Shown piece by piece: positions 1 through 64,000 of a stretch of 64,000 nt of DNA. The position numbers were made by a program, and so were the translations under genes. This DNA comes from an uncultured Spirochaetia bacterium. Its GTDB lineage: Bacteria > Spirochaetota > Spirochaetia > CAZBHR01. How positions within the stretch are numbered: the first letter of the stretch is position 1; each line of letters begins with the position of its first letter. Location of the stretch: NCBI GenBank assembly GCA_964492025.1, contig CAZBHR010000002.1, positions 106,568 through 170,567 of the forward strand, given 5' to 3'. A model generated the notes under the pieces. It saw nothing but the letters and a program-made list of their open reading frames with translations. It searched no databases and was not told the origin of the DNA.

Positions 1-342
1 GATCTCTTTTTAGACTTTATTCAAGAAGAGGATAGATCAATTTTGCTCTCATCTCATATTACCAGTGATTTAGAAAAAATTGCGGATTACATAACCTTTA
101 TTCATAAGGGAAAAGTGGCAATATCTACCACAAAAGATGAACTTATCTACAATTACGGTATTGTGCGGGGCTCAAAAGAGGATTTATCTGTGGTAGATCC
201 TGCAGATATTGTAGGGCGACGCACTCGGGAGAACCAAGAGAGCTTGTTGGTGCAAAATAAAGATCAGGTTGCAGAGAAGTACCCAAATCTGTTTATTGAT
301 AATAGTTCGTTAGAAGATATTATGCTTTACGTGCAAGGGTAG
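1..342 (+). CDS. ABC transporter ATP-binding protein, 3' part (gene begins upstream of window)
   Basis: Frame 1 is open from nt 1 to the stop at 340-342. Translation (...DRSILLSSHITSDLEKIADYITFIHKGKV...) matches the H-loop and C-terminal region of an ABC nucleotide-binding domain. Four small permease genes follow immediately. Confidence 0.6.
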   Translation, partial: DLFLDFIQEEDRSILLSSHITSDLEKIADYITFIHKGKVAISTTKDELIYNYGIVRGSKEDLSVVDPADIVGRRTRENQESLLVQNKDQVAEKYPNLFIDNSSLEDIMLYVQG

Positions 343-353
343 AGGAGATTAAT

Positions 354-986
354 ATGTTGGGGTTAATGAAGAATCATCTATATGCAGGTATGTATGGAAT
401 AAAAATAGCATTGGGCACTACCATTCTTCTTGCTGGTGCTGGAGTTGTGTTATTATCAGCTGGAGAAGGTTTACCGATGGATATTTTCTTTGCGTATTCG
501 GTTGTAATGCTTCCCTTTTTAGCTGTTTGCTCTATTAGCCCAGAAAGTGGAGCTAAGTGGAGTAGTTTTGAGTTGACCTTACCTATCTCAAAAAAAGATG
601 CCGTAGGTGCACAATATGTTATGTATTTTTGTTTCATGGTGGTTGGCTTACTGATAAGCTTTGTCTCTTTTGGAGTAAACGATCTTATTAACCCTCAAGT
701 AGTTTCTGTGCCTAAAATGATTTTTTCTTTTGTACTTTCCGTGCAAGAAGCCTTTATTATAGGGAGTGTGGGATTTCTACTTCTGATATTATTTGGACAA
801 GATAAAAGGGAAGTAATGTTTCTTTTAGCCTTCTTTATATCTGTTCCTTTTTCTATTGGATTCAGAATACTATTGGCTATATATGATATTTGGTATTTTC
901 CAATACTTATTGTGGTGAGTAGTGCTTTGTTATACATACTCTCTTATCTAATTTCTGTGGCTATATATAAGAAGAAAGATTTTTAA
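354..986 (+). CDS. ABC-2-type transporter permease, paralog 1 of 4
   Basis: 210 aa, hydrophobic with several predicted TM helices. N-terminus MLGLMKNHLY and C-terminus YKKKDF are shared with the three following ORFs. AGAGGAG ribosome-binding site just upstream. Confidence 0.55.
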   Translation: MLGLMKNHLYAGMYGIKIALGTTILLAGAGVVLLSAGEGLPMDIFFAYSVVMLPFLAVCSISPESGAKWSSFELTLPISKKDAVGAQYVMYFCFMVVGLLISFVSFGVNDLINPQVVSVPKMIFSFVLSVQEAFIIGSVGFLLLILFGQDKREVMFLLAFFISVPFSIGFRILLAIYDIWYFPILIVVSSALLYILSYLISVAIYKKKDF

Positions 987-998
987 AGGGAGGTTAAT

Positions 999-1664
999 AT
1001 GTTGGGGTTACTAAAGTATAATTATCATTCCTCATGGAGCTCTGTTCTTTTATCCTTTATACTGTACTTAACAGTATTATTTTTGGTTGTTATTATTCAG
1101 AGTTCTCTGATGTTTTCTCTTGCTGTATCACTGTCTTCTATGATGTTCTCCTTTTGCATATTTAGTACATCTGACCATGTAGATACCTCTACGTTATGGG
1201 CAAGTTTTGAGTTCTTACTTCCTATTGAAAAGAAAAAAATAATCCTAGCAAGGTATATTACTTTTCTTGTGTTTCTTCTGATGGGAGTTGTTTTAGGTGG
1301 CATTATTGTATGGTTACAGTCTGTTTTACAACCAGCACTACCTCTTCATACTCTCTTACTGGATATGTTCTTAGGTGTTGGATTTGGACTAGGATTTGGT
1401 GCAACTTTGATGGTAGAAACTTCTGCTTCAAAATCAGGTGGCAACCAAGGAATATCTGGATTGGTTTTTCTTGTAGCACCATTTTTGATACTCATCACTG
1501 TGGTGTGGGGAGTTGCAAAATTGTATGAGGTTTCCTTTATACAACTGTTCTTAGATAAGAGTATATATACTGTTGCTCTCTCTATATTTGTTCCTACAAA
1601 TATTCTTTTATGGCTTATTTCGTATCCTGTAAGTGTAAAACTTTACAAAACAAAGGAGTTTTAA
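999..1664 (+). CDS. ABC-2-type transporter permease, paralog 2 of 4
   Basis: 221 aa membrane protein, N-terminus MLGLLKYNYH, C-terminus YKTKEF. AGGGAGG ribosome-binding site upstream. Confidence 0.55.
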   Translation: MLGLLKYNYHSSWSSVLLSFILYLTVLFLVVIIQSSLMFSLAVSLSSMMFSFCIFSTSDHVDTSTLWASFEFLLPIEKKKIILARYITFLVFLLMGVVLGGIIVWLQSVLQPALPLHTLLLDMFLGVGFGLGFGATLMVETSASKSGGNQGISGLVFLVAPFLILITVVWGVAKLYEVSFIQLFLDKSIYTVALSIFVPTNILLWLISYPVSVKLYKTKEF

Positions 1665-2297
1665 ATGTTTGGTTTAATAAAGCATAATATCTATACTGGG
1701 GGCTTCGTTTTTTTTGTTTGGTTTGCACTATGCGCTGCTATTCTTTTTATAACAGGTATTGTGTCTAACCTAGCCAATTTTTCCATAGCTGCTTTTGGGT
1801 TCCTTGTCACTACTCCTATGCTGAGTACTGGAATGGTAAAGAAAGAGATACTCAGTCGTTGGAGTGTACAAGAATCGGTATTACCTATAAGAAAATATCA
1901 AGTTGTGACTACAAAATATATAGTACACTGCATATATTTAATTCCTTGCCTTATAGGAATCTTTGCTATTTTCTTTGTATTACCCTTGAGTAAAAGTGCT
2001 GGAGCTACTGTAGAGATAAGTGTTTTCGTATTTCTAGGAGTTTGTTTATCGTTATTATATGGAGCCCTCTATATACCATTTTTGTATATCTTAAAAGAGG
2101 CGAATCCAGACATTGTATCCCCCCTATGCTCTTTAATTGCAGCGGGACTTTTCGTTCTATCTATGAATATTTTTGATGGATCTTCTCTCTTTGAGGGTTT
2201 TAGTATGCGGGCTGTATATATCGCTCTGTTTATTGGACTTGTCTATGTAGCTTCAAATATACTTTCTTGGTATGTGTACAAGAAACGAGAGTTTTAG
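1665..2297 (+). CDS. ABC-2-type transporter permease, paralog 3 of 4
   Basis: 210 aa membrane protein, N-terminus MFGLIKHNIY, C-terminus YKKREF. ATG directly abuts the stop codon of paralog 2, with AAAGGAG upstream. Confidence 0.55.
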   Translation: MFGLIKHNIYTGGFVFFVWFALCAAILFITGIVSNLANFSIAAFGFLVTTPMLSTGMVKKEILSRWSVQESVLPIRKYQVVTTKYIVHCIYLIPCLIGIFAIFFVLPLSKSAGATVEISVFVFLGVCLSLLYGALYIPFLYILKEANPDIVSPLCSLIAAGLFVLSMNIFDGSSLFEGFSMRAVYIALFIGLVYVASNILSWYVYKKREF

Positions 2298-2363
2298 TTG
2301 TTCAAAAACATGGACGTAGTCCATGAAAAATTAATCGGCCATATTGAGGCAAAGGAGAACAAT

Positions 2364-2969
2364 ATGTTTGGTTTAATAAAAGATGTAATACATGCTCACA
2401 AATCGACAGTAATTATCTATGTCATAGTAGTAGTTCTTATCTCGCTCATTGCAATGTGGATAGAACGCTTTGATTTTCTAGACCTTTTTATTCCTGGGAT
2501 TCCCCCAGTTGCCTGTGTCTTGTTTCTTCCAGAACTCTATGGAAGAGAGACTCATTGGCATAATCAAAAAGCTACGGAAAAGCAGGTTGTTGGGTCTAAA
2601 TATGTGGTATTTCTTATGGTAATTGGGTTATCTTTTTTAGTATCATTACTGTTAACTATGTTTATTTCAGCCTCTGGCGAAAAAATAGTTGAATTTTTCA
2701 GAGCAGAATCTGCTTACATGGGGGTATCTCTTATTCTTGGAGCTACGTTCCTATTGTTGGCACACTTCTTGAATAAATATTCTCATCTCGTAATTATGCT
2801 AGTGAGTATGCTTGTATTGGTGGGTATCCTTGCGCTCATATTTGGTCTCTATAGCATTATATCATTCCCCCAGTCATCAGAAAAATTTATTTTTCTTGCT
2901 ATCAGCTGCGTGTTGTATATTATATCTTATTTTGTGTCAGTAGGTGTGTACAAGAAACGAGAGTTCTAG
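2364..2969 (+). CDS. ABC-2-type transporter permease, paralog 4 of 4
   Basis: The ORF track starts at 2298, but the ATG at 2364 is preceded by AAAGGAGA and gives N-terminus MFGLIKDVIH, matching the other paralogs. C-terminus YKKREF. Confidence 0.55.
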   Translation: MFGLIKDVIHAHKSTVIIYVIVVVLISLIAMWIERFDFLDLFIPGIPPVACVLFLPELYGRETHWHNQKATEKQVVGSKYVVFLMVIGLSFLVSLLLTMFISASGEKIVEFFRAESAYMGVSLILGATFLLLAHFLNKYSHLVIMLVSMLVLVGILALIFGLYSIISFPQSSEKFIFLAISCVLYIISYFVSVGVYKKREF

Positions 2970-2994
2970 AGAATTCTGCTACTGAACTTATAAA

Positions 2995-3026
2995 ACACCA
3001 CCCAAAGTAGGGTGGTGTTTCTTTAT
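2995..3026. terminator. Bidirectional intrinsic terminator between convergent genes
   Basis: Stem ACACCACCC (2995-3003) pairs with GGGTGGTGT (3010-3018) around loop AAAGTA. A-rich 5' flank and T-rich 3' flank (TTCTTTAT). Sits between permease paralog 4 (+) and the aminopeptidase gene (-). Confidence 0.5.
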
Positions 3027-3030
3027 AAAC

Positions 3031-4818
3031 TTATACTTCTGCAGTGGCCTCCGCAAGCCACTCCTGAACCGGTTCTGCTAAAAGGGGAGCCAGTTCTGCA
3101 TACACTCCAGCGTGGTAGTCATTGAGCCAATCTTTCTCCTCTGCGGTGAGGGCATCTGTATTAATCAGTTTTCGCTCAAAGGGTGTTATGGTAAGGGTTT
3201 CAAAACCGAGCCACTGGGCAAACTCTGTTGTTTCGCGTTTCTCTACAAGTACGAGATTTTCCAGTCGTATTCCATGTTTCCCTTCACGGTAAAGTCCTGG
3301 TTCATTGGAAAGGTACTGTCCAGCTTCCAGAGCAACATTAATTCCCTTTGGAGAGATACTCATAGGCCCTTCGTGTACATTCATGAAAAATCCTACTCCG
3401 TGTCCCGTTCCATGGCCGTAGTTCAATCCTACATCCCAGAGTGGTTTTCGTGCCAGTATATCAATCTGGTGTCCAAAGGTTCCTACGGGAAACTGGGCTG
3501 TTGCTAAGGCAATATGCCCTTTGAGTACTGCTGTGTAATCGGAAACCTGCTCCTCTGTGGGCTCTCCAATTAAGAGGGTTCTGGTAATATCGGTGGTTCC
3601 GCAGAGGTACTGTCCTCCTGAATCAAACACCATAAGCCCCTGTCCAGAAAGTGGTGCCGATAGCTCCTTTGATGCATGGTAGTGGTTAAGTACTCCATTC
3701 TCCTGATACCCCGCAATGGTAGCAAAGCTTTCATCAGTAAATCCCTTTTGTGCAGATCGGCACTCCTTAATTTTCTCCATGGTGTCCCACTCTGTAAGGG
3801 TACTTTTATCTTCAATAGAGTCAAACCAGTGTAGAAAGTTTGCCATTGCTACTCCATCAAGCTTATGTGCCTCTCTGAGTTGTGCTTTTTCGGTCTCTGT
3901 TTTTACTGCTTTTCGTGTAGTTATTGGGTGGGGTGTTATCTCCTTACCTACAACACTCTTCTGGAACTTTGTTATGAGTCCATAGGGTGCTGAGGTGGGG
4001 TCAATAATTACAGTTCCCTGAAGGGCTTCTACCTGACCATATACGCTATCGTAGGGGAGGAGTGTTACACTCTCTCCCAGTTCTGCTTGTAGCTCTTTAC
4101 TAAACGCTTCAATATGGGTGCAGAGAATTGCTTGCTTATTTGGGTTTCTAGATATTATCAAAAACCCCTCAAAAACAGGGTTGTACTGTTGCACAGTTCC
4201 TCGCAGGTTTAGGAGGTACCCAATCTCCGCAAGGTTTGTAGAAAGAAGGACATCCGATTTCCGCTCTTCCATATAGGTATACGCCCATGCGAGTCTCTCC
4301 TCTCGGGTCTCTCCTGTGTACGATGAATCAAGCGATACCACTTGCTCTTCTGGTGGGTTTGGTCGGTCTTCCCAGAGGGGAAGAAAGATGTTTTCCATTC
4401 CTTGTAAGGTTATACCTGCTCCTTCCAGCTCTTTTTGTAGGTCTAAAAATCCCTTGAATGAGATAGTCATACTATCAACACCAATAACAGATCCCTTCGG
4501 CATTTCTGCTTTCAGCCAATCTCCGTAGGAGAGTACTTCAGGAAGACCAAATTTATGAATTTCTACAGAAGTGCCTTCAACTTCACGGGCTGCTTGTACA
4601 TAGTATCTGCTGTCCACCCAAAGGTGTATTGCATCTTGGAGAACTACCACGGTTCCGGCAGATCCACTAAAACCAGTAATTCCCTGGCGTTCCATCCAGT
4701 GGGGTGGGAGATATTCGGTCTGATGAGGGTCTGTCCCTGTTATAATCCACCCGTCTATATTCTGCTTTGTAAGCTCCTCTTGAACACGGGAAATGCGGTT
4801 GTTTATGGTACTTTTCAT
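3031..4818 (-). CDS. Xaa-Pro aminopeptidase (M24B, aminopeptidase P family)
   Basis: 595 aa. C-terminal catalytic region with HGTGHGVGFFMNVHEGP and downstream acidic metal-ligand residues typical of M24B. AGGAG ribosome-binding site upstream of the ATG at 4818. Confidence 0.75.
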   Translation of the reverse strand: MKSTINNRISRVQEELTKQNIDGWIITGTDPHQTEYLPPHWMERQGITGFSGSAGTVVVLQDAIHLWVDSRYYVQAAREVEGTSVEIHKFGLPEVLSYGDWLKAEMPKGSVIGVDSMTISFKGFLDLQKELEGAGITLQGMENIFLPLWEDRPNPPEEQVVSLDSSYTGETREERLAWAYTYMEERKSDVLLSTNLAEIGYLLNLRGTVQQYNPVFEGFLIISRNPNKQAILCTHIEAFSKELQAELGESVTLLPYDSVYGQVEALQGTVIIDPTSAPYGLITKFQKSVVGKEITPHPITTRKAVKTETEKAQLREAHKLDGVAMANFLHWFDSIEDKSTLTEWDTMEKIKECRSAQKGFTDESFATIAGYQENGVLNHYHASKELSAPLSGQGLMVFDSGGQYLCGTTDITRTLLIGEPTEEQVSDYTAVLKGHIALATAQFPVGTFGHQIDILARKPLWDVGLNYGHGTGHGVGFFMNVHEGPMSISPKGINVALEAGQYLSNEPGLYREGKHGIRLENLVLVEKRETTEFAQWLGFETLTITPFERKLINTDALTAEEKDWLNDYHAGVYAELAPLLAEPVQEWLAEATAEV

Positions 4819-4946
4819 TCTCTCTACTCCTAAGGGGATTATATTACTCTATGCTAGCAAAAAACATAGAGTTTTTACACCCCTTATTCTCTCTCTATTG
4901 ATTTATTTTTTTATGTGTATTACTTTGTGTATAGGAGTGTGTATAT

Positions 4947-5141
4947 ATGAGAACAAATATCGTACTTAACGATGAATTAATACGAGAAGCCTTTCTCTAT
5001 GCTGGTACTATTAAAACAAAGAGAGAGTTGATTGAAGTTGCGTTGCAGGAGTATGTGGATAATTGTAAACGTAAAAAATTGAGTGATCTTAGAGGGGCGA
5101 TTCAGTTTTTAGATGATTACAATCACAAAGAGATGAGGTAG
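4947..5141 (+). CDS. vapB: Type II antitoxin, VapB-like
   Basis: 64-aa ORF (MRTNIVLNDELIREAF...) sits 4 nt upstream of a PIN-domain gene, the usual antitoxin-toxin arrangement. Confidence 0.6.
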   Translation: MRTNIVLNDELIREAFLYAGTIKTKRELIEVALQEYVDNCKRKKLSDLRGAIQFLDDYNHKEMR

Positions 5142-5145
5142 TCCG

Positions 5146-5565
5146 ATGTTTCTGGTGGATACCTCATTTTTTATTGACTACTTTAAAGGAACCGAAGGCT
5201 CGGAGTTTACTCAGTTTACACACCTTGTAGAGCAGGGAGTTCCCTGTGGAATTAATACATATATTTATCAAGAGTTACTCCAAGGAGCAAAAGACGAAAA
5301 GGAGTACGGTCTTCTTAAAAAGTATCTAAGCTCACTCCCTTTTTACCCTTTGAAGGATAATAAACAGTCTATTGAAGAGGCAGCCGCTCTTTACAGAAGG
5401 TGCCGGAAAAAGGGTGTTACCATAAGGAGCACTATAGACTGCCTTATTGTCCAAACAGCTTTAGAACATAATCTTGTGCTAGCTCATAATGACCGAGATT
5501 TTATTCGAATAGGAGAGGTTGTACCAGCACTGAAGCTCTTTTCTCCCGTAGCCTTTCTCTCCTGA
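5146..5565 (+). CDS. vapC: PIN-domain ribonuclease toxin, VapC-like
   Basis: 139 aa. N-terminus MFLVDTSFFIDYF carries the conserved N-terminal Asp of PIN domains. Tightly coupled to the upstream antitoxin ORF. Confidence 0.65.
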   Translation: MFLVDTSFFIDYFKGTEGSEFTQFTHLVEQGVPCGINTYIYQELLQGAKDEKEYGLLKKYLSSLPFYPLKDNKQSIEEAAALYRRCRKKGVTIRSTIDCLIVQTALEHNLVLAHNDRDFIRIGEVVPALKLFSPVAFLS

Positions 5566-5778
5566 TTCCTCCTCATTTGCACCTATAATCCTGCTTTTAC
5601 AGTTGCTTTTTGCATATTCCCTCGAAAAAGTGTTGCAACGGATATACCCTAGATAATAGAGGGAGATCATGTATAGAAAAGCTACTACCTACGGAAGTAC
5701 TTCTTTTTCTAAGGTCTTGTTGCTCTGTTCTTCCAACACTCTGGGGTGATCTAGTTGGACTCTCTAGGTATTTCTTAC

Positions 5779-5803
5779 AAAAAAAGGGGTTCCGAAGAAC
5801 CCC
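5779..5803 (-). terminator. Intrinsic terminator at the end of the nucleoside operon
   Basis: On the minus strand, stem GGGGTTC / GAACCCC (5786-5803) with a 4-nt loop is followed by a 7-nt U run (complement of the A run at 5779-5785). Lies 23 nt downstream of the phosphorylase stop. Confidence 0.6.
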
Positions 5804-5825
5804 GTGTATCACAAAGGAGAGATAC

Positions 5826-6656
5826 TTACCAAGCTTTGGTAATACCTCGTACTAGGTTAATAAACTGCTCTTTTACCATTGCTCCAACTTCGAGAACCTC
5901 CGCATGATTTAGGGGTTGATCCATAACACCCGCTGCCATATTGGTAATACATGATATTCCGAGTACTTTCATTCCACAGTGGTTTGCCGCAATTACTTCG
6001 GGTACTGTAGACATTCCCACTGCATCGGCACCCAGAATTTGGGCGAGTTTGACCTCTGCTGGGGTTTCATAGGTTGGGCCAGGAAACATCATATACACAC
6101 CCTCTTGGAGTGTGGTTCCTTGGCTCTCTGCAACCTGCTTAGCCATGTTCCGTAGATTTTCTGGGTACGCATACGTCATATCGGGGAACCGAGGGCCTAA
6201 TTCATCAAGATTGAGTCCCCGTAGGGGTGTGTCATCTACAAACTTAATATGGTCTCGAATAAGCATAAGGGTTCCTGGCTTATAGGTAGTGTTTGAGCCA
6301 CCAGCGGCGTTGGTAATAAGTACCTTATCCATTCCAAGCAGTTTCATTACAGGAATAGGGAAGGCAGCCTCTGCCATGGTGTACCCTTCGTAATAGTGAA
6401 AACGCCCCTGCATAACCATAACACTCTTTCCTTCAAGCTCTCCAATTACCAGCTGACCAGCATGATCGGCTACGGTGGATACTGGAAATCCCGGTATATC
6501 TTTGTATGGTATAATAAGAGGATTTTCCACCTCTTCTCCTAATACTCCTAAGCCTGATCCTAGGATCATTCCAATTGATGGGGTAGGAACCCCCGCTTCA
6601 GAAATCCTACTTCTTAAATAATCCGCTGCTCTGTTTAATACTTCCATTCTATTCAT
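5826..6656 (-). CDS. punA: Purine nucleoside phosphorylase (PNP/MTAP family)
   Basis: 276 aa containing GMSTVPEVIAANHCGMKVLGISCITNMAAG, the family signature. Last gene of the BMP nucleoside transporter operon. Confidence 0.7.
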   Translation of the reverse strand: MNRMEVLNRAADYLRSRISEAGVPTPSIGMILGSGLGVLGEEVENPLIIPYKDIPGFPVSTVADHAGQLVIGELEGKSVMVMQGRFHYYEGYTMAEAAFPIPVMKLLGMDKVLITNAAGGSNTTYKPGTLMLIRDHIKFVDDTPLRGLNLDELGPRFPDMTYAYPENLRNMAKQVAESQGTTLQEGVYMMFPGPTYETPAEVKLAQILGADAVGMSTVPEVIAANHCGMKVLGISCITNMAAGVMDQPLNHAEVLEVGAMVKEQFINLVRGITKAW

Positions 6657-6659
6657 TGT

Positions 6660-7610
6660 TTACTCCTGTCCTGGTATATATGGTTCTCCCACAGCCTTTG
6701 GAGCTCGGGATTGTTTTGAAAATAGCACAAGTGCTATAAGGGTTATTACGTAGGGAAAGGTTTTTAGGAACACCGGAGGAATCGCACCTAACTCTGGTAC
6801 TACTTGAGATACGTTTGCTAAAGTTGAGGCGAGTCCAAAAAAGAAGGTTGCCCCTAAAATCCCCAATGGCTTCCACTGTCCAAAAATCAAAGAGGCCAAA
6901 GCTAAGAATCCTAGCCCCGCAACGGTTCCGTTAAACTCTCCTGACTGTGTTACTAAAACTAAAGAACCCCCTAGTCCTGCAAGGGCTCCAGAGATGGTTA
7001 CTGCTAGGTATCGCATTTTGGGGACATGAATACCCGCTGACGCTGCTGCATGGGGATGTTCTCCACAGGATCGTAGCCTTAGCCCAAAGGATGTTTTATA
7101 GAGGAGCCACCAAGAGAACAGGAGAATCCCCAACACAATCCATGTGGTGTAATAGGTGTTTGTAAAGAAGAGGGGACCTATAAAAGGGATGGAACTCAAT
7201 ACCGGAATGTTCGTTCGAATAATTCCCATACGAATTGGAATATTTCCACTTCCCGTAATAGTTCCTGCCAAGTACATTGTGAGAGCTCCCGCAAGCATAT
7301 TAATCGCGGTTCCACTAATTACCTGATTTGCATTCAGGGTAATTGCAGCAAATGCATGGAGAAGGGAGAAGAGTGCCCCTGCTAATACTGCTACAATGAG
7401 CCCTACGTAGATAGCCATAGAGGATCCTAATGGCCCTTGTAAGTAGTAAATTGTTATGGCGGAAGCAAAAAACCCTACTACCATAAGTCCTTCTAGTCCA
7501 ATATTTACTACACCACTTCGCTCACTGTACAGTCCTCCAAGTGCAGTAATAAGAAGGATCATGGTATACGCAACAGCGTAAGGTGCTATTTGTGTGATAA
7601 TCGTAATCAT
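6660..7610 (-). CDS. Nucleoside ABC transporter permease
   Basis: 316 aa polytopic membrane protein, 4-nt overlap with the upstream permease, within the BMP/ATPase operon. Confidence 0.65.
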   Translation of the reverse strand: MITIITQIAPYAVAYTMILLITALGGLYSERSGVVNIGLEGLMVVGFFASAITIYYLQGPLGSSMAIYVGLIVAVLAGALFSLLHAFAAITLNANQVISGTAINMLAGALTMYLAGTITGSGNIPIRMGIIRTNIPVLSSIPFIGPLFFTNTYYTTWIVLGILLFSWWLLYKTSFGLRLRSCGEHPHAAASAGIHVPKMRYLAVTISGALAGLGGSLVLVTQSGEFNGTVAGLGFLALASLIFGQWKPLGILGATFFFGLASTLANVSQVVPELGAIPPVFLKTFPYVITLIALVLFSKQSRAPKAVGEPYIPGQE

Positions 7611-8695
7611 AGATTTTTCTCCTTTGACCCTTTGATTCTGCGTGCAATTTTTGTCCAGTACCGCTCAATAAGAAGACTAATAGCAGTAAAATAGATAATT
7701 GTAGCAATGATAGTATCTGAGATCTGAGTAGGGATATCTGTAATGGCATTCATCAAACCTTTCCCTGTGTGGAGGACTCCAAAGAATAGGGCTGCTGCCA
7801 GTACTCCAAAGGGATTTGTTGCTCCGAGAAGTGCTACAGCAATTCCATCAAACCCTTGGTTTGGAAGTACTCCAATCTGCATGCTTGTGGCAAAACCTGT
7901 ATAAAAGGTGAGTCCCCCAAGACCTGCAAGAGCTCCTGCAATGCCCATAGAAAGAACAATATTTCTCTCTACCTTAACACCGGCATATTCTGCAGCATCT
8001 CTGTTGTGTCCTACCGCTTTTAGCTCAAATCCTAGGGTTGTTTTCTCTAAAATAAACCAGATTAAGAATACCGCACCAATAGCTAAAAAAAGTCCGTAGT
8101 TAATGTATGACCCATTAAAGAGGTTCGTAAGCCAATCAGCCCGTAATGAGGCCTCTAGGGCAATTTTTTTACTTTCTGTCTCTAGGGTAGGTCCCTTGAG
8201 ATAGGATGGTACAAAGTAGTATACCACCCAGTAGGCTATCCAGTTCATCATAATAGTAGAAACTACCTCATGCACATTAAACTTTGCCTTAATGAGTCCT
8301 GGAATAAATCCCCATAGAGCTCCTGCTAGTGCAGCCGCTAAAATCATAGTGGGTAGGAGAATTGCTCTTGGGAGTGGCACCAGTAGGGCGACGGTGGTCG
8401 CAGCTAATCCTCCAGCAAGCATCTGACCAGCTGCTCCAATATTGAAGAGTCCCGTTCTAAATGCGTATGCTACGGAGAGTCCCGTAAAGATAAGGGTGGT
8501 TGCGGTGGCTAGGGAGTTTCCTATACGCTCAATGTTCATAAGGCCACCCTTAAATAGGTTAATATATCCTACAATAGGGTTTGCTCCTACCATAAGAATA
8601 AACACTGCTCCAACGAGAAGCCCTAATACCACAGATATAAGAGAGATAGCCAGGGGTCCTGGTTTTTCGAACCGTTTTTTTCCTAACTCTTTCAT
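7607..8695 (-). CDS. Nucleoside ABC transporter permease
   Basis: 362 aa polytopic membrane protein, 4-nt overlap with the ATPase gene. Confidence 0.65.
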   Translation of the reverse strand: MKELGKKRFEKPGPLAISLISVVLGLLVGAVFILMVGANPIVGYINLFKGGLMNIERIGNSLATATTLIFTGLSVAYAFRTGLFNIGAAGQMLAGGLAATTVALLVPLPRAILLPTMILAAALAGALWGFIPGLIKAKFNVHEVVSTIMMNWIAYWVVYYFVPSYLKGPTLETESKKIALEASLRADWLTNLFNGSYINYGLFLAIGAVFLIWFILEKTTLGFELKAVGHNRDAAEYAGVKVERNIVLSMGIAGALAGLGGLTFYTGFATSMQIGVLPNQGFDGIAVALLGATNPFGVLAAALFFGVLHTGKGLMNAITDIPTQISDTIIATIIYFTAISLLIERYWTKIARRIKGSKEKNL

Positions 8696-10212
8696 GGTTG
8701 CTCCTTTCTAATTCCTGTCATCATAAGACCAATAGCCTCTTCATTTGTTTCCGCTGTTGGAATGGTATTAATCAACTCGCCTTTACAGATTACTGCAATG
8801 TTGTCTGAGAGGTTGAACACCTCATCAAGCTCAAGAGAAACAAGAAGTACTGCACGTCCCTTATCTCGCTGCTCTACTAACCTTTTATGGATAAACTCAA
8901 TTGCCCCAACGTCTAAGCCTCGGGTTGGCTGTACTGCAATAAGGAGTTTGGGGTCTGAATCAATCTCCCTTCCAATAATAACCTTTTGCTGATTACCACC
9001 GGAGAGTGTTTTTGCGGGAGAGAGCTTTCCTTGTCCTGACCGTACATCAAACTCTTCAATAATAGTATCCGCATGTTCATAAATTGTTGAGGTGTTGAGA
9101 ATACCGCCCTTGGAGTAGGGGTGTTGGTAGTAAGATTTGAGTACCATGTTTTGAGCAACCGTATACTCTAATACCAGTCCATGCTTGTGTCGGTCCTCTG
9201 GAATAAGTCCCATGCCAGACTCACTTCTTTCACGAACCGAGAGATTTGTAATATCTATATCTCCCACATGAATAACTCCACTGGTGGTTTTTCTCAATCC
9301 AGCTATTGCTTCAATGAGCTCGGTTTGACCGTTTCCATCAACACCGGCTAATCCTACAATTTCACCTGCTCGCACCTGAAGAGAGAAATCCTTAACCACA
9401 TCCACCTTTCTCTCATCGGTTACCGTAAGATTTTGAATGTTTAGAATAACCTCCTGAGGTTGTGCTGGCGTTTTATCTACTTTGAAGGAGACCTCGCGTC
9501 CTACCATCATTGCGGCCATCTCAGCCTCTGTTGAGTTAGCTACCTCTACAGTTCCAATATATTTACCACGACGAATTACAGTGCAGAGGTCTGCGACCTC
9601 TTTTATCTCCTTCAGCTTGTGAGTAATAAGGATAATTGACTTGCCATCCTCCGTAAGCTTTCTCATAATTGCAATAAGTTCATGGATTTCCTGAGGGGTA
9701 AGTACTGCAGTAGGTTCGTCAAAAATTAAGATATCTGCATCCCGATACAACATCTTAAGTATCTCTACCCGTTGTTGCATTCCTACGGAGATATCCTCAA
9801 TTTTGGCGTAGGGATCTATTTGCAATCCATAGGCCTCTGATAGGGCTGCTACCTTTTCTGCGGTACTCTTTATATCAAGAACAAATTTCCCTTCCATTCC
9901 AAGAATAATATTTTCTGTTACTGTAAAGCTTGTAACCAGTTTAAAGTGCTGGTGTACCATTCCAATTCCTAGGGCAGTAGCAACGTTGGGATTAGTAATA
10001 GATACCTCTTCTCCACGAATTTTAATGGTTCCCGAAGTTGGATGATACAGTCCAAAAAGAATAGACATAAGGGTAGATTTTCCTGCCCCATTCTCACCTA
10101 GGAGTGCTAGAATTTCTCCCTTTTTTAGTTGGATAGTAATATCATCATTAGCTACAATTCCAGGAAACTCTTTGCGGATATGTAACATCTCTACAACATA
10201 ATCGTTTGTCAA
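8692..10212 (-). CDS. Nucleoside ABC transporter ATP-binding protein (two fused nucleotide-binding domains)
   Basis: Two Walker A motifs (GENGAGKST and GVDGNGQT) and two signature motifs ([18 protein letters not shown]). Start reassigned to TTG at 10212, which has AGGAGG 6 nt upstream and gives N-terminus (M)TNDYVVEMLHIRKEFPG. The ORF-track start at 10269 has no ribosome-binding site. Confidence 0.75.
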   Translation of the reverse strand: MTNDYVVEMLHIRKEFPGIVANDDITIQLKKGEILALLGENGAGKSTLMSILFGLYHPTSGTIKIRGEEVSITNPNVATALGIGMVHQHFKLVTSFTVTENIILGMEGKFVLDIKSTAEKVAALSEAYGLQIDPYAKIEDISVGMQQRVEILKMLYRDADILIFDEPTAVLTPQEIHELIAIMRKLTEDGKSIILITHKLKEIKEVADLCTVIRRGKYIGTVEVANSTEAEMAAMMVGREVSFKVDKTPAQPQEVILNIQNLTVTDERKVDVVKDFSLQVRAGEIVGLAGVDGNGQTELIEAIAGLRKTTSGVIHVGDIDITNLSVRERSESGMGLIPEDRHKHGLVLEYTVAQNMVLKSYYQHPYSKGGILNTSTIYEHADTIIEEFDVRSGQGKLSPAKTLSGGNQQKVIIGREIDSDPKLLIAVQPTRGLDVGAIEFIHKRLVEQRDKGRAVLLVSLELDEVFNLSDNIAVICKGELINTIPTAETNEEAIGLMMTGIRKEQP

Positions 10213-10233
10213 ATTAGACCTCCTAAAATAGAG

Positions 10234-10260
10234 AAGGGGCAAGTACAATACCTGCCCCTT
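10234..10260 (-). terminator. Intercistronic stem-loop after the BMP binding-protein gene (possible partial terminator)
   Basis: AAGGGGCA (10234-10241) pairs with TGCCCCTT (10253-10260) around an 11-nt loop. Located between the binding-protein stop (10294) and the ATPase start (10212). Confidence 0.4.
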
Positions 10261-10293
10261 CAAATACAATAAACCAAAAGTTCAGGACACTCT

Positions 10294-11367
10294 TTATTTT
10301 ATAAGATTTCCCTTTTCGCTAGAGACTTTCACACTTCCATTCGCAATGAGTTGAAAGAGTTCTGCAGTTTTTTTCTCAACCTCAGGATCTAGGTTAGGGT
10401 TCTCTTCTGGGAGTCCAACTCCATTGTTTGAAGCATCAAAAGTAAGGACCTGTCCTCCAGGAAATGTTCCATTGAGTTCTGCTTCAATCATATCGTAAGC
10501 TGCAACATCAATACCTTTTACCGCAGAGGTAAGGATAATAGAGTCATTGTTGTTATACAGTCCATCAGCATACTGATCAACATCTACTCCAATAACCCAT
10601 ACTTCGTTACCCTTAGATGCTCGAGCTTTTGCCTCATTAATAACACCAATACCTACACCACCAGCAGCCGCAAAAATCGCATTAACTCCTCGGTCATACA
10701 TGGTTGCAGCAAGCTGTCCTCCAGCTGCTACATTGTCAAAGGACCCTTGGTATACTACATTCTGAGCTTCAATAGTAGCGTTTGTTCCTTCGTTTTCATT
10801 TGCGTAGGCAACACCCTGTTGGAATCCCCAGTTAAACTTCTGTACTGCAGGAATCTCCATTCCTCCAATAAAACCAAGTTTTCCCTCTTGGAGCTGAAGT
10901 GCTGCTGCGTATCCTGCAAGGAATCCAGACTCCTCTTCAGCAAAGAAAATAGCTACAGTGTTATTTTGTACATTAGGAACGTAATCTCCTGCATGAGGGT
11001 TTCCGTCAAGAATAACAAACTTTGCATCTTTATACTTGTCTTGTGCTATGTTTACGGCTGTTTCAAACTTAAATCCAGGAGTGATGATAAATCTATACCC
11101 TCCGTCGTAGAGGTTGCCGATCTCCTGAAGATACTCAGCTTCGGTAGTTCCGTTTGGTTTGAGATATCGAGTGGTAATATCGAGATCTTTCTCAGCCTGT
11201 AGGATACCTTCCCAGGTACCTTGGTTGAAAGATTTATCATCGATAGTTCCCGCATCGGTAACCATACCTACTTTAAGTAGGTCTCCACTGTCTTCATCTC
11301 CAGAACAACTTACAAGAAGTCCTCCTACAAGAAGAAGTGCTGTTAATGCTAATAATATTTTTTTCAT
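10294..11367 (-). CDS. BMP-family (basic membrane protein / PnrA-like) nucleoside-binding lipoprotein
   Basis: 357 aa with signal peptide and lipobox LLVSC. First gene of an operon with two permeases, a tandem-domain ATPase and a nucleoside phosphorylase. GGAGGC ribosome-binding site. Confidence 0.8.
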   Translation of the reverse strand: MKKILLALTALLLVGGLLVSCSGDEDSGDLLKVGMVTDAGTIDDKSFNQGTWEGILQAEKDLDITTRYLKPNGTTEAEYLQEIGNLYDGGYRFIITPGFKFETAVNIAQDKYKDAKFVILDGNPHAGDYVPNVQNNTVAIFFAEEESGFLAGYAAALQLQEGKLGFIGGMEIPAVQKFNWGFQQGVAYANENEGTNATIEAQNVVYQGSFDNVAAGGQLAATMYDRGVNAIFAAAGGVGIGVINEAKARASKGNEVWVIGVDVDQYADGLYNNNDSIILTSAVKGIDVAAYDMIEAELNGTFPGGQVLTFDASNNGVGLPEENPNLDPEVEKKTAELFQLIANGSVKVSSEKGNLIK

Positions 11368-11658
11368 AACTTTATAGCCTCCAGTAAAATTTCAACTCTT
11401 ATTATATCCTAAGGGACAGCAAATAGCAACAAAAAAGGGGAGGCCCTTAGGAATTTCTTCCGATTCTTATACTCCTTTTTGTAAGGGGATTCTTTTCTGA
11501 ATTCATCTGTATTTTTATAAAAAAATTTTTTTCTAGATAAAAATATCCTAAATCTTGTTCAGCCTATTGACATTTGTTCAAAGTTTCACTAATTTATTGA
11601 CATAAAGGTGAAATAAATCACGAAGAATGAAGATGATTACCATAAGAGGAGCAAAAAC

Positions 11659-14223
11659 ATGGATCAAAAAGAACGATTAGATGCAACTATTAGTACTGCA
11701 AAAAAGGCACAAATTGCCTATAGTACTTTTAGTCAGGAGAAGGTGAATGAAATTTTCCGTACCAGTGCACTTGCTGCAAACAACGCAAGAATATCGCTTG
11801 CTAAAATGGCAGTAAAAGAGACGGGAATGGGTATTGTTGAGGATAAGGTAATTAAGAATCACTTTGCTTCAGAGTACATCTATAATAAGTATAAAGATAC
11901 TCCTACCTGTGGTGAAATTGAAAGAGATAACGCCTTTGGTATTATCAAAGTAGCAGAGCCTATTGGAGTTATTGGAGGAGTTGTTCCTACAACAAACCCA
12001 ACTTCAACCGCAATTTTTAAAGCTCTTTTAGCACTTAAAACTCGAAACGCTATCATTTTTTCTCCTCACCCTAGAGCGGTAAAGAGTACTATTGAAGCGG
12101 CAAAAATTGTAAAAGAGGCAGCCGAAGCAGCGGGTGCACCAAAGGGACTTATTGGCTGGATTGATGAGCCATCTGTTGCAGCAAGTCAGCAGCTTATGGG
12201 TCACCCTGATATTAGTATTATTCTTGCTACCGGTGGTCCTGGTATGGTACGTGCTGCTTACAGCTCTGGAAAACCAGCCCTTGGAGTTGGTGCAGGTAAT
12301 ACTCCAGCGGTTATTGATGAAACTGCGGATATTAAAGAGGCTGTAAGTTCTATTCTTATGAGTAAAACCTTTGACAACGGAATGATCTGTGCTTCAGAGC
12401 AGTCTGTTGTGGTATGTGATAAGGTGTATAAAGAGGTAAAAGCGGAGTTTGCCTTACGAGGAGCTCATCTTCTTTCTAAGACAGAACAACCAAAGGTTGC
12501 AAAGATTCTTTTAAAAGATGGCCATTTAAATGGGGCTATTGTTGGTCAGCCTGCATATAAGATTGCAGAGATGGCTGGGGTTACCGTACCTGTAGAAGCG
12601 AAGGTTCTTATTGGTGAGGTTTCAAAAATTGGTGTAGACGAGCCTTTCTCCTTTGAGAAGTTAAGTCCTGTATTAGCAATGTACAAAGCAAAGGATTACA
12701 AAGACGCCTTTGATAAAGCTGCCGCCCTTGTAGAGTTTGGTGGATTAGGACATACCTCTGTTCTTTATACCGATAGAAGTAATACCGATAGGGTAGACGA
12801 GTTTGGATCAAGAATGAAAGCTGGACGAACTCTTATTAATATGCCCTCAAGCCAGGGAGCAATTGGAGATCTCTTTAACTTTAAGTTAGCCCCATCACTT
12901 ACTCTTGGGTGTGGAAGCTGGGGAGGAAACTCCGTAAGTCAGAACGTTGGACCTATGGAATTATTAAATATCAAAACAGTAGCAGAGAGGAGAGAGAATA
13001 TGTTGTGGTTTCGAGTACCTCCAAAGGTATATTTTAAACGAGGTTCTTTGGAGCTTGCACTGGGAGACCTTGCTGATAAAAAGAGAGCTTTTATTGTAAC
13101 CGATCAATTTCTTTACGAAAATGGATACTGTGACGGAGTTACTAAAACATTAAGTAGTATGGGAATACTTTATGATATCTTCCCAGAAGTAAAACCAGAT
13201 CCAACCCTTTCTACTGCATACCGTGGAGTTGAGGCGATGAAAAACGCAAACCCCGATGTTATCATTAGTATTGGTGGTGGTTCTCCAATGGACTGTGCAA
13301 AAATTATGTGGCTTCTGTATGAACACCCAGAGGTGAAGTTTGAGGATCTAGCTCTTCGATTTATGGATATTCGAAAGAGAGTATACACCTTCCCAGAGCT
13401 TGGAGGAAAGGCTTCTTTTGTTGCAATTCCAACTACCAGTGGTACAGGATCAGAAGTTACCCCATTTGCGGTTATTACTGATGACTCAACAGGTATGAAA
13501 TATCCTATTGCGGACTACCAGCTTACCCCTCATATGGCAATTTGTGACCCTAACCTTGTTATGGCAATGCCAAAAGCTCTTACTGCTCACTCAGGGCTTG
13601 ATGTACTTACTCACGCACTGGAAGCTCTTGTTTCTGTACTTGCTACAGAGTTTACCAACTCTATGGCTCTTGAGGCAATTCGACTTACCTTTAAATATCT
13701 TCCTGCTTCATATACAGAGGGAGATCAGAAGGCAAGAGAGAAAATGCACTACGCATCAACCCTTGCGGGAATGGCTTTTGCAAACGCATTCCTAGGTGTG
13801 TGTCACTCTATGGCTCACAAGCTTGGAGCTTTCCATCACCTGCCACATGGGTTATCAAATGCACTTCTCTTAACAGAGGTTATTCGATACAACGCAGATA
13901 ATGCACCAACAAAGCAGGGAGCTTTCTCTCAGTACAAGCACCCAGAAGCGTCTATGCGATACGCACGAGTTGCTGATCTTTTAGGACTTGGTGGTAAAAC
14001 TGAAGAGGAGAAGGTTGAGAAGCTTATTGCTAAGGTTGAAGAACTTAAGGCTATTTGTGAAATCCCAGAAAGTATTTCTGCAGCAGGGATTGATGAAAAG
14101 TCTTTTATGAAGAACCTTGATGAGATGTGTGATGAGGCTTTTGATGATCAGTGTACCAGTGCGAACCCACGGTTCCCATTGATCTCTGAGATTAAGGATC
14201 TTTATCTAAAAGCTTTTAAATAG
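11659..14223 (+). CDS. adhE: Bifunctional acetaldehyde-CoA / alcohol dehydrogenase
   Basis: 854 aa. N-terminal aldehyde dehydrogenase region (...ISLAKMAVKETGMGIVEDKVIKNHFASEYIYNKYKD...) and C-terminal iron-type alcohol dehydrogenase domain. AGGAG ribosome-binding site. Confidence 0.9.
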   Translation: MDQKERLDATISTAKKAQIAYSTFSQEKVNEIFRTSALAANNARISLAKMAVKETGMGIVEDKVIKNHFASEYIYNKYKDTPTCGEIERDNAFGIIKVAEPIGVIGGVVPTTNPTSTAIFKALLALKTRNAIIFSPHPRAVKSTIEAAKIVKEAAEAAGAPKGLIGWIDEPSVAASQQLMGHPDISIILATGGPGMVRAAYSSGKPALGVGAGNTPAVIDETADIKEAVSSILMSKTFDNGMICASEQSVVVCDKVYKEVKAEFALRGAHLLSKTEQPKVAKILLKDGHLNGAIVGQPAYKIAEMAGVTVPVEAKVLIGEVSKIGVDEPFSFEKLSPVLAMYKAKDYKDAFDKAAALVEFGGLGHTSVLYTDRSNTDRVDEFGSRMKAGRTLINMPSSQGAIGDLFNFKLAPSLTLGCGSWGGNSVSQNVGPMELLNIKTVAERRENMLWFRVPPKVYFKRGSLELALGDLADKKRAFIVTDQFLYENGYCDGVTKTLSSMGILYDIFPEVKPDPTLSTAYRGVEAMKNANPDVIISIGGGSPMDCAKIMWLLYEHPEVKFEDLALRFMDIRKRVYTFPELGGKASFVAIPTTSGTGSEVTPFAVITDDSTGMKYPIADYQLTPHMAICDPNLVMAMPKALTAHSGLDVLTHALEALVSVLATEFTNSMALEAIRLTFKYLPASYTEGDQKAREKMHYASTLAGMAFANAFLGVCHSMAHKLGAFHHLPHGLSNALLLTEVIRYNADNAPTKQGAFSQYKHPEASMRYARVADLLGLGGKTEEEKVEKLIAKVEELKAICEIPESISAAGIDEKSFMKNLDEMCDEAFDDQCTSANPRFPLISEIKDLYLKAFK

Positions 14224-14273
14224 GGAGCTGACATAGCAGAGACTATTTAGTTTCTGCTATGATCTCTGATAGA

Positions 14274-14300
14274 GGGCAGTTCTTCAGAACTGCCCTTTTT
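14274..14300 (+). terminator. Intrinsic terminator of adhE
   Basis: Stem GGGCAGTTC / GAACTGCCC (14274-14295) followed by TTTTT (14296-14300). Confidence 0.65.
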
Positions 14301-14327
14301 ATGTGTATGCAGGAATAGTGGTTATAT

Positions 14328-16130
14328 CTATTCCAGTTTACTCTTATACTCTTGGTAAAACTCATCGGGAGTGGTATCCCACTCATGGAGTAGGGTAACC
14401 CCGTCTCGTTTGCAGATGGTATAAAACTCCTCTAACATATTTCTTCTTTCATCTTTTGTTCCATACTCCAATACAAGGCTTACATACATGGTTGATCTAC
14501 TAATACTCTCAACTCGCGCAAGAAGAGTTTTGTTATTGGATACCGCATTTTTTGCACTGGCAAGTATCTCTGTATACCGTGAAATCATACCTTCTGAAAG
14601 ATACCCTTTTTTGTGAGTCTTCGGATGATCAAATATGTATAACTCTTTTCCACTCTCTTTCATGCTTTTCTGCATTTCATCAATATACTGTCTAATAAAA
14701 GGGGCCGCTTCACCGTAATATCCTCCAAGGAAGTCGTTAATAATTTCATCTACATTGGCATCGGGGTTCCATAGGAGTTTTGCTAAAAGGTACGCTCTCA
14801 GTTCTGCAAACTCTCCTCCCACATCTCTGTTCCCCTGTGAAAAAATACCCTTTACATCGTGTTCTATAAAGAATTTGATGTTTTCCTGCTGCACGAAAAA
14901 ATTAGGGAAGGGCATAAGCAGATGGTTAAATCCAATAACGTAGTCCCAAATAAACAGTCTATCACTTACCTCTGACCACCCTTGGATATTTTTGGTGAAT
15001 TTTTGATTTTTTGAGTTTGAAGATTCATAAAGAGGCTGGTCTCGCTTAATACTAATAGGGCAGAGCATAATAGACACATTGTCTGCGGGCTTTACATTTT
15101 TTGGAGGTTCTTCACTGTACCAATACGCAAGGGTTGATATGATTTTATCGGGGAATTCATCTGCAACTCTATTGATAAAAGGGAGAATTGACCCCATAGG
15201 TGTTCCCTCTTTCATATTTAGTTTCATGCAGGAGAAACACTGGCAGGGTTTTGCATTATCCATCTGTGATACATCCCAGTAGGTGCTTTTTTGTTCTGCC
15301 CAAATAGGAAAATCGTAGGTAGGTTCGTTTTCAATATGCTCTCTCAAACTATCAACTGTCTTGAGAAACACCTCCTCATTGGTGAGGCAGAGCTGGGAGT
15401 CCTTTGACCTTGTAAAAAATCGTCTTGAAAAATACTCAGGGTTGCTCTCAAAGTACTCTTCTGGTGGTACGTAGGTGTAAAATGTGTGACACCAAGTACC
15501 GTATCCAGGGTGCCGTCCAGACTGCACATTTCCATTCAACCGAAGTCTTGCGGCTAGCTGGTCATCTTGTAGGTGAGAGTAGAGAACCTCTCGATATCCA
15601 ACAATAGGAATTTGGGTGTTATCTATTTCTGATATATGAATAGTATCCATAGAGGGAATATAACTGGCATCCGCCGTATACCAACGACATCCAAGGTAAT
15701 CTTCGAGAAATCCATAGACACCATAGAGAATCCCACGTATTGGAGATCCATCAATGTAGAGCGTTTGATTCTCTGTTTTGATTCTAAACCCATCTGATTT
15801 AAGATCTGAGGTGTAGTTGAATCCTAAACGAATCTCCTGCTCTTGGGATGAGGTATTCTGAATAATAAGTTTTGCACCACTTATTTGCTCAATAAAAGCT
15901 TGTAGCTCTGATGCAGCTAATATATCTACCTCAGAAGGGTTTTGAGGTAGTACAATCGCATAAGAACTTTTTCCTCCCTCCACTAAAGAGAAGGCAAAGT
16001 CTCCCGTAGGTGAGGGGGAGGAGGTGCTTATATTTTGAGGTATAAATGAACTCCCCTGGTTACTACAACCGAGTACTATAAAAACTAACAGATAGACTCC
16101 AATAAAAAAACGACTAATATGTTTATACAC
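14328..16130 (-). CDS. Secreted lipoprotein, glycoside-hydrolase-like (resembles the DUF4838 / GH20-like family)
   Basis: 600 aa. Signal peptide with lipobox LGCS. The central region (WNPD..., YYGEAA...) resembles DUF4838-type carbohydrate-active proteins from memory; not verified. Confidence 0.45.
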   Translation of the reverse strand: MYKHISRFFIGVYLLVFIVLGCSNQGSSFIPQNISTSSPSPTGDFAFSLVEGGKSSYAIVLPQNPSEVDILAASELQAFIEQISGAKLIIQNTSSQEQEIRLGFNYTSDLKSDGFRIKTENQTLYIDGSPIRGILYGVYGFLEDYLGCRWYTADASYIPSMDTIHISEIDNTQIPIVGYREVLYSHLQDDQLAARLRLNGNVQSGRHPGYGTWCHTFYTYVPPEEYFESNPEYFSRRFFTRSKDSQLCLTNEEVFLKTVDSLREHIENEPTYDFPIWAEQKSTYWDVSQMDNAKPCQCFSCMKLNMKEGTPMGSILPFINRVADEFPDKIISTLAYWYSEEPPKNVKPADNVSIMLCPISIKRDQPLYESSNSKNQKFTKNIQGWSEVSDRLFIWDYVIGFNHLLMPFPNFFVQQENIKFFIEHDVKGIFSQGNRDVGGEFAELRAYLLAKLLWNPDANVDEIINDFLGGYYGEAAPFIRQYIDEMQKSMKESGKELYIFDHPKTHKKGYLSEGMISRYTEILASAKNAVSNNKTLLARVESISRSTMYVSLVLEYGTKDERRNMLEEFYTICKRDGVTLLHEWDTTPDEFYQEYKSKLE

Positions 16131-16355
16131 AGAAAACTCCTTTGCTAAATTATAAGGGTTTGAGTAGCTCCAATGTCAATGAAAAGTTTAGCTTATTGGA
16201 ACTTATGGGTGATAGCCTAGAGATTGCGAAAGGAGGAGGGAGTAGATTTTGAGGGGTGAGAGCTTTGGCTATCTTGAAGCGGCTATATATAATCACTTGA
16301 TGCGCGAGAGTAAAAAACTCTTAAGTTCCTGATAATATTTGTTGATTCTTTTTCC

Positions 16356-16383
16356 TTGACAACCTATTAATCTATGATATACT
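16356..16383 (+). promoter_or_regulatory. Sigma-70-type promoter candidate for the alpha-galactoside ABC operon
   Basis: TTGACA (16356-16361), 16-nt spacer, TATACT (16378-16383), about 45 nt upstream of the ATG at 16429. Confidence 0.35.
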
Positions 16384-16410
16384 TATTTTCGTACACGTGT
16401 ACGAAAATAA
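16383..16410 (+). promoter_or_regulatory. 28-bp perfect palindrome (candidate operator or 5' leader hairpin)
   Basis: TTATTTTCGTACAC|GTGTACGAAAATAA is an exact inverted repeat centred on CACGTG, starting at the last base of the -10 element and ending 6 nt before the ribosome-binding site. Confidence 0.4.
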
Positions 16411-16428
16411 AGGAAAAGGAGATTGAGT

Positions 16429-17706
16429 ATGAGAAACAAGTTGGCTTTAATGATAATAATTATGGTAGTTGTTAGTTTTTTTGGTTGTTCTGAAAAAGAA
16501 AATAGTTCAACAGAAATGGCTTCTTCTAAGGTTGCTCAAGAGGAGACGAAGAGTGTTACTCTTTCTTGGCTCATCTGGGATAAAAACCAGCAGGCTGGTA
16601 TGGAGGCAATTGCAGCAGCCTTTACTGAAAAAAACCCTCATATTACTATCAAAGTAAATGTTACAGGGTGGGGGGAGTATTGGACAAAATTAGAGGCAGC
16701 CGCAACAGGTGGGGCTTTACCAGATATCTTTTGGATGCATATTGCGGAGTTTTATAAGTATGCAGAGCATAACATGCTTTTGGATATTACTAATGAACTA
16801 AGTGCTTCTATCTTTGAGCCATTTCCTGAAGATCTTGTAGACTTATATACTGTTGAAGGGCGTCGATATGGGATTCCTAAAGATTTTGATACTATTGGAG
16901 TTTTTTATAATAAAGAGCTTTTTGATAAAGCTGGAGTTCCATACCCCCAGGGAGGTTGGGATTGGGATGAGTATACGGAAACGGCAAAAAAGCTTACCTC
17001 AAATGATGTATGGGGGACTGCAGCACCCTTAGACCCTCAAAGTGGATATTGGAATGCAATATATCAAAATGGAGGATATGTTATTTCTGAAGATAAGAAA
17101 ACTTCTGGGATGGATAATCCAAAAACTATTGAAGCTCTTGAGTGGTATGTAGGATTAAGTTTAGATGAAAATGTATCTCCTCCTCATGTCTTAATGGAGG
17201 AGAATGGTGTCTTTGAGATGTTCGTTGCAGAGAAGTTAGCTATGGTTATGCTAGGTTCTTGGATGATTCCTGGGCTTACACAAACACCGCAATTACTTGA
17301 AAAATTAGGAGTTGTTGCACTTCCTTCCCAAGAACAAGGTGCCTCTATTTATAATGGTTTAGCATATAGTGCTTCTTCTCAAACCAAGCACAAAAAAGAA
17401 GCTCTTGCTTTTTTAGAGTTTTTAGCAAGTAAAGAGGCTAACTTAATTCAGGCAGAATATGCATCAGCTATTCCTGCATACCGAGGAACCAGTGAATCTT
17501 GGGTGAACCATATTCCAAATCTCGACTTACAGATATTTGTCGATCAGCTGGATGTTGGTATTATTTATCCCACATCAAAGTATGGTTTGCAGTGGGATTT
17601 ATTAAGAAATGATATATTCCCACCTGTTTTCACCGGAAATGTTGATGTCCGTACAGCTTCCGAGGAGTATGCAAATAAAATGAATGCTATTTTGGCATCG
17701 GAGTAG
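16429..17706 (+). CDS. Sugar ABC transporter substrate-binding lipoprotein (MsmE-like)
   Basis: Signal peptide with lipobox FFGCS. Start moved to ATG 16429, preceded by AAGGAG; the ORF track begins at TTG 16423. Followed by two permeases and a GH4 alpha-galactosidase. Confidence 0.7.
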   Translation: MRNKLALMIIIMVVVSFFGCSEKENSSTEMASSKVAQEETKSVTLSWLIWDKNQQAGMEAIAAAFTEKNPHITIKVNVTGWGEYWTKLEAAATGGALPDIFWMHIAEFYKYAEHNMLLDITNELSASIFEPFPEDLVDLYTVEGRRYGIPKDFDTIGVFYNKELFDKAGVPYPQGGWDWDEYTETAKKLTSNDVWGTAAPLDPQSGYWNAIYQNGGYVISEDKKTSGMDNPKTIEALEWYVGLSLDENVSPPHVLMEENGVFEMFVAEKLAMVMLGSWMIPGLTQTPQLLEKLGVVALPSQEQGASIYNGLAYSASSQTKHKKEALAFLEFLASKEANLIQAEYASAIPAYRGTSESWVNHIPNLDLQIFVDQLDVGIIYPTSKYGLQWDLLRNDIFPPVFTGNVDVRTASEEYANKMNAILASE

Positions 17707-17709
17707 GGT

Positions 17710-18600
17710 ATGAACTTAGCCAGACATAAATCTGCATGGTTTTGGGGTTACTTTTTTGTAGCCCCAACTATAATAGGATTATGTATTCTTAATATATATC
17801 CCTTACTCCAAACAATATATTTGAGTTTTACAAAATCTGGAGCTTTTGGCACATCTCAATTTATTGGATTTGAAAATTATAAGATTATTATGAGTGATAC
17901 TCTGATTCTTCGCTCCTTTGTAAATACTGGGTTGTATGCACTGATTGTGGTTCCATCTGTGAGTATTATATCTCTGGTTGTTGCAAGTCTCCTTAATAGT
18001 AAGATTCGGGGATTAACGGTATATCGTGTTATGTTTTTTCTTCCAGTAGTCTCTGCCCCTGCTGCTGTTGCTATGGTGTGGAAATCTCTCTTTAATTCAA
18101 GTTATGGAGTTTTTAATTATTTATTGAGCTTGGTTGGAGTTACTCCCATTCAGTGGTTAACAAATCCTCGGATAGTTATTTTTTCTGTATCAGCAGTTGG
18201 CATTTGGATGGGAATAGGAACCAGTATGATTATTCTTCTTGCGGGATTACAGGAGATTCCTGTAAGTTACTACGAGGCTGCGGATATGGATGGAGCTTCC
18301 TCTGTAAAAAAGTTTTTTGCTATAACTCTTCCTCTTGTAACACCATCACTCTTCTTTGTGACAGTTACGAATCTTATTGGGGCAATGAAAGTTTTTGATA
18401 CCATATATATGATGTTTGGACAGAGTAATCCTGCACTTCCCTATGTTCAGTCAGTGGTGAGCCTATTCTATAAATACTCTTTTGAGCTCAAAATGAAAGG
18501 GATGGGCTCTGCAATCATTACTCTATTATTTTTTGTGATTTTACTTATTACCGCTGTACAGTTAAAGCTTCAAAAAAGGTGGGTGCACTACAATGGATAA
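17710..18600 (+). CDS. Sugar ABC transporter permease (MalF/AmyD-like)
   Basis: 296 aa, six predicted TM helices, conserved EAA-loop region typical of binding-protein-dependent permeases. Confidence 0.75.
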   Translation: MNLARHKSAWFWGYFFVAPTIIGLCILNIYPLLQTIYLSFTKSGAFGTSQFIGFENYKIIMSDTLILRSFVNTGLYALIVVPSVSIISLVVASLLNSKIRGLTVYRVMFFLPVVSAPAAVAMVWKSLFNSSYGVFNYLLSLVGVTPIQWLTNPRIVIFSVSAVGIWMGIGTSMIILLAGLQEIPVSYYEAADMDGASSVKKFFAITLPLVTPSLFFVTVTNLIGAMKVFDTIYMMFGQSNPALPYVQSVVSLFYKYSFELKMKGMGSAIITLLFFVILLITAVQLKLQKRWVHYNG

Positions 18601-19405
18601 AAAGAAATTAATTGTTCATATTGTACTATGTTTAGGATCTTTGGTTATGGTGGCACCCTTTATTTGGATGGTATTAACATCATTTAAAACGCTCTATGAG
18701 GCAATGCTTATTCCTCCTACATTTTTTCCCGAATCATTCTCTTTTGATAATTACAGAAAAGCTTTTATTGCTCTTCCTATTATTCGCCTTTATGCAAACA
18801 CCTTTACAATGATTGGAATTCGACTGCTCACATCCACACTGTTTTCTGCTATGGCGGCATATGCTTTTGCAAGGATCATCTTTCCAGGGAGGACTTTTCT
18901 GTTCTCCATTGTTTTAATGCAGTTAATGGTTCCTGCACAGCTTTTTATCATTCCACAATATCAAATTGTATATACCTTGGGGTTTGTAAATACTATATTT
19001 GCCTTAGCATTCCCTGGGCTAGTAAGTGCCTTTGGGACATTCTTACTTCGTCAATTTGCTATGGGAATCCCGGTGGAGTTAGAGGAGGCTGCAACAATTG
19101 ATGGAGCAAATCGGGGACAAGTTTTTTGGACTATTATTATGCCTCTCATGAGAACTGGATTAGTTTCATTGGGCATATTTACTGCACTCTTTGCATGGAA
19201 AGATCTTATGTGGCCTCTGATTGTAAATACAGATATTACCACTATGACTCTTTCTGCCGGACTTGCCACACTGATGGGGCAGTTTTTAAAAGATTATCCT
19301 GTTCTTATGGCTGGTTCTGTAGTAGCTATTATACCTATGGTTGTAATTTTTATGACCTTTCAAAAATATTTTATACAAGGAATAGCCCTAACAGGGGTTA
19401 AGTAG
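18593..19405 (+). CDS. Sugar ABC transporter permease (MalG/AmyC-like)
   Basis: 270 aa, EAA loop (EEAATIDGANRGQVFWTIIMPL), 8-nt overlap with the upstream permease. Confidence 0.75.
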   Translation: MDKKKLIVHIVLCLGSLVMVAPFIWMVLTSFKTLYEAMLIPPTFFPESFSFDNYRKAFIALPIIRLYANTFTMIGIRLLTSTLFSAMAAYAFARIIFPGRTFLFSIVLMQLMVPAQLFIIPQYQIVYTLGFVNTIFALAFPGLVSAFGTFLLRQFAMGIPVELEEAATIDGANRGQVFWTIIMPLMRTGLVSLGIFTALFAWKDLMWPLIVNTDITTMTLSAGLATLMGQFLKDYPVLMAGSVVAIIPMVVIFMTFQKYFIQGIALTGVK

Positions 19406-19414
19406 GAGGATTAT

Positions 19415-20746
19415 ATGGATAAAATAACATTTATTGGAGCAGGAAGTACGGTATTTGCAAAAAATGTATTAGGAGATTGTCTCCTAACTAGTTCGTTGCA
19501 ACACTTTGAGATTGCTCTGTATGATATTGATGCTCAGAGACTGAAAGACTCTCAAAAAATGTTGGAAAATCTGAAAAAAAATATTCCAGAGTGTCAATCT
19601 AAAATTGTTTCTTATCTTGGAGTGCAAGAGCGAAAAAATGCTTTGCAAGGAGCAAAATACATTATAAATGCTATTCAGGTAGGTGGGTATGAGCCTAGTA
19701 CTGTGATTGATTTTGAGATACCCAAAAAATATAATCTCAGGCAGACTATTGGTGATACTATTGGCATTGGAGGGCTTTTTCGAGCATTGCGAACAGTCCC
19801 TGTACTCTTTGATATAGCCAAAGATATCCATGAAGTGGCACCTGATGCGTGGTTTTTAAATTATACAAACCCTATGTCTGTTCTTACTGGGGCTCTTTTG
19901 AGAAAGGGGGTGAATACTGTTGGGTTATGTCACTCTGTGCAAGTTTGTGCTGACACCCTACTCAAGGGAGTTGGTTTTCGGGACGTTAAAAAATTACGAT
20001 GGGAGATTGCCGGAATCAACCATCAAGGGTGGTTACTTACACTCAAAGAGGGGAGTAAAGACTTATATCCAGAAATAAAAGTTTTAGCAGAAGAGAAAAA
20101 TCGTATTGCCCGTATGCCGGGTAATGAAAAACATGATGATATGATTCGGTTTGAGATGATGAAACAGTTTGGGTACTATCTTACAGAGTCATCTGAACAT
20201 AGTGCTGAATATATGCCATATTGGATCAAGTCAAATTATCCAGAACTTATTGAGGAGTTTAATATACCCTTAGACGAGTATCCGCGCCGCTGTGTGGAAC
20301 AGATTTCAAAGTGGAGTAATCAACGAGAACAGTTGGTTCAAAATAAAAATTTAACTCATGAAAGAACTTCTGAATACGGATCCTACATTTTGGAAGCTAT
20401 GGAAACGAATATCCCGGCATCAATTGGAGGCAATGTACTTAATCAAGGTGTTATCACAAATCTTCCAGATAAAGCCATTGTTGAAGTTTTGTGTACTGTA
20501 GATAGTAATGGTGTTCATCCTACCTATGTTGGAGACTTGCCTGAACAGTGTGCGGCACTCAATAGAACACATGTAAATGTGCATTTATTAACACTTGAGG
20601 CTGCCTTTACTCAAAAGCGAGATTATATTTATCAAGCTGCCATGCTTGACCCTCACACATCAAGTGAGCTTTCTATTGATCATATTAGGTCACTTTGTGA
20701 TGATCTCATTGAAGCACATGGAGATATGTTACCTAGGTATAAATAG
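19415..20746 (+). CDS. melA: Alpha-galactosidase, glycoside hydrolase family 4
   Basis: 443 aa. N-terminal NAD-binding motif KITFIGAGSTVFAKNVLGD; strongly conserved GH4 core (GLCHSVQ, LNYTNPM, EHSAEYMPYWIK, GDLPEQCAALNRT). Confidence 0.85.
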   Translation: MDKITFIGAGSTVFAKNVLGDCLLTSSLQHFEIALYDIDAQRLKDSQKMLENLKKNIPECQSKIVSYLGVQERKNALQGAKYIINAIQVGGYEPSTVIDFEIPKKYNLRQTIGDTIGIGGLFRALRTVPVLFDIAKDIHEVAPDAWFLNYTNPMSVLTGALLRKGVNTVGLCHSVQVCADTLLKGVGFRDVKKLRWEIAGINHQGWLLTLKEGSKDLYPEIKVLAEEKNRIARMPGNEKHDDMIRFEMMKQFGYYLTESSEHSAEYMPYWIKSNYPELIEEFNIPLDEYPRRCVEQISKWSNQREQLVQNKNLTHERTSEYGSYILEAMETNIPASIGGNVLNQGVITNLPDKAIVEVLCTVDSNGVHPTYVGDLPEQCAALNRTHVNVHLLTLEAAFTQKRDYIYQAAMLDPHTSSELSIDHIRSLCDDLIEAHGDMLPRYK

Positions 20747-20754
20747 TTAAAGAG

Positions 20755-20784
20755 GGAAAAGGTCTTTGACCTTTTCCTTTTTCT
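20755..20784 (+). terminator. Intrinsic terminator after melA
   Basis: Perfect 10-bp stem GGAAAAGGTC / GACCTTTTCC (20755-20777) with a 3-nt loop, followed by a T-rich tract (TTTTTCTTCCC). Confidence 0.5.
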
Positions 20785-20807
20785 TCCCATAGAGTATACT
20801 TGCTCCT

Positions 20808-21866
20808 ATGAAGAGTGAGGATATCGCCCGATTAGCTGGCGTTTCAAGAGGCACGGTCTCTCGAGTTATTAATGGCAAACCCGATGTTTCTGAAAAAACG
20901 CGTCAGAAAATTCAGCAGATTATTAAGGAGCATAACTATGTTCCTGATCAGTCTGCTCGTAAGCTAGTTGGAAAAACACCACAGGTATTGGGTCTTTTTA
21001 TTAGAAATAGGATGCCACTGTATAAAGATAACCTTATTCCTTGGAGTAGTCATGAAATTCCTTATTTTGGATCTCTCATTTTATCTGTTATTAGTGAGGC
21101 TAAAGTTCATGGGTATACGGTAATGGTTTCCATTATCAATAGCCATAAGGATAAGGAAGATATGATATCTCTTTTTCGTTCTGGTACAATTGCAGGAGGT
21201 GTGCTCTTAGGGTTTTCTGAGAATGTTTTGCAGGTAGAGCATATTATTCAAGAGGGTTTTCCTGTTGCTTTGATTGACCAAAAGAGAGAAGATGAACATC
21301 CAAATGTTATATTGAGTAATGTGGATGACTTTACAGGTGGCTATATGGCTACAAAGTATTTGATTGATAATGGACATGTTAACATTGCTCATGTGTGTGG
21401 AAATCTTCATATTGTATCAGCTCAACTTCGGAAAGAGGGGTATATTCAGTGCCTTTTAGATCATAATATTGCAGTGTGTGATGAGTGGATTGTAGAGGGG
21501 GAGTATGATGAGCATATGAGTTATGAGGTTTCGAAAGAGCTTTTTATATGCTCTCAGCAAAAAAACACACCGCCACCGACTGCTATATTTTTTGCCAATG
21601 ACATTATGGCTGTTGGTGGGTGTCGTTCTTTCTCTGAATTGGGACTTCGTGTTCCCCAGGATATCTCTTTTATTGGGTATGATGGGTATCCCTTAGATTG
21701 GGTTATGGGTAAAACCTTTAGTTCCGTGAAATCATCTCTTGATAAACTTGGTGCATTTGGCGTACGTGGGTTAGTAGAATATATTCAAAATCGTATATCA
21801 TCTCCTGCACATAAGGAGCAACCAGAGCTCATTTTGGGAGCTTCTGTTAGGAATCTTTCTTTGTAA
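20808..21866 (+). CDS. LacI-family transcriptional regulator
   Basis: 352 aa. N-terminal helix-turn-helix (IARLAGVSRGTVSRVINGKP) and C-terminal periplasmic-binding-protein-like effector domain. Confidence 0.75.
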   Translation: MKSEDIARLAGVSRGTVSRVINGKPDVSEKTRQKIQQIIKEHNYVPDQSARKLVGKTPQVLGLFIRNRMPLYKDNLIPWSSHEIPYFGSLILSVISEAKVHGYTVMVSIINSHKDKEDMISLFRSGTIAGGVLLGFSENVLQVEHIIQEGFPVALIDQKREDEHPNVILSNVDDFTGGYMATKYLIDNGHVNIAHVCGNLHIVSAQLRKEGYIQCLLDHNIAVCDEWIVEGEYDEHMSYEVSKELFICSQQKNTPPPTAIFFANDIMAVGGCRSFSELGLRVPQDISFIGYDGYPLDWVMGKTFSSVKSSLDKLGAFGVRGLVEYIQNRISSPAHKEQPELILGASVRNLSL

Positions 21867-21943
21867 GTTAATCCTCTGTCTTAATATTCTCACTTGAGAC
21901 TTCTTGGAATTCGGAGTATAGTGCCTAAAAGTTGAGGGATAAG

Positions 21944-24900
21944 ATGAGTAAACCACATATACGAGAGGAGTTATCACGGCGAATTTTATTACTTGATGGT
22001 GCCATGGGTACCATGATTCAGGAGTATGCTTTAGAGGAGACAGACTTTCGGAGTGATGATATGCCTCTTCTTGCAGAGAGTGAGATAGACCTTAAGGGGA
22101 ATAATGATCTCCTTTCCCTTACGAGACCCAATGTTATTCAAGGCATTCACGCCCAGTTTCTAGAATCCGGTGCAGATATTATTACTACAAACACCTTCAA
22201 TAGCACTTCCATTGTTCAGAGTGATTATCACACTGAGTCGCTTGTATATGAATTAAACCGATCTTCTGCACACCTAGCTAGGGTTGTAGCAGATAATTTT
22301 ACCCAAAAAAATCCTCAAAAGCCACGGTATGTAGCTGGATCTATTGGGCCTACAAATAAAACACTTTCACTCTCTCCTGATGTGAATGATCCTGGGTATA
22401 GGGCTGTCTCTTTTGTTGAGATGAAGGAGTCATATAGGGAGCAAATTACTGGTTTGCTTGATGGGGGAGTGGATCTTTTTCTTATAGAGACTGTTTTTGA
22501 TACGCTTAATGCTAAAGCTGCCATCTATGCAATACTGGAGGAAGGAGAATGTCGAGGTATAGATATTCCCATTATGGTTTCTGGAACCATTGCCGATGCC
22601 AGTGGGAGAACCCTTGCGGGGCAAACTCTTGAAGCCTTTATTATATCATTAAGTCATGTGAATCTGTTGAGTATTGGACTAAACTGCTCATTAGGAGCAC
22701 AAGAGCTGAGACCCTATGTACAGGAGTTATCTGAAAAAGCTCCTTTTTACACAAGTGTACACCCAAATGCGGGACTTCCTAACCAGTTTGGAGCGTATGA
22801 TGAAACTCCTGAAGAGATGGCTCTTCTGGTAAAGGAGTTTATTGATAACCGGTTTGTGAATATTGTTGGAGGGTGCTGTGGAACTACTCCCGAGCATATT
22901 CGTCAATTCTCACAGCTCCTAGAGGGTTCTTCCCCTCGAATACCCGTAGAGAGGGATGGCTTAACTCGTATAAGTGGGTTGGAACCTCTGGTTATTACTT
23001 CTCAGACAAATTTTGTAAACATTGGAGAGCGATGTAATGTTGCGGGGTCTCGAAAGTTTGCCCGTTTAATTAGGGAAGAGAAATATGAAGAGGCTCTCTC
23101 TATTGCCCGAAGCCAGGTTGAGAATGGTGCTCAGGTGATTGATGTAAATTTAGATGATGGTATGTTGGATGCAAAAAAGGAGATGGGCAAATTTCTGAAT
23201 CTTCTTATGTCGGAACCGGAGATTGCAAAACTCCCTGTTATGATAGACTCATCATCTTGGGATGTTATTGAGTGTGGTCTTCAGTCTATCCAAGGGAAGG
23301 GGATTGTAAATTCCATAAGCCTTAAGGAGGGAGAGTCACGGTTTCTTGAGCTGGGTTCTCTGATTAAGCGATATGGAGCTGCTGTTGTGGTAATGGCATT
23401 TGATGAAGAGGGACAGGCTGACACCTTTGAACGACGTATATCTATCTGTGAACGGGGATATAATCTGTTAACCGATAGCCTTAATTTCCCCCCAGAGGAT
23501 ATTATTTTTGATCCAAATATTTTAGCTATTGGAACTGGTATAGAAGATCATAATGGGTATGGAATAGATTTTATTAAATCTGTTGAGTGGATAAAAAAGA
23601 ATCTTCCCTACGCTAAAACGAGTGGGGGCGTGAGCAATATATCCTTCTCCTTTCGAGGAAATAATCCTATTCGAGAGGCTATTCACTCGGTATTTCTTTA
23701 CCATGCTATTCAGGCTGGTCTTGATATGGGTATAGTGAATCCCGGAATGCTTCAGGTGTATGATGAGATTCCAGCACAGTTTTTAGCGTATACCGAAGAT
23801 CTTGTACTGAATCGCTGTGCCCATGCAACGGAGCAGCTCTTAGACTTTGCAGAACAGCTTGCACCTCAAAGCTCATCAGCAGCTACTGTTGAGGAGTGGA
23901 GAACAGGGAGTGTTGAGAAGCGGTTAGAATACGCCCTTGTGAAAGGGATTGTTGAGCATTTGGAGGAAGACTTACAGGAGGCTCTACCTCTGTATCAGCG
24001 TGGGTTACACATTATTGAGCAACCCCTTATGAGTGGAATGAACCTTGTGGGGGATCTCTTTGGTGAAGGAAAAATGTTTCTCCCCCAGGTGATTAAGTCT
24101 GCTCGGGTTATGAAAAAGGCGGTGGAGTTTTTACTCCCGTATATAGAAAAAGATAAGGAGCTGTATAAACAGCAGGAGAGTGTAAAAAAGAAGGTGCTTC
24201 TGGCCACGGTGAAGGGAGATGTCCACGACATTGGAAAGAATATTATATCCATTGTGTTAGAGTGTAATAATTACACCGTTATTGATATGGGAGTCATGGT
24301 ATCTACACAGGATATTCTTGAAAGAGCGGTTGCAGAGCAGGTTGATATTATTGGACTAAGTGGTCTTATTACCCCATCGCTTGACGTTATGGTAGGCGTT
24401 GCTACAGAGATGGAGCGACGTTCAATTCATATTCCTTTACTCATAGGTGGAGCCACCGCCTCAAAGGTGCATACTGCGGTAAAAATTGCACCCCTCTGCT
24501 CATTTCCTGTGGTATATGTAAAAGATGCTGGGCAGGCGGTATCTGTGGTGACAAAGTTGGTCTCTGGTGATACATCTTTTATTGATGGTCTTAAAGAGGA
24601 GTACCGTGATATAGAGCAGATATATAGCAAAAGAAAGGAACCAACCTATCTATCATTTGAAGAAGCCCAGAGTAAGAAACTTCAGATTGATTGGGATAAC
24701 TATACCATTCCTCAACCTAAGAGAACAGGAGTGTTCTCTATTCATGGTGTAACAGTTAAGGATCTCATTCCCTATATTGATTGGACCTATTTTTTCTCTG
24801 CATGGGAGCTTAGAGGATCCTATCCAGAAATTCTTGAAGATCCTAAACAGGGGGAGCAAGCACGGTCCCTTTTTGCTGATGCCAAAAGAATGCTCACAGA

Positions 24901-25609
24901 TATTACTGAGAAGGATATGTTACAGCCTGCTGGATCCTTTGGTATTTGGTCTGCCCAGTCTGATGGAAATGATATTATTCTCTATGAAGATAACACGTTG
25001 GATGATGAGGTTGGGCGGTTCTACCATATACGACAGCAAGAGCAGCGAGAGAGTGGTTTACCAAACATATCACTTGCGGACTTTGTGTTGCCTAAAAATC
25101 AGGAGAAAACTGATTACTGTGGAGCCTTTGTACTTACCACAGGTGTTGGTATTGAAAAGTGGATAGATACGTACAAGAGTGATGCCGATGATTACGGTGC
25201 TATTATGCTTGAAATTCTTGCAGATAGATTGGTTGAGGCGTTTGCTGAGTTTTTTCATACAACCATATATCCACAATACTGGGAGCCATTGGTACCTGCA
25301 TCCTCAGAAGAGGGTGTTATGGGCATACGTCCCGCTATTGGTTACCCTGTGTGCCCGGATCACTCAGAGAAGGGGAGTATTTTTACTCTTCTTAAGGCCG
25401 AATCCTTAGGTGTGAAGCTTTCAGAACACTACGCGATGCACCCCCATGCTACTGTTTGCGGACAACTCTATATGCACCCGCAGGCTCAGTATTTTACGGT
25501 TGGATCTATATCTCAGGATCAGGTAGAGTCCTATGCTCGGCGGAAGGGTGTTTCTGTTGAGTATGTAGAGAAGTTTTTATCAAAAAACTTGAATTATCGG
25601 AAAAAGTAA
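21944..25609 (+). CDS. metH: Cobalamin-dependent methionine synthase
   Basis: About 1220 aa with homocysteine-binding, pterin-binding, B12-binding (DVHDIGKN) and AdoMet-activation domains. Start set to ATG 21944 (GAGGGA upstream) rather than TTG 21932. Confidence 0.9.
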
Positions 25610-25665
25610 GATCCTAGGGTTTTTCTTAGCAAGAAAAATCGATACCATCTTATAAAGAGAAACAT

Positions 25666-26619
25666 ATGAAAGTAACAGATATTCTTAAAAATAATAATAA
25701 AACGGTATTTTCCTTTGAGCTTCTTCCTCCTCTTAAGGGGAATAATGCGGATAGAATTTATAGAACTATTGAGAGTTTGGTAGATTATGACCCAAAGTAC
25801 ATTAATATTACCACCCACCGAGATGAGGTGGTGTATAAAGAGCTTGAAGGAGGTTCTATTGAGAAGAGGACTGTCCGAAAAAGACCCGGTACCGTAGCAA
25901 TAGCAGCCTCTATTCAGCATAAATATGGTATTCCTGTTGTTCCCCACGTATTGTGTGGCGGTTTTGATAAGAGTGAAACTGAGCATCTTCTCATTGATTT
26001 AAGTTTTCTTGGTGTGAATAATGTGCTTGCTCTTCGGGGAGATGGGGTAAAAACTGATCATGTGTTTCGAGCAAATACCGAGGGTCATGCTCACGCAAAT
26101 GAGTTGGTTGAGCAAATTACCAACCTTGGTTCTGGGAGATACTTAGAGCCAGACTTAAAAAATAATACACCCCTAGACTTCTGTGTTGGTGTTGCTGGGT
26201 ACCCTGAAAAGCACTTTGAAGCCCCCAACCTAGAAAGTGATATGGATTACCTGAAGAAAAAGGTTGATGCCGGAGCTGACTATATTGTAACACAAATGTT
26301 TTTTGATAATCAGGTGTATTACAAGTTTGTAGAAAAGTGTCGGAATGCGGGAATTACGGTACCAATTATTCCAGGAATTAAACCAATTAACTTAAAGAGC
26401 CAACTTACGGTTCTCCCAAAAATCTTTCATATCGATCTACCTCAGGATTTGGTAGTTGAATTAGAGCGATGTAAAAACAATGATGATGCAAGATTGGTGG
26501 GAACAGAGTGGGCTATTTATCAGTCTAAGGATCTTGTAGCAAACCATGCTCCAAGCTTGCATATCTATACCTATGGAGTTTCTGATAACACTCGAAAGAT
26601 TGTTGAGGCCGTTTTTTAG
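25666..26619 (+). CDS. metF: 5,10-methylenetetrahydrofolate reductase
   Basis: 317 aa with the characteristic MetF TIM-barrel sequence; immediately downstream of metH. Confidence 0.85.
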   Translation: MKVTDILKNNNKTVFSFELLPPLKGNNADRIYRTIESLVDYDPKYINITTHRDEVVYKELEGGSIEKRTVRKRPGTVAIAASIQHKYGIPVVPHVLCGGFDKSETEHLLIDLSFLGVNNVLALRGDGVKTDHVFRANTEGHAHANELVEQITNLGSGRYLEPDLKNNTPLDFCVGVAGYPEKHFEAPNLESDMDYLKKKVDAGADYIVTQMFFDNQVYYKFVEKCRNAGITVPIIPGIKPINLKSQLTVLPKIFHIDLPQDLVVELERCKNNDDARLVGTEWAIYQSKDLVANHAPSLHIYTYGVSDNTRKIVEAVF

Positions 26620-26664
26620 TAATTTCTGCTAAGGTTAGATCTTTTTACAACAGGAAGAAACCCT

Positions 26665-27672
26665 ATGAATGAACCCCAACTTACTCCCGAGATGATAGAA
26701 GTGTTGCATATTCAAGAGGGGTTGGCAAAGAAGTACCCCCAAGCACTTGCAATGGATCTTTCAAAAGACCCCTGTGCAATGGAGCCAGAAGAGCTTACTC
26801 AGTACATGGATTCTGTGCGTAAAGACTATGAGGGTGAACGAGCTTACTGGAATCGTGGTGGGGTTCAGGTAGAAAGAATTGAAAAGAGAACCATTGTTAC
26901 CAGATACGGAGATGTTCCTGTTGAAATATTCTATCCAGTGTCCTCGAACCCTAATACCTCTCTTCCTATGATTCTCTATGCCCATGGGGGAGGGTATATT
27001 GTTGGAAGTAATAGGACTCATCATCGAATTTTACGTTCCTTCGCAGTGTATACAGGAATGATTGTTATTGGGATAGAGTACTCCTTAAGCCCTGAGGCTA
27101 AGTTTCCCCTAGCACTACATCAGTGTACCGAAGTTGCCCTTTGGGCAGCGGAAGATGGTAAGGAAATAGGAGGAGATTCCGCGGCTCTTTTTATGGCAGG
27201 AGACTCCTGTGGAGCTTCCTTATCCCTTGGTGTTGCCTTACGGCTCCGAGAGCAGGGGATGGGAAAACTTCTACGTGGCATGCTTTTATTTTACGGAGGC
27301 TATGGGTTAGAACAGTCTGAGTCACGAACATATGGTGGTTCTCAATTTGATGGGATGACACAGGATGATATAGAACTATATAACCGGCTGTTTCTTACAA
27401 AGAAGGAGGATAAGAAGCATAAGTATAACGCACTGCTTGCCAATGATTTTTCCTTAGGGCTACCTCCTGCTTGTATTCTTTGTTCTACCAATGATCCTCT
27501 GATTGATGATAACCTTGCCCTTGTTGCAAAGTATCAAGAGGCTGGTCTTGCTTATGAATACCATGAGTACAAAGGTATACTTCATGGGTTTTTACACTAC
27601 CAAGATGTGCTTCCAGAGTCGGATGATGCCCTAAAAAAAGGAGCTACCTTTTTACGGCAGCTCCTGATATAA
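26665..27672 (+). CDS. Alpha/beta-hydrolase fold esterase (HSL/Aes-like)
   Basis: 335 aa. HGGGY oxyanion-hole motif and GDSCG nucleophile elbow. Confidence 0.65.
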   Translation: MNEPQLTPEMIEVLHIQEGLAKKYPQALAMDLSKDPCAMEPEELTQYMDSVRKDYEGERAYWNRGGVQVERIEKRTIVTRYGDVPVEIFYPVSSNPNTSLPMILYAHGGGYIVGSNRTHHRILRSFAVYTGMIVIGIEYSLSPEAKFPLALHQCTEVALWAAEDGKEIGGDSAALFMAGDSCGASLSLGVALRLREQGMGKLLRGMLLFYGGYGLEQSESRTYGGSQFDGMTQDDIELYNRLFLTKKEDKKHKYNALLANDFSLGLPPACILCSTNDPLIDDNLALVAKYQEAGLAYEYHEYKGILHGFLHYQDVLPESDDALKKGATFLRQLLI

Positions 27673-27684
27673 AGTTGTACTCAT

Positions 27685-28776
27685 CTAGGATTTTTTAAGG
27701 TATTTCTTTGTATCTAGGGATACGGCAGTTACAATAATTACACCCTTAATAATGTACTGAAAGTTCTGGTCTAAACCAATAAAGGTCATTCCATAACTAA
27801 TAATAGTAAACATTAAAACTCCCACAATAGCTCCTGATATTTTCCCAATCCCTCCACTAAAGGATATTCCTCCTACAACACATGCTGCAATAGCATCAAG
27901 TTCATACCCAAAACCGGTTCCATTGTTGGCACTTCCAATTCTGGCGGCTTCAAGAAATCCACCAAGTCCATAAAGAACTCCTGCAAGAATATATACTAGC
28001 ACGGTAACAGTCATAATGTTAATTCCAGAAACCTTTGCTGCCTCTGGGTTGCCTCCTACGGCGTACATATTTTTTCCAAAAACTGTTTTATTCCAAAGTA
28101 CCCACATTACCATGCTGGTTACTGCTGCAATAATAACGAGGTTTGGTATTCCTAGGGTGTTTCCAATTACAAAGTTTGTATAGTTTTCCGCATGTCCCCC
28201 TATTGGTTGTGGTCCTGGAGCTCCAGATGCAAAATAGATAGAGAGAATACCATACAGAGTAATCATCATTCCCATAGTTGCGAGGAATGGGTGAATCTTA
28301 AACTTTGCTACCACAAATCCGTTTATCGCACTAAAGAGTGCACACACCGCCATAGCAATAAGCATGGGAACAATAAGGGGTAGGGCAACAAGGTCTGGGT
28401 AAAACCGTGCTGCGTAGTCTGGTCTCTGTAAAAGGGAGGCCGAAATCACTGCAGCAAACCCAACAGACCGTCCTAGTGAAAGATCTGTTCCTTGCAAAAT
28501 AATAATTCCCGCAACTCCAAGGGCCAAAATAAGACGCACCGAAGATTGGGTTAATATGTTGGTAAATACGGCCCAGTTAAACCCTACCGTAGGCCTTTGT
28601 CGAATAATAAAGGAGGGGTCTTTAATAATAATAGCTAAGATAATAACTGCTAAAACAATATAAATGGCATTTCTGATACCAAATTCCTGCCACTCCACCT
28701 TAGTTTTTGGAGGTTTCCATGTTGGTTTCACTCTCCTCCAGCCTTTCTGTATTATGTTTGAAAAATGTATACTCAT
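27685..28776 (-). CDS. mglC: Galactose/glucose ABC transporter permease
   Basis: 363 aa polytopic membrane protein, 4-nt overlap with the ATPase gene, last gene of a binding-protein/ATPase/permease operon. Confidence 0.7.
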
Positions 28777-30293
28777 GCTTCCGCCTCTTTTGTATTATTA
28801 AGATATTTTGCAGAGAGGTGAAAAATCTCCTCCTGGGTGGTTGAATCGGTATCTACAATACCCGCAATTCTTCCGTTACTCATAGCTATTATTCGGTTGG
28901 TAATTCCTAGAAGTTCTACCATTTCCGAAGATACCACAATAACCGATTTACCACGTTTTGCGAGGTCTATAATCAGTTGATATATTTCGTATTTTGCTCC
29001 CACATCAATTCCTCTCGTAGGTTCGTCAAGAAGAAGAATGTCGGGATCTGTAAGAAGCCAGCGTCCAATAATAACTTTCTGCTGGTTACCTCCACTTAAG
29101 TTTCGAATCTGCTCTTTCTTATGGGGGGTCTTAATTCTCATGTTTTTAATCTGTGTATCGGTATCCCTCTTCATCTTTCTATTCTGAAGGAGCCGTGTGG
29201 GGCCTCTATACGCCTCAATATTGGCTATACATGAGTTAAAGGTAATATCTGCTACGGGATAAATCCCTGTCTCTCTACGCTCCTCAGTTAGTAGGGCAAA
29301 GTGGTTACGAATAGCTTTGTGGGGTTCACTATTATTGATTTTTTTACCGTCAATAAAGATCTCCCCAGAAAGCAAAGTTCTTGCTCCAAAGAGAGCCTCT
29401 ACCATCTCAGTTCGTCCGGCCCCCACTAGCCCTGCAACCCCAAGAATCTCTCCCTTACGGAGATCAAAGGACACATCCTTTACCTGAGGCTCATATTTGG
29501 TAGTAAGGTTTTTTACACGCATGTGAACCTCTCCTGGGGTGTTATCCTTTGGGGGAAACCAGTGACTGAGATCTCTTCCTACCATCATTTGAACAATCTT
29601 TTCCATGGTAAGATTTTCTACGGTATCCGTTCCTATGTACTCTCCATCTCGTAGTACGGTTACCTCATCGGATATGGCAAAAATTTCATCCATTTTGTGG
29701 GATATATACACAATTCCCACACCTTGTCCTTTCAGGACTTCAATAATTTGAAAAAGCTTGGCTACCTCATTTTCTGTTAATGAGGAGGTAGGTTCATCTA
29801 GGACAATAATTTTTGCATCATAAGAGACTGCTCTTGCAATCTCTACCATCTGTCTTTGAGATACCGACAGGTGGTGTAGGGGAGTTTTTGGATCAACCTG
29901 AATATCAAGCTTATCAAAGAGCTCCTGAGTATTTTTGTGCATCTCTGATTCGTTTACAAAGAATCCCTTTTTGGGGTACCGCCCCAGCCAAATGTTATCA
30001 CTAATAGTTCTCTGTACCACCTGATTGAGTTCTTGATGAACCATAGAAACACCCTGCTCAAGGGCGTGCTTTGGATCGGAAAAATTAAACTGTTTTCCAT
30101 TCAGAAAGAATGTTCCCTGATCCTGCTTGTACATTCCAAATAAGCATTTCATAAGAGTGGATTTTCCCGCTCCATTTTCACCCATAAGGGAGTGTACTGT
30201 CCCTGGGCGTACATTTAGTGAGACGTGTTTTAATACCTTTACTCCCGAAAAGGCTTTACAAACATCTTTAATTTCTAAGGCGTATTCTGCCAC
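28773..30293 (-). CDS. mglA: Galactose/glucose ABC transporter ATP-binding protein (tandem nucleotide-binding domains)
   Basis: 506 aa, two Walker A motifs and signature motifs ([17 protein letters not shown]); N-terminus [15 protein letters not shown]. Confidence 0.8.
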
Positions 30294-30344
30294 AATGTTC
30301 TCCTTCTATATGATTGTTCAATAGCTTACACCGCAAAGGGTGAA

Positions 30345-30363
30345 GCCCTGCAAAAAGCAGGGC
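30345..30363 (-). terminator. Intercistronic stem-loop between mglB and mglA
   Basis: GCCCTGC / GCAGGGC with a 5-nt loop, located in the 88-nt gap after the binding-protein gene; no clean U tract follows. Confidence 0.35.
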
Positions 30364-30381
30364 CTGTACCTTTATGTGTTA

Positions 30382-31428
30382 TTAGAAATCTTGATAGTTT
30401 TCAGGAGTTACCGCAACGTAGGGTACTCGAACAGCCTTTGTTTCTGGGCTGTCAATAGTCCATTTGGTTCCAGCGATAGCGTCTTTACCCATAGCTGCAT
30501 TGAGGGCAAGGTCAAGAGTAGCTCGTGCTTGGTTTACTCCATCGTTAAGAACGGTTCCATCTAACTCTCCATCTGCAATATGAGTAAGAGCTTGGGTGAG
30601 TGCATCAACACCATAAATAGGGATTCTTACATTAGCTGCTTTCATAGAAGTGATAGCACCAAATGCCATACCGTCGTTGTTACAGATAACAAGCTCAATA
30701 TCACTTCCAAAGCTAGAGGTTAACCATGCGGCCATTTTATCTGCACCATGGGTTGTTGACCAGTTTGGGTCAGCTTCAATTGCAAGTTGTTGAACACCAA
30801 TACCTGCATCGGTAAAAGCTTTTACCGACTCCGTAGTTCTCGCCTCTGCATCTGGATGTCCAGGCTCTCCTTTGAGCATTACGTATTGAACAGTTCCGTC
30901 TCCATTTTTGTCCCATTCTGGATTTGCTTTCCAGTCTGCAACCATCATTTGACCTTGGATAATTCCAGACTCTGCTGAGTTAGTTCCTACATACCAAACC
31001 TTATCGTAGGTTTTCATAATTCCCTCTTCTGTAGCCTCTTTGTTAAAGAAAATTAAAGGGATCCCAGCTTTTTTTGCTTTTTCAATAATAGAACCAGCAG
31101 ATGCAGGATCTACAAGATTAATAGCCAAAACATCAACACCCTTGGTAATAAATATATCTACCTGATCGTTAAGTTTTGCCTGCTGACCTTCTGAATCTAC
31201 AATAGTAATTTTCATACCTTTTTCCGTTGCGTATCGCTGTAGTTCTGGTTTGATAACTCCATTCATAAAGTTATCTGCAAAACTGTAGATATTTGAACCT
31301 ACAACAATTTCCTGAACCTTAGGGGTGGTAGTTCCTCCTGTGGTTGAGGTTTGCTCATCCTTAGAACATCCTACGATAAAAATCGCAACCATAAGAATTA
31401 AACCTGCTAAAAGTAATGGTTTTTTCAT
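30382..31428 (-). CDS. mglB: Galactose/glucose-binding periplasmic lipoprotein
   Basis: 348 aa with signal peptide and lipobox IVGCS; periplasmic-binding-protein fold; first gene of the mgl operon. Confidence 0.75.
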   Translation of the reverse strand: MKKPLLLAGLILMVAIFIVGCSKDEQTSTTGGTTTPKVQEIVVGSNIYSFADNFMNGVIKPELQRYATEKGMKITIVDSEGQQAKLNDQVDIFITKGVDVLAINLVDPASAGSIIEKAKKAGIPLIFFNKEATEEGIMKTYDKVWYVGTNSAESGIIQGQMMVADWKANPEWDKNGDGTVQYVMLKGEPGHPDAEARTTESVKAFTDAGIGVQQLAIEADPNWSTTHGADKMAAWLTSSFGSDIELVICNNDGMAFGAITSMKAANVRIPIYGVDALTQALTHIADGELDGTVLNDGVNQARATLDLALNAAMGKDAIAGTKWTIDSPETKAVRVPYVAVTPENYQDF

Positions 31429-31652
31429 AATTCTTTCTCCTTAATATGTGTGTAAATATATAAACAGTCTAGCACCGATATGGGGTAAAACAATGTGTTT
31501 TTCTCTTATGAATTTGTAAGGTTTTATAGAATTCTCCATTTTTTATGATGTTTTTATGGATATTCCCCCCATAAAAATTTATACCTATTGCCTCTTGTGT
31601 TTCTCTCAATTCGTGGTATACTCGTCGAAAGAATAGGAAAGAAGGAGCTCAT

Positions 31653-33860
31653 ATGGAGGCTAAGTTTCGATCGGCTTATATTGGAGGGGGTGGATATATC
31701 CCTGGTATTATTCAAAATCAAGAGGACCCAAACATCCTGTACGCCCGATCCGACGTGGGCGGGGTATTTAAGTCAGAAAATGGGGGAAAAAGCTGGAGCC
31801 TCTGTAATAGGGGTTTTACAAAAGCCTTAGATCATTACTCTCAGGATCTTATCCTTGATCCAAAAAATCCACAGGTTCTTTTTCATGCGGCAGGGGAGTT
31901 ACGGGCTCATAAAAAACTTGGACGTATTCACCGATCCCTTGATGGAGGGAGCTCTTGGCAGTTGATGACCGAAGAGGTTGATTTTTTTGGTAATGGACCT
32001 ACAAGAATGAGTGGGCATGTTATGGCTATTCATCCAGAGGATTCCAATATTGTTATAGCCGGAGGATACTCAAAGGGTCTTTGGGTTAGTAGAGATGGAG
32101 GAGAGAGCTGGAAATACCAAGGGTTGGCGGGGAAAAGGATTACCTTTGTACTGTTTGACCCAGACAACTCAAATCACCTTTATATTGGATCAATTGAAGA
32201 TAAGGAGTTACTTATTGTAAAAGGACTCTCCGGAGATGAGAGAACACAGGCCCTTCTTGACTATCAGGATGAGCCACGAGCAGAGCAGAGTGAGCTTTTT
32301 CTGACAACCAATCTTGGTGAAACCTTTGATCAGGTGTATCAATGTGAACACGCAGGTTTTCTTGAGGCAGTTTTTGTACCTCATAGCAATGTTATTCTTA
32401 TAGCAACCTCTACGGGAGTACTTAGAAGTGAGAATAAAGGAAAGTCCTTTCAGATGGTTCCTCATGAGATTCTTCCTCAAGGAGGTTTTTACCAAGCCAT
32501 TGCAATCTCCCCTGTAGATGGAACACTGTATGTAGCTCAAAAGTACTCTGACATAGACTGCCCCATATACACATCACAGGATTTAGGAGTTACCTGGAAT
32601 CTGTTTGCTCCAGAGGTGCAACCATCTCACATGCATGAGTTTCCAGAACACCTCTCTGAACCGAGACATCTGGGTGGAATAGGATCCATTGCATCTCTTA
32701 TGCCAGACTGCAAGGATCCAAATAAGCTGTACTTCTCTAACTTCTGGGGGGTTACAGTTACCTATGATAGGGGTGTAAATTTTTATGGGCATTACTTTAC
32801 AGGGTTAGAAATGACCTGTATTGAGCATGTGATAAAACATCCTACTCAACAGGGGAGGGTGGTTCTCTCCATTGTTGATCACGCCCCTATGGTGAGTGAT
32901 GATTCCGGAGAGAGTTATCACGCCATAACCTTGCCCTTTGATGTGAATAATCAACCATCTCGGTCGGTTGCAGTTTCTCGGCATGATTCGGACTTTCTTA
33001 TCTGGTCTATGGGAAGGGTACATCGAAACCGAGGGCTTGAAGTGTACCGCTCTTTCAAAAGAGGGAAAGATGCGGAGCTGGTGTTTCACAAAGGGGGGCA
33101 ATCCTTTATCTCCTGTTTGTATGAGGATCTTCACAGAAAAGGACGGTTTTGGATGATTAATGAGGGAAGTTTACAAGATCCATCGGAGGATGCCGGGGTG
33201 TTTTGTTCTGATGACTTTGGAGCTTCTTGGCAAAAAGTAACCTCTCCCTATCCTAATTATATGGAGAGAATTCCCCATAAGAAAGAGTTTATAGATAGGG
33301 ATTTCATTACGGTAGTTCCTTATCAATTTCGGAACGGAAGTGGCGCAAATAAGCATCTATGTGGGGATTATAAAAAGCAAGATGTTATCTATGTAGGAGA
33401 GTATAGCGAAGGGCTGTACCGCTCCGATAACGGGGGAGTATCTTGGGTAGACATATCGCAGGGGCTTCCATTTCATGATGACCCTGTTCATCTTCTTTCT
33501 CATGTTGTGGCAGATCCCGATGCCGAGGGAACCGTGTATGCTGGGTTCTGGAAAGCAGGATTATGGCGTTCCCAAGATTTTGGATCCTCTTGGAGTAAGG
33601 TGTTTCCAAAGGGCAATCAGGACTTTAATGCTGTTACGTTATCTATTGATAAGGGAGTAATTGCTGTTGCCTGTGCGGAAAACACCCATAGCCCTGTTCC
33701 CGCAGATCTACATATATCCTATGATAAAGGAGTAAGTTGGCAGACCCTCTATGATGACTCCCTAGGATCATTATCTTTTAACTCCATATCCCTAGATTCT
33801 GATAAACGTAGAATTTATGCGGGTACTTGTGGGAATGGTATTTTTACTATCGACTATTAG
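31653..33860 (+). CDS. BNR/Asp-box repeat protein, GH74-like (putative xyloglucan-active glycoside hydrolase)
   Basis: 735 aa. N-terminal GGGGYIPGI motif and at least eight S-x-D-x-G-x-(S/T)-W Asp-box repeats (e.g. SENGGKSW, SLDGGSSW, SRDGGESW). No signal peptide. Confidence 0.55.
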   Translation: MEAKFRSAYIGGGGYIPGIIQNQEDPNILYARSDVGGVFKSENGGKSWSLCNRGFTKALDHYSQDLILDPKNPQVLFHAAGELRAHKKLGRIHRSLDGGSSWQLMTEEVDFFGNGPTRMSGHVMAIHPEDSNIVIAGGYSKGLWVSRDGGESWKYQGLAGKRITFVLFDPDNSNHLYIGSIEDKELLIVKGLSGDERTQALLDYQDEPRAEQSELFLTTNLGETFDQVYQCEHAGFLEAVFVPHSNVILIATSTGVLRSENKGKSFQMVPHEILPQGGFYQAIAISPVDGTLYVAQKYSDIDCPIYTSQDLGVTWNLFAPEVQPSHMHEFPEHLSEPRHLGGIGSIASLMPDCKDPNKLYFSNFWGVTVTYDRGVNFYGHYFTGLEMTCIEHVIKHPTQQGRVVLSIVDHAPMVSDDSGESYHAITLPFDVNNQPSRSVAVSRHDSDFLIWSMGRVHRNRGLEVYRSFKRGKDAELVFHKGGQSFISCLYEDLHRKGRFWMINEGSLQDPSEDAGVFCSDDFGASWQKVTSPYPNYMERIPHKKEFIDRDFITVVPYQFRNGSGANKHLCGDYKKQDVIYVGEYSEGLYRSDNGGVSWVDISQGLPFHDDPVHLLSHVVADPDAEGTVYAGFWKAGLWRSQDFGSSWSKVFPKGNQDFNAVTLSIDKGVIAVACAENTHSPVPADLHISYDKGVSWQTLYDDSLGSLSFNSISLDSDKRRIYAGTCGNGIFTIDY

Positions 33861-33914
33861 TGGTTACTTAGATATGGGGCTCCTCTTCTGAGGAGCCCCA
33901 GTTATTTTACAGAA

Positions 33915-35090
33915 CTATTTGAGTTTTGCCCAATCACCTCGTAAGAAGTGATCCTGCTTTATATTTCCATGGGTCCATCCTGCAAGGCCCGTCCACTCTT
34001 TGTATGGGGCTTTCCAAAAACGGTGCTTAGGGGGGAGACCAAGTGGCAGAAATGCCATACAGCAGAAGTACTGGCTTCCTATAGAAAGGTAGTACTCTCC
34101 TAGTTTATCTTGCTCACCATATACTCCCATGGTGAGCCATCCATTTGCATCGAAGATATTTGGATTTTCCATGGTCTTTTCTATAACGGCGGTCATTGCC
34201 GAGCGTATTTGATTTGGTGCAAGATTTTTTGGGAGTAATCCATGGAGAGCAAGGTGTCCTAAGTGCTGAAAAGCACCAAACCGATAGGTGAGTGAACGAC
34301 CAATAAGTGGGTAGGTCCCATCGGGACCAATCATTCTTTCAAGTACCTGTGCGTATCGGGAACCTCGTTTGAGCTGTTCTTTATACAGTTTAGTAAAGTA
34401 GGGAAGTTCCTTTTTTACCTGAAACAGAACATCCATCATCATAGGCTGAATTACAAAGCTATTGTAGTAATCCCATGCAAACTCAGGACCATCACCATAA
34501 GCACCATCACCTACATACCAGTCATCGTGGGACCTAAGGGCGTACTCAATTCGTGTAATATCGTAGGCCTCTCCTATGCTACATAAAAAGGTCTCAATGA
34601 TAGCAGAAAAGAGTAACCAGTTACTGTAGTCTGGTCTATGTTTTCTACTCTCTTGAAAAGCAGCTAAAAGTTGCTGTTTTGTTTCCGATGGAAGAGGTTC
34701 CCAAAGCTGCTTTGGAGCTCGATAAAAGGCATTTGCCAAGTATGCAGCATGTACAAGTTGGGTCTTATTACGAAGGAAATCTGCATAATCCTTTGCCTGT
34801 GGGTTTACAAGGTTTATAACTCCCTCTCGAGCCATAACTCTAAATTTTTGCTGAAGATCTTTCTCCTCACCTTGGGGTAACTGAACCTCAAGCCAGGGAG
34901 CAATTCCTGCTAAAACACGACTACACCCCTCTAGATTACTAAAGAAATAGGCTCCCGCTTTTCTTTTTGGGAACACCTCCAAAAGTCTATCCTCTGCTAA
35001 GGCAGATAGAAGTGGCTCCGTGATTTTTACCATGGTGTCAATCCAAAATTGTCGGACTGGTTTTCCTCGTTCCATTGAATACTGCATCAA
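33915..35090 (-). CDS. Conserved hypothetical protein, possibly carbohydrate-active (DUF2264-like)
   Basis: 391-aa soluble ORF with no signal peptide and good coding character; family assignment is from memory only. Confidence 0.4.
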   Translation of the reverse strand: MMQYSMERGKPVRQFWIDTMVKITEPLLSALAEDRLLEVFPKRKAGAYFFSNLEGCSRVLAGIAPWLEVQLPQGEEKDLQQKFRVMAREGVINLVNPQAKDYADFLRNKTQLVHAAYLANAFYRAPKQLWEPLPSETKQQLLAAFQESRKHRPDYSNWLLFSAIIETFLCSIGEAYDITRIEYALRSHDDWYVGDGAYGDGPEFAWDYYNSFVIQPMMMDVLFQVKKELPYFTKLYKEQLKRGSRYAQVLERMIGPDGTYPLIGRSLTYRFGAFQHLGHLALHGLLPKNLAPNQIRSAMTAVIEKTMENPNIFDANGWLTMGVYGEQDKLGEYYLSIGSQYFCCMAFLPLGLPPKHRFWKAPYKEWTGLAGWTHGNIKQDHFLRGDWAKLK

Positions 35091-35186
35091 TTTGTCTCCT
35101 TCCCCCTAGGTTATATCATAACTCTAGAATTATTTAAAGATACTCTTTTATATGAGAAAGGGGTAGAGGATATAGAGTGTAAGTGG

Positions 35187-36245
35187 TTATTCGCCAATCC
35201 TAAACATCTTATAATCCACCAGAGTATGCTGAGCTCTCTTTGGTAACTCCTTCCCCTCAGGACTTTCTGTAAGAAGGTATTGTGCTAACTTGTATATTTC
35301 TTCCGTTTGCTGCACTGAATCATTAATAACCGTTCCATAGAGGTGTCCACTCTTTATATATTCCACCGCTTCTGGAATTCCATCAATCCCAATAACGGGA
35401 ATCCATGTGTCATCATCCTTGTCCAACCGCCCATTGTTATTGGAATCCCTAAAATAGCCCCGTTGCTTAAGTTGGTCAATTGCTCCCAGTGCCATGGCAT
35501 CATTATTTGATATAATGAGTTCTACCTCTTTCATATTGTTATCAAGGAGGGTTCCCATTAACTCGTAAGCCGTTGAGTAACTCCAATTTCCTGATTCCGT
35601 GGCAAGAATGTCTAAGGTGTATCCCATACCCTTTAAGGTTTGGATCACAGTACTTGTTCGAATTTCCGCATCCTGATGTCCCTGTTCCCCTTTAAAAATA
35701 ATAAGTTGTATCTTATTATCTCCATTCTTATCGTAGACTCCAAGTTTATCTTCTTTTAGGAGGAAAAGCTCTGCCACCATCTCTGCTTGAATTCTTCCTG
35801 ATTGATCTGCGAGAGCCCCTACATAGTACGCATGTTCCCATAGATCCATATCTTGAGAGAGTGGTTCTCTATTATAGAAAATAACCGGAATGTTTTCTTC
35901 TTTGAGCCTTTTAATAATTGGATATACCCCCAATCGGTCAACAGGGTTAATAATAAGTAGATTCGCCTTATTATGGATCGCTTCCTCAATAAATTCATTT
36001 TGGATAACCTGAGAGTTCATGGAATCCTCTATGGTAAGTTGATAATTTCCTTCCAGTTTTAGTTCTAGCCGGTCAGTTAGTGTTTGTATAAAAGGATCAT
36101 CTTTGTACAAATATGGGAGAATTACTACCGATGGTTGGTCCTCCTTGCAGCCATATACTAGGGGGAGTATGAGAAATAGTACCAAGAGGAAGAAAAGGGG
36201 TGTATGGGTTTTTATCGGTATTTTGAGTTGGATTATCTGCTTCAT
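35187..36245 (-). CDS. Periplasmic sugar-binding lipoprotein, MglB paralog, sensor-associated
   Basis: 352 aa, lipobox LVYGC. Shares blocks with the MglB at 30382-31428 (KGEQGHQDAEIRT vs KGEPGHPDAEART; NNDAMALGAI vs NNDGMAFGAI). Its start overlaps the histidine kinase gene by 4 nt. Confidence 0.6.
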   Translation of the reverse strand: MKQIIQLKIPIKTHTPLFFLLVLFLILPLVYGCKEDQPSVVILPYLYKDDPFIQTLTDRLELKLEGNYQLTIEDSMNSQVIQNEFIEEAIHNKANLLIINPVDRLGVYPIIKRLKEENIPVIFYNREPLSQDMDLWEHAYYVGALADQSGRIQAEMVAELFLLKEDKLGVYDKNGDNKIQLIIFKGEQGHQDAEIRTSTVIQTLKGMGYTLDILATESGNWSYSTAYELMGTLLDNNMKEVELIISNNDAMALGAIDQLKQRGYFRDSNNNGRLDKDDDTWIPVIGIDGIPEAVEYIKSGHLYGTVINDSVQQTEEIYKLAQYLLTESPEGKELPKRAQHTLVDYKMFRIGE

Positions 36246-38023
36246 AGGGTGCTCTCTTTTGTACTTTCAAATGGAGTATCTATTGATTTCTCTAGGGTAA
36301 ATGGGATTGCTGGAATAATAAGGCTCACCGTAGTGTGGGAGTCTGGCTCACTCATTATGTGTACATCCGCCCCCTCTCCATAGTACAGTTTAATCCGCTT
36401 ATACACATTTTTCATGCCTACACCCTCAAGATTTTCGGAGTCTCTCATATTTTTGTCTATCCTTTGAATCTGTTCATCTGTGAGTCCGTATCCCGTATTG
36501 GTCACTTCAAATATCAGGTTCTCCTCATTACGGTAACCTTTGACGGTAATATGTTCTGTCTCACCGTGAACGCCATGCTCTATCGCATTTTCTACTAATG
36601 GTTGTAAAAGTAGCTTCATAGTAGAGTAGGGGTATATTTCTGGTGATATATCAATAGTATAGTTAAACCGTTGGTCGTATCGGATCTTTTGAATTACCAA
36701 ATAGCTTGTAATATGGGCTACCTCATGTTCCACTGATATAATGCTTTTTCCTCGAGATATACTAATTCTAAAAAATCGAGCCAGTGCGGTAACCATAGTA
36801 ATAACATCTTCCGTTCTACTGTGTTCTGCTAACCACACAATGGAGTCTAGTGTGTTATAAAGAAAGTGTGGATTTATCTGATTTTGAAGAATTCGCAGTT
36901 CTGTTTTTCGCTTTTCTCTCTGTTCCTCTACAACCCGAGACATGAGGAGTTGGATCTCCTCTGCCATGGTGTTAAATGCGTGTGCCACCACCATAAGCTC
37001 TTTTTGTCCTGAGATATGAAGTTTTGTTTTAAAGTGACCCTGCTCAATCTTTGCCATACTTTTTCGGAGTTCTTTGAGAGGACGGGTGATACGAGAGGAT
37101 ACCCCAACGCTTATGCCTACTGTTGCAACCAAGCTTATCAACCCAATAATAAGGATAAGTCTCCAGATAGTGGCAATCGCTATAGGTATAGAGTTTACAT
37201 TATTGACGGTAACAATTCTCCATCGAGTATTATCAAGGGTGTTTATATTTACCATCATAGCAACTCCCTCTACTGAAATAGGGTGGGACCCAAAAAATTT
37301 TGAGACAGCAAATGGGTAAACAACCTCTTGAGAGATTGGTAATTCTGGTGCCGAGTTGTAGATGAGTGCATCCTCCTCATTGATAATGAGAAGGTGTCCA
37401 TTAAGACCTAGATTGGTGAGCTCTGCGAGCCTTGTTAATACTTCAAAATTTAACTCAATAAGAAGAACTCCTTGACGGGTAAATCCACGTTTTTTATATG
37501 AAATAACCTTTGAGACTGAAATAACCTCCTCAGTATGTGTCTGATACATACTCTGGGCATGGGGTGCTGAAAAGTAAAAAATGTTCTCTCTGTATATACT
37601 CTGGTAAAACCACTCTTGTTGCTGAATAGCTTCAGAGTAAGATGTTCCTAGTTCTCTTCCTACTACTCTGTTTCCAGAAAGATCAAAGAGGGTTATCCCA
37701 ACTACATCTTCTTTCATGTCTGAGTTGAGAGAGTAGGCTTGAGAAATAATAGAGTAGTCCGTTTCTGTATCATAAGAACTTGATACTTGTTGCAGGTAGT
37801 TTGATGTTTCTATTACATCGTTTATGTACCGCTGATAATTAAAAATTATCTGCTTATTAATCTCTTTTGATTGACTTTTAATAAGAGTATTTGCCTCTTT
37901 TGAGAATATAGTAGGGTAGATAAGCATGTTTAATCCCAGAACAACAAGGACAATCCCAACAATAGTTATGGTAATAATTGCAGCAATAGAAAGTCTATCT
38001 CTAAGAGTTCTGAATCTGTTCAC
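36242..38023 (-). CDS. Sensor histidine kinase (YesM/LytS-type)
   Basis: N-terminal TM helix, extracytoplasmic region, second TM helix, HAMP, then His-kinase and ATPase domains (QINPHFLYNTLDSI, ENAIEHG). The ORF track extends to 38137, but the GTG at 38023 with AAAGAGG upstream is the more likely start. Confidence 0.75.
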   Translation of the reverse strand: MNRFRTLRDRLSIAAIITITIVGIVLVVLGLNMLIYPTIFSKEANTLIKSQSKEINKQIIFNYQRYINDVIETSNYLQQVSSSYDTETDYSIISQAYSLNSDMKEDVVGITLFDLSGNRVVGRELGTSYSEAIQQQEWFYQSIYRENIFYFSAPHAQSMYQTHTEEVISVSKVISYKKRGFTRQGVLLIELNFEVLTRLAELTNLGLNGHLLIINEEDALIYNSAPELPISQEVVYPFAVSKFFGSHPISVEGVAMMVNINTLDNTRWRIVTVNNVNSIPIAIATIWRLILIIGLISLVATVGISVGVSSRITRPLKELRKSMAKIEQGHFKTKLHISGQKELMVVAHAFNTMAEEIQLLMSRVVEEQREKRKTELRILQNQINPHFLYNTLDSIVWLAEHSRTEDVITMVTALARFFRISISRGKSIISVEHEVAHITSYLVIQKIRYDQRFNYTIDISPEIYPYSTMKLLLQPLVENAIEHGVHGETEHITVKGYRNEENLIFEVTNTGYGLTDEQIQRIDKNMRDSENLEGVGMKNVYKRIKLYYGEGADVHIMSEPDSHTTVSLIIPAIPFTLEKSIDTPFESTKESTL

Positions 38024-39593
38024 GGTACCTCTTTGGGGAAACTCCCTCGTATTTTTTAAAACTGTGGCTAAAGTAATATACGTCACTATATCCACACTTT
38101 TCTGCAATCTCAATAATTCGTTGTGGTGTCCGTGCAAGGAGCTCTTTTGCCTTTTCTATTCTAATTTGCGTAAGGTGTTTTACAAAGGTCATATTCTGCT
38201 GCTTAAAGAGTAGGCTCAGGTATGATTGACTAATCTCTAGGGTATCAGAAATATTAACCATAGCAAGTTTTGGGTTTGCATACTCCATTGTCATAAGGTT
38301 AAGGGCTTTTTTGAAAAGTGCTTCTGCTCTAGAGACGTTGTTTTCTAGGTTCGCCTCACGTATCTGAATAATTCTTTTAAGTCCCCAGTTGAGAGCCTCT
38401 TCTACTCCTTGAAACTGATTAAGCATCTGTAGTGGAGATATTTCCTGCCCGCCCAGAGAGCTTATCCCTAAAGACTCTTCTACAGAAGTTACAATATGAG
38501 CAAGATGAATAAGAAAGTTTTGAAAAGAGAGTTTCGTCATTTTTTTTGTGACTAAGAGATCATTGAGGCCCTTGAATGCTACTGATACCTCTTCTAAGGT
38601 TCCCATTTTGGAGAGGTACTCAAGATTTTGTAGATCCCCTGAAGGAATAACAAAGGTATCTTGTGATGGTTTTTGAAGCTGATGTATGTATACAATATCA
38701 CTGGGACCCAAGTACGATGCATGGTGGAGAGCTCGGTTTGTCTCCTCGTATGGGGTGCTAATATCTAAAATTGAGTGGTACGGGTTACTTACTCCCAGAT
38801 GAATATTTGTAGATAAAACCTTTTCTGATACCTTAATCATTTCAAAAAATATGGTATCCATTCTTTTTGAAAACGTTTCATCATCAATCTGTATTATACA
38901 AAGAATGGACCCCGCAAATTGCAAACTGTGAAATGTTACATTGTGTCGCTCCAGTGTTTTCTCAATAAGTGATCGAAGAGAAATTTTCTGTTTTTCATGC
39001 TCAAGAATGGAAGACTTTCCCTTAGGTATATCAGTTTTCACTTGAACCAGAATATAATCACCATGAACGGTTATACCTATGGGCTCTGGTTGTTGTGACT
39101 TTTTCTCTGAAAAGGGGTTCATAAGAAGTGATATTAAGTAGTTCTCTGTGAGAAGAGGAATAGTTGCCTGATACTGGTCCTGTAACTGCTGTATGTTCTT
39201 CTGTTCCTCAGCCTCTTTGTCAAGCTCCTCTTTTATACGTTTAAGGAATTGAGATATGTCATCCGATGTTACGGGTTTGGTAAGGTAACTTATTACATTT
39301 AGGTTGATCGCTCTCTGGGCATAGTCAAATTCATCGTACCCAGAGAGAAAGGCAACACGAATAGTGGGATAGTCATGCTGAATAATAGATGCAAGTTCTA
39401 ATCCATCAATGTAGGGCATTTTGATATCTGTAAGTACCACATGGGGAGAGAGTTTTTCTATGAGATCTATAGCGTCGTAGCCATTACTGGCAGTTCCAAC
39501 CACCTCAAAACCCTGCTGTGCAGAGATCTTCTCCGTAACTCTTCCCCGAACCTCATTTTCATCGTCTACAATGATTAGCTTGTATCGTTCCAT
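38001..39593 (-). CDS. Response regulator with receiver and AraC-type HTH domains (YesN-like)
   Basis: Receiver domain begins MERYKLIIVDDENEV; C-terminal AraC helix-turn-helix. Start set to ATG 39593; the 39-aa upstream ORF extension has no receiver-like sequence. Confidence 0.75.
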   Translation of the reverse strand: MERYKLIIVDDENEVRGRVTEKISAQQGFEVVGTASNGYDAIDLIEKLSPHVVLTDIKMPYIDGLELASIIQHDYPTIRVAFLSGYDEFDYAQRAINLNVISYLTKPVTSDDISQFLKRIKEELDKEAEEQKNIQQLQDQYQATIPLLTENYLISLLMNPFSEKKSQQPEPIGITVHGDYILVQVKTDIPKGKSSILEHEKQKISLRSLIEKTLERHNVTFHSLQFAGSILCIIQIDDETFSKRMDTIFFEMIKVSEKVLSTNIHLGVSNPYHSILDISTPYEETNRALHHASYLGPSDIVYIHQLQKPSQDTFVIPSGDLQNLEYLSKMGTLEEVSVAFKGLNDLLVTKKMTKLSFQNFLIHLAHIVTSVEESLGISSLGGQEISPLQMLNQFQGVEEALNWGLKRIIQIREANLENNVSRAEALFKKALNLMTMEYANPKLAMVNISDTLEISQSYLSLLFKQQNMTFVKHLTQIRIEKAKELLARTPQRIIEIAEKCGYSDVYYFSHSFKKYEGVSPKRYREQIQNS

Positions 39594-39602
39594 ATAAAAG
39601 AT

Positions 39603-39611
39603 ATTATACCA
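39603..39611 (-). promoter_or_regulatory. Extended -10 promoter element (TGgTATAAT) just upstream of the regulator ATG
   Basis: On the minus strand, TGGTATAAT is followed by 9 nt and then ATG, with no Shine-Dalgarno sequence in between. This predicts a leaderless or near-leaderless transcript. Confidence 0.3.
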
Positions 39612-39741
39612 CAGCTTCAGAAGTGAAACAATTATATTGTTGAAACTATTTTTTCGTCTGGAGAATGGTGCGTATCTGTCGTTAAATGGACAAAAAAAGG
39701 AGCTACCCAAAGGCAGCTCCTACAATATTACAATGCACCAT

Positions 39742-40347
39742 TTATGGGGTGGTACCATCCTCTGGTGGAGTAGGGATATGGGTAATAATAATTTTAGCTA
39801 CCCAAGATTGGTCTGGGTCTCTTTCAATGTAGAAAGGCCTTGTTTCTGAGGGAACAAAAAGGCTATCTGAGGCACTCTCCCAGGTTGTTCCATAGAGGAA
39901 TTTTGAATCCTCAATATAAGGGTTAAAAAAGGTCTCTAAGTCTGCTGAGTAGCTTTTTCTCCTCCCTTCAATAGTTGCACTGAGGTATGTGTAGTCTCCA
40001 ATAAGGTTATACTCTCTTTCATATTCATTTCCCGATGTATATGCTTCATAATCAAAAAATTGTATTGACGAAATTGATCGGACCATCAGGCTTTCTTCCC
40101 CTTCAAAAAGCTCATTGCTGGAGTATGCAGTAGATGACTGGTGGTACCCGTAGGGGATAATATCTGTAAAAGAAAAATCCACTGACCCCAACTGGTAGTT
40201 TGAATCTACCGAAATAACAATGTTTTCTGCTGTTCTATTTTCGATGATAATTGTTGATACGTTTTGGTATCCCCCAACGTAACAGGGTCCACAGCTTATG
40301 ATAAGTGCGAGAATAGGTATGGTAAATAGTAGTAGTTTTTTCATCAT
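39742..40347 (-). CDS. Lipoprotein of unknown function (paralog A)
   Basis: 201 aa, signal peptide with lipobox LIISC. C-terminal block TRPFYIERDPDQSW...IIITHIPTPPEDG is shared with the upstream ORF. Confidence 0.5.
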   Translation of the reverse strand: MMKKLLLFTIPILALIISCGPCYVGGYQNVSTIIIENRTAENIVISVDSNYQLGSVDFSFTDIIPYGYHQSSTAYSSNELFEGEESLMVRSISSIQFFDYEAYTSGNEYEREYNLIGDYTYLSATIEGRRKSYSADLETFFNPYIEDSKFLYGTTWESASDSLFVPSETRPFYIERDPDQSWVAKIIITHIPTPPEDGTTP

Positions 40348-40354
40348 TTTCTCC

Positions 40355-41014
40355 TTAATTGAGTACCGGTATGGTTGGAACTTTAGTAATAATAACTCTC
40401 CCTAAACTGTCATCTTCTGTATCTCGTTGTAGGTAAAAAGGTCTTGAGTCATCGTCAGCTGGAGCAACAAAAAGCCTCTCCGAAAAATTAGGGTCATTTG
40501 TCGCTTCCCAGCTAAGGCCGTAATAAAATATATCATCGGGGTACGCATCCTCATATATCGGGTTTGGAGGACCTATGGAGAGTCTCGCTTGATCATTGAT
40601 TTGACTCGCTCTATTCTGTATAAACTCCCTATCTACCTGAGAGTAGGGGTACATATAATCTGCGATAAACTCCTGTGTTATAGGGTTATATATTTTCAAA
40701 CCACTAAATGCTCTTAGCATGATATTTGGTCTTTCAAAGTCGTTGGAGTGAGCTGAGCTATAGTAGTATGTGAGGTCAATCTTGGTGGACTCTCCCGCAG
40801 GAACAGTCATCTTGGGAGTAGCTTCAACAGGCATGTCATAATAGTAATTTCCAGAGTGGTTCATAAATAGGGTTATTGAAAGATCTTCTGTGGTTGTATT
40901 GTCTATAGATACGGTGTATTCAACGGTTGTCTTTGTTATGGGTACTTTCCCCCAAGGATAGCATCCCACAATAAGCAACAGAGGAACTATGAGCATTAAG
41001 CCATGTTTTTTCAT
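40355..41014 (-). CDS. Lipoprotein of unknown function (paralog B)
   Basis: 219 aa, lipobox LIVGC. C-terminal block SRPFYLQRDTEDDS...VIITKVPTIPVLN. AAAAGGAG ribosome-binding site. Confidence 0.5.
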   Translation of the reverse strand: MKKHGLMLIVPLLLIVGCYPWGKVPITKTTVEYTVSIDNTTTEDLSITLFMNHSGNYYYDMPVEATPKMTVPAGESTKIDLTYYYSSAHSNDFERPNIMLRAFSGLKIYNPITQEFIADYMYPYSQVDREFIQNRASQINDQARLSIGPPNPIYEDAYPDDIFYYGLSWEATNDPNFSERLFVAPADDDSRPFYLQRDTEDDSLGRVIITKVPTIPVLN

Positions 41015-41038
41015 AGATGTACTCCTTTTGTGTATACA

Positions 41039-41066
41039 ATTCTATCACGTATTGCTAAGAAGTCAA
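41039..41066 (-). promoter_or_regulatory. Sigma-70-type promoter candidate for the lipoprotein pair
   Basis: On the minus strand: TTGACT (41066-41061), 16-nt spacer, TAGAAT (41044-41039), about 25 nt upstream of the ATG at 41014. Confidence 0.35.
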
Positions 41067-41130
41067 GGTGAAATTTTTCTCAAAAGTAGATAATTCTAGT
41101 AATGTGTCTGTATGGGGTAGGGGTGTTCCT

Positions 41131-42171
41131 CTATTTTTTTGCTATCCACGCAGCTCTGATTGGTGCGGGGTACCCTTCAATAGTTTTTGATGGATCCAAT
41201 GGGTTGAGAAAATCCTTGAGTGATTCAAACTGCATCCACTCAGTAGCACGCTGTTCTTCGGTGGTTGTGTGCGTTGTATCTAAGAGTGTTATATCTGAAA
41301 ACCCAGCCTCCTTTAGCCACGCTTCAAGTTGAGGGGGCGAGGGTATAGCAAAAACGTTTCTCATCTTTCCGTAACGATCTTTAGGGTGAAGAGATTCAAC
41401 AGCATCACTTTCAATAATAAGGGTTTCAAGAATACAGCTCCCCCCATCTACCAAGAGATCTCTTAGCTGTTTTAGGTGGTCTACCGGTGATTTTTGGTGG
41501 TAGATTACCCCCATGGAAAACACTACATCAAAGGAGTTTGTTATAGGAAGTATATCTGTATCCTTCAGGGGAAGCACTGCCACACGAGGATCTTGTAAAA
41601 AGTGCTGAATTGTTTGAAATTGAAAGTAAGAAACCCAGCTGGGATCAATGCCAGTAACCGACTCTGCCCCCTCTCCTAACATGCGAAGGCAGTGGTATCC
41701 ACTTCCACACCCAAGGTCGAGTATTTTTTTGTTTTTCAAAGAGGGAAGGTTAAGCCTGTCCCACTTCCAGTCAGATCTCCATTCCGTATCAATATCAACA
41801 CCCATAAGAGAAAAAGGACCCTTTCTCCAAGGACGAAGGTTCATAAGGAGTTTTCGGAGTGAATCAACCGATTGAAAATCCTCTGGTGGGGTGAGCCTTA
41901 TTGATCCTGCGGTGAGATCAATCTGTACTGGTTGTATTGCAGGGAGTTCATTGATCACTTGTATCCATTGAGGAACATCTCCATTTTCAGGAAACCGAAG
42001 TTTCTTCTCTATGAGCGGTGCTACTATATCTGCAACTTGGTGTAACCCTATGTTTCTCAGGTGTTCTAAGTGGGGAGTAGGGTCTATTCTTTCTGGAATT
42101 GGTACTCCTGCGGCTAGCTCTTTGAGTCGTTCTTTTTGGAGACGTTTACGACGGTTTCTTCGGGAACCCAC
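41131..42171 (-). CDS. cmoB: tRNA U34 carboxymethyltransferase
   Basis: 346 aa with strongly conserved CmoB blocks (WRKGPFSLMGVDIDTEWRSDWKWDRL, GCGSGYH, TTEEQRATEWM, EGYPAPIRAAWIAKK). GTG start 3 nt after the cmoA stop, with AAAGGAG inside the end of cmoA. Confidence 0.85.
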   Translation of the reverse strand: MGSRRNRRKRLQKERLKELAAGVPIPERIDPTPHLEHLRNIGLHQVADIVAPLIEKKLRFPENGDVPQWIQVINELPAIQPVQIDLTAGSIRLTPPEDFQSVDSLRKLLMNLRPWRKGPFSLMGVDIDTEWRSDWKWDRLNLPSLKNKKILDLGCGSGYHCLRMLGEGAESVTGIDPSWVSYFQFQTIQHFLQDPRVAVLPLKDTDILPITNSFDVVFSMGVIYHQKSPVDHLKQLRDLLVDGGSCILETLIIESDAVESLHPKDRYGKMRNVFAIPSPPQLEAWLKEAGFSDITLLDTTHTTTEEQRATEWMQFESLKDFLNPLDPSKTIEGYPAPIRAAWIAKK

Positions 42172-42174
42172 TGG

Positions 42175-42909
42175 TTACGCTCCTTTGATTGCAAGAAGGG
42201 AGATAAAACTCAGAGACTTCCACCATACATACACTGGAGTAAACCCTATGGTTGTAAGACGTGTCATATGGTCCTCTAGGGTATCTGGTATAAGTACATG
42301 TTCTAGGGCCTTTCTTTTTCGGCTAATCTCTGTTCGTGAGTACCCATTGAGTTCTTTGAAGTTGTGGTACGCTTCCTCTTGAAACTTCTGTTCCTTAGGG
42401 TCTTCAAAGATAATTTTTTCCGAGAGAATGAGAGCTCCCCCAGGGGTAAGGTTCTGATAAATACGTTGAAGGAGGGGTGTCCTTGACTGGGGGGCAAGAA
42501 ACTGTAAGGTAAAGTTCATTGCCACAAGAGAGGCATTCTCTATGGGAGTTTCTAAAATATCACCAAGAACTACAGATATTGGTATTTGCTGTCTCGCTCT
42601 GTCCACATTGGCTTGGCACCGTTGAACCATAGGTTCCGAATTGTCTATGGCAATAATACGGGTTCCTTCGGTAGTTGCACCCTGGGCCATAGATAAGGCT
42701 CCAGCTCCAAGAGAGGTGCCAAGGTCGTAGAGATTTGTGTGAGGTTGTCCGTACTGCTCGGCAAACACCTTTGTCATACCTATTACCTCACGGTATCCAG
42801 GGACGGATCGTTGAATCATATCTTCAAAGACCTCAACAACCTCTTTGTCAAAGCAGAATCCTCCGATACTTCGGGGATTTGTCATAAATATACTGTCTCT
42901 TTGAGCCAT
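42175..42909 (-). CDS. cmoA: Carboxy-S-adenosyl-L-methionine synthase
   Basis: 244 aa class I methyltransferase-fold protein directly upstream of, and translationally coupled to, cmoB. Confidence 0.85.
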   Translation of the reverse strand: MAQRDSIFMTNPRSIGGFCFDKEVVEVFEDMIQRSVPGYREVIGMTKVFAEQYGQPHTNLYDLGTSLGAGALSMAQGATTEGTRIIAIDNSEPMVQRCQANVDRARQQIPISVVLGDILETPIENASLVAMNFTLQFLAPQSRTPLLQRIYQNLTPGGALILSEKIIFEDPKEQKFQEEAYHNFKELNGYSRTEISRKRKALEHVLIPDTLEDHMTRLTTIGFTPVYVWWKSLSFISLLAIKGA

Positions 42910-43025
42910 AGCAACCTCTCTTCACGCAGAGTAATGAAATATATAAAACCTTTCAATATGGGGAGTTTCTCAAAAGTTCCCAATACCATATAGATTTTCC
43001 TTGGTAACTGTTGTAAGGTTGTTAT

Positions 43026-43946
43026 ATGGATAGTGTAGAGTTACGAGGTAATATTCTTAATATACTGAAAAAACAAGGACCCATTTCGGGAGAGTCTCTT
43101 GCCCAGCAACTAGGGTTTTCTCGTGTTGCTCTGTGGAAGCATGTCGAAGCCCTACGTACTATGGGATACAATATAGTAGGATGCAGGGGAGGATATACCG
43201 TATCCGATAGTCAGGACCTTCTTTACCCCTGGGAATTTCCGGGAATGGAACAATATATACATTACTATCCAGAGTGTGGTTCTACCATGGATGAAGCAGA
43301 GTTACTTGTGTCACAAGGGGCTCCAGAGGGTTCTTTGGTTCTTGCGGGTGTCCAAACAAAGGGACGGGGAAGGCTTGGGCGTGTGTGGGAGTCTCCTGTG
43401 GGCGGAATTTATGGAACCCTCATTGTAAGACCAGAGTATCTTCCTTTACAGGAGTTTTGGACAATGCAGTGGAGACTTATCGTTTCCATTGTTCGTGCAG
43501 TACGAGAAATTGGGGTGGATGCATCTATTAAATGGCCAAATGATCTGTTAGTGGGGTCAAAAAAATTGACAGGAGTGATAGCAGAGACTCGATCTTCCGG
43601 TGGGTTTGTTGAGTGGGGGTTACTCGGTTTTGGTATTAACTGCAATAATCAGGTTCCCGAGGTTGGTGTATCCTTAGGATCACTTCTTGGAACACCTATA
43701 GATAGAAAAGCTCTTATTCGTGGAATTCTTACACACTTTCAAGAGGTTAGGGTGCTCTCTATAGAAGAGCTTACCCAACAGTGGAGGAGTTATACCTCAA
43801 CCTTGGGCAGGAAGGTTACTATTGATATGGGTGGTGGAAATACCCTTGAGGGAGTTGCTAAAGAGGTGTTTAGTGATGGGAGTCTTGTTGTTGTAGACAC
43901 CCAAGGAGAGGAGCATCGCTGTTACTCCGGTGATTGTTTGTATTAA
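43026..43946 (+). CDS. birA: Bifunctional biotin-protein ligase / biotin operon repressor
   Basis: 306 aa. N-terminal helix-turn-helix (ISGESLAQQLGFSRVALWKHVEALR), central ligase domain (GRGRLGRVWESP..., KWPNDLL). Ends ...EEHRCYSGDCLY. Confidence 0.8.
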   Translation: MDSVELRGNILNILKKQGPISGESLAQQLGFSRVALWKHVEALRTMGYNIVGCRGGYTVSDSQDLLYPWEFPGMEQYIHYYPECGSTMDEAELLVSQGAPEGSLVLAGVQTKGRGRLGRVWESPVGGIYGTLIVRPEYLPLQEFWTMQWRLIVSIVRAVREIGVDASIKWPNDLLVGSKKLTGVIAETRSSGGFVEWGLLGFGINCNNQVPEVGVSLGSLLGTPIDRKALIRGILTHFQEVRVLSIEELTQQWRSYTSTLGRKVTIDMGGGNTLEGVAKEVFSDGSLVVVDTQGEEHRCYSGDCLY

Positions 43947-43947
43947 G
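43909..43947 (+). repeat. 39-bp direct repeat, copy 1 (covers the last 36 nt of birA plus the base after the stop)
   Basis: AGGAGCATCGCTGTTACTCCGGTGATTGTTTGTATTAAG is identical to 44687-44725. Confidence 0.85.
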
Positions 43948-44068
43948 GGCATAAGTTAAGAACTCTTTCGGCCGTAGCTATAGAAGTGATTTCTATGAAG
44001 ATCTCTTATCATATATTTGACAGGCTGGACTAAATATAGTATCTTTAAAAGACTAGGAGGGGCGCTTT

Positions 44069-44341
44069 ATGAGTATTACAAACCATATAAAACCTATCTC
44101 ATATATTAAATCGCACGCAGCAGAGGTTCTTCAAGATGTTCACGAGACTAAGGTTCCTTATGTTATCACACAACATGGAGAAGCTAAGGCTGTCCTTATG
44201 GATACCTCTTCGTATGACTCTTTAATGGAGTCAATAAAAGTGCTTAAGCTCCTCCAGCAAGGAGAGAAGGATGTGGTTGAGGAGTGTGTTGTTGCTCAAG
44301 ATACTGTTTTTTCTCAGGTAGAGAAGATTTTTGACATATGA
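44069..44341 (+). CDS. Type II antitoxin, Phd/YefM family
   Basis: 90 aa (MSITNHIKPISYIKSHAAEVLQDVHETKVPYVITQHGEAKAVLMDTSSYDSL...). 4-nt overlap with the downstream toxin gene. GGAGG ribosome-binding site. Confidence 0.6.
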   Translation: MSITNHIKPISYIKSHAAEVLQDVHETKVPYVITQHGEAKAVLMDTSSYDSLMESIKVLKLLQQGEKDVVEECVVAQDTVFSQVEKIFDI

Positions 44342-44664
44342 GTAATGGGTTTTCAGTTCTGTGGACAGGTACAGCTGTAGAGGATTTGAAGTCTCTGTGT
44401 GAGTATCTTGCACAAGACTCAATGAATGTTGCTAGAAAGCAGTATAAAAAAATACGAGATAGAGCTAAAACACTTGAAACATTCCCTTTTGAAGGTCGTG
44501 TTATTCCTGAGTTACAGGTTCACAATATTTATACTTACAGAGAGCTTGTAATTTCTCCATGGAGATTGTTCTATCGTATAAGTAAGCAAGAGGTGTATGT
44601 ACTTGCAATAATAGATAGTAGGCGAGATATCCAAGATCTCCTTTTGGATCGTATTTTACGGTAA
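44338..44664 (+). CDS. Type II toxin, ParE/RelE family
   Basis: 108 aa, C-terminal ...YRELVISPWRLFYRISKQEVYVLAIIDSRRD typical of ParE/RelE. ATGA overlap with the antitoxin gene. Confidence 0.6.
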   Translation: MSNGFSVLWTGTAVEDLKSLCEYLAQDSMNVARKQYKKIRDRAKTLETFPFEGRVIPELQVHNIYTYRELVISPWRLFYRISKQEVYVLAIIDSRRDIQDLLLDRILR

Positions 44665-44686
44665 CCCTGTACACCTATCAACTAAT

Positions 44687-44725
44687 AGGAGCATCGCTGT
44701 TACTCCGGTGATTGTTTGTATTAAG
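44687..44725 (+). repeat. 39-bp direct repeat, copy 2 (non-coding duplicate of the birA 3' end)
   Basis: Exact copy of 43909-43947, located 23 nt after the toxin stop and just upstream of the bioY operator and promoter. Confidence 0.85.
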
Positions 44726-44768
44726 ATTATCCTGCATCCACAATTTGAGGTAGACACTCTTTTAGTCT

Positions 44769-44801
44769 TTTGTTAACCTGTATTTATAAATAAGTTAACG
44801 A
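44769..44801 (+). promoter_or_regulatory. Candidate BirA operator overlapping the bioY promoter
   Basis: Half-sites TTGTTAACC (44769-44778) and AGTTAACGA (44793-44801) form an imperfect inverted repeat separated by about 14 nt of AT-rich sequence containing TATAAA. Lies about 30 nt upstream of bioY. Confidence 0.4.
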
Positions 44802-44830
44802 TAATAAAGATTCACTGCAAAGGAGTGTTG

Positions 44831-45385
44831 ATGAACAGAACAAAATCAATTATTTTAATAGCCCTAGGTGTTGCCCTTGTATGGGTTGGGTCGGTTGTCT
44901 CAATTCCTATTGGTCCTGTACCAATAACTCTACAAACTATGATGGTTGTAGTGGTGGGAATGATGTTAGGCCCTACTCGTGGAGGGTTGGCTATTCTTCT
45001 TTACTACCTTTTAGGAGTTATAGGAATTCCGGTTTTTGCTGGATTTAAATCGGGGGTTGCCGTATTTACCACCTCTCCCACAGCAGGGTTTTTATTAGGG
45101 TTTTTTCCCGCTGCTCTTATTTCGGGAATCCTCTTTTCTGTGGCTACATGGTTTAAAGGAGTTGTCCGATATGTTCTGATTGCCGTAGCTGCGGTTGTTG
45201 GAATGGTAGTTCCGTATACTTTGGGGATTCCTCTTTTTATGAGCTATACAGGAAAAACCCTCGCCGAATCGCTTCCCCTTGTATTAACTCCATTTATTGT
45301 AGGAGATGTGATTAAAACATTTGCTGCCACTCTTGTTGGGGGAGCACTTTTACGGTTTCGTAGTGTTGATGGAGAGAACTCCTAA
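44831..45385 (+). CDS. bioY: Biotin transporter S component
   Basis: About 184 aa, multi-TM, with conserved BioY block (PIGPVPITLQTMMVV). Start set to ATG 44831, 5 nt after AGGAG. Confidence 0.75.
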   Translation: MNRTKSIILIALGVALVWVGSVVSIPIGPVPITLQTMMVVVVGMMLGPTRGGLAILLYYLLGVIGIPVFAGFKSGVAVFTTSPTAGFLLGFFPAALISGILFSVATWFKGVVRYVLIAVAAVVGMVVPYTLGIPLFMSYTGKTLAESLPLVLTPFIVGDVIKTFAATLVGGALLRFRSVDGENS

Positions 45386-45430
45386 GGTGAGTTTATATCA
45401 TAATATGAGTGATATACAGAAGGCATACCT

Positions 45431-46186
45431 ATGATACCTCATACAAAACCCATTGTTTCAGTTGAAAATCTTTACTACTCAATTGGGAAAAATCCAATTT
45501 TACAGGGTGTAAATCTCAAGGTAGAACCTGCAGAGATTGTAGTTCTTGCTGGTCGTAATGGGTGTGGGAAAAGTATTTTATCTCGACATATACGAGGGCT
45601 TATTCCTCTAAAAAAAGATCAGGGAGATATTCGTATTGATGGAGTCTCTATGGTTGGTCATAAGGGGGTTTACCCCGATGTGGGGCTTGTATTTCAGGAC
45701 CCTGACTTACAAATTGTGGGTAGTAGTGTAGAGAAAGATATTGCCTTTGGTCCAGAAAACCTAAAAATGGATAGAGAAGAGGTTTCTCGACGAGTTAGGG
45801 CAATTGGGGATCAGTTGGAGCTTACAAAACTTTTTACCCGTCGTCCACATACTCTTTCTGGTGGTGAAAAGCGGCGAGTTGCCATGGCTGGTGTTATGAT
45901 TATGGAGCCTAAGCTTCTCATTTTAGATGAACCCTTTGTAGCCTTGGACTATCCAATGATTAGAGAGATCCTCTCAATTATTGTAGATTTACAAAAGCGG
46001 GGAGTGGCAACACTAATTATTACCCACGATTTAGAAGTGTGTTTAGCCCATGCTGATAGGCTTGCCCTTATGTCTGAAGGAGCGATACTCTCTCAAGCAC
46101 CTCCGCAAGAAAATATCCACAGAATTACCGAAGTAGGGCTTCATCCTCCCCGTTTAGCTGTGGGGGAGTGCACATGGCTGAATTAA
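45431..46186 (+). CDS. ECF transporter ATPase (BioM/EcfA-type)
   Basis: 251 aa with Walker A (GRNGCGKS), signature (LSGGEKRR) and Walker B (ILDEP). Confidence 0.75.
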   Translation: MIPHTKPIVSVENLYYSIGKNPILQGVNLKVEPAEIVVLAGRNGCGKSILSRHIRGLIPLKKDQGDIRIDGVSMVGHKGVYPDVGLVFQDPDLQIVGSSVEKDIAFGPENLKMDREEVSRRVRAIGDQLELTKLFTRRPHTLSGGEKRRVAMAGVMIMEPKLLILDEPFVALDYPMIREILSIIVDLQKRGVATLIITHDLEVCLAHADRLALMSEGAILSQAPPQENIHRITEVGLHPPRLAVGECTWLN

Positions 46187-46905
46187 GGATTCTTCATTAT
46201 CAACCAGGGGAGAGTTGGCTTCATCGACACCACCCTGGAGCAAAGTTTCTCGAGTTTCTGGGAATTAATATTGTATTAGTGTTACTACCTCTCTGGAGTT
46301 CAGCTCTTTTTTTGATACCCCTTGTGGTACTGTTTCCGTTTGTTGGATTTGATCGAAAAACCTTTACATCTCTTGGAATAGCCGTGGTCAGTATGATGGT
46401 ATTCTTTATTTGTATTGGAATGCTCTCTGTGGAGGGGGTTTGGTTCTCTCTTTCTGGATGGAACGTTGGGGTGTTGCAGGGGCTTCGGTTTATTACACTG
46501 ACCCTATGGGCGGTACTTTTTTTGGGAGTAACAGACCCTTGGGATATTGCGGGATGTATCGGTTCGCTCGGAAGAGGACGGGTAAAACTATTCTCCTATT
46601 TAGGTTTTGCTATAGCCTTAGTGTTAAGTTTCTTTCCTATGCTTTTAGATAGGGCTCTTGAACAAGGGGAGGCGTTAAGAAATAGAGGGTTAACCTTTCG
46701 TAATCCGATTAGATACTGTGCCTTTCTTGGGAGTAAACTGGTTATTTCTGTAGAACTTCTTGCGGATGATCTTTCCATGGCTATCGAGTCTCGTTGTTAT
46801 CGACCAGATAGAGCTTGGGGAATTCCTCGTTGGAAGGTTGTTGATATAGTTGGAGTCTTTACTGTTTGGATTGTTCTTGGAGTCTTATTTATTATTTTTC
46901 CATAA
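46174..46905 (+). CDS. ECF transporter transmembrane (T) component (BioN/EcfT-type)
   Basis: About 243 aa polytopic protein, overlaps the ATPase gene; start ATG 46174 or GTG 46168. Confidence 0.7.
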   Translation: MAELRILHYQPGESWLHRHHPGAKFLEFLGINIVLVLLPLWSSALFLIPLVVLFPFVGFDRKTFTSLGIAVVSMMVFFICIGMLSVEGVWFSLSGWNVGVLQGLRFITLTLWAVLFLGVTDPWDIAGCIGSLGRGRVKLFSYLGFAIALVLSFFPMLLDRALEQGEALRNRGLTFRNPIRYCAFLGSKLVISVELLADDLSMAIESRCYRPDRAWGIPRWKVVDIVGVFTVWIVLGVLFIIFP

Positions 46906-46944
46906 AAAAAGACCCGACATGTGCCGGGCCTCATTATGAATTTA

Positions 46945-47853
46945 CTATTTCCAAAGTGGAGTGGGGTAGGTCCCATTGTCCGCAAGCTTCTTCATCTCAT
47001 CCTTTGCTAGTTGTAGGTCCTCTTTATAGGTTACTCCAAACCAGTGAGCAGGAGTTGGTAATACCTTCATTTTTGCAACTCCACGCTTAAGAAGTTTATC
47101 TACCTCTTTTGGAAGGAGGTACTCAGATTTTGGATTATCCTTCTCCTCTTCAAGAAAAGGGATAAATCCCTCTTTTAGGTGAGCGAGTACCGCAGGGGAG
47201 AATCCAAAGAAGTTCATAGAGGTAGGCTCTTTTCCTGTAAGCTCAGTTCCTACACCCTCTGGGTTTGTGGTAATAATCTTATCACCCTCATATCCAATCT
47301 TTAAGTTTTCCTCAATATTTTGAAGCCACCCCTCATTGTTTACGGTACAAATTCCACGAGAAACAGTTCCGTGTGTTGAAAGAGTGTTATCTAACTGGTA
47401 ACCCATCATGGCAAATTCAGTACTTGTGACATCAATGCCCTTCAAATACTCTGCCATGGTATGGAAAGGGTGTGCCCCATAAAAATCATCCGCATTGATA
47501 ACAGCAAATGGTGCATCAATTGCATCGGCAGCACATATAATAGTGTGTGCAGTTCCCAAAGGTTTTACCCTATCCTCAGGAAGCTTAATATGATCAGGAA
47601 CGTGACTATCAATCTCCTGATAACAGTACTCCACAGGGATATCACTTGGGATCTGCTCAGCAATAACCTCTTTAAAGTCTTTCTCAATATCCTTTCGAAT
47701 AATAAAAACAACCTTAGAAAATCCCGCTTGAATAGCATCATAAATAGAGTAGTTAATAATAATCTCTCCATTCTGTCCAACTGGAACAATCTGCTTTATT
47801 CCTCCAAATCGGCTTCCCATTCCAGCTGCCATAACTACAAGTATCGGTTTCAT
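46945..47853 (-). CDS. Sugar-phosphate nucleotidyltransferase family protein
   Basis: N-terminus MKPILVVMAAGMGSRFGG is the nucleotide-binding G-rich loop of NTP-transferase domains. Start set to ATG 47853 with AGGAG 7 nt upstream; the ORF track begins at 47880. Confidence 0.6.
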   Translation of the reverse strand: MKPILVVMAAGMGSRFGGIKQIVPVGQNGEIIINYSIYDAIQAGFSKVVFIIRKDIEKDFKEVIAEQIPSDIPVEYCYQEIDSHVPDHIKLPEDRVKPLGTAHTIICAADAIDAPFAVINADDFYGAHPFHTMAEYLKGIDVTSTEFAMMGYQLDNTLSTHGTVSRGICTVNNEGWLQNIEENLKIGYEGDKIITTNPEGVGTELTGKEPTSMNFFGFSPAVLAHLKEGFIPFLEEEKDNPKSEYLLPKEVDKLLKRGVAKMKVLPTPAHWFGVTYKEDLQLAKDEMKKLADNGTYPTPLWK

Positions 47854-48039
47854 AATCATACTCCTAAAATGTGTTAGCATAGTGTAGCAGAACAGCCGTG
47901 TTCCTGCAATGGTAAAGTGAGAGGTTCTTGTTCTTATCTGGAGTAGGAATCTGATACACTGTATGTCAGGTAGAATTTAGTGAGGTCATACAAATAATAT
48001 GTTCATATTTGCTGAAAAAAAGTTCTTTTTTATTCGTGG

Positions 48040-48067
48040 TTGACAATCAACAAATCTATGCTACTAT
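48040..48067 (+). promoter_or_regulatory. Sigma-70-type promoter candidate for the LplABC-like operon
   Basis: TTGACA (48040-48045), 16-nt spacer, TACTAT (48062-48067). Confidence 0.3.
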
Positions 48068-48128
48068 GATATTACATACTTGGCTTTGGAGGTTAATGAA
48101 TGGTTGATCGTATTGTGAGTTGTAGGGG

Positions 48129-49145
48129 GTGGCGATGAAAATATCCAGTCATCTATCTTTAAAATCTTTAAAAAAAAGAAAATTAGTTATGAAGCTTTGG
48201 CGCATCATTTCCCACGTCATTGCCTTATTTTTAGCAAAAGGAAAATTAATTATGAAGCACAAGGCGTTGTACCTTGTCTTCCTTCTTCCTGCGGTAATAA
48301 CTGCGATTCTTTTCCAGTATAGACCTATGGCAGGTGTGATTATGGCCTTCCAAGACTTTGATATAACCGCAGGATCCTATCTGGCATCTCCCTTTATTGG
48401 GTTTGAAAATTTCAAAACCTTTTTTGCAAATCCAAGGTTCTGGCAAGCTTTGAAAAATACCTTAGGCTTAGGTTTATACTCGCTTCTTGTTGTTTTTCCT
48501 CTTCCTATTATTTTTGCATTGGTCTTAAACGAGGTTCGTTTCCCAGGTTTTAAAAGGACAGTTCAAACTATTACCTATCTTCCTCACTTTCTCTCTTGGG
48601 TTGTAGTTGCCACTATGGTATACCGAATTTTAGATCCCGGTGCGGGTGTCATAAATCAGATAAGGATGTTTTTTGGTGCCGAGGCGCTCCCTTTTATGCG
48701 GGAGCCTGAGTTTTTCTGGCACGTTACCATTATTTCTAGTATCTGGAAAGAGATAGGGTGGAGTGCAATTATTTATATTGCTGCAATATCCTCTATTGAC
48801 CCTCAGTTATATGAGGCAGCAGTTATTGATGGTGCAGGACGATTTAGGAGAATGATGAGTATCACCTTACCTTCAATAGCTTCTACCGTTGCGTTGATGT
48901 TTATTCTAAAAATAAGTTCTATTGTGAGCTCTGGTGGGTTATTTGATGCGGTGTTTAACCTAAGTAATCCAATGGTAAATGAACGATCCTATACTTTAGA
49001 GATGTATGCGTATTATGAAGGAATTGTGTCCGCTAAATACTCCTACGCCACGGCAATTACTCTTACCCAGTCTGTAGTTGGACTTATTGTTGTTATTACG
49101 GCAAATAGTATCTATAAGCGAGTCACCCAGAAGTCGGTTTTTTAA
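48129..49145 (+). CDS. ABC transporter permease (LplB-like)
   Basis: 338 aa, polytopic, with EAA-like loop (YEAAVIDGAGRFRRMMSITLP). Start uncertain; downstream in-frame Met codons exist. Confidence 0.65.
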   Translation: MAMKISSHLSLKSLKKRKLVMKLWRIISHVIALFLAKGKLIMKHKALYLVFLLPAVITAILFQYRPMAGVIMAFQDFDITAGSYLASPFIGFENFKTFFANPRFWQALKNTLGLGLYSLLVVFPLPIIFALVLNEVRFPGFKRTVQTITYLPHFLSWVVVATMVYRILDPGAGVINQIRMFFGAEALPFMREPEFFWHVTIISSIWKEIGWSAIIYIAAISSIDPQLYEAAVIDGAGRFRRMMSITLPSIASTVALMFILKISSIVSSGGLFDAVFNLSNPMVNERSYTLEMYAYYEGIVSAKYSYATAITLTQSVVGLIVVITANSIYKRVTQKSVF

Positions 49146-49154
49146 GGAGAATAC

Positions 49155-50024
49155 ATGAAAAAAAGATTAAAAATATTTGATGTTGTAATTATTCTGGTAA
49201 TGATTCTTATATGTATTGCTACCTTATACCCTTTTATCTATGTAGTATCCTACTCACTCAGTGATGGGCATGCTGTTCTTACAAATCCAGTTAAACTCCT
49301 TCCTGTTGAGTTTACCTTTGATAATTATAGGGCTGCTTTTAATAATGATAGTATTACTCGAGCCTTTGGTATCTCCTTTTTAAGAACAGTTCTGGGAACC
49401 CTTTATACACTGGTTGTTACAGGGTTTGCGGCGTACATGCTATCTAAACGACACCTTCCGGGGAATAGATTTTTCTCTTACTTTTTAATTATTCCTATGT
49501 ATCTAAGTGGAGGAATGATTGCTACATACGTGAATATTGCTCACCTAGGATTAATGAATAGTTTTTGGGTGTATATTTTTCCCTATGGATTCCTCGCTTA
49601 CTACATGCTTATTATGCGAACCTTTTTTGCGGGTATTCCAATAAGCTTAGAAGAGTCTGCTCAGCTTGATGGTGCTGGTGATCTCCGTATCTTTTTCCAG
49701 ATTGTAGCACCTTTGTCAAAACCGGTTTTTGCAACCATTACACTATTTGCAGGTGTTCTTCAGTGGAATATGTGGTTTGATGCTATGTTATATGTTATGA
49801 ATTCAAATCTTCACCCCTTACAGCTTGTATTACAGAATGTACTCAAGCAGTCTGCGGGTCTGGCAAATATAAAAGCTGCTGCTCAAGCGGTAGAGATAAA
49901 AACTACCGCCGAGGCAGTTCAGATGGCAACATTGGTAATTGCAACAGTTCCTATTCTAGTTGTATACCCCTTTGTACAACGTTATTTTGTGAAAGGGGTA
50001 ATGATTGGGGCGGTTAAAGCATAA
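49155..50024 (+). CDS. ABC transporter permease (LplC-like)
   Basis: 289 aa, polytopic, EAA loop (EESAQLDGAGDLRIFFQIVAPL). Confidence 0.7.
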   Translation: MKKRLKIFDVVIILVMILICIATLYPFIYVVSYSLSDGHAVLTNPVKLLPVEFTFDNYRAAFNNDSITRAFGISFLRTVLGTLYTLVVTGFAAYMLSKRHLPGNRFFSYFLIIPMYLSGGMIATYVNIAHLGLMNSFWVYIFPYGFLAYYMLIMRTFFAGIPISLEESAQLDGAGDLRIFFQIVAPLSKPVFATITLFAGVLQWNMWFDAMLYVMNSNLHPLQLVLQNVLKQSAGLANIKAAAQAVEIKTTAEAVQMATLVIATVPILVVYPFVQRYFVKGVMIGAVKA

Positions 50025-50053
50025 ATTGGTTTTCATAAACTAAGGAGGAAATT

Positions 50054-51811
50054 ATGAGAAAGTGGAGTTTACTTTTGCTAGCACTACTAGCATCGGTTCT
50101 GGTTATCGCCTGTGGTGGTAAATCATCAGGGGGCCAGAGTGGTATTAGAGCAGAAGGGAGTCAAGAAAAAGATGTTATTGAGTTAACAATATCTATGATT
50201 CCTAAGTATGAATTGGGAGTTATGAAGCAGTTAAATAATCCTGATAATGTTATAGTTCCATACATTGAGGAGCGTTTTGGTATCCGAGTGAAAGAGGTTA
50301 TGAAGACACCTCCAGACATGACTACTACCCAGGCAGTTTCTATGTGGCGAGCTGCAGGTATGGCCCCTGACCTTATGCATAGTGGAGCAGAGGACTTTGG
50401 TAACTTGGTTGGATCTGGAATATTTGCTCCGTTGGATGAGTACTTAGAAGATATGCCAAACTATGAGAAATATCTACCTCGAAAGTATTGGTCTCGAGAG
50501 GTTGGAGAAGATGGAAGTGTGTACGCTTTTTATAACCTTCCAGGACAACCTTGGCCTCAACAGGAGCCACCTTCTGACGATGTAGTTACTCCAAGTATGC
50601 ATGGGCGAGCATTATGGGTAAGAGAGGATGTTCTTGAAGCTATTGGGTACTCCTTTACTCCTGTTATGGAGCTTAAAGCAGAGACCGTTGATAAAGGTAT
50701 TCGTCCTACCGCTGAGCAGTTAGCTATCTCTCCAGCTATAGACACTCCAGAGGACTTTCTTGAGTTCCTTCGAAAAATCAAAGCTGCAGATCTTAAGGCT
50801 ATGGATGGTTCAGATATGATCCCTTTCTCCATGGTGAGTTGGGAGACTTGGCACCTTGGTGTTATGTTTGACTGGGGATATTGGAGAATAAATGAAGAGG
50901 GTGAGGTTGATGGATACCTCGGTCTTCCTGGTGCAAAGGATTATATGGAGTGGCTCTGGACCGCTTATAGTGAAGGGCTTATTGATCCAGACTACCTTGT
51001 ACATAAGGGTGTTCAGTTACAAGAAAAAATTGCAACTGGTAAGATTGCTGCGGGCGAGTATGTACCAGACTCTATCGGAACCTTTGCTCAGTTAGAGAAT
51101 AATGTTCCTGGAGCTATTCGACACTTTATTCCATTTCCAAAGCAATCACCTGACTACGGATTTTATGATACTTACAATCCCCATCCATACTACAGAACTC
51201 TGATAAATAAAGATCTTTCAGAAGAGGCTAAAAGACGAGTAGCAGCCTTTGCAGATTGGCTTTATAGCGATGAGGGAATATCTATTATGGCGTGGGGACC
51301 AGAAGAGGCAGGACTCTATGAGGTTGTGGACGGAAACCGTCGATTCATTGATCCTCAGGTAGAAGAGGCCATTCTTAGTGGAGATATTGAAGGCGAGGGT
51401 GTGTATAAATGGGGACTATTTGATTCCGTACTTCAGTCTCCCGCTGACCCTCTTGCTCTTATGCTAGGACCAGAAGTACTCAATAGATCTGTATTTCATG
51501 ATTACGATAAGACAGGAAACTACATGTCCTTAATTAGTGGTATTGTTGGAAGTGAACCCAGTAATCTACCATTAGGTACTAAACTGCAGGTAGCAAACTC
51601 TGATCAATCTAAACTTGTACAGGGTGTTGCAGACTGGTACTGGGGTATTTTTCCTCAAACCTATCTACCTCAGTTACTCAAATCTAAGGATAAAGCTCAA
51701 TTTGAAGAAAGGTATGCGAACATGATGGATGCTTTCTATCGAGAAACTTCGTATGATAAAGCAAAAGAAAATATGGTAGAATATTTTAAAAAATATCCTC
51801 CAATGTATTAA
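50054..51811 (+). CDS. Large extracellular solute-binding lipoprotein (LplA-like)
   Basis: 585 aa, signal peptide with lipobox VIACGG; unusually long for a binding protein, as in LplA-type oligosaccharide binders. Confidence 0.65.
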   Translation: MRKWSLLLLALLASVLVIACGGKSSGGQSGIRAEGSQEKDVIELTISMIPKYELGVMKQLNNPDNVIVPYIEERFGIRVKEVMKTPPDMTTTQAVSMWRAAGMAPDLMHSGAEDFGNLVGSGIFAPLDEYLEDMPNYEKYLPRKYWSREVGEDGSVYAFYNLPGQPWPQQEPPSDDVVTPSMHGRALWVREDVLEAIGYSFTPVMELKAETVDKGIRPTAEQLAISPAIDTPEDFLEFLRKIKAADLKAMDGSDMIPFSMVSWETWHLGVMFDWGYWRINEEGEVDGYLGLPGAKDYMEWLWTAYSEGLIDPDYLVHKGVQLQEKIATGKIAAGEYVPDSIGTFAQLENNVPGAIRHFIPFPKQSPDYGFYDTYNPHPYYRTLINKDLSEEAKRRVAAFADWLYSDEGISIMAWGPEEAGLYEVVDGNRRFIDPQVEEAILSGDIEGEGVYKWGLFDSVLQSPADPLALMLGPEVLNRSVFHDYDKTGNYMSLISGIVGSEPSNLPLGTKLQVANSDQSKLVQGVADWYWGIFPQTYLPQLLKSKDKAQFEERYANMMDAFYRETSYDKAKENMVEYFKKYPPMY

Positions 51812-51831
51812 TAGGGAAATTATGTTTGTTT

Positions 51832-51854
51832 CGAGGGTGGCTCTGCCACCCTCG
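51832..51854 (+). terminator. Intercistronic stem-loop after the binding-protein gene
   Basis: Perfect 9-bp stem CGAGGGTGG / CCACCCTCG with a 5-nt loop, followed by TTATTGTATT. Lies 20 nt after the stop and upstream of the 978-aa ORF. Confidence 0.45.
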
Positions 51855-51922
51855 TTATTGTATTAGGGTAGAAAAAAGTTTTAACCATATGCTCGGGTGA
51901 GCAGTATGGAAAATAGAGAGGT

Positions 51923-54859
51923 ATGTTATATATGAAAGAGTTATATAGAGTAGGTGAGTGGGATGAGGAAACATTAGGAAATCATCGGCTTCTTATTCAA
52001 GCTGATGACACGCAACCCGCTGTTCATTGTATGGTTTCGTGGAGGCGATCTGATTTTAATCCAGAAAAGAAGGGTGTCTTTATTCGACCCCAGGGAAAGT
52101 CTAATTTTATTAAGAGGGTACATGTTAAGCATATTTCTCAAGAAGAGTTGGATCTTATTTTTGAGCCGGTACAAGGAGTAACCACCTATGAGGTGTATTA
52201 TATGCGATTCGAGGGTACCACCAGAGCCCCCTATTCTGTGATTAATTACCTTCCTGTACAAATATGTGAAGACGCCTCTTGGGTGAGCCAGTATAACAAA
52301 GTTGCCGAATCACTTCCACAAGCAGAGCTTATAGCTTTTGAATCATGTAGTGATTTTCACTCCTATTTTCCTATGGAAATCCCTGCAGGAACAGGAAGTG
52401 TAAAGGAGTTAACCGCTGCTCATGGTGATAAGAATTTTCTGATATTTCCAGAAGTTCGAGAGAACTCCATAAAAATGAGAAAAGACCTTCCTCATCATTG
52501 GGTTGAGCAAGGCCCTTTTGCCTCTCTTTCTTCTGAGGTTTTTCAAGGGGAGTATTACGTATTTCAACTTGGAGTTTTTGCTCATAGAGAGAATATTACG
52601 ATTAATAGTGTCTCTTTCTCCTTTCCTAAAAGCTCTGGAGCTTCTTCCTGGGATGGAACCTGTTTTAACCTTGAGGGTGTAAGTTATCTGGGAGAATCCT
52701 TTACAAAGGATATTATTCTTGTTAAAGGAGAGGTTCAGGCCTTATGGGCAGGGGTGCAAATTCCTGATGATATATCTCCATCAGTATATACTATCGATGT
52801 AACCGTAGAAACTGTTGAGTGTGGATCTGAAACGGTAACCCTTAAGCTAGACTGCCAAGGTAAGAGTATTGTTGATAAGGGTGATGATGACCCATACAGA
52901 TTATCTCGGCTTCGGTGGTTGAACTCTACCATAGGATCTGAAGATGCGGTTATTAGCCCCTATATTCCGGTTACCAGATCGGGAGATACCTTTGCCATAC
53001 TTGGTAGAGATGTAACTCTTGGAAAGAGTGGTCTTCCTCATGCAATCCACAGCTATTACACTCCAGAGGTTACTAGTGTGGGAGATGAAGCATTTCCTAT
53101 ACTGGGAGCACCTATGGAATTCTCCGTATTGGATCAGAGTGCTAGTGAAGTTCTATGGAGTAGGGAGTCTCTCGTTTTTCAAGATACTCCTGAAGCGACC
53201 CAATCTTTTTCTCAGGTAAGTAGTTCTCCATCTTTAGAGCAAAGGCTATCTGCAACAATTGAACCAGATGGGTGCCTAGAGTACTCCATGGTTCTTTCTG
53301 CAAAAGAGAGAACTGAACTCAAGGATGTTAGCCTCTCTCTCCCTTTTCATAAGAATGTACTCAAGTATATGCTTGGTTTAGGTTTTAAGGGTGGAGCTAT
53401 TCAAGATGACTTTGAGTGGAGTTGGAATACAAAAAAGAAAAATCAAGACTCCCTGTGGATTGGTTGTGAAAGGGGAGGTGTTCAGGTTTTCTTGAGCGAT
53501 GACCATTACAACCGTCCCCTTAACACAAACTTTTACCACCTACAGCCGTTGGTAACTCCCGTTTCTTGGGACAACCAGGGTAAAGGACGAATCACGTTTA
53601 AGAAACATACAGACTATGGTATGGTAACCTGTTCTAGTGGGGATCGAGTTATGGAGAAAGGGGAATCTTTGGTATTTAACTTTCGACTGCTCATAACACC
53701 ATTTCGACCAATTGATACGTATAAACAGTGGAACTCTCGGTTTATCCATGAATTTAAGCCACTGGATGAGGTTAAAGAGAGTAGGGCTAACGTAGTAAAC
53801 ATTCACCATGCGAAACCGGTAAACCCCTTTATTAATTACCCATTTTTGCGAACAAAGGAGCTAAAAGAGTATATTGATGAAGCCCATGATATGGATATGC
53901 GGGTACGACTGTATTACACCATTAGAGAGCTTACGAATCACGCTCCAGAACTGTTTGCCCTACGAAGTTTGGGGCATGAAGTGTTCTCTTCTGGTCCTGG
54001 GGGAGGGCAATCTTGGTTACAGGAACACCTGTATGAAGACTATATTGCGGCGTGGCATGTTTTTGAGTACGGCTGTTGTGCAATTGCCAATACAGGGTCT
54101 TCTCGCTGGACCAACTTTTACCTAGAAGGATTAGATTGGCTTACGCGAAAACTTAAGATTGATGGAGTGTATATTGACGACCTAGCATTTGGACGTGGAA
54201 CCATGAAGAGAATGCGACGAGTATTAGACACCCACCGTACAGATGCACTTATAGACCTTCACTCAGCAAATCAGTTTAACGATAAAGATGGATATGCAAA
54301 TAGTATTAACATGTATATGGAAAACTTACCCTATATTGATAGACTCTGGTTTGGTGAATACTTTGAGTATGATAAAGAACCGGAGTATTGGATGACAGAG
54401 GTTGCGGGGATACCCTTTGGCCTTATGGGCGAAATGTTACAAGATGGGGGGCATATATGGCGAGGAATGCTGTACGGTATGACCAGTCGTTATCCTCATG
54501 AAACAGGAGACCCCAGAAGACTCTGGGAAATCTGGAATGACTTTGGAATTTCCGATACAGAGATGTATGGGTACTGGTCTCCAAATATTCCTGTTGTAAC
54601 ACCCTGTGATGATATACTGACCACCGTATACCTGAAACCAGATGGAGCAGGAGCGATGATTGCAGTTGCTAGTTGGAACGATGAAGATGTATCTGTGACC
54701 TTTGACTATGACTGGGAAAAGCTTGGAATGAACCCTGATAAAGTAATAGTACGATCTCCTTATATTGAAAGAGATCAGGAGGAAGCGGAGTATCAGGTAG
54801 GGGAGAGTATTCCTATTAAGAAAAACCAAGGAGCAATACTTATTATCCAGGAGAAGTAA
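51923..54859 (+). CDS. Large cytoplasmic protein of unknown function, possibly glycoside-hydrolase-like
   Basis: 978-aa uninterrupted ORF with no signal peptide, co-oriented with the LplABC-like transporter. Start may be ATG 51923 or 51932. Function not recognisable by eye. Confidence 0.4.
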   Translation: MLYMKELYRVGEWDEETLGNHRLLIQADDTQPAVHCMVSWRRSDFNPEKKGVFIRPQGKSNFIKRVHVKHISQEELDLIFEPVQGVTTYEVYYMRFEGTTRAPYSVINYLPVQICEDASWVSQYNKVAESLPQAELIAFESCSDFHSYFPMEIPAGTGSVKELTAAHGDKNFLIFPEVRENSIKMRKDLPHHWVEQGPFASLSSEVFQGEYYVFQLGVFAHRENITINSVSFSFPKSSGASSWDGTCFNLEGVSYLGESFTKDIILVKGEVQALWAGVQIPDDISPSVYTIDVTVETVECGSETVTLKLDCQGKSIVDKGDDDPYRLSRLRWLNSTIGSEDAVISPYIPVTRSGDTFAILGRDVTLGKSGLPHAIHSYYTPEVTSVGDEAFPILGAPMEFSVLDQSASEVLWSRESLVFQDTPEATQSFSQVSSSPSLEQRLSATIEPDGCLEYSMVLSAKERTELKDVSLSLPFHKNVLKYMLGLGFKGGAIQDDFEWSWNTKKKNQDSLWIGCERGGVQVFLSDDHYNRPLNTNFYHLQPLVTPVSWDNQGKGRITFKKHTDYGMVTCSSGDRVMEKGESLVFNFRLLITPFRPIDTYKQWNSRFIHEFKPLDEVKESRANVVNIHHAKPVNPFINYPFLRTKELKEYIDEAHDMDMRVRLYYTIRELTNHAPELFALRSLGHEVFSSGPGGGQSWLQEHLYEDYIAAWHVFEYGCCAIANTGSSRWTNFYLEGLDWLTRKLKIDGVYIDDLAFGRGTMKRMRRVLDTHRTDALIDLHSANQFNDKDGYANSINMYMENLPYIDRLWFGEYFEYDKEPEYWMTEVAGIPFGLMGEMLQDGGHIWRGMLYGMTSRYPHETGDPRRLWEIWNDFGISDTEMYGYWSPNIPVVTPCDDILTTVYLKPDGAGAMIAVASWNDEDVSVTFDYDWEKLGMNPDKVIVRSPYIERDQEEAEYQVGESIPIKKNQGAILIIQEK

Positions 54860-54866
54860 TGAGTAG

Positions 54867-54898
54867 GGGGAAGGGCATCAAGCTCTTCCCCTTTTTTT
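54867..54898 (+). terminator. Intrinsic terminator
   Basis: Stem GGGGAAGGGC / GCTCTTCCCC (one mismatch) with loop ATCAA, followed by TTTTTTT (54892-54898). Confidence 0.65.
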
Positions 54899-55122
54899 AT
54901 ATTATAACTTGGGAAGAATACTTCTTTGAGGTGGCTTCTCTGGGGATGTTATCCACTCCAGAGTACTGGCTTATTCTTTAGTGGATATTTGGTAGTTCAT
55001 AATTTTAAAGCACTGTTCAGTATTTCAGATTCCTTTCTCAATATTTTCGAGCTAAAATATATTTTATAGTAGAACCAACCATCCTATTTTAGGTTTGTTG
55101 GTATAAATTTGGAGGTGAAGAT

Positions 55123-56157
55123 ATGAAAAAAATATTAGAACTAGGGTTTATACTTCTTATGAGCCTACTCATTTTAGTTTCTTGTGGAGATTCTGAGCAG
55201 GAAGCATCTGGGTCATATGAGAAAACATCAAATACACTGGTAATTTATAGTCCCCATAAGGCGGATATGATAAACCCAATTATCAAAGAATTTCAGGAAA
55301 CTACAGGCATAAAGGTTGAACTTGTTGCAGCAGGGACAGGAGAGCTTTTAAAACGAATCGAATCAGAGTCTAACAATCCCTTAGGTGATATCATGTGGGG
55401 TGGTGGAGCGGAGTCTCTTAACGCTTTTGGAGATTTTTTTACCGCTTACGAAAGCCCAGAGACTGCATATATTGACTCTAGCTTTATTGGGGCCAATCAT
55501 ATTTGGACAGGAACGAGTCCTCTCCCTATGGTAATAATGTATAACAAAAAACTTGTGAACCCAGAAGACGTTCCTCGTGGTTGGGAAGATTTACTTGATT
55601 CTAAATGGACTGGTAAAATTGCATATGCCGATCCTACACGATCAGGCTCATCCTTTACAATTTTAGCAACTATGCTAGAGGCTTTTAAAGATAGGGGGGA
55701 TGATGGTTGGTTTTTTATTAGAGATTTCTATAAAAATCTTGATGGAAAGCTTATTTCAGGATCTTCTGGTGTATACAAGGGTGTTTCTGATGGTGAGTAT
55801 TCTGTGGGATTAACCCTAGAGAAAGCTGCTATGGAGTATGTAAATGCGGGTGCTGATGTGGGTATTGTGTATCCTAAAGAAGGAACATCCTCTGCTCCCG
55901 ATGGGATTGCAATTATAAAGGGTGCTAAGAACATTAATAATGCAAAGGTGTTTTTTGACTTTGTTCTAAAATCAGAGACACAAAAATACGTATATGAAAA
56001 TTTTGCTTCTCGTCCAGTTCGCAATGATATAGAGCTATCTGAAACCATGTTACCAGTTTCAGATATTAAGCTTGTTGATTATGATCTTGAATGGGTTTCC
56101 GCAAACAAAGAGAGCATTGTTAAAAAGTGGAAAGATATTGTTATTGGAAAATATTAA
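55123..56157 (+). CDS. ABC transporter substrate-binding lipoprotein, iron(III)/cluster-D type, substrate unknown
   Basis: 344 aa, lipobox LVSCGD. The N-terminal pattern (LVIYSPH...TGIKVELVAAGTGELLKRI) resembles FbpA/AfuA-type binding proteins. Confidence 0.6.
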   Translation: MKKILELGFILLMSLLILVSCGDSEQEASGSYEKTSNTLVIYSPHKADMINPIIKEFQETTGIKVELVAAGTGELLKRIESESNNPLGDIMWGGGAESLNAFGDFFTAYESPETAYIDSSFIGANHIWTGTSPLPMVIMYNKKLVNPEDVPRGWEDLLDSKWTGKIAYADPTRSGSSFTILATMLEAFKDRGDDGWFFIRDFYKNLDGKLISGSSGVYKGVSDGEYSVGLTLEKAAMEYVNAGADVGIVYPKEGTSSAPDGIAIIKGAKNINNAKVFFDFVLKSETQKYVYENFASRPVRNDIELSETMLPVSDIKLVDYDLEWVSANKESIVKKWKDIVIGKY

Positions 56158-56220
56158 GATGTGTAGGGGAGACCTTTATGGTTCTTCCCTTACTTGAGCA
56201 TATGAGGAGAGTTTAATCAA

Positions 56221-57297
56221 ATGAGTCATATCAAGATAAGAAATGCTGTAAAAAAATATGGTGATTATAAAGCGGTTAATCATGTAAGTGTTGATATAGA
56301 GGAGGGTGAGCTATTTACGCTTCTCGGACCTTCTGGTTGTGGGAAAACAACCCTTTTAAGAATGATTGCTGGATTTAACTCTATCGATGAAGGTGAGATC
56401 CTCCTTGGAGAGTTGTGTTTGAATAATATTCCTGCCCATAAGCGTAATATTGGAATGGTCTTTCAAAACTATGCAATCTTTCCTCATATGTCAGTTTTTA
56501 AAAATGTAGCCTATGGACTTAAGGCTCGAAAGATTGAACGTGACGAAATTGAAAAACGAGTCATTGAAGCTTTGAAAATGGTTCAAATGGAGAGCTTTAA
56601 GGATAGAAGCCCATCTCAACTTAGTGGGGGTCAGCAGCAGAGGATTGCACTTGCTCGAGCAATTGTGATCCATCCTGATGTTCTTTTAATGGATGAACCT
56701 CTGAGTAATCTTGACGCAAAGTTACGAGTACAAATGAGGACTATTATACGAAAGCTTCAAAAGGATTTAAAGATTACGACTGTTTATGTTACCCATGACC
56801 AAGAAGAGGCCCTTGCAATATCCGATCGAATTGCAGTTATGAAGTTGGGAGAAATTCAGCAAATTGGAACTCCTAAGGAAATTTATGCTCATCCTAAGAA
56901 TACATTTATTGGAGATTTTATTGGAACATCAAATTTTCTTATAGGAGAAGTTACGAATACCAAGGAGGGGGCTACTTCTATTAACGTAGAAGGCTGTCCT
57001 ATCACAGTTCCTTTATCATTAAGTAATGCTCAAAAGGTTACTATTGCGGCTCGTCCAGAGGAGATCTGTCTCTCGGATGATGATTCTAAAGGATTACCAG
57101 CGTCTATTGTGATGAGTACCTTTCTTGGAGATTTTATTAATTATGAAGTTCAGCTTTCAAGTGGTAAAACTATTGAAGTGAACGAGTACACAAAGGATGT
57201 TTCTAGAGTCCGTACTGTGGGAGATCGTGTATTTGTGCATTTTGTGTATGAAAAGATTCATATTTATGATGAAGCAGGACAGGAGGTTCTTTTATGA
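56221..57297 (+). CDS. ABC transporter ATP-binding protein (FbpC/PotA-type, with C-terminal regulatory domain)
   Basis: 358 aa with Walker A (GPSGCGKTT), signature (LSGGQQQRI) and Walker B (LLMDEP). Confidence 0.8.
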   Translation: MSHIKIRNAVKKYGDYKAVNHVSVDIEEGELFTLLGPSGCGKTTLLRMIAGFNSIDEGEILLGELCLNNIPAHKRNIGMVFQNYAIFPHMSVFKNVAYGLKARKIERDEIEKRVIEALKMVQMESFKDRSPSQLSGGQQQRIALARAIVIHPDVLLMDEPLSNLDAKLRVQMRTIIRKLQKDLKITTVYVTHDQEEALAISDRIAVMKLGEIQQIGTPKEIYAHPKNTFIGDFIGTSNFLIGEVTNTKEGATSINVEGCPITVPLSLSNAQKVTIAARPEEICLSDDDSKGLPASIVMSTFLGDFINYEVQLSSGKTIEVNEYTKDVSRVRTVGDRVFVHFVYEKIHIYDEAGQEVLL

Positions 57298-58937
57298 AGT
57301 CCTCTCTTAATTTCTGGAGCGTAACTCGTTTTCTTATTTTTCTCTTACTTATCTTATTTTTGGTATATCCTTTTTCTGCTATGGTAAAGGAAAGCTTTAT
57401 CTCTGTTGAAACCGGTAGGTTTTCCTTTAGAAACTTTATCGATTTCTTCACTTATCCCTATTACTACCAAACTTTGAAGAATAGTTTTTCTGTTGTCTTT
57501 GCAGCAACATTTTTTTCAACTCTTATTGGGCTTCCCATGGCTTTCTTTGTTTCTCGATATAATATTCCCGGTAAGTCTACTCTTAATATGATGATTATTC
57601 TTTCATTACTGTCTCCTCCCTTTATAGGAGCGTACTCGTGGATACTTCTCTTGGGGCGAAATGGAATTGTTACAAGACTTTTTTCAAGTTTAGGGATAAC
57701 TTTACCCACAATATACGGGTGGAGTGGGATTGTTCTTGTTTTTACATTAAAATTCTTTCCATATATTTACTTGTTTGTTTCTGGGGCCCTAAAAAATGTA
57801 GATGCTTCTTTAGAAGAAGCTGCGGAAAACTTGGGCGTTTCTGGTATGAAAAAGTTATTTACCGTGACCTTTCCTCTTATTTTGCCTACAATTTTAGCGG
57901 GGGCACTTATGGTGTTTATGTCATCTTTGGCGGATTTCGGTACACCAATGCTCATAGGTGAGGGGTATAAGGTTCTTCCAGTCCTCATTTATGAGGAGTA
58001 CATGAGTGAGATTGGAGGAAATGCTTCAATTGCTAGTATGCTAAGTGTTGTAACTGTTTTTTGTGCTTTAATAGTATTGGCTATTCAAAAAATGGTTATT
58101 GCTAAAAAGTCATATGTTATGAGTGCTCTTAGGCCTCCTCAGATTGTTGAACTGACTCAAGGAAAGCGATTCTTATGTACTCTGTTCTGCTTTGGAATTG
58201 CTGGGATTGCAATGATTCCTCAGATTGTAGTTATTGTAACATCATTTATTAAAACAAGTGGACCTATCTTTGTAAAGGGATTTAGTCTTGACAGTTATCG
58301 AATGATTATTAATAGACTTTCAACAAATATTATTAACACATATCTCTATTCAACCATTGCCATTGTTATTATGGTTGTCTTGGGACTTCTTGTGTCCTAT
58401 TTGATCGTACGTCGAAAATCAAAGGTTAATAATATGTTAGATCTTCTTATAATGTTTCCCTATGTTATTCCTGGTGCTGTTCTTGGAATAACCTTACTTG
58501 TTGCGTTCAACAAAAAGCCACTACTCCTAAGTGGAACTGCAGCAATTATGATTATTGCCTATGTGATACGAAAGCTCCCTTATACTGTTCGATCAAGTAG
58601 TGCAATTTTGTATCAGATAGATTCAAGTATTGAGGAGGCTTCCATAAATCTAGGTGTTTCTCCGATGAAAACCTTTATAAAGGTTACTGCGGTGCTTATG
58701 GCTCCAGGAGTACTCTCTGGAGCTTTATTGAGCTGGATTACCACTATCAATGAGTTAAGCTCTAGTATTATTCTATACACAGGGCGAACAGGAACTATCT
58801 CTGTTGCGATTTACACGGAGGTGGTGCGAGCAAGCTTTGGTACAGCGGCCGCTTTAGCAACAATCCTTACGGTAACAACAGTTATTTCTATGGTTATATT
58901 TAATAAGTGTTCTGGTGGGAAGGGGATAGCCTTGTAG
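57294..58937 (+). CDS. ABC transporter permease, fused two-domain (FbpB-like)
   Basis: 547 aa with two EAA-loop regions (EEAAENLGVSGMKKLFTVTFPL and EEASINLGVSPMKTFIKVT). 4-nt overlap with the ATPase gene. Confidence 0.7.
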   Translation: MKSSLNFWSVTRFLIFLLLILFLVYPFSAMVKESFISVETGRFSFRNFIDFFTYPYYYQTLKNSFSVVFAATFFSTLIGLPMAFFVSRYNIPGKSTLNMMIILSLLSPPFIGAYSWILLLGRNGIVTRLFSSLGITLPTIYGWSGIVLVFTLKFFPYIYLFVSGALKNVDASLEEAAENLGVSGMKKLFTVTFPLILPTILAGALMVFMSSLADFGTPMLIGEGYKVLPVLIYEEYMSEIGGNASIASMLSVVTVFCALIVLAIQKMVIAKKSYVMSALRPPQIVELTQGKRFLCTLFCFGIAGIAMIPQIVVIVTSFIKTSGPIFVKGFSLDSYRMIINRLSTNIINTYLYSTIAIVIMVVLGLLVSYLIVRRKSKVNNMLDLLIMFPYVIPGAVLGITLLVAFNKKPLLLSGTAAIMIIAYVIRKLPYTVRSSSAILYQIDSSIEEASINLGVSPMKTFIKVTAVLMAPGVLSGALLSWITTINELSSSIILYTGRTGTISVAIYTEVVRASFGTAAALATILTVTTVISMVIFNKCSGGKGIAL

Positions 58938-59007
58938 TTTTTATCTTAAGTGGTTTATGATAATCTTATTCCTCCTAGTAGACTTTGTAGAGGAGAGGGA
59001 GTTTTGA

Positions 59008-60750
59008 GTGTTTCAGAGGTCTGCATTTTTTAATAAGTTGCTTCTCTTTTTTATTTTGATAGGGGTGATCCCCTTAGGGGTTCTTACTTTTCTCGGTTAT
59101 GCTCTTTCCACTCAGATTCTTGAGAAATCTTTGTATCAGGAGACAAGTAGTAATCTACGTAAGCTCACTAGCGATATTGATGGTCTCTTTTTTGAGTATT
59201 CAAATCTTATTCAATTGTTATCAGAAGATCCTACACTTAAACAAGTTTTATCAGATGAGATCTCTCTTCAAGAGGCACACAATAGCATATACGAAAAAAT
59301 ATATTTTCTAACATTAAGTAAAACATATGTTTTTCCTCTCTATATTTTAGATGAAGAGGGTTCTGATCTTTTTGGTACGGCTCCCATGGCAAGTAAGCAT
59401 GTTGAGGATTTCTCAGCCAGCTGGGGAATCTTTAAGCAATTAAAAGGAGGAAACGGAGATATATTTATTATCTCTGAGAGCTTTGTAGATACCCAAGGGA
59501 ATAGTATTATTTTTACCATGGGTAAGAGAATTACAGATGGCTCTGGTGAAACACTTGGATATATTTTGGTAAATATAACAAGGGAAGCTGTCATCTCAAT
59601 TATAAACTCTTTTAGTTTAAGTGTAATTGATAATATTATTATTTCGGATCAGTTTTATTATATAGTGCTTAATATTAAAAACTCTAAAGCTGAAGGTTCT
59701 TTTTACCGAGGAGATTTTATCCATAAAGTTGAGACCTCTGATCATGATGAATTTTATTATAAGTATGGAAAGAATTTACTAGCTTACCATAGAAGCCGTA
59801 ATGCGCCTTTTCAAGTTTTTGCTACAATTCCTCTCGAGTCTATTGATAATAACTTAGGGTATATTAAGAAGCTCATTATACTAAGTCTCATTATTAGTGG
59901 GCTTCTCGCAATTTCTGTTTCTTTTTTTATGGCGAGAAATATAGTAAAGCCGATTAAAGTTTTAGTGAGAGGGATGAAAAGAGTAGAGGAGGGTGACTAT
60001 TCACCTACTATGAATCTCCAGCGTAATGATGAAATTGGTCTATTGGAAGATAGCTATAATAATATGGTAATAAAACTCCAGGAGTCTATCGATACCTTAG
60101 TGGCTAAACAGAGGCAGCTTAGGGAGGCCGAGATTAAAATTCTTCAAGCGCAGATAAACCCTCATTTTCTATATAATACGTTAGATGCGGTCAAATGGAT
60201 GGCAAAACTGAAAAAATTTGATGAGATCACCACAATTGTAACTCAGCTTGGAACACTTCTAAGAAATAGTATTGATAATAATAGGGAATTTCTTACGGTT
60301 AGAGAAAATCTAGAGATTGTAAACAGTTATATAAGAATCCAAAGCATCCGGTCAAATGAGCAGTTTTCTGTAGTGTATAAGATAGATGAAGGGGTGTATG
60401 AATACCAAACCCCTAAGCTTATGCTACAGCCACTGGTAGAGAATGCAATTATTCACGGTCTGATGCACGGAGATATTGGTGGAGTGTTGGTTATTGAAGC
60501 ATGGGTAGATTCAAATAATCTTATATTCGTTGTTCAAGATAATGGAGTAGGAATGAGTAGTGATCAGCTACATCAAGTACTGAATCAATCTGGGAGTGAT
60601 CACATAGGTTTATGTAATGTTGATCATAGGATTAAACTCTACTATGGTGTGGAGTATGGGCTTTCTGTTGAAAGTAAAATAGGAGAGGGGACAAGGGTAA
60701 CTATAAAAATTCCAAAAATTCGTCCATCAATATTGGGAGGTGATTCATGA
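59008..60750 (+). CDS. Sensor histidine kinase (YesM-type)
   Basis: 580 aa: two TM helices flanking an extracytoplasmic domain, HAMP, then His-kinase (QINPHFLYNTLDAV) and ATPase domains. Confidence 0.75.
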   Translation: MFQRSAFFNKLLLFFILIGVIPLGVLTFLGYALSTQILEKSLYQETSSNLRKLTSDIDGLFFEYSNLIQLLSEDPTLKQVLSDEISLQEAHNSIYEKIYFLTLSKTYVFPLYILDEEGSDLFGTAPMASKHVEDFSASWGIFKQLKGGNGDIFIISESFVDTQGNSIIFTMGKRITDGSGETLGYILVNITREAVISIINSFSLSVIDNIIISDQFYYIVLNIKNSKAEGSFYRGDFIHKVETSDHDEFYYKYGKNLLAYHRSRNAPFQVFATIPLESIDNNLGYIKKLIILSLIISGLLAISVSFFMARNIVKPIKVLVRGMKRVEEGDYSPTMNLQRNDEIGLLEDSYNNMVIKLQESIDTLVAKQRQLREAEIKILQAQINPHFLYNTLDAVKWMAKLKKFDEITTIVTQLGTLLRNSIDNNREFLTVRENLEIVNSYIRIQSIRSNEQFSVVYKIDEGVYEYQTPKLMLQPLVENAIIHGLMHGDIGGVLVIEAWVDSNNLIFVVQDNGVGMSSDQLHQVLNQSGSDHIGLCNVDHRIKLYYGVEYGLSVESKIGEGTRVTIKIPKIRPSILGGDS

Positions 60751-61577
60751 TCAAAGTACTTATTGTAGAAGATGAATTATATACTCGAAAAGGGCTTATT
60801 GAAACTACCCCATGGGAAGAGTGTTCCTGTACTGTGGTTGGTGAGGCTCGGGATGGAGCTGAGGGGCTTAGAATGATAGAAGAGTTATCACCAGATTTAG
60901 TAATAACTGATGTGAGAATGCCCCGAATGTCTGGAATAGAGATGATCAAATTCTATAATAGTACACTAAAAGGGAGTATGGGTAATAGAGATATTGCCTT
61001 TATTATTCTGTCTGGGCATGAAGATTTTCATTATGCACAAAAAGCAATATCCCTTGGAGTCAAAGAGTATCTTCTGAAACCCATTGACGATAATATTCTT
61101 ATTCAGTCTTTACAGAAAATGAGTACCACACTCTGCCAAACGAAGACTTCTATAGGATATCAGGGAACGTCTTTGTCTCTCCCCGTAAACCTCAAGGCTG
61201 ATTTGTATCGGGAAATTTCTACTCATGAGTATCATCCTGAGTCTATTACTGGTAAGAGTTTATATCTAAAAAAAGCAATAGCCTATATAGAGAGAAATTA
61301 TATTGAAGGTATCTCCATAAAAGATGTTGCACAGTTACTTGCTATTACAGAGAGTTACTTGAGTCGGATTTTTAAGAGTGAAACTAACCACACTTTTTTG
61401 GAATATCTTTCCTGGTATCGTATTAAAAAAGCTTGTGAGCTTATGAAAGAGGAGGATATTCGCATTTATCAGATTGCAGAGCTTGTAGGATTTGAGGACT
61501 CTTGTTATTTTAGTTCGGTATTCAAAAAATACCTAGGAAAAACCCCAACAGAAGTTCGAAATATTATACTTAGCTAA
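60747..61577 (+). CDS. Response regulator with receiver and AraC-type HTH domains (YesN-like)
   Basis: 276 aa, begins MIKVLIVEDELYTRKG; C-terminal AraC helix-turn-helix. 4-nt overlap with the kinase gene. Confidence 0.75.
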   Translation: MIKVLIVEDELYTRKGLIETTPWEECSCTVVGEARDGAEGLRMIEELSPDLVITDVRMPRMSGIEMIKFYNSTLKGSMGNRDIAFIILSGHEDFHYAQKAISLGVKEYLLKPIDDNILIQSLQKMSTTLCQTKTSIGYQGTSLSLPVNLKADLYREISTHEYHPESITGKSLYLKKAIAYIERNYIEGISIKDVAQLLAITESYLSRIFKSETNHTFLEYLSWYRIKKACELMKEEDIRIYQIAELVGFEDSCYFSSVFKKYLGKTPTEVRNIILS

Positions 61578-61731
61578 TATTGATTTTCCCTTAGAAACTC
61601 ACATTAGCTTTATAGGAATAATGCCTCCTTGCCACCTCTTCGTGTAAAAAAGTACAATAATGTGTTGATACACAGGATTTTTTCATTGACCCAGTTTTAT
61701 ATTGTATTATACTAAAGGCAAGGAGTGTCCC

Positions 61732-63897
61732 GTGTTATATATCATAATTATTGCTATAGTACTTGCATTAATGTTCTCCCTCTACAACTACAAGAGGGTA
61801 GAAAAGTTAGATGGTGGCTCAGAGACTATGCAGGAGATCTCTTCTGCTATACGAATTGGAGCCAGTACCTTTATTAAAAATGAGTATAAGTTAGTTGCGA
61901 TAATCAGTGCCATTATCACAGTTATTCTCATTCTCGTTACCAGTGTATCCACTGCAATAGCATTTTTGCTTGGTGCTACAATGAGTGGAACCGCAGGGTA
62001 TGTTGGCATGAAAATAGCTACCATTACTAACTCTCGTGTAGCCCAGGAGGCAAATACGAGTAGGAGTCTTGGTTCTACCCTTAAGGTTGCCTTTCGTGGA
62101 GGAAGTGTTATGGGGCTTTCGGTTGCCGCTTTTGCACTCCTTGGAATGCTTATTGTCTATGTGGTGTTTGGTAAGATGTTAGGTCAGCTTGATATTGATA
62201 ATATTAATTTTCATACAAACTTTTTAGGAATAGCGGATATACCCTTTACCATGACCGTTTCTGGTTACGCTTTAGGTTGTTCTGTTATTGCAATGTTTAA
62301 CAGAGTTGGCGGTGGTATTTATACAAAGGCCGCAGATATGGGAGCAGATTTAGTTGGTAAAACTGAAGCTGGTATTCCCGAAGATGACCCCCGAAACCCT
62401 GCAACTATTGCGGATAATGTGGGTGATAACGTTGGTGATGTTGCTGGTCTTGGATCAGACCTCCTAGAGAGTTTTGTAGGATCTATGGTATCTGCAATCA
62501 TCTTAGCCAGTTATATATTTTATCATAATACTCGTATGGGTGTAGCTATATCCTATGAGTTATTGCAGAGTTTAATCATTTTTCCTATTCTGTTTGCGAG
62601 TATTGGACTTATTGGGTCTATTGTGGGAATTGGATACCTACTCTTTAAAAAGGTGTCAGATAATCCCCATAAGGAGTTGAATAGATCTATTCAGGCCGCT
62701 GCTTTTTTAACATTAGTAAGCACTGGATTCCTTAGTTATTACACCTTTGCGGGGCAAGATGTGACACCCCTAGGATTTAAGCTTGGGCCATTATCTCCAT
62801 GGATAGCTTCTATTACTGGTATTATAAGTGGTATTGTGATTGGGCACCTTGCGGAACGATACACAAGCTACGACTTTAAGCCTACCAAGAAAATATCTGC
62901 CGCTTCCCAAGAGGGTACTGCCTTAACTATTACCCAAGGGTTGGCTACTGGAATGACCTCGGTATTCTTTCCTGTAGTGGTATTAGCACTGGCTACAATT
63001 GTATCATTCTCCGTATCTGGGTTGTATGGGGTAAGTATGGCAGCCCTTGGAATGTTATCATTTGTTGCGGCCACCGTTTCTGTTGATACCTATGGTCCAA
63101 TTGCGGATAACGCTGGTGGTATTGCAGAGATGTCTAAGTTAGATGGAGAGGTGCGGGAAATTACGGATAAATTAGACTCCGTTGGAAACACCACTGCAGC
63201 GGTTGGTAAGGGGTTTGCCATTGGAAGTGCGGCCTTTGCTGCGTTGTCACTCTTCTCTTCATACCTCTATGCTAAGGCAGGAGCATCTATTGATGAGTCC
63301 TTTGAGCTTGTACTAAATATGATCGATAGCTTTACCCTTGCTGGTGGACTTGTTGGTGCGGCTCTTCCATTTCTCTTTTCAGGGATTCTTATTGAGGCTG
63401 TTGCAAAGGCTGCAAGAAGCATGGTTGATGAAGTACGACGACAGTTTAAAGAGATGCCAGGAATATTAACAGGGGAGGAGAAACCAGACTATACTCGCTG
63501 TATTGAAATATCAACAAAGGGGTCTCTTCGGGAGATGGTACTTCCTGCACTGGTAGCTGTGTTAGTTCCTATTGTTTCAGGACTTCTCTTTGGACCACAG
63601 TTTGTAGGTGGGCTTTTGATTGGAACAACCCTATCTGCTATTATGTTAGCCCTTTTTACCGCCAACTCCGGTGGTGCTTGGGATAATGCGAAAAAGTATA
63701 TAGAACAAGGACACTTTGGGGGGAAAGGTTCAGATTCCCATATTGCGGGTGTTGTAGGAGATACCGTAGGAGACCCTCTTAAAGATACGGTTGGTCCATC
63801 ATTAGATATTCTTATTAAGATTATGGCAGTAATAGCTGTTATTACCGTTTCGATTTTTAGTGAATTTAACCTATTATCTCTATTGGGATTAAACTAG
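61732..63897 (+). CDS. hppA: Membrane-bound pyrophosphatase, K+-dependent type (H+ or Na+ pumping)
   Basis: Conserved motifs (GGGIYTKAADMGADLVGK, DNVGDNVGD, DTVGDPLKD). The GNTTAAVGKG motif carries Ala rather than Lys, the K+-dependent signature. Start set to GTG 61732, 7 nt after AAGGAG; the ORF-track start is TTG 61702. Confidence 0.85.
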   Translation: MLYIIIIAIVLALMFSLYNYKRVEKLDGGSETMQEISSAIRIGASTFIKNEYKLVAIISAIITVILILVTSVSTAIAFLLGATMSGTAGYVGMKIATITNSRVAQEANTSRSLGSTLKVAFRGGSVMGLSVAAFALLGMLIVYVVFGKMLGQLDIDNINFHTNFLGIADIPFTMTVSGYALGCSVIAMFNRVGGGIYTKAADMGADLVGKTEAGIPEDDPRNPATIADNVGDNVGDVAGLGSDLLESFVGSMVSAIILASYIFYHNTRMGVAISYELLQSLIIFPILFASIGLIGSIVGIGYLLFKKVSDNPHKELNRSIQAAAFLTLVSTGFLSYYTFAGQDVTPLGFKLGPLSPWIASITGIISGIVIGHLAERYTSYDFKPTKKISAASQEGTALTITQGLATGMTSVFFPVVVLALATIVSFSVSGLYGVSMAALGMLSFVAATVSVDTYGPIADNAGGIAEMSKLDGEVREITDKLDSVGNTTAAVGKGFAIGSAAFAALSLFSSYLYAKAGASIDESFELVLNMIDSFTLAGGLVGAALPFLFSGILIEAVAKAARSMVDEVRRQFKEMPGILTGEEKPDYTRCIEISTKGSLREMVLPALVAVLVPIVSGLLFGPQFVGGLLIGTTLSAIMLALFTANSGGAWDNAKKYIEQGHFGGKGSDSHIAGVVGDTVGDPLKDTVGPSLDILIKIMAVIAVITVSIFSEFNLLSLLGLN

Positions 63898-63915
63898 GTA
63901 AAAGGGAGGCTTTGT

Positions 63916-64000
63916 ATGTATTTTTATGTGATGATTCATCCAGGAGAGGCTCTTATTGCTTCACAGTTAGATCCAGTACAGTTTGGTGCTTATATGGCTC
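63916..64000 (+). CDS. Hypothetical protein, 5' fragment (continues beyond window)
   Basis: AAAGGGAGG ribosome-binding site at 63901-63909, ATG at 63916, open to the window end (MYFYVMIHPGEALIASQLDPVQFGAYMA...). Too short to assign. Confidence 0.3.
   Translation, partial: MYFYVMIHPGEALIASQLDPVQFGAYMA

What the first reader, a model, noticed from the sequence alone, without database searches (positions are those of the whole stretch)
1..2969. Four tandem paralogous small permease genes behind a single ABC ATPase
Four consecutive ORFs (354-986, 999-1664, 1665-2297, 2364-2969) encode roughly 200-220-aa polytopic membrane proteins. They share a conserved N-terminus (M-[LF]-G-L-[LMI]-K) and a conserved C-terminal tail (Y-K-[KT]-[KR]-[DE]-F) but are otherwise diverged. 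They are tightly packed, with stop-start abutment between the second and third, and follow one ABC ATPase gene that runs off the window start. ABC-2-type exporters usually pair an ATPase with one or two permeases, so a four-fold paralog array served by one ATPase is unusual. It could reflect a heteromeric permease assembly, alternative substrate-specific partners, or an immunity/export system for a membrane-active compound.
Basis: seen in the sequence. Interest (0 to 1): 0.5.

Follow-up and report, generated by a model that had tools for sequence, protein, structure and literature searches.

The report
Four swappable permeases, one ABC ATPase
A known kind of bacterial pump against membrane-attacking peptides (repressor + ATPase + membrane subunit) here carries four very different membrane-subunit genes instead of the usual one, and closely related strains have exchanged the middle two as a block, which suggests a swappable repertoire for coping with different peptides.

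Summary

The copy number is unusual. Of 128 informative related loci, 123 have one permease, 5 have two and none has more. The paralogs (21-27% identical) keep the ATPase-docking elements and diverge in the membrane helices.

Between strains whose flanks are 91-94% identical, the p2-p3 bodies are replaced as a block (28-31% protein identity), with breakpoints in the conserved terminal codons. A third variant lacks p2-p3 and carries a 69-aa bacteriocin-like gene.

Best reading: one ATPase/repressor chassis serves several exchangeable membrane subunits. Assembly mode, substrates and host taxon are unresolved. New variant of a known kind.

The parts
1..342 (+). 3' end (last 113 codons + stop) of the single ABC ATPase gene. 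The full gene is 283 aa in the near-identical contig L001 (5315-6166).
   Evidence: best NCBIfam match is PmtA, positions 175-279 of 282; the full protein matches PmtA end to end at 264 bits (cutoff 350). AF2 model pLDDT 88 with a small alpha/beta domain after the ATPase core.
354..986 (+). p1, a 210-aa ABC2_membrane_5 permease. It is the conserved 'anchor' copy: 80-88% identical among strain variants and the copy most like single-copy relatives.
999..1664 (+). p2, a 221-aa ABC2_membrane_5 permease and first half of the variable block.
   Evidence: 54 bits. (only 31% identical to the positional ortholog s2). (p2+s2 bootstrap 92%). (8 synonymous and 8 nonsynonymous differences against L091, dN/dS 0.30).
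1665..2297 (+). p3, a 210-aa ABC2_membrane_5 permease and second half of the variable block. Its start abuts the p2 stop.
   Evidence: 56 bits. (28% to s3). (p3+s3 bootstrap 83%).
1023..2263 (+). Block (p2 codon 9 to about p3 codon 200) that has no DNA similarity to the sister strain, although the flanks are 91-94% identical. It is absent from a third variant.
   Evidence: BLASTN boundaries. (window and L087 are 100% identical over 960-1022, then diverge abruptly). (the sister arrangement occurs in three independent assemblies that are 99.8-100% identical).
2309..2325 (+). Conserved 7-bp hairpin (CATGGAC-GTA-GTCCATG) in the 66-nt p3-p4 spacer. The same spacer follows p1 in variant L090.
   Evidence: spacer fold -17.8 kcal/mol, z -3.39. 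(spacer conserved in L087 and L090, with a different loop in L090). Its function is unknown.
2364..2969 (+). p4, a 201-aa ABC2_membrane_5 permease and the last gene of the operon.
   Evidence: 33.7 bits, above the cutoff of 25. (40% to t4 of L090; the first 21 aa are identical in L087). (4 synonymous and 4 nonsynonymous differences against L091, dN/dS 0.31).
338..385 (+). Start-junction repeat (RBS + ATG TTN GGN TTA NTN AAR). Further copies lie at 983-1030, 1649-1696 and 2348-2395.
   Evidence: four copies, 69-71% identical over 48 nt. The left breakpoint of the variable block lies at the end of the 983-1030 copy.
2273..2297 (+). End-junction repeat encoding V-Y-K-K-R-E-F-stop. Further copies lie at 2945-2969 (96%) and 962-986 (68%).
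   Evidence: The right breakpoint of the block and the deletion joint of L090 lie in this repeat.
2988..3028 (.). Terminator-like hairpin between the operon and the convergent M24 aminopeptidase gene (3031-4818, minus strand).
   Evidence: -19.5 kcal/mol, z -4.05, followed by UUUCUUUAU and preceded by an A-run, so it could act in both directions.

Best explanation
The window holds the distal part of one operon: promoter/operator, YtrA-type GntR repressor, one PmtA-like ABC ATPase, and four type V (ABC-2) membrane subunits. This is an expanded version of the very common three-gene repressor-ATPase-permease module of Bacillota. In the two studied cases that module extracts amphipathic or membrane-active peptides from the membrane (PmtCD) or senses bacteriocins and switches on resistance (MbrRAB). 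Shown: the gene content, the fold, the regulatory signals, the rarity of more than two permeases, and the block replacement between strains. Inferred: (1) all four membrane subunits dock on the same ATPase dimer through the conserved N-terminal connecting helix, the region around the coupling helix, and the C-terminal tail; (2) their divergent membrane helices give them different peptide specificities; (3) the repressor sits on the palindrome over the -10 element and is released when the transporter engages a substrate; (4) the conserved codons at the gene ends act as recombination points, so p2-p3 can be replaced or deleted as a unit, giving strains different repertoires in the arms race with peptide-producing competitors.
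Against: There is no experimental or expression data for this locus. Whether the four proteins form alternative homodimers, heterodimers or one fixed complex was not testable. The substrate is unknown, and no bacteriocin gene is visible in the 64-kb window. The 69-aa ORF of L090 matches no family significantly (best E 0.083) and is known from a single 1.6-kb contig. None of the Pmt equivalog cutoffs is reached. In S. salivarius, deleting MbrAB did not change BlpK resistance, so sensing rather than efflux may be the primary role. The survey covers the closest ATPase relatives, not the whole Pfam family. The origin of the paralogs is unresolved: monophyly has 6% bootstrap support. The host is an unnamed uncultured lineage.
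Confidence: 0.55

Rival explanations
1. Obligate heteromeric transporter. The four proteins are not alternatives but fixed partners, for example a p2/p3 heterodimer and a p1/p4 heterodimer (or p1 and p4 homodimers), each on an ATPase dimer. This would parallel the two different permeases of lantibiotic LanFEG immunity transporters.
For: The p2 stop abuts the p3 start, suggesting translational coupling. p2 and p3 are replaced together in L087 and lost together in L090, as expected if they co-evolve as a pair. Five relatives have two permeases behind one ATPase.
Against: PmtAB and PmtCD, the studied relatives, are homodimeric in the membrane subunit, and 123 of 128 relatives work with one permease. 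Variant L090 lacks p2-p3, so p1 and p4 do not need them. No multimer modelling or interaction data were available here.
Confidence: 0.25
2. Multi-input sensor rather than pump. As proposed for MbrAB, the membrane subunits mainly detect peptides and drive ATP-dependent sequestration of the repressor by the ATPase. Four subunits would widen the range of peptides that switch on a resistance regulon located elsewhere.
For: MbrAB deletion did not alter BlpK resistance, while point mutations in MbrB derepressed the regulon through MbrA. The architecture and promoter palindrome are the same here.
Against: No second copy of the palindrome occurs in the 64-kb window: 1 match at 3 mismatches against 3.85 expected by chance. 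No regulon is therefore visible, although the rest of the genome is unseen. PmtCD does export peptides and protect the cell. This rival is not exclusive of the best explanation.
Confidence: 0.2
3. Dedicated export and self-immunity for the organism's own secreted peptide(s), as Pmt serves the phenol-soluble modulins, rather than defence against foreign peptides.
For: Variant L090 carries a 69-aa cationic peptide gene inside the array, driven by the RBS that serves p4 in the window and followed by a hairpin. On the C. perfringens plasmid the module lies beside a RiPP cluster.
Against: The window strain has no such peptide gene in the array or elsewhere in 64 kb. Most relatives have no adjacent peptide gene in the contexts inspected. 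The peptide has no significant family match.
Confidence: 0.15
4. The substrate is not a peptide. The array could handle other membrane-resident molecules such as lipids, glycolipids or hydrophobic drugs, as many type V ABC transporters do.
For: The fold neighbours include NosY, CcmB, ABCG/ABCA, LptFG and Rv1217c. The ATPase core is most similar by sequence to ABCA-type and NosF ATPases.
Against: The closest structural match is PmtD, and the closest profiles for the regulator and ATPase are PmtR and PmtA. The only functionally studied YtrA-ATPase-permease modules of this layout respond to peptides. Deleting mbrR did not change antibiotic susceptibility.
Confidence: 0.12
5. Redundant or decaying duplicates with no special meaning: only p1 works, and p2-p4 are drifting.
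For: p1 is by far the most conserved copy and the best Pfam match. p2-p4 evolve 6-11 times faster in distance terms.
Against: All copies are intact in every assembly, keep strong RBSs and the docking motifs, and show dN/dS of about 0.3 where measurable. The replacement block in L087 also consists of two intact family members.
Confidence: 0.05

Closest known systems
PmtR-PmtABCD phenol-soluble-modulin exporter of Staphylococcus (PMC5080381, PMC7527219, PMC9974410)
   Same: YtrA-type GntR repressor first in the operon, bound at its own promoter. The ATPase is PmtA-like along its whole length. The membrane subunit has six helices and a type V fold, and PmtD is the best structural match. The docking elements (connecting helix, coupling helix) are the conserved parts. 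Handles membrane-active peptides.
   Different: Pmt has two ATPases and two permeases forming two separate homodimeric transporters; here one ATPase serves four permeases. Scores are below every Pmt equivalog cutoff: PmtA 264 of 350, PmtR 105 of 200, PmtB 11.7 of 100. No PSM genes are known here. No strain-level cassette exchange has been described for Pmt.
MbrRAB 'extruder-repressor' module of Streptococcus salivarius (bioRxiv 10.64898/2026.02.18.706565)
   Same: Same gene order (repressor, ATPase, membrane subunit), a palindromic operator at the promoter, and a role in bacteriocin sensing and resistance. The authors report that the layout is conserved across Bacillota, which agrees with 141 of 146 loci here.
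   Different: MbrRAB has one membrane subunit. The sequestration mechanism is untested here, and no regulon is visible in the window.
Generic GntR-ATPase-'ABC-2 transporter permease' (PF13346) modules of Clostridia and Bacilli, on chromosomes and plasmids
   Same: ATPase 41-58% identical; same family-wide N- and C-terminal permease motifs; same operon order.
   Different: 123 of 128 informative loci have one permease and 5 have two; none has three or four. No block polymorphism was examined or known there.
LanFEG-type lantibiotic immunity ABC transporters (established knowledge; NCBIfam TIGR03740 and TIGR03732)
   Same: One ATPase gene with more than one different ABC-2-type permease gene; protects against a membrane-active peptide.
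   Different: Different permease families: p1-p4 give no hit to MutE/EpiE, and the ATPase scores 142 of 309.75 on the gallidermin-type model. Two permeases, not four; usually under a two-component system rather than a YtrA repressor.
Shared-ATPase importers: group II ECF transporters and FhuC or MsiK-type 'multitask' ATPases (PMC10368641, PMC10147376)
   Same: Concept only: one energising module serves several exchangeable membrane or substrate-specific subunits.
   Different: These are importers of unrelated fold. Their partner genes are scattered in the genome rather than arrayed in one operon, and there is no cassette replacement.

Membership tests
Pfam PF13346 ABC2_membrane_5 | Whole-protein score above the gathering cutoff (25 bits) with near full-length profile coverage | tested here: met
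   p1 76.1, p2 54.0, p3 56.0 and p4 33.7 bits, covering profile positions 1-3 to 203-205 of 205. The variant genes s2, s3 and t4 also carry PF13346.
Type V (ABC-2) ABC transporter membrane domain | Six membrane helices without domain swap, an N-terminal amphipathic connecting helix, and a short coupling helix in the TM2/TM3 loop | tested here: met
Pmt system (PmtR/PmtA/PmtB/PmtC/PmtD equivalogs) | NCBIfam equivalog cutoffs for PmtA (350), PmtB (100) and PmtR (200) | tested here: not met
   PmtA 264.1 bits, PmtR 105.1 bits, PmtB 11.7 bits (p1 only). These are the best-scoring families for the regulator and ATPase, but all are below cutoff. The locus is a relative, not an ortholog.
Pmt system | Two ATPase genes and two permease genes (A-B-C-D) forming two homodimeric transporters | tested here: not met
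   one ATPase gene followed by four permease genes.
Pmt system | ATPase with a C-terminal 'basket' (ACT-like) dimerisation domain | tested here: inconclusive
YtrA subfamily of GntR regulators | Small size (about 120-130 aa): an N-terminal winged HTH plus only a short C-terminal extension | tested here: met
   125 aa; PF00392 covers residues 14-76; the best family is PmtR (a YtrA-type regulator according to PMC5080381), aligned 1-115 of 125.
YtrA subfamily / MbrR-PmtR type autoregulation | Palindromic operator at the promoter of its own operon | tested here: met
   perfect 13-nt arms GCTATATTGTACT / AGTACAATATAGC overlap the -10 element; the arms are conserved in the diverged promoter of L093. 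Binding itself is inferred.
MbrRAB module | Sequence homology to MbrR, MbrA and MbrB | not tested
   The preprint text gives no sequences and the tools hold none, so only architecture could be compared.
MbrRAB module | ATP-dependent sequestration of the repressor by the ATPase on peptide sensing | not testable with these tools
   Needs interaction assays or complex modelling. Only single-chain prediction was available.
LanFEG lantibiotic immunity transporter | ATPase above the TIGR03740 cutoff and permeases matching the MutE/EpiE or MutG/EpiG families | tested here: not met
   TIGR03740 142.1 bits against a cutoff of 309.75; no lantibiotic-permease family hit for p1-p4.
Known anti-phage defence systems (PADLOC) | System-specific protein models matching the components | tested here: not met
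   only generic P-loop/ABC-domain matches for the ATPase; nothing for the GntR or the four permeases.

The most novel reading that the evidence does not exclude
The locus is a modular, recombination-driven repertoire. A constant chassis (repressor, ATPase, p1 and the junction sequences) accepts interchangeable membrane-subunit cassettes, whose conserved first and last codons double as ATPase-docking motifs and as crossover points. Strains in one community would thus carry different sets of peptide-specific extruders or sensors, possibly widened further by mixed dimers. This would be an immunity-island logic applied to transporter subunits. Such a design has not been described for ABC exporters.
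Probability: 0.3. Interest if true: 0.7.

Novelty: new variant of a known kind. Interest (0 to 1): 0.5.

Why it matters
The repressor-ATPase-permease module is among the commonest peptide-resistance devices of Gram-positive bacteria and has only recently been explained mechanistically. A natural version with one ATPase and four membrane subunits that are about 75% different from one another is a ready-made experiment. The parts that must stay constant (the docking helices and tail) and the parts that are free to vary (the membrane helices facing the lipid and the substrate) are already separated by evolution. If the subunits differ in peptide specificity, the locus would show how specificity is encoded in type V peptide extruders. 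It would also show that bacteria can diversify resistance by swapping transporter subunits rather than whole systems. The block polymorphism between co-occurring strains suggests ongoing selection by competitors' peptides in the source community.

Tried and rejected
1. The word-indexed homolog search with p1 found only 4 proteins, and with a 37-sequence permease profile only 15. The permeases diverge too fast, so the ATPase was used as the anchor instead.
2. A JGI metagenome scan with the p1 group found nothing.
3. A PDB sequence search with the paralog profile gave only noise.
4. Foreign origin by composition was rejected as inconclusive. The permeases have GC3 of about 0.28, but other membrane permeases in the window have about 0.30, and the GntR and ATPase look native.
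5. In-situ duplication, suggested by monophyly of the lineage's paralogs in one NJ tree, is withdrawn: bootstrap support is 6% and the distances are saturated.
6. The basket-domain comparison with PmtC was inconclusive.
7. A regulon search found no further operator-like site in the window.
8. Silent donor cassettes, as in gene-conversion systems, were not found: there is no other family member in the 64 kb. No reverse transcriptase, integrase or recombinase appears in the flanks of L001 or L091, so DGR- or integron-type mechanisms are not supported.
9. Internal promoters: consensus matches in the AT-rich array are at chance level, 11 found against 13.4 expected.
10. A known defence system was rejected.
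11. Assembly artefact was rejected. The sister arrangement recurs in three independent assemblies, the window arrangement recurs in several, and both variants occur in one sample, GCA_019825985.1.
12. Host taxonomy: exact look-ups returned no names, accession numbers are in no paper, and no rRNA or tRNA lies in the window. The only named relative of the pyrophosphatase is a Clostridia MAG at 56% identity.
Full report
OBSERVATION. Each is preceded by an AGGAG-type ribosome-binding site. p2 and p3 abut (TAA 1662-1664, ATG 1665). p1-p2 are 12 nt apart and p3-p4 66 nt apart. Bases 1-342 encode the C-terminal 113 residues of an ABC ATPase. All four proteins match Pfam PF13346 (ABC2_membrane_5) over the whole profile and above the gathering score, with E from 3.6e-21 to 3.3e-8. 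Pairwise they are 21-27% identical, with BLASTP E of 1e-4 to 1e-7. They are therefore true, old paralogs rather than look-alikes by composition. The N-terminal M-x-G-L-x-K and C-terminal Y-K-x-[KR]-[DE]-F motifs are real. They are also the consensus of 87 permeases from other genomes, so they characterise the family, not this array.

THE WHOLE OPERON. Exact look-up of p1 found near-identical contigs that extend upstream (L091 is 98.7% identical to the window over 3.1 kb). They show, on one strand, a 125-aa GntR-family protein, a 283-aa ABC ATPase, then p1-p4. A convergent M24 aminopeptidase gene follows. Upstream of the GntR gene lies a near-consensus promoter, TTGACA-17-TATATT with a TG-extended -10. 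It is overlapped by a perfect inverted repeat, GCTATATTGTACT-N10-AGTACAATATAGC. In a more distant relative (L093, ATPase 88% identical) the surrounding promoter has diverged, but the hexamers and both palindrome arms are intact, while a second, imperfect repeat is not conserved. After p4 there is a strong hairpin (-19.5 kcal/mol, z -4.05) followed by a U-rich run. The consensus scan gives no more internal promoter-like sites than chance. The simplest reading is a single autoregulated transcript.

WHAT IS KNOWN ABOUT SUCH MODULES. PmtR is a YtrA-type repressor that binds a 36-bp site at its own promoter and is released by the exported peptides (PMC5080381). PmtAB and PmtCD are separate homodimeric transporters. 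PmtD docks on the ATPase through the connecting helix (TMH1a) and the coupling helix in the TMH2/3 loop (PMC7527219). PmtCD takes amphipathic peptides out of the membrane and also protects against LL-37 (PMC9974410). In S. salivarius, MbrAB senses bacteriocins, and its ATPase sequesters the repressor MbrR in an ATP-dependent way, derepressing a resistance regulon; the authors report the layout across Bacillota.

HOW UNUSUAL FOUR COPIES ARE. I fetched the 80 closest ATPase relatives from species-representative genomes and 80 from metagenomes. These ATPases are 47-58% identical to the query, and the named genome records are mostly Clostridia and Bacilli. I then counted permease genes with an iteratively built HMM. 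Using one criterion, at least 800 nt of sequence beyond the last permease, 128 loci are informative: 123 have one permease, 5 have two and none has three or more. A relaxed search found no hidden diverged copies. Three more distant permease homologs and four plasmid-borne relatives also have a single permease. The GntR gene lies directly upstream in 141 of 146 assessable loci. The two-permease loci are scattered taxonomically, and four of the five pairs are 30-63% identical; the L074 pair aligns over only 19 residues. The four-gene array is therefore a rare expansion of a highly stereotyped three-gene module. The caveat is that the survey samples the ATPase's nearest relatives, not all of PF13346.

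WHAT IS CONSERVED AMONG THE COPIES. I mapped seven mutually divergent copies from this lineage onto the p1 model. The highest conservation falls on the connecting helix (mean BLOSUM62 pair score 2.31), the L-P-[IV]-x-[KR] loop just after the coupling helix (2.27) and the C-terminal tail (3.47). W69 and E73 in the coupling helix are nearly invariant. TM1, TM2, TM4 and TM5 score 0.08-0.49. The first two elements are those that contact the ATPase in PmtCD. This is what one expects if all copies must dock on the same ATPase while their membrane faces are free to diverge. That interpretation is an inference.

STRAIN-LEVEL BLOCK REPLACEMENT. Three independent assemblies, 99.8-100% identical to each other, carry a sister version of the locus. 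There the ATPase tail, p1 and the p1-p2 spacer are 91.5% identical in DNA to the window, and the p3 end, spacer and p4 start are 94% identical. From window position 1023 to 2263 there is no detectable DNA similarity. The left edge is abrupt: the sequences are 100% identical over 960-1022, that is through codon 8 of p2, and unrelated from 1023. The genes in that interval (s2, s3) are intact family members but only 31% and 28% identical to p2 and p3, whereas p1 is 84% identical. Synonymous divergence of the flanks is only 0.14-0.22, so the middle cannot have diverged in place at ordinary rates. Either the block or the flanks were exchanged by recombination, with crossovers in the conserved end codons. 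Positional orthology is supported by bootstrap: p2+s2 92%, p3+s3 83%, p4+t4 99%. Both versions occur in the same sample, GCA_019825985.1.

A THIRD VARIANT. L090 (seen in two samples) has p1 (80% identical) joined directly to the p3-p4 spacer. Its joint...TATATAAGAAGAAAGA|GTTTTAGTTGTT..., is what a deletion between the 16-nt identical stretch at the 3' ends of p1 and of an s3-type gene would give. A 69-aa ORF follows, using the RBS that serves p4 in the window, then a hairpin and a p4-type gene only 40% identical to p4. Within the window the junction repeats are modest: 69-71% over 48 nt at the starts, and 96% over 25 nt between the p3 and p4 ends.

THE 69-AA ORF. MKNNIQRNVMVNVDELTRLATYGG-NDGGPQPRGIVISAVTVAATKIISATTGGAVTGYISKKASKFFGC has a leader-like N-terminus ending in GG and a cationic core rich in Gly, Ala, Ser and Thr. 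This is reminiscent of class II bacteriocins or lanthipeptide beta-peptides. However, its best family match is not significant (lichenicidin A2 family, E 0.083; no Pfam hit), and it has no relative in any sequence held here. It is a lead, not evidence.

CONTEXT IN RELATIVES. On C. perfringens plasmids of about 54 kb, the ATPase-permease pair lies back to back with three things: a 70-aa ORF resembling huazacin-family RiPP precursors (E 6.6e-6, below cutoff), sactipeptide-type radical-SAM/SPASM maturases, and an ABC exporter gene. A B. tropicus megaplasmid has a PqqD-like ORF and a radical-SAM fragment beside the module. A C. difficile plasmid has the module followed by BceAB/RS-like genes. These associations fit a role in coping with peptide antimicrobials.

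ARE ALL FOUR GENES FUNCTIONAL? They are intact in every assembly. Against L091, p2 has 8 synonymous and 8 nonsynonymous differences (dN/dS 0.30) and p4 has 4 and 4 (0.31). p1 against the sister strain gives 0.38. p3 has too few changes to judge. This argues against decaying duplicates.

MECHANISM PROPOSED. Shown: the gene set, fold, promoter/operator, terminator, rarity of the expansion, conservation pattern and block polymorphism. Inferred: the repressor occupies the palindrome until the transporter engages a membrane-active peptide. The single ATPase dimer energises membrane-subunit dimers made from p1-p4. The divergent helices give different peptide ranges. Recombination at the conserved ends exchanges p2-p3 as a unit. 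Because p2 and p3 are translationally coupled and always gained or lost together, a p2/p3 heterodimer is a serious alternative to four homodimers. A mainly sensory role, as in the Mbr model, is also open. None of these could be separated with single-chain tools.

WHAT REMAINS UNCERTAIN. The substrate is unknown, and no bacteriocin locus is visible in the 64 kb, which otherwise encodes ordinary chromosomal functions. The origin of the paralogs is unresolved: the four are as distant from each other (2.4-2.8) as from permeases of other families (median 2.4), and monophyly has 6% support. Composition gives no clear sign of transfer. The host is an uncultured lineage found only in a few related assemblies. 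Its pyrophosphatase is at most 62% identical to anything in a 1.8-billion-protein library, and the only named relative is a Clostridia MAG.

VERDICT. This is a new variant of a known kind of system: a Pmt/Mbr-type repressor-ATPase-permease module in which the membrane subunit has been expanded to four divergent copies behind one ATPase, with the inner pair exchanged as a block between co-occurring strains. Interest is moderate (0.5). It would be higher if the subunits prove to be peptide-specific and combinable.

Noticed in passing
L090:735-944 (+), Logan SRR26065833 contig, not in the window: A 69-aa ORF with a GG-ending leader-like N-terminus and a cationic Gly/Ala/Ser/Thr-rich core with a single C-terminal Cys. 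It sits between a p1-type and a p4-type permease gene and is followed by a hairpin. No significant family match (best TIGR03893, E 0.083).
   Followed up: partly
window 4947-5565 (+): A VapB/VapC (PIN) toxin-antitoxin pair lies just downstream of the convergent aminopeptidase gene in the window strain (also in L001 and L003). In strain L091 the same position holds an AAA_14/DUF4143 gene instead, so the neighbourhood of the array is also strain-variable.
   Followed up: partly
L001:2720-4903 versus L091:854-9615: Upstream of the GntR gene, strain L091 has a histidine kinase, an AraC-type response regulator and a sugar ABC importer (about 6.6 kb) between the DUF5696/GH101-like gene and the operon. 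In L001 the DUF5696 gene is directly adjacent. This is another indel polymorphism flanking the locus.
   Followed up: no
window 2296-2366 (+): The p3-p4 spacer folds into a conserved 7-bp hairpin flanked by A-runs. An outer stem pairs the sequence just after the p3 stop with the bases between the p4 RBS and its ATG (-17.8 kcal/mol, z -3.39). On the minus strand it reads as a terminator-like site. Its role (processing site, translational control or recombination scar) is unknown.
   Followed up: partly
L179:1-3540 (C. perfringens plasmid NZ_CP075914.1): A sactipeptide-like gene cluster lies divergently next to a single-permease relative of the module. It consists of a 70-aa huazacin-family-like precursor (below cutoff), a CcpM/RumMC-like radical-SAM maturase, a SPASM protein and an ABC exporter gene. 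This module copy has no GntR gene annotated.
   Followed up: partly
L042:6977-8248 (+), Clostridiales MAG DUNO01000001.1: In this relative the ATPase and permease are read as one 423-aa ORF. This is either a natural ATPase-permease fusion or a sequencing frameshift.
   Followed up: no
window 41131-42909 (-) and 43026-46905 (+): CmoB/CmoA-like tRNA modification methyltransferase genes, and a BirA-like repressor/ligase gene followed by three genes that may be biotin ECF-type transporter components (not profiled). Ordinary, but they could serve as markers for placing the unnamed host.
   Followed up: no

What the first reader, a model, noticed from the sequence alone, without database searches (positions are those of the whole stretch)
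4947..5565. VapBC toxin-antitoxin pair wedged between housekeeping genes on the opposite strand
A 64-aa antitoxin-like ORF and a 139-aa PIN-domain ORF (N-terminal LVDTS acidic motif) lie on the plus strand, 4 nt apart. They sit between an aminopeptidase gene and the nucleoside salvage operon, both on the minus strand. The opposite orientation and the roughly 130-nt and 260-nt non-coding flanks are consistent with a horizontally acquired addiction or stress module. No flanking direct repeat was found by eye.
Basis: partly seen in the sequence, partly recalled or inferred. Interest (0 to 1): 0.4.

Follow-up and report, generated by a model that had tools for sequence, protein, structure and literature searches.

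The report
Ordinary VapBC toxin-antitoxin in a swap-prone slot
This is an intact but ordinary VapBC toxin-antitoxin gene pair, sitting in a gap between two housekeeping genes where related bacteria carry nothing or other toxin/defence genes, and it was recently exchanged between diverged lineages.

Summary
A 64-aa ORF (4947-5141) and a 139-aa ORF (5146-5565) lie 4 nt apart on the + strand, between minus-strand pepP (M24 aminopeptidase) and the purine-nucleoside-phosphorylase/Bmp-ABC operon.

- ORF1 is a PF09957 VapB antitoxin.
- ORF2 passes the NCBIfam VapC equivalog cut-off. It keeps D5/E43/D98/D116/D118, and its model fits M. tuberculosis VapC11 and VapC15 (TM 0.86).
- Three GTGTAT boxes at 12-nt phase overlap the promoter and ribosome-binding site. 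They are conserved in three homologous cassettes and are a likely VapB operator.

Horizontal turnover is supported.
- One relative has PNP and pepP adjacent, with a 172-nt gap.
- Another carries a PDC-S01 ATPase in the slot.
- Another carries MNT, a decayed HEPN, a vapB remnant and RelB beside pepP.
- Against a sister lineage, vapB/vapC dS is 0/0.02, while pepP and PNP reach about 1.0.

GC content is not atypical, and no integrase, flanking repeats or attC-like structure were found. The likely route is homologous recombination through the flanks.

Verdict: a new member of a well-known kind, of low interest. The tRNA target is inferred only.

The parts
4898..4903 (+). -35-like hexamer TTGATT of the vapBC promoter (17-nt spacer to the -10)
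   Evidence: TTGA is invariant at this position in four homologous cassettes (window, L003, L097, L098). Nucleotide homology to the L003 cassette begins exactly here. The strict consensus scan did not call a promoter.
4915..4944 (+). Three GTGTAT boxes at exact 12-nt phase (4915, 4927, 4939); candidate VapB operator. The -10-like TACTTT (4921-4926) lies in spacer 1 and the SD AGGAG (4933-4937) in spacer 2.
   Evidence: This is the only match in the 64 kb, with 0 in 100 shuffles. A periodic 7-mer arose in 1 of 20,000 shuffles of the intergenic region. The same three-box layout is conserved upstream of vapB in L003, L097 and L098. Protein binding is inferred.
4947..5141 (+). vapB antitoxin, 64 aa (N-terminal PF09957 domain, ribbon-helix-helix in the VapB11 crystal structure; C-terminal toxin-binding tail ending in R64)
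   Evidence: PF09957 E 3e-15, covering the whole model. There is a weak full-length match to VapB11 of 6a7v. The C-terminal motif LRG-I-F---Y--K-MR is invariant in 5 homologues. dN/dS is 0.08 against L003.
5146..5565 (+). vapC toxin, 139 aa, PIN-domain endoribonuclease; its SD GAGG lies at 5135-5138 inside the end of vapB
   Evidence: NF047959 scores 134.8 bits against a cut-off of 80, and PF01850 gives E 1e-13. D5, E43, D98, D116 and D118 are invariant. The AF2 model has pLDDT 93 and matches 6a7v/4chg at TM 0.86, rmsd 1.7 A, 31% identity. dN/dS is 0.14.
5566..5785 (.). 220-nt non-coding spacer between vapC and the PNP terminator; function unknown. It lies inside the recently exchanged tract but outside the minimal cassette shared with L003.
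   Evidence: No Pfam hit for its ORFs. No Rfam family above threshold. No unusual fold (z -0.28). It is 94-99% identical to L001, with an 11-mismatch patch at 5577-5613.
5786..5803 (-). Intrinsic terminator of the PNP/nucleoside-uptake operon (GGGGTTCTTCGGAACCCC followed by T7)
   Evidence: Terminator scan. A hairpin plus T-run follows the PNP stop in L096 and L085 as well; blastn matches the window's hairpin region to L096 (86% over 29 nt) but found no similarity in the L085 intergenic.
4796..5849 (.). Low-divergence tract shared with sister lineage L001/L002 (98.4% identical, 0 mismatches over 4796-5382); the inferred recent recombination tract, ending 22-24 nt inside pepP and PNP
   Evidence: the 587-nt exact run is the longest in about 14 kb; the next is 194. 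dS values are.
3031..4818 (-). Left flank: pepP-type M24 Xaa-Pro aminopeptidase (595 aa), transcribed divergently from vapBC
   Evidence: Pfam Creatinase_N, Creatinase_N_2, Peptidase_M24 and Peptidase_M24_C.
5826..6656 (-). Right flank: purine nucleoside phosphorylase (276 aa), last gene of the Bmp/ABC nucleoside operon, convergent with vapC
   Evidence: NF006054 scores 380 bits against a cut-off of 218.

Best explanation
The locus is a functional chromosomal type II toxin-antitoxin module of the VapBC family, in an uncultured bacterium that is probably a member of Spirochaetota.

How it most likely works:
- vapB and vapC are co-transcribed from their own promoter: -35 TTGATT, 17-nt spacer, -10 TACTTT.
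- VapC is a PIN-domain, Mg2+/Mn2+-dependent endoribonuclease. Its acidic pocket is D5/E43/D98/D116.
- By analogy with its closest solved relatives, M. tuberculosis VapC11 and VapC15, it most likely arrests translation by cutting the anticodon loop of one or a few tRNAs. This step is inferred.
- VapB most likely dimerises through its N-terminal domain (PF09957; a ribbon-helix-helix in the VapB11 structure).
- Its C-terminal tail (LRG-I-F---Y--K-MR, ending in R64) most likely wraps VapC and blocks the metal site. This step is inferred.
- The VapB or VapBC complex most likely binds the three phased GTGTAT boxes. These cover the -10, the transcription start and the ribosome-binding site, so the operon would repress itself. 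This step is inferred.

Genomic context:
- The module is accessory cargo in a variable slot between the PNP terminator and the pepP promoter.
- It has no mobility genes of its own.
- It most likely moves between related lineages by homologous recombination through the conserved flanking genes, and it did so recently.
For: Shown directly:
- HMM membership above curated cut-offs.
- Invariant catalytic residues in 30 homologues.
- Sequence and fold match to VapC11 (6a7v) and VapC15 (4chg): E 4e-15, TM 0.86, rmsd 1.7 A.
- R94, which PMC6265470 shows to be needed for tRNA binding in VapC11, aligns with an Arg here.
- Antitoxin-first bicistron with a 4-nt gap and an SD for each gene.
- Purifying selection on both genes: dN/dS 0.08 and 0.14.
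- A GTGTAT x3 operator-like array that is unique in the window and conserved in cassettes whose VapC is 54-72% identical.

Evidence that the module is accessory and exchanged:
- An empty site in L085/L094/L095.
- The same slot holds an AAA_14/DUF4143 ATPase in L084/L096. This is PADLOC PDC-S01, E 4e-158.
- L086 carries MNT, a decayed HEPN, a vapB 3' remnant and RelB divergent from pepP.
- A 72%-identical cassette sits elsewhere, next to tRNA-His.
- Against L001, vapB dS is 0 and vapC dS is 0.02. pepP is 1.02, PNP is 0.97, and seven other shared genes range from 0.06 to 0.5.
- There is a 587-nt exact match where the next longest in about 14 kb is 194 nt.

Against: - No experiment supports activity, toxicity, neutralisation, DNA binding or the target.
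- Identity to VapC11 and VapC15 is only 31%, so the specific tRNA target is a guess.
- The strict sigma-70 scan called no promoter, and the window's -10 matches only 3 of 6 positions.
- GC and GC3 are not atypical.
- No integrase, transposase, flanking repeats or attC-like hairpin were found, so the transfer route is inferred only from the identity profile.
- The vapB remnant in L086 suggests the slot may have been occupied for a long time. If so, 'acquired' may mean allele replacement rather than first insertion.
- All relatives are metagenome contigs, so the lineages are defined only by sequence divergence.
Confidence: 0.88

Rival explanations
1. The module is ancestral at this position and vertically inherited. 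The empty and differently filled sites in relatives are later losses or replacements, and there was no recent acquisition.
For: L086, the most distant relative with a recognisable pepP (59% identity), carries a vapB 3' remnant in the same orientation beside pepP: LSDLRGSIQFFDNYDYKSMR, 70% identical to VapB 45-64, E 5e-7. Composition is host-like.
Against: Vertical descent predicts cassette dS similar to the flanks. Observed dS is 0 for vapB and 0.02 for vapC, against 1.02 (pepP) and 0.97 (PNP). The transitions are abrupt, 22-24 nt inside each flanking gene. Long occupancy of the slot and recent allele exchange can both be true, so this rival fails only as a full explanation.
Confidence: 0.2
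2. The module's main role is anti-phage defence by abortive infection, not plasmid-style addiction or a stress response. The slot would then be a small defence hotspot.
For: The same slot holds PADLOC candidate defence genes in relatives: PDC-S01 at E 4e-158 in L084, and an MNT matching PDC-S09 at E 1e-10 in L086. Rapid turnover and a recent sweep across lineages fit defence-gene dynamics.
Against: Neither VapB nor VapC matches any PADLOC model. No phage or prophage genes lie nearby in the window, as far as the neighbours were scanned. No relative was found in phage records. The evidence is guilt by association only.
Confidence: 0.25
3. The pair is a decaying, non-functional remnant.
For: TA loci in this slot do decay. 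L086 shows a HEPN gene with in-frame stops and a truncated vapB without vapC.
Against: Here both ORFs are full length, all catalytic and tail residues are intact, dN/dS is 0.08-0.14, and the promoter/operator layout is conserved.
Confidence: 0.04
4. The near-identity of the cassette between lineages is an artefact of metagenome assembly: chimeric contigs joined through a shared repeat.
For: All the sequences compared are metagenome contigs. The two lineages form a mosaic, with dS from 0.06 to 1.0 across genes.
Against: The same joins occur in independent assemblies of each lineage. L001 (NCBI) and L002 (Logan) represent the sister lineage. L087-L090, from four records, represent the window lineage. 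Even a chimera would require diverged genomes to share the same cassette.
Confidence: 0.05

Closest known systems
M. tuberculosis VapBC11 (Rv1560/Rv1561; PDB 6a7v) and VapBC15 (Rv2009/Rv2010; PDB 4chg)
   Same: - They are the best sequence and fold matches: E 4e-15 and 2e-14, TM 0.86, rmsd 1.7 A.
- The acidic residues are equivalent (D5, E43/44, D98, D116), as is the tRNA-binding R94.
- The partner is a short VapB with the same N-terminal domain (ribbon-helix-helix in VapB11) and a C-terminal Arg-bearing tail (PMC6265470).
- The gene order is the same, with the antitoxin first.
   Different: - VapC identity is only 31%.
- The VapB match is marginal by sequence (E 0.19).
- The host phylum differs.
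- The tRNA-Leu(CAG) target shown for VapC11/15/32 (PMC5175351) is not established here.
- VapB has F54 where the conserved W54 of VapB11 would fall. That equivalence is not aligned, only inferred.
NCBIfam NF047959 'type II toxin-antitoxin system VapC family toxin' paired with Pfam PF09957 VapB
   Same: VapC scores above the curated equivalog cut-off (134.8 against 80 bits), and VapB covers the full PF09957 model. There are hundreds of 50-60%-identical homologues in metagenomes, including Treponema, Nitrospirota and Syntrophorhabdaceae.
   Different: Nothing substantive. The window protein has a 6-8 residue C-terminal extension, shared only with its 72%-identical relative P0002.
Enterobacterial/Leptospira VapC (tRNA-fMet-specific; NF047863) and FitAB/VapBC2 of Rickettsia
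   Same: They share the PIN fold (TM 0.68-0.73) and the general type II logic of an antitoxin with a DNA-binding domain repressing its own promoter.
   Different: NF047863 scores 24 bits against a cut-off of 140, so the window protein is not a member of that subfamily. An initiator-tRNA target should not be assumed.
Chromosomal hotspots for accessory and defence genes flanked by core genes (general phenomenon; from my own knowledge, no paper read here)
   Same: A fixed slot between two conserved genes is empty or holds different TA/defence cargo in related lineages. There are no mobility genes, and the signature of exchange runs through the flanks.
   Different: This is a very small slot holding one cassette. 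It has been sampled in only about five metagenomic lineages.

Membership tests
VapC / PIN-domain toxin | PIN-domain HMM match above the curated threshold | tested here: met
   PF01850 scores 52.3 bits against a cut-off of 23.6. NF047959 scores 134.8 bits against a cut-off of 80.
VapC / PIN-domain toxin | Conserved acidic residues that form the metal-binding active site | tested here: met
   D5, E43, D98, D116 and D118 are invariant in 30 homologues. They align to the VapC11 and VapC15 active-site residues (residues named in PMC6265470).
VapC / PIN-domain toxin | PIN alpha/beta/alpha fold | tested here: met
   The AF2 model has pLDDT 93.1. Foldseek top hits are 6a7v and 4chg at TM 0.86; 43 PDB chains scored E<=0.001, and those listed are nearly all VapC or other PIN-domain proteins. 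This is a predicted structure, not a solved one.
VapC / PIN-domain toxin | Mg2+/Mn2+-dependent site-specific endoribonuclease activity on tRNA or rRNA | not testable with these tools
   Inferred from homology only. The target is unknown.
Type II toxin-antitoxin module (VapBC) | Bicistronic operon, antitoxin gene first, with small or no intergenic gap | tested here: met
   vapB is at 4947-5141 and vapC at 5146-5565, with a 4-nt gap. The SD GAGG for vapC lies inside the vapB 3' end. The same arrangement is seen in L001, L003, L097 and L098.
Type II toxin-antitoxin module (VapBC) | Antitoxin with an N-terminal DNA-binding domain and a C-terminal toxin-binding tail | tested here: met
   PF09957 VapB_antitoxin covers residues 1-48. 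The C-terminal motif LRG-I-F---Y--K-MR is invariant in 5 sequences. Contact with VapC is inferred from VapB11 Arg62 (PMC6265470).
Type II toxin-antitoxin module (VapBC) | Autoregulation through operator repeats that overlap the promoter | tested here: inconclusive
   The sequence evidence is strong. GTGTAT x3 at 12-nt phase overlaps the -10 and the SD, is unique in 64 kb and is conserved in 4 cassettes. Binding and repression were not tested.
Type II toxin-antitoxin module (VapBC) | Toxin inhibits growth and the cognate antitoxin neutralises it | not testable with these tools
   This needs expression experiments.
tRNA-fMet-specific VapC (NF047863, Leptospira/enteric type) | Equivalog HMM score above the cut-off | tested here: not met
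   24.3 bits against a cut-off of 140.
M. tuberculosis VapC11/15/32 clade (tRNA-Leu-CAG anticodon-loop nuclease) | Phylogenetic grouping with VapC11/15/32 and cleavage of tRNA-Leu(CAG) | tested here: inconclusive
   VapC11 and VapC15 are the only PDB sequence hits and the best fold hits. However, identity is 31%, no tree was built and no cleavage data exist.
Self-mobile element (IS/transposon, integron cassette, integrative island) | Recombinase gene, terminal or target-site repeats, or an attC-like hairpin | tested here: not met
   There is no recombinase among the genes from 354 to 16130. Only short repeats of chance quality were found. The downstream spacer folds no better than shuffles, z -0.28. 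No tRNA gene is present in the window.
Catalogued anti-phage defence system (PADLOC-DB v2) | Match to a PADLOC model | tested here: not met
   VapB and VapC have no match. By contrast, the ATPase occupying the slot in L084 matches PDC-S01 at E 4e-158.

The most novel reading that the evidence does not exclude
The gap between the PNP terminator and the pepP promoter may be a recombination-driven micro-hotspot in an uncultured Spirochaetota clade. In it, toxin-antitoxin and candidate anti-phage genes would replace one another: VapBC, a PDC-S01 ATPase, MNT-HEPN and RelB. On this reading the VapBC allele acts as an abortive-infection defence, and it recently swept across lineages whose flanking genes are saturated at synonymous sites. 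That would make it a natural example of selection spreading a TA cassette by flank-mediated gene conversion, without any mobile-element machinery.
Probability: 0.2. Interest if true: 0.45.

Novelty: new member of a known kind. Interest (0 to 1): 0.2.

Why it matters
On its own it matters little. VapBC is the most abundant type II toxin-antitoxin family, and this copy fits the family on every feature that could be tested.

Three points have modest value:
- A specific, testable operator model for the PF09957-type VapB: three GTGTAT boxes at 12-nt phase over the -10 and the SD, conserved across cassettes whose VapC is 54-72% identical.
- A clean small example of a core-gene-flanked slot whose cargo differs between related lineages. 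It is empty in one, holds VapBC in two and a PDC-S01 ATPase in another; a further relative has a TA graveyard beside pepP, though its PNP side was not seen.
- A clear signature of recent exchange: cassette dS of 0-0.02 against about 1 in the adjacent genes, with no mobility genes. This bears on how TA modules spread on chromosomes.

Tried and rejected
- **Genome-contig scan with pepP.** It returned only relatives of 41% identity or less, mostly Saprospiraceae. These were useless for synteny, and no species-level representative of this organism was found by this scan of the genome collection.
- **Exact-pattern scans for the cassette.** Scans of metagenome contigs and viral contigs gave 0 hits, so there is no evidence for or against other contexts in those collections.
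- **Phage and plasmid records.** There was no VapC relative in phage records. Plasmid relatives were at most 39% identical over 80% or more of the query.
- **Rfam.** Nothing scored above any family's threshold in the window or the locus. One sub-threshold hit overlies the PNP terminator (Atu_C8, 23.8 against 50 bits) and was dismissed.
- **attC-like or structured element in the spacer downstream of vapC (window 5560-5830 folded).** Rejected: the fold z-score is -0.28.
- **Flanking direct or inverted repeats as insertion scars.** Only short matches of 72-100% identity and chance quality were found.
- **GC and GC3 as a sign of foreign origin.** Rejected. vapB is low in GC (z -1.7), but so are several neighbouring native genes. 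vapC and both GC3 values are typical.
- **Insertion boundaries from upstream alignments.** I aligned the pepP-upstream regions of five lineages and found no conserved non-coding sequence. The exact insertion point cannot be defined.
- **Strict sigma-70 scan.** It called no promoter. The promoter proposed here rests on conservation across cassettes instead.
- **Literature search for the sample and assembly accessions.** It returned nothing. The environment of origin is unknown.
- **Pfam scan of the small ORFs in 5479-5855.** No hits.
Full report
**1. Observation**

- A 64-aa ORF runs from ATG 4947 to TAG 5141.
- A 139-aa ORF runs from ATG 5146 to TGA 5565 and begins MFLVDTS. The two ORFs are 4 nt apart on the + strand.
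- To the left, 128 nt of non-coding DNA precede the start of a minus-strand 595-aa M24 Xaa-Pro aminopeptidase (3031-4818). It carries Creatinase_N, Creatinase_N_2, Peptidase_M24 and Peptidase_M24_C domains.
- To the right, 260 nt separate vapC from the stop of a minus-strand purine nucleoside phosphorylase (5826-6656). It matches NF006054 at 380 bits.
- The phosphorylase is the last gene of an operon that also encodes two BPD_transp_2 permeases, an ABC ATPase and a Bmp/PnrA-type binding protein.
- A clean intrinsic terminator for that operon lies at 5803-5786 on the minus strand.

**2. Identity of the two genes**

ORF1 matches Pfam PF09957 (VapB_antitoxin) over the whole model at E 3e-15.

ORF2:
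- It matches PF01850 (PIN) at E 1e-13.
- It matches the NCBIfam equivalog NF047959 (type II toxin-antitoxin system VapC family toxin) at 134.8 bits, against a cut-off of 80.
- The tRNA-fMet-specific Leptospira/enteric model NF047863 scores only 24 bits against a cut-off of 140, so ORF2 is not of that subtype.
- Its only sequence relatives in the PDB are M. tuberculosis VapC11 (6a7v, E 4e-15) and VapC15 (4chg, E 2e-14).
- In an alignment of 30 homologues, D5, E43, D98, D116 and D118 are invariant. In the HMMER alignments they sit opposite the VapC11 residues that PMC6265470 names as active-site residues (Asp5, Glu44, Asp98, Asp116).
- R94 sits opposite the Arg94 that the same paper shows is needed for tRNA binding.
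- An AlphaFold2 model built on that alignment has mean pLDDT 93.1. It superposes on 6a7v and 4chg with TM 0.86 and rmsd 1.7 A at 31% identity. The next matches are other VapC/FitB PIN toxins.

VapB:
- It aligns weakly but end to end with VapB11 (E 0.19).
- Its C-terminal motif LRG-I-F---Y--K-MR, ending in R64, is invariant in five relatives.
- In VapB11 a conserved C-terminal Arg inserts into the VapC active site (PMC6265470). The same role for R64 is an inference.

Against a homologous cassette with 72% VapC identity (L003), dN/dS is 0.08 for vapB and 0.14 for vapC. Both genes are therefore maintained by selection.

**3. Regulatory anatomy**

- Immediately upstream of vapB there are three exact GTGTAT boxes, at 4915, 4927 and 4939, which is a 12-nt phase.
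- The pattern occurs once in the 64-kb window and never in 100 shuffles.
- A periodic 7-mer of this kind arose in 1 of 20,000 shuffles of the intergenic region.
- The same three-box array is present upstream of vapB in three other cassettes whose VapC is 54-72% identical: L003, L097 and L098.
- In all four, a TTGA-containing -35 lies 17 nt upstream of a -10-like hexamer. That hexamer occupies the first inter-box spacer: TACTTT in the window, TACTAT in L003, TATAAT in L097.
- In all four, the Shine-Dalgarno sequence occupies the second spacer, and the start codon follows the third box.
- Nucleotide homology between the window and L003 starts exactly at the -35 (4898) and ends near the vapC stop (5547).
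- The minimal conserved unit is therefore promoter/operator, vapB and vapC, about 670 nt.

I read the boxes as the VapB/VapBC operator for autorepression. That is the normal behaviour of type II modules, but binding was not tested. The generic sigma-70 scan called no promoter.

**4. Is it horizontally acquired?**

Composition does not say so. vapB has GC 0.349 and vapC 0.407, against a gene mean of 0.402 (sd 0.032). Both GC3 values lie within 1 sd.

Comparative evidence does. Protein searches with pepP and PNP found only a handful of related lineages, all of them metagenome contigs. Their states at this position are as follows.

| Lineage | Contigs | pepP identity to window | What lies between PNP and pepP |
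|---|---|---|---|
| (a) window lineage | L087-L090 | 100% | vapBC |
| (b) sister lineage | L001, L002 | 78% | vapBC in the same place |
| (c) | L085, L094, L095 | 65% | nothing: a 172-nt gap with only a terminator, though the AdhE-Bmp-ABC-PNP synteny is kept |
| (d) | L084 + L096 (overlap at 98.5%) | 68% | a 397-aa AAA_14/DUF4143 ATPase, in the same orientation as vapBC; matches PADLOC candidate defence gene PDC-S01 at E 4e-158 |
| (e) | L086 | 59% | divergent from pepP: an MNT nucleotidyltransferase (PDC-S09, E 1e-10), a HEPN gene broken by stops, then RelB (PNP side not seen) |

In lineage (e) the broken HEPN gene is fused in frame to the last 20 codons of a vapB. That fragment reads LSDLRGSIQFFDNYDYKSMR and is 70% identical to VapB 45-64 (E 5e-7). 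No vapC is present.

In addition, the 72% cassette in L003 lies in an unrelated context, 340 nt from a tRNA-His gene. So the pair is not universal at this position, and the slot is a small hotspot for TA/defence cargo.

**5. Recent exchange**

- Between the window and sister lineage L001 there is not one mismatch from 4796 to 5382. That 587-nt run is the longest exact match in about 14 kb of shared sequence; the next longest is 194 nt.
- vapBC as a whole carries 3 mismatches.
- The adjacent 196 nt of pepP carry 37 mismatches, and the adjacent 151 nt of PNP carry 27.
- Synonymous divergence is 0 for vapB and 0.02 for vapC. It is 1.02 for pepP, 0.97 for PNP, and 0.06-0.5 for seven other shared genes.
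- The low-divergence tract (4796-5849, 98.4% identical) ends 22-24 nt inside each flanking gene.
- The same joins are seen in independent NCBI and Logan assemblies of both lineages. An assembly artefact is therefore unlikely.

The simplest reading is a recent recombination event that carried the whole island between lineages through homology in the flanking genes. No recombinase, terminal repeats, attC-like hairpin or tRNA gene accompanies the module in the window. The vapB remnant in L086 shows that the slot may have held this family for a long time. 'Acquired' may therefore mean allele replacement rather than first arrival.

**6. Mechanism (shown versus inferred)**

Shown:
- family membership;
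- an intact catalytic set;
- the predicted PIN fold;
- operon structure;
- purifying selection;
- a conserved operator-like array;
- variable occupancy of the slot;
- near-zero dS against diverged flanks.

Inferred from the family:
- VapC is a metal-dependent endoribonuclease that blocks translation.
- VapB neutralises it by inserting its C-terminal tail into the active site.
- VapB/VapBC represses the promoter, and loss of the labile antitoxin frees the toxin.

Inferred more weakly: the target is a tRNA anticodon loop, possibly tRNA-Leu. This rests on the finding that VapC11, VapC15 and VapC32 cut tRNA-Leu(CAG) and that VapC phylogeny predicts targets (PMC5175351). At 31% identity I give it about 0.4.

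The biological role is open. It could be addiction or stabilisation of the slot, a stress response, or abortive-infection defence. Candidate defence genes in the same slot in relatives hint at defence. However, VapB and VapC match no PADLOC model.

**7. Host**

The nearest named relatives are:
- for PNP: Sediminispirochaeta, Sphaerochaeta and unclassified Spirochaetota/Spirochaetales, at 62-63%;
- for VapC: a Treponema sp. MAG, at 54%;
- for pepP: hits that reach only 42-43% and include Spirochaetota and Bacteroidota.

The window is chromosomal. It encodes MetH, a membrane pyrophosphatase, AdhE and ABC transporters. It most likely comes from an uncultured Spirochaetota lineage. The environment could not be traced.

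**8. Verdict**

This is an ordinary, intact VapBC module, a new member of a very well-known family. It sits in a core-gene-flanked slot with variable cargo and was recently exchanged between lineages. Interest is low. The conserved three-box operator and the sharp recombination signature are tidy details rather than surprises.

Noticed in passing
L086:385-1253 (minus strand), beside pepP at L086:1396-3408: This looks like a toxin-antitoxin graveyard. There is an MNT nucleotidyltransferase (PDC-S09-like) and a HEPN gene interrupted by in-frame stops. The HEPN 3' end is fused to the last 20 codons of a vapB of the same family as the window's. No vapC is present, and a RelB antitoxin gene follows at the contig end.
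   Followed up: partly
L084:507-1700 and L096:1886-2017 (contigs overlap at 98.5%): In a lineage with 68% pepP identity, the PNP-pepP slot holds a 397-aa AAA_14/DUF4143 ATPase instead of vapBC. The ATPase matches the PADLOC candidate defence gene PDC-S01 (E 4e-158).
   Followed up: partly
window 3031-4818 (pepP) and 5826-6656 (PNP) versus L001: The two genes flanking the island have the highest synonymous divergence of all shared genes, dS about 1.0 against 0.06-0.5. pepP is a mosaic: 97-98% nt identity at 3200-3400 but 45-53%, with indels, at 4000-4300. This suggests repeated recombination with divergent donors around the slot.
   Followed up: partly
window 354-2969: The window has four tandem ABC2_membrane_5 genes (210, 221, 210 and 223 aa). 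The sister lineage L001 has only two. The 986-2277 stretch has no counterpart in L001, so there was a local tandem expansion or deletion.
   Followed up: no
window 4846-4872: An inverted repeat, ACTCTATG-N11-CATAGAGT followed by T5, lies between the divergent vapBC and pepP promoters. It is outside the cassette shared with L003. It could be a pepP regulatory site or a weak hairpin; this was not tested.
   Followed up: no
window 5577-5613: There are eleven substitutions against L001 within 37 nt, immediately after the vapC stop, inside an otherwise 99-100% identical tract. The cause of this small hypervariable patch is unknown.
   Followed up: partly
window 5669-5749 (+): A 26-codon ORF (MYRKATTYGSTSFSKVLLLCSSNTLG) is preceded by GAGGGAG and lies in the unexplained 220-nt spacer downstream of vapC. 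It has no database support and may be chance.
   Followed up: no
L097:206-2345: A contig carrying a VapC that is 58% identical has three consecutive pairs of a small ORF followed by a PIN-domain gene in tandem (the third PIN hit is weak). This is a cluster of PIN-toxin modules.
   Followed up: no
L003:96-168 and 554-1167: The closest divergent cassette (VapC 72% identical) lies about 340 nt from a tRNA-His gene and next to a Big_2-domain protein gene. This genomic context is entirely different from the window's.
   Followed up: partly

Follow-up and report, generated by a model that had tools for sequence, protein, structure and literature searches.

A candidate three-component sugar-sensing system built on a glucose/galactose-binding protein paralog in a Spirochaetia bacterium

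The 64,000-nt stretch of DNA analyzed here (the window) encodes two MglB-like binding lipoproteins, one heading an mglBAC transporter operon and the other following genes for a histidine kinase and an AraC-type response regulator. The arrangement raises the question of what the second protein does and which genes its neighbors control. Computational comparison with other species makes it probable, in our estimate, that the three genes form a three-component sugar-sensing system controlling the Mgl-type glucose/galactose ABC transporter. The triad and its flanking signals are:

38001..39593, minus strand: REC–AraC response regulator of YesN type, 530 aa (Pfam, NCBIfam, and PDB sequence matches)
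36242..38023, minus strand: YesM-type sensor histidine kinase, 593 aa from a GTG start (Pfam; relatives are also called at 593 aa)
35187..36245, minus strand: MglB-like sensor lipoprotein, 352 aa, Peripla_BP_4 (Pfam)
39698..39721, minus strand: terminator-like hairpin and T-run after the upstream lipoprotein gene
39603..39611, minus strand: extended -10-like TGGTATAAT, 9 nt 5′ of the regulator ATG (sequence reading)

A sequence-only reading of this DNA had described the minus-strand order AraC-type regulator, YesM/LytS-type kinase, and binding lipoprotein, with a 4-nt overlap between the lipoprotein start and the kinase stop; Pfam and NCBIfam matches bear out the order, and the overlap can be read directly as the ATGA shared by the sensor gene ATG and the kinase TGA. 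The kinase GTG start overlaps the regulator stop by 23 nt, and the three genes are translationally coupled. The hairpin and T-run set the triad apart as its own transcription unit, for which TGGTATAAT is a putative promoter that would yield a nearly leaderless RR-HK-SBP mRNA. A generic sigma-70/terminator scan found no more promoter-like matches in the window than in shuffles (38 versus 34.7±5.3) and served here only to place two hairpin terminators that are clear; scanning the 64-kb window for Rfam families and tRNAs gave no matches. The response regulator consists of Response_reg, a GGDEF_2-like linker, and HTH_18/HTH_AraC (Pfam), and its translation shows the REC acidic residues D10/D11, the phospho-acceptor D56, and K108; its PDB sequence matches are 6swb/6swf/6swi, 3lsg (YesN), and AraC-family response regulators. 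The kinase runs from TM1 through a ~245-aa periplasmic dCache domain, TM2, and HAMP to His_kinase (PF06580) and HATPase_c (Pfam), with QINPHFLYNTL as its H-box.

The transporter genes, of which mglB is the predicted first gene of the regulated operon, are:

30382..31428, minus strand: mglB, transport glucose/galactose-binding lipoprotein (NCBIfam MglB, 372 bits)
28773..30293, minus strand: mglA, ABC ATPase (NCBIfam MglA, 795.5 bits; cutoff 828)
27685..28776, minus strand: mglC, permease (NCBIfam MglC, 428.7 bits; cutoff 386)

The sensor lipoprotein gene lies 3.76 kb from mglB. Sequence blocks common to the lipoprotein and an MglB about 4 kb away had been noticed earlier, and alignment gives them substance, with 31% identity over ~326 residues (BLASTP E 7e-43). 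The best NCBIfam match of the sensor is likewise MglB (NF011924), at 189.8 bits, with the transport copy at 371.8 bits; both are under the curated cutoff of this equivalog (420 bits), the transport copy slightly and the sensor far below. The sensor N-terminus is of lipoprotein type (…LVYGC33), and all 33 aligned relatives share Cys33. Both the similarity and the way the genes are arranged go far beyond what chance would give, and the sensor lipoprotein is, by sequence, an ancient paralog of MglB/GGBP. A recent local duplication of mglB was rejected in view of the 31% identity, the separate clade of the sensor, its own insertion, and its presence in two phyla. That insertion, of ~16 residues, contains the following loop:

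35412..35447, minus strand: codons of sensor residues 267-278 (DSNNNGRLDKDD), an EF-hand-like DxNxNGxLDxxD loop (alignments)

In the alignments the insertion is specific to the sensor clade and missing from transport MglB and from E. coli/Salmonella GGBP. Residues F265, D267, N269, N271, D275, D278, and W281 are kept in at least 90% of the clade, and the loop is modeled at pLDDT 90-93.

We compared the locus with 80 species-level loci from other species of Spirochaetota, Izemoplasmatales, and Erysipelotrichaceae. A sensor-clade gene comes after an adjacent kinase gene in 67/67 loci with enough flank, with the regulator gene ahead of them in 55/55, and kinase and sensor genes often overlap or nearly abut. 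An MglB (>55% identity) starts less than 800 nt downstream of the sensor gene in 56 of 72 loci and 1.1-4.2 kb downstream in six more; the MglB directly after the sensor gene in other species is 63-83% identical to the window mglB product. Most carriers thus have six contiguous genes, RR-HK-sensor-mglB-mglA-mglC. In about 10 of the 72 loci the sensor-clade gene is accompanied by a more divergent CUT2 transporter and no strong operator site is present, and a 75% identical relative (L004) has the triad with neither mglBAC nor an operator within 10 kb, so that linkage to mglBAC is dispensable. From the synteny conserved in the 80 loci, the window holds a six-gene cassette split by two genes:

31653..35090, no strand: lineage-specific insert between the triad and mglB, missing from the 80 canonical loci
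33915..35090, minus strand: DUF2264/PF10022 gene (Pfam), product without signal peptide
31653..33860, plus strand: GH74-like Sortilin/BNR gene (Pfam), product without signal peptide
33875..33900, no strand: convergent terminator between the DUF2264 and GH74-like genes

The insert is also found in the close strains L085-L090. DUF2264 may correspond to a CAZy GH family; a literature search on "DUF2264" found nothing.

How the kinase receives its signal bears on the role of the paralog. An AF2 model of the kinase periplasmic region (residues 36-292, pLDDT 87) consists of a long helix and two PAS-like modules, and its best Foldseek matches are the dCache domains of Mlp24, PscC, Tlp3, and KinD (E ~1e-10, TM 0.6-0.7). 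The Pfam score for dCache_1 (PF02743) is weak, at 26.4 bits against a gathering score of 45, and a PF02743 match is precomputed in all 120 homologues among the matches listed. In the model, the sensor domain is a dCache fold and lacks the four-helix bundle (TarH-like) of the XylFII–LytS subtype, in which the SBP makes contact from the side. A PDB sequence search with the kinase did not detect the LytS sensor domain, and the PDB 6sw* entries, labeled only generically, match the regulator and the kinase cytoplasmic domains. dCache domains commonly bind small ligands directly, and the modeled resemblance to ligand-binding chemoreceptor and kinase domains would suit a kinase that senses through its own dCache pocket, the MglB paralog being an accessory, one that raises affinity or that serves as another transport receptor, also delivering sugar to MglAC. 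Consistent with this idea, CuaSR of Ruminiclostridium cellulolyticum alone perceives cellobiose, if less efficiently, but the purified CuaS extracellular domain bound no sugar (PMC10384115). Retention of the whole GGBP fold and pocket would make docking on MglC possible; against an accessory role stand the adjacency of the sensor clade to the kinase in every locus with enough flank, with a separate MglB serving the transporter, and the clade-specific surface insertion that sets the sensor apart from transport MglBs. That a separate MglB heads the operon, here and in those 56 loci, also argues against the sensor as MglAC receptor. We hold direct kinase sensing with an accessory paralog to be unlikely, although, because of the ligand-binding habit of dCache domains and the partial signaling of CuaSR without CuaD, the SBP of the three-component system may be an enhancer rather than an obligate sensor.

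The clade-specific Ca-loop-like insertion could be a kinase-docking determinant. A broader proposal, to which we give low probability, is that the sensor clade is a distinct and widespread group of GGBP-derived signaling receptors whose defining insertion, a second, canonical EF-hand-like Ca2+ loop (DxNxNGxIDxxD, in at least 90%), docks on or gates the dCache kinase, and that the six-gene cassette has been exchanged as a block between Spirochaetota and wall-less Firmicutes relatives. If true, this would be a structurally new mode of SBP–dCache coupling, and sugar signaling would depend on periplasmic Ca2+ and so integrate two inputs.

The ligand, listed as unknown in the sequence-only reading, can be narrowed by the inspection of ligand-contacting residues which that reading had proposed. 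GGBP contact residues D14, F16, N91, H152, D154, R158, W183, N211, D236, and N256, a list that follows established GGBP crystallography (2GBP), are all identical in the sensor, and K92, which neighbors contact residues, is Arg. The GGBP pocket is kept in both transport MglB and the sensor and is invariant or nearly so across the aligned sensor clade; the Ca ligands of the GGBP Ca site are also retained. The AF2 model of the sensor (pLDDT 88.8) has only GGBPs as its best Foldseek matches, the closest being glucose-bound forms (8fxu, E 1.8e-30, TMt 0.89). With all ten sugar contacts identical, glucose/galactose is the probable ligand. It seems to us quite improbable that the sensor instead recognizes a related glycoside or an oligosaccharide, such as one formed by the neighboring GH74-like or DUF2264 enzymes, or that the signal also needs Ca2+. 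The sensor is only ~32-34% identical to characterized GGBPs, it reaches 190 bits against the MglB equivalog cutoff of 420, it carries the extra Ca-loop-like insertion, and the sensor and transport SBPs of the Cua system differ in specificity (PMC10384115); however, all ten first-shell residues are identical, with Arg at the neighboring K92, and the pocket is invariant across a two-phylum clade most of whose members have no GH74/DUF2264 neighbors.

The target of the regulator can be approached through the mglB promoter, where the following elements were located:

31489..31532, minus strand: predicted RR operator at the mglB promoter, two 13-nt half-sites 21 nt apart (PWM)
31527..31515, minus strand: distal half-site ATAAAACCTTACA, part of the predicted operator
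31506..31494, minus strand: proximal half-site AGAGAAAAACACA, running into a weak -35 (CATTGT)
31466..31474, minus strand: extended -10-like TGCTAGACT of the mglB promoter, 16 nt after TTGTTT
31442..31437, minus strand: mglB SD AAGGAG (sequence)

A search for AraC-type direct repeats upstream of mglB, also suggested earlier, yielded this conserved repeat, unique in the 64 kb. The promoter/operator consensus is tttTG.aaAAT.TtAcAAA.t.Tg.g.AGaATATTACATTGT, then TGnTAnnnT, with this last block held in one register across related loci. Of all shifts, a peak in half-site self-similarity is seen at 21 nt alone (7.87/13; 2.4-5.1 elsewhere). The proximal half-site adjoins CATTGT, which lies 16-17 nt before TGnTAnnnT, and the layout is that of AraC/XylS-type sites, with direct repeats about two helical turns apart and the proximal one overlapping the -35. 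A PWM built from 54 loci of other species, with the window left out, places its one site in the 64 kb at the mglB promoter, with 28.6 bits against 10.0 for the next best position and at most 14.3 in shuffles. This score is at about the 10th percentile of the training set, and three conserved T's are replaced in the degenerate proximal half-site. Five untrained loci are informative: four have unrelated inserts and a site ~150 nt upstream of mglB (L048, 31.4 bits; L049, 29.9; L071, 40.8; L078, 33.1), and in the fifth (L056), where the operon is inverted, the site (40.4 bits) has changed strand with it and still precedes it, showing that the predicted operator belongs to mglB and travels with it through inserts and inversion. 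Across the 80 loci (1.17 Mb), 66 have one site and no more that reaches 18 bits. Autoregulation of the triad was rejected because 79 of the 80 loci lack a second site scoring 18 bits or more. A conserved, unique direct repeat that travels with mglB supports the predicted control of the transporter operon by the regulator.

Another candidate output is the insert itself, to which the triad might have been rewired, with read-through into DUF2264 and a divergent promoter for the GH74-like gene, so that mglBAC would not be the target or not the sole one. The 96 nt from the sensor gene to DUF2264 contain no predicted terminator, making cotranscription possible, and all three close lineages have DUF2264 after the triad, even L004, where mglBAC is not nearby; the operator also lies in the 224-nt divergent intergenic region that the GH74-like gene shares with mglB, ~120 nt from its ATG. 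Such rewiring is nonetheless highly improbable: nothing resembling the operator precedes DUF2264 or occurs elsewhere in the window, and the one site matches those of 60+ other species exactly in its orientation and spacing relative to the mglB promoter. In L085, read-through is ruled out, since DUF2264 there is set off from the sensor gene by 8.8 kb of unrelated genes together with a divergent LacI gene. The PWM result likewise led us to reject DUF2264 or the GH74-like gene as a direct target. Of the two targets named in the sequence-only reading, mglBAC is supported, with the operator at mglB, and nothing speaks for the GH74-like gene as a direct target, there being no second operator, although it has the divergent region in common with mglB.

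In the proposed three-component mechanism, a membrane-anchored MglB/GGBP paralog, distinct from the transporter's own binding protein, would bind periplasmic glucose or galactose, and its occupancy would be relayed, through an SBP–kinase contact that we infer, to the periplasmic dCache domain of the YesM-type kinase. The kinase would pass phosphate onto D56 of the YesN-type REC–AraC regulator, the presumed DNA-binding protein at the mglB operator, which would sit on the two direct repeats 21 bp apart, over the weak -35, and activate mglBAC, the predicted direction of regulation being activation by sugar. With DUF2264 and the GH74-like gene inserted between sensor gene and operator, regulation in this lineage would act in trans over 3.7 kb. 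The kinase-linked clade and the mglB operator thus lend support to the chain from binding protein through kinase and AraC regulator to ABC transporter first suggested for this locus.

The principle is not new, and this type of switch is already known; SBP-assisted three-component sugar sensors have been characterized in only a few Firmicutes, and the locus would apply the same logic to a glucose/galactose-binding-protein paralog and a dCache kinase, in a six-gene cassette kept in many Spirochaetota, Izemoplasmatales, and Erysipelotrichaceae. The comparison gives a predicted ligand and a predicted operator with defined half-sites, and inserted, inverted, or lost transporter operons are natural "experiments" that tie the operator to mglB. 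Hundreds of proteins that carry the annotation "galactose ABC transporter substrate-binding protein" are probably sensors rather than transport receptors. A literature search for a published GGBP-type three-component system found none, with most subscription journals outside the search.

On its sequence features we assign the locus to the known SBP–kinase–AraC three-component class, of the XylFII-LytS-YesN, AraPST, or CuaDSR kind: the SBP gene is co-located and apparently cotranscribed with kinase and regulator genes, a separate transport SBP paralogous to the sensor has its own permease and ATPase, the regulator joins REC to an AraC HTH, and the two-TM kinase has an extracytoplasmic domain and a PF06580 core. 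Characterized systems, judging from their gene names, place the SBP first, and the order here is RR-HK-SBP. The Geobacillus stearothermophilus arabinose-sensing system AraP–AraS–AraT, which controls araEGH, likewise places SBP, kinase, and AraC-type regulator over a monosaccharide ABC transporter; sugar and phylum differ. Sensor and transport SBPs paired with YesN/AraC regulators are known from CuaDSR, XylFII-LytS-YesN, and the G. stearothermophilus system (PMC10384115, PMC8050422), the last being cited as one of the two carbohydrate systems in which sensing and transport are served by different SBPs (PMC10384115). XylFII–LytS–YesN of Clostridium beijerinckii, which responds to D-xylose and controls xylFGH (complex structure 5XSJ), similarly has a dedicated Peripla_BP_4 sensor SBP paralogous to the transport SBP; its kinase is membrane-bound, its regulator is of YesN type, and its output is the operon of a CUT2-type monosaccharide ABC transporter (PMC8050422, PMC10384115). 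The predicted sugar here is glucose/galactose rather than xylose, the host belongs to Spirochaetota rather than Firmicutes, and XylFII is absent from the best 50 structural matches of the sensor; the LytS domain is listed as four-helix-bundle/TarH-like (PMC8050422), unlike the modeled ~245-aa dCache domain.

CuaD–CuaS–CuaR of R. cellulolyticum, which responds to cellobiose and controls cuaABC-cbpA, has a lipoprotein sensor SBP, CuaD, that is distinct from the transport SBP, as here, and binds to the extracellular domain of the kinase; the neighboring ABC transporter genes are induced, and CuaR, like our regulator, is of YesN/AraC type, measures ~530 aa, and has an extended middle region and a D55-type acceptor (PMC10384115). 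CuaD belongs to another SBP family and has a disaccharide ligand, whereas both SBPs here appear to be GGBP-like monosaccharide binders and the transporter is of CUT2 (MglAC) type. The sensor resembles E. coli/Salmonella MglB (GGBP) and the T. thermosaccharolyticum glucose-binding protein (8fxu) in fold (TMt 0.87-0.89), the ten contacts, and the Ca site, but it is 31-34% identical to them, is a lipoprotein with an extra EF-hand-like loop, and is encoded in a two-component operon alongside a separate transport MglB. LuxP–LuxQ and ChvE–VirA also pair a Peripla_BP_4 protein with a dCache-like periplasmic kinase domain (PMC8050422); their kinase and regulator classes and outputs (quorum sensing, virulence) differ, and ChvE doubles as a transport SBP, whereas here paralogs split sensing and transport.

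The candidate signalling system is encoded by three genes on the minus strand. The sequence-only reading had described these as a regulator, a kinase and a binding lipoprotein, in that order, with the lipoprotein start overlapping the kinase stop by 4 nt and the lipoprotein resembling the nearby transport MglB. ORF listing and translation placed them as follows:

39593..38001, minus strand: response regulator, 530 aa, start MERYKL
38023..36242, minus strand: histidine kinase, 593 aa, GTG start
36245..35187, minus strand: binding protein (the sensor), 352 aa

Pfam identified Response_reg, GGDEF_2-like and HTH_18/HTH_AraC domains in the regulator, dCache_1 (26 bits, below gathering), HAMP, His_kinase (PF06580) and HATPase_c in the kinase, and Peripla_BP_4 in the sensor. 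The regulator and kinase genes overlap by 23 nt at the kinase start, and the sensor ATG and kinase TGA share an ATGA; the kinase length of 593 aa is also annotated in relatives. The lipoprotein-type N terminus of the sensor ends at Cys33, which is invariant among aligned relatives. Its top NCBIfam match is MglB (190 bits versus a cutoff of 420), and its identity with the transport MglB encoded at 31428..30382 is 31% (E 7e-43). Together, these ORF, overlap, domain and similarity results bear out the earlier description of the triad. The kinase H-box QINPHFLYNTL and regulator residues D10/D11/D56/K108, read from the translation, are intact, so both proteins look catalytically competent.

The triad seems to form a separate transcription unit with almost no leader, since upstream of the regulator a hairpin and T-run (39721..39698, minus strand; terminator scan and sequence) ending the preceding lipoprotein genes is followed by an extended -10-like TGGTATAAT 9 nt before the regulator ATG (39593..39611, minus strand). 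The regulator has only one plausible start, without a Shine-Dalgarno, which together with the 9-nt spacing points to an mRNA with little or no leader. The tandem small lipoproteins upstream (39742..40347 and 40355..41014, both minus strand) are paralogs (27% identity, E 9e-13) that belong to no Pfam family, share the C-terminal motif RPFY[IL][EQ]RD…IIT[HK][IV]PT, and are conserved ahead of the triad in no relatives but the closest (L001 and L004). An overlapping gene pair at 44069..44664 (plus strand; 90 aa and 108 aa) corresponds to a PhdYeFM antitoxin/ParE toxin called in L001; its absence from the otherwise collinear L004 marks it as a toxin-antitoxin insertion of variable occurrence, located between birA and bioY.

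The periplasmic domain of the kinase spans residues ~41-285. In a model of kinase residues 36-292 (pLDDT 87), a long helix leads into two PAS-like modules, and this model matched the dCache domains of Mlp24, PscC, Tlp3 and KinD (E ~1e-10, TM 0.6-0.7). PF02743 was present on every kinase homologue among those listed, which include proteins of Thiospirochaeta perfilievii, Oceanispirochaeta crateris and Spirochaeta isovalerica, and a sequence search with the kinase did not find the LytS sensor domain. The dCache domain could itself sense the signal directly, with the binding protein as an accessory, an arrangement that we regard as unlikely and that has a precedent in the cellobiose system CuaDSR, where CuaSR is weakly functional without CuaD (PMC10384115).

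The sensor was mapped by phmmer alignment onto the Salmonella glucose/galactose-binding protein (GGBP), using the contact-residue list of the classical GGBP structures. First-shell residues D14, F16, N91, H152, D154, R158, W183, N211, D236 and N256 are identical in the sensor, K92 is replaced by Arg, and the Ca2+ ligands D134, N136, D138, Q142 and E205 are identical. The pocket positions are invariant or nearly so in alignments of the whole sensor clade, and inspection of the ligand-contacting residues in the two MglB-like proteins found the same GGBP pocket in the transport MglB. The AF2 model of the sensor (mean pLDDT 88.8) best matched glucose-bound GGBPs, namely 8fxu (E 1.8e-30, TMt 0.89), then 3gbp, 2hph and 2gbp. 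Pocket identity, clade invariance, the structural matches and the pocket shared with the transport MglB point to glucose/galactose as the most likely signal, the same situation as that of the xylose pair XylFII/XylF. A different ligand, or a requirement for Ca2+ as well, is quite unlikely.

An insertion of ~16 residues sets the sensor clade apart from transport MglBs and E. coli GGBP. Its consensus is F.D.N.NG.ID..D..W, conserved in at least 90% (DSNNNGRLDKDD at residues 265-281 in the window). Alignments placed the following feature within it:

35412..35447, minus strand: EF-hand-like loop (clade consensus DxNxNGxIDxxD), sensor residues 267-278

The loop fits canonical EF-hand positions 1, 3, 5, 6, 8, 9 and 12, comes on top of the regular GGBP Ca site and is not present in transport MglBs. 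AF2 places it with confidence at the protein surface. One may guess that it docks the kinase or serves as another Ca site; it is not indispensable, since one clade member (P0094) lacks it.

Homologues of the sensor number in the hundreds (44-53% identity), mostly from Spirochaetia MAGs with others from Izemoplasmatales and Acholeplasmataceae, and are mostly annotated as "galactose ABC transporter substrate-binding protein." No GTDB species representative has a sensor protein closer than ~50% identity, and near-identical contigs came only from GCA_019826085.1, GCA_019826185.1, GCA_019825885.1 and runs SRR15291758-67. Synteny was analyzed at 80 loci from a scan with one genome per GTDB species, the window proteins being mapped by tblastn. 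The kinase gene is directly upstream of the sensor gene at all 67 loci with enough flank, and the regulator gene is upstream at 55 of 55. At 56 of 72 loci, an MglB that shares 63-83% identity with the transport MglB of the window begins at most 800 nt downstream of the sensor gene and is followed by MglA and MglC; mglBAC lies 1.1-4.2 kb downstream at six further loci, and a more divergent CUT2 transporter replaces it at ~10. On these synteny counts, the canonical unit is regulator-kinase-sensor-mglB-mglA-mglC, with all genes on one strand; the window is read as a derived, split version of this widespread six-gene cassette.

Two genes, the DUF2264 gene and the GH74-like gene, separate the sensor gene from mglB in the window; the features from there through mglC are:

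35090..33915, minus strand: DUF2264/PF10022 gene (Pfam; labelled BcGHD in precomputed Pfam)
33875..33900, both strands: strong bidirectional hairpin terminator between the convergent DUF2264 and GH74-like genes (terminator scan)
31653..33860, plus strand: Sortilin/BNR (GH74-like) gene, 735 aa, convergent to the DUF2264 gene (Pfam)
31428..30382, minus strand: mglB
30293..28773, minus strand: mglA, after mglB (NCBIfam; narrowly under the equivalog cutoff)
28776..27685, minus strand: mglC, after mglA (NCBIfam; above the equivalog cutoff)

The DUF2264 gene lies 96 nt downstream of the sensor gene on the same strand, and no terminator was predicted in those 96 nt. Neither the DUF2264 nor the GH74-like protein has a signal peptide, and they look like a cytoplasmic glycoside-hydrolase-like pair inserted between sugar sensor and transporter. 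The close strain L086 has the same layout as the window; L085 and L001 carry an extra 8.8-kb insert (TctCBA, a tricarboxylate transporter, three oxidoreductases and LacI) at the sensor-DUF2264 junction; and in L004, a 75%-identical relative, the triad is followed by a pair of DUF2264 genes, and mglBAC was not found within 10 kb of it. The junction after the sensor stop (35168..35195) is a strain-variable hotspot (compare L001 11052..19821 and L085 1168..9920). DNA identity to the insert-bearing sister strain, in which the DUF2264 protein is 100% identical, steps from 90.5% over the triad and upstream to ~97% from DUF2264 onward, suggesting recombination at the sensor-gene junction.

Spacers between the sensor gene and mglB, typically 110-150 nt, were right-aligned and then anchored on a common ACATTG. 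They contain a conserved block, tttTG.aaAAT.TtAcAAA.t.Tg.g.AGaATATTACATTGT, with TGnTAnnnT ~17 nt later. The block contains a direct repeat, the proximal and upstream 13-mers having an identity of 7.87/13 at a 21-nt shift versus 2.4-5.1 at all other shifts between 10 and 26. The classic site of AraC/XylS-type activators is a pair of half-sites separated by two helical turns, of which the proximal half-site overlaps a poor -35, and the block matches this layout, with half-sites spaced by 21 nt and the same overlap. A weight matrix of 44 nt, derived from 54 loci with the window excluded, gave a single match in the 64-kb window, a predicted operator at 31532..31489 (minus strand) with half-sites at 31527..31515 and 31506..31494. 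This site, which precedes the ATG of mglB by 60 nt, scored 28.6 bits, versus 10.0 bits for the runner-up (non-significant; 41105..41062, upstream of the tandem small lipoproteins) and a maximum of 14.3 over 30 shuffles. Downstream of the site are TTGTTT-16 nt-TGCTAGACT and then the Shine-Dalgarno AAGGAG.

Natural rearrangements offer the best control. In four untrained spirochaete loci (L048, L049, L071 and L078), unrelated inserts part the sensor gene from mglB; the sole strong site there, of 30-41 bits, is located past the insert and ~150 nt ahead of mglB, and at L056, where the transporter operon is inverted rather than on the same strand, a 40.4-bit site is found on the other strand, still before mglB. 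Across 1.17 Mb of loci, 66 loci hold exactly one site of at least 18 bits, 13 hold no such site and one has a pair that overlap, with no sign of autoregulation of the triad. The conserved repeat, the unique window match and the persistence of the site with mglB past inserts and inversion give strong comparative support to the mglB promoter, including that of the window, as the predicted target of the regulator. The sequence-only reading had proposed mglBAC and/or the GH74-like gene as target; the former is supported, and no link from the latter to the regulator was found. Rewiring of the triad toward the DUF2264 or GH74-like gene is very improbable, as neither has an operator site and the 8.8-kb insert in L085 breaks read-through from the sensor gene into DUF2264.

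Directly upstream of the mglB operator, L048 (14353-14946), L049 (12544-13143), L071 (12662-13261) and L078 (12902-13495) contain a conserved ~199-aa ORF (…NIQESFVSVWTLMSDTTIFLSNHTKIF…), beside genes for a DeoD-like phosphorylase and a metallophosphoesterase. At L035, L067, L075, L076, L079 and L080 (Izemoplasmatales/Erysipelotrichaceae MAGs), the sensor-clade, kinase and regulator genes are followed by a different CUT2 transporter, whose solute-binding protein (SBP) is ChvE-like and whose ATPase shares only 36-41% identity with MglA. Scores with the operator matrix are only 7-14 bits there, and in this branch the system may have diverged or changed its target.

We consider it likely that the observed components, linked as they are and with their conserved operator and pocket, form a single pathway from sensor to mglBAC. 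The sugar-loaded sensor lipoprotein would act on the kinase's dCache domain; the kinase would autophosphorylate and transfer phosphate to D56 of the regulator, and the AraC domain of the regulator would bind the 21-nt direct repeat and activate the weak mglB promoter and yield more MglBAC. We infer the contacts in this scheme, its sign of regulation and the identity of its DNA-binding protein. Direct dCache sensing, another ligand or Ca2+ requirement, and rewiring are each compatible with this main model. The initial three-component interpretation was essentially right and is sharpened here to mglBAC as the target and, probably, glucose/galactose as the ligand.

Control of a sugar ABC transporter by a dedicated sensor SBP, a kinase and a YesN/AraC regulator is established in three cases (PMC8050422, PMC10384115): for xylose (XylFII-LytS-YesN, C. 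beijerinckii), arabinose (G. stearothermophilus) and cellobiose (CuaDSR, R. cellulolyticum; PMC10384115). The system predicted here has the architecture of the XylFII-LytS-YesN/CuaDSR class, and we file it within that class. No description of a GGBP-based three-component system was found in the literature searched, of which coverage was incomplete. It differs from the known cases in its GGBP SBP subfamily, its regulator-kinase-SBP gene order, its phylum and its extra loop, and from XylFII-LytS in having a predicted dCache domain rather than a LytS-type sensor domain in the kinase. To our knowledge, LytS is the only kinase of the three-component class with a solved SBP complex. The LytS sensor domain is described as a four-helix bundle (PMC8050422), whereas that of the present kinase is modelled as dCache, so the coupling geometry of 5XSJ cannot simply be transferred. 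LuxP–LuxQ and ChvE–VirA are closer, pairing a Peripla_BP_4 protein with a dCache-like domain, as here (PMC8050422). The principle is already known; the operator and the definition of the sensor clade are the new, testable content.
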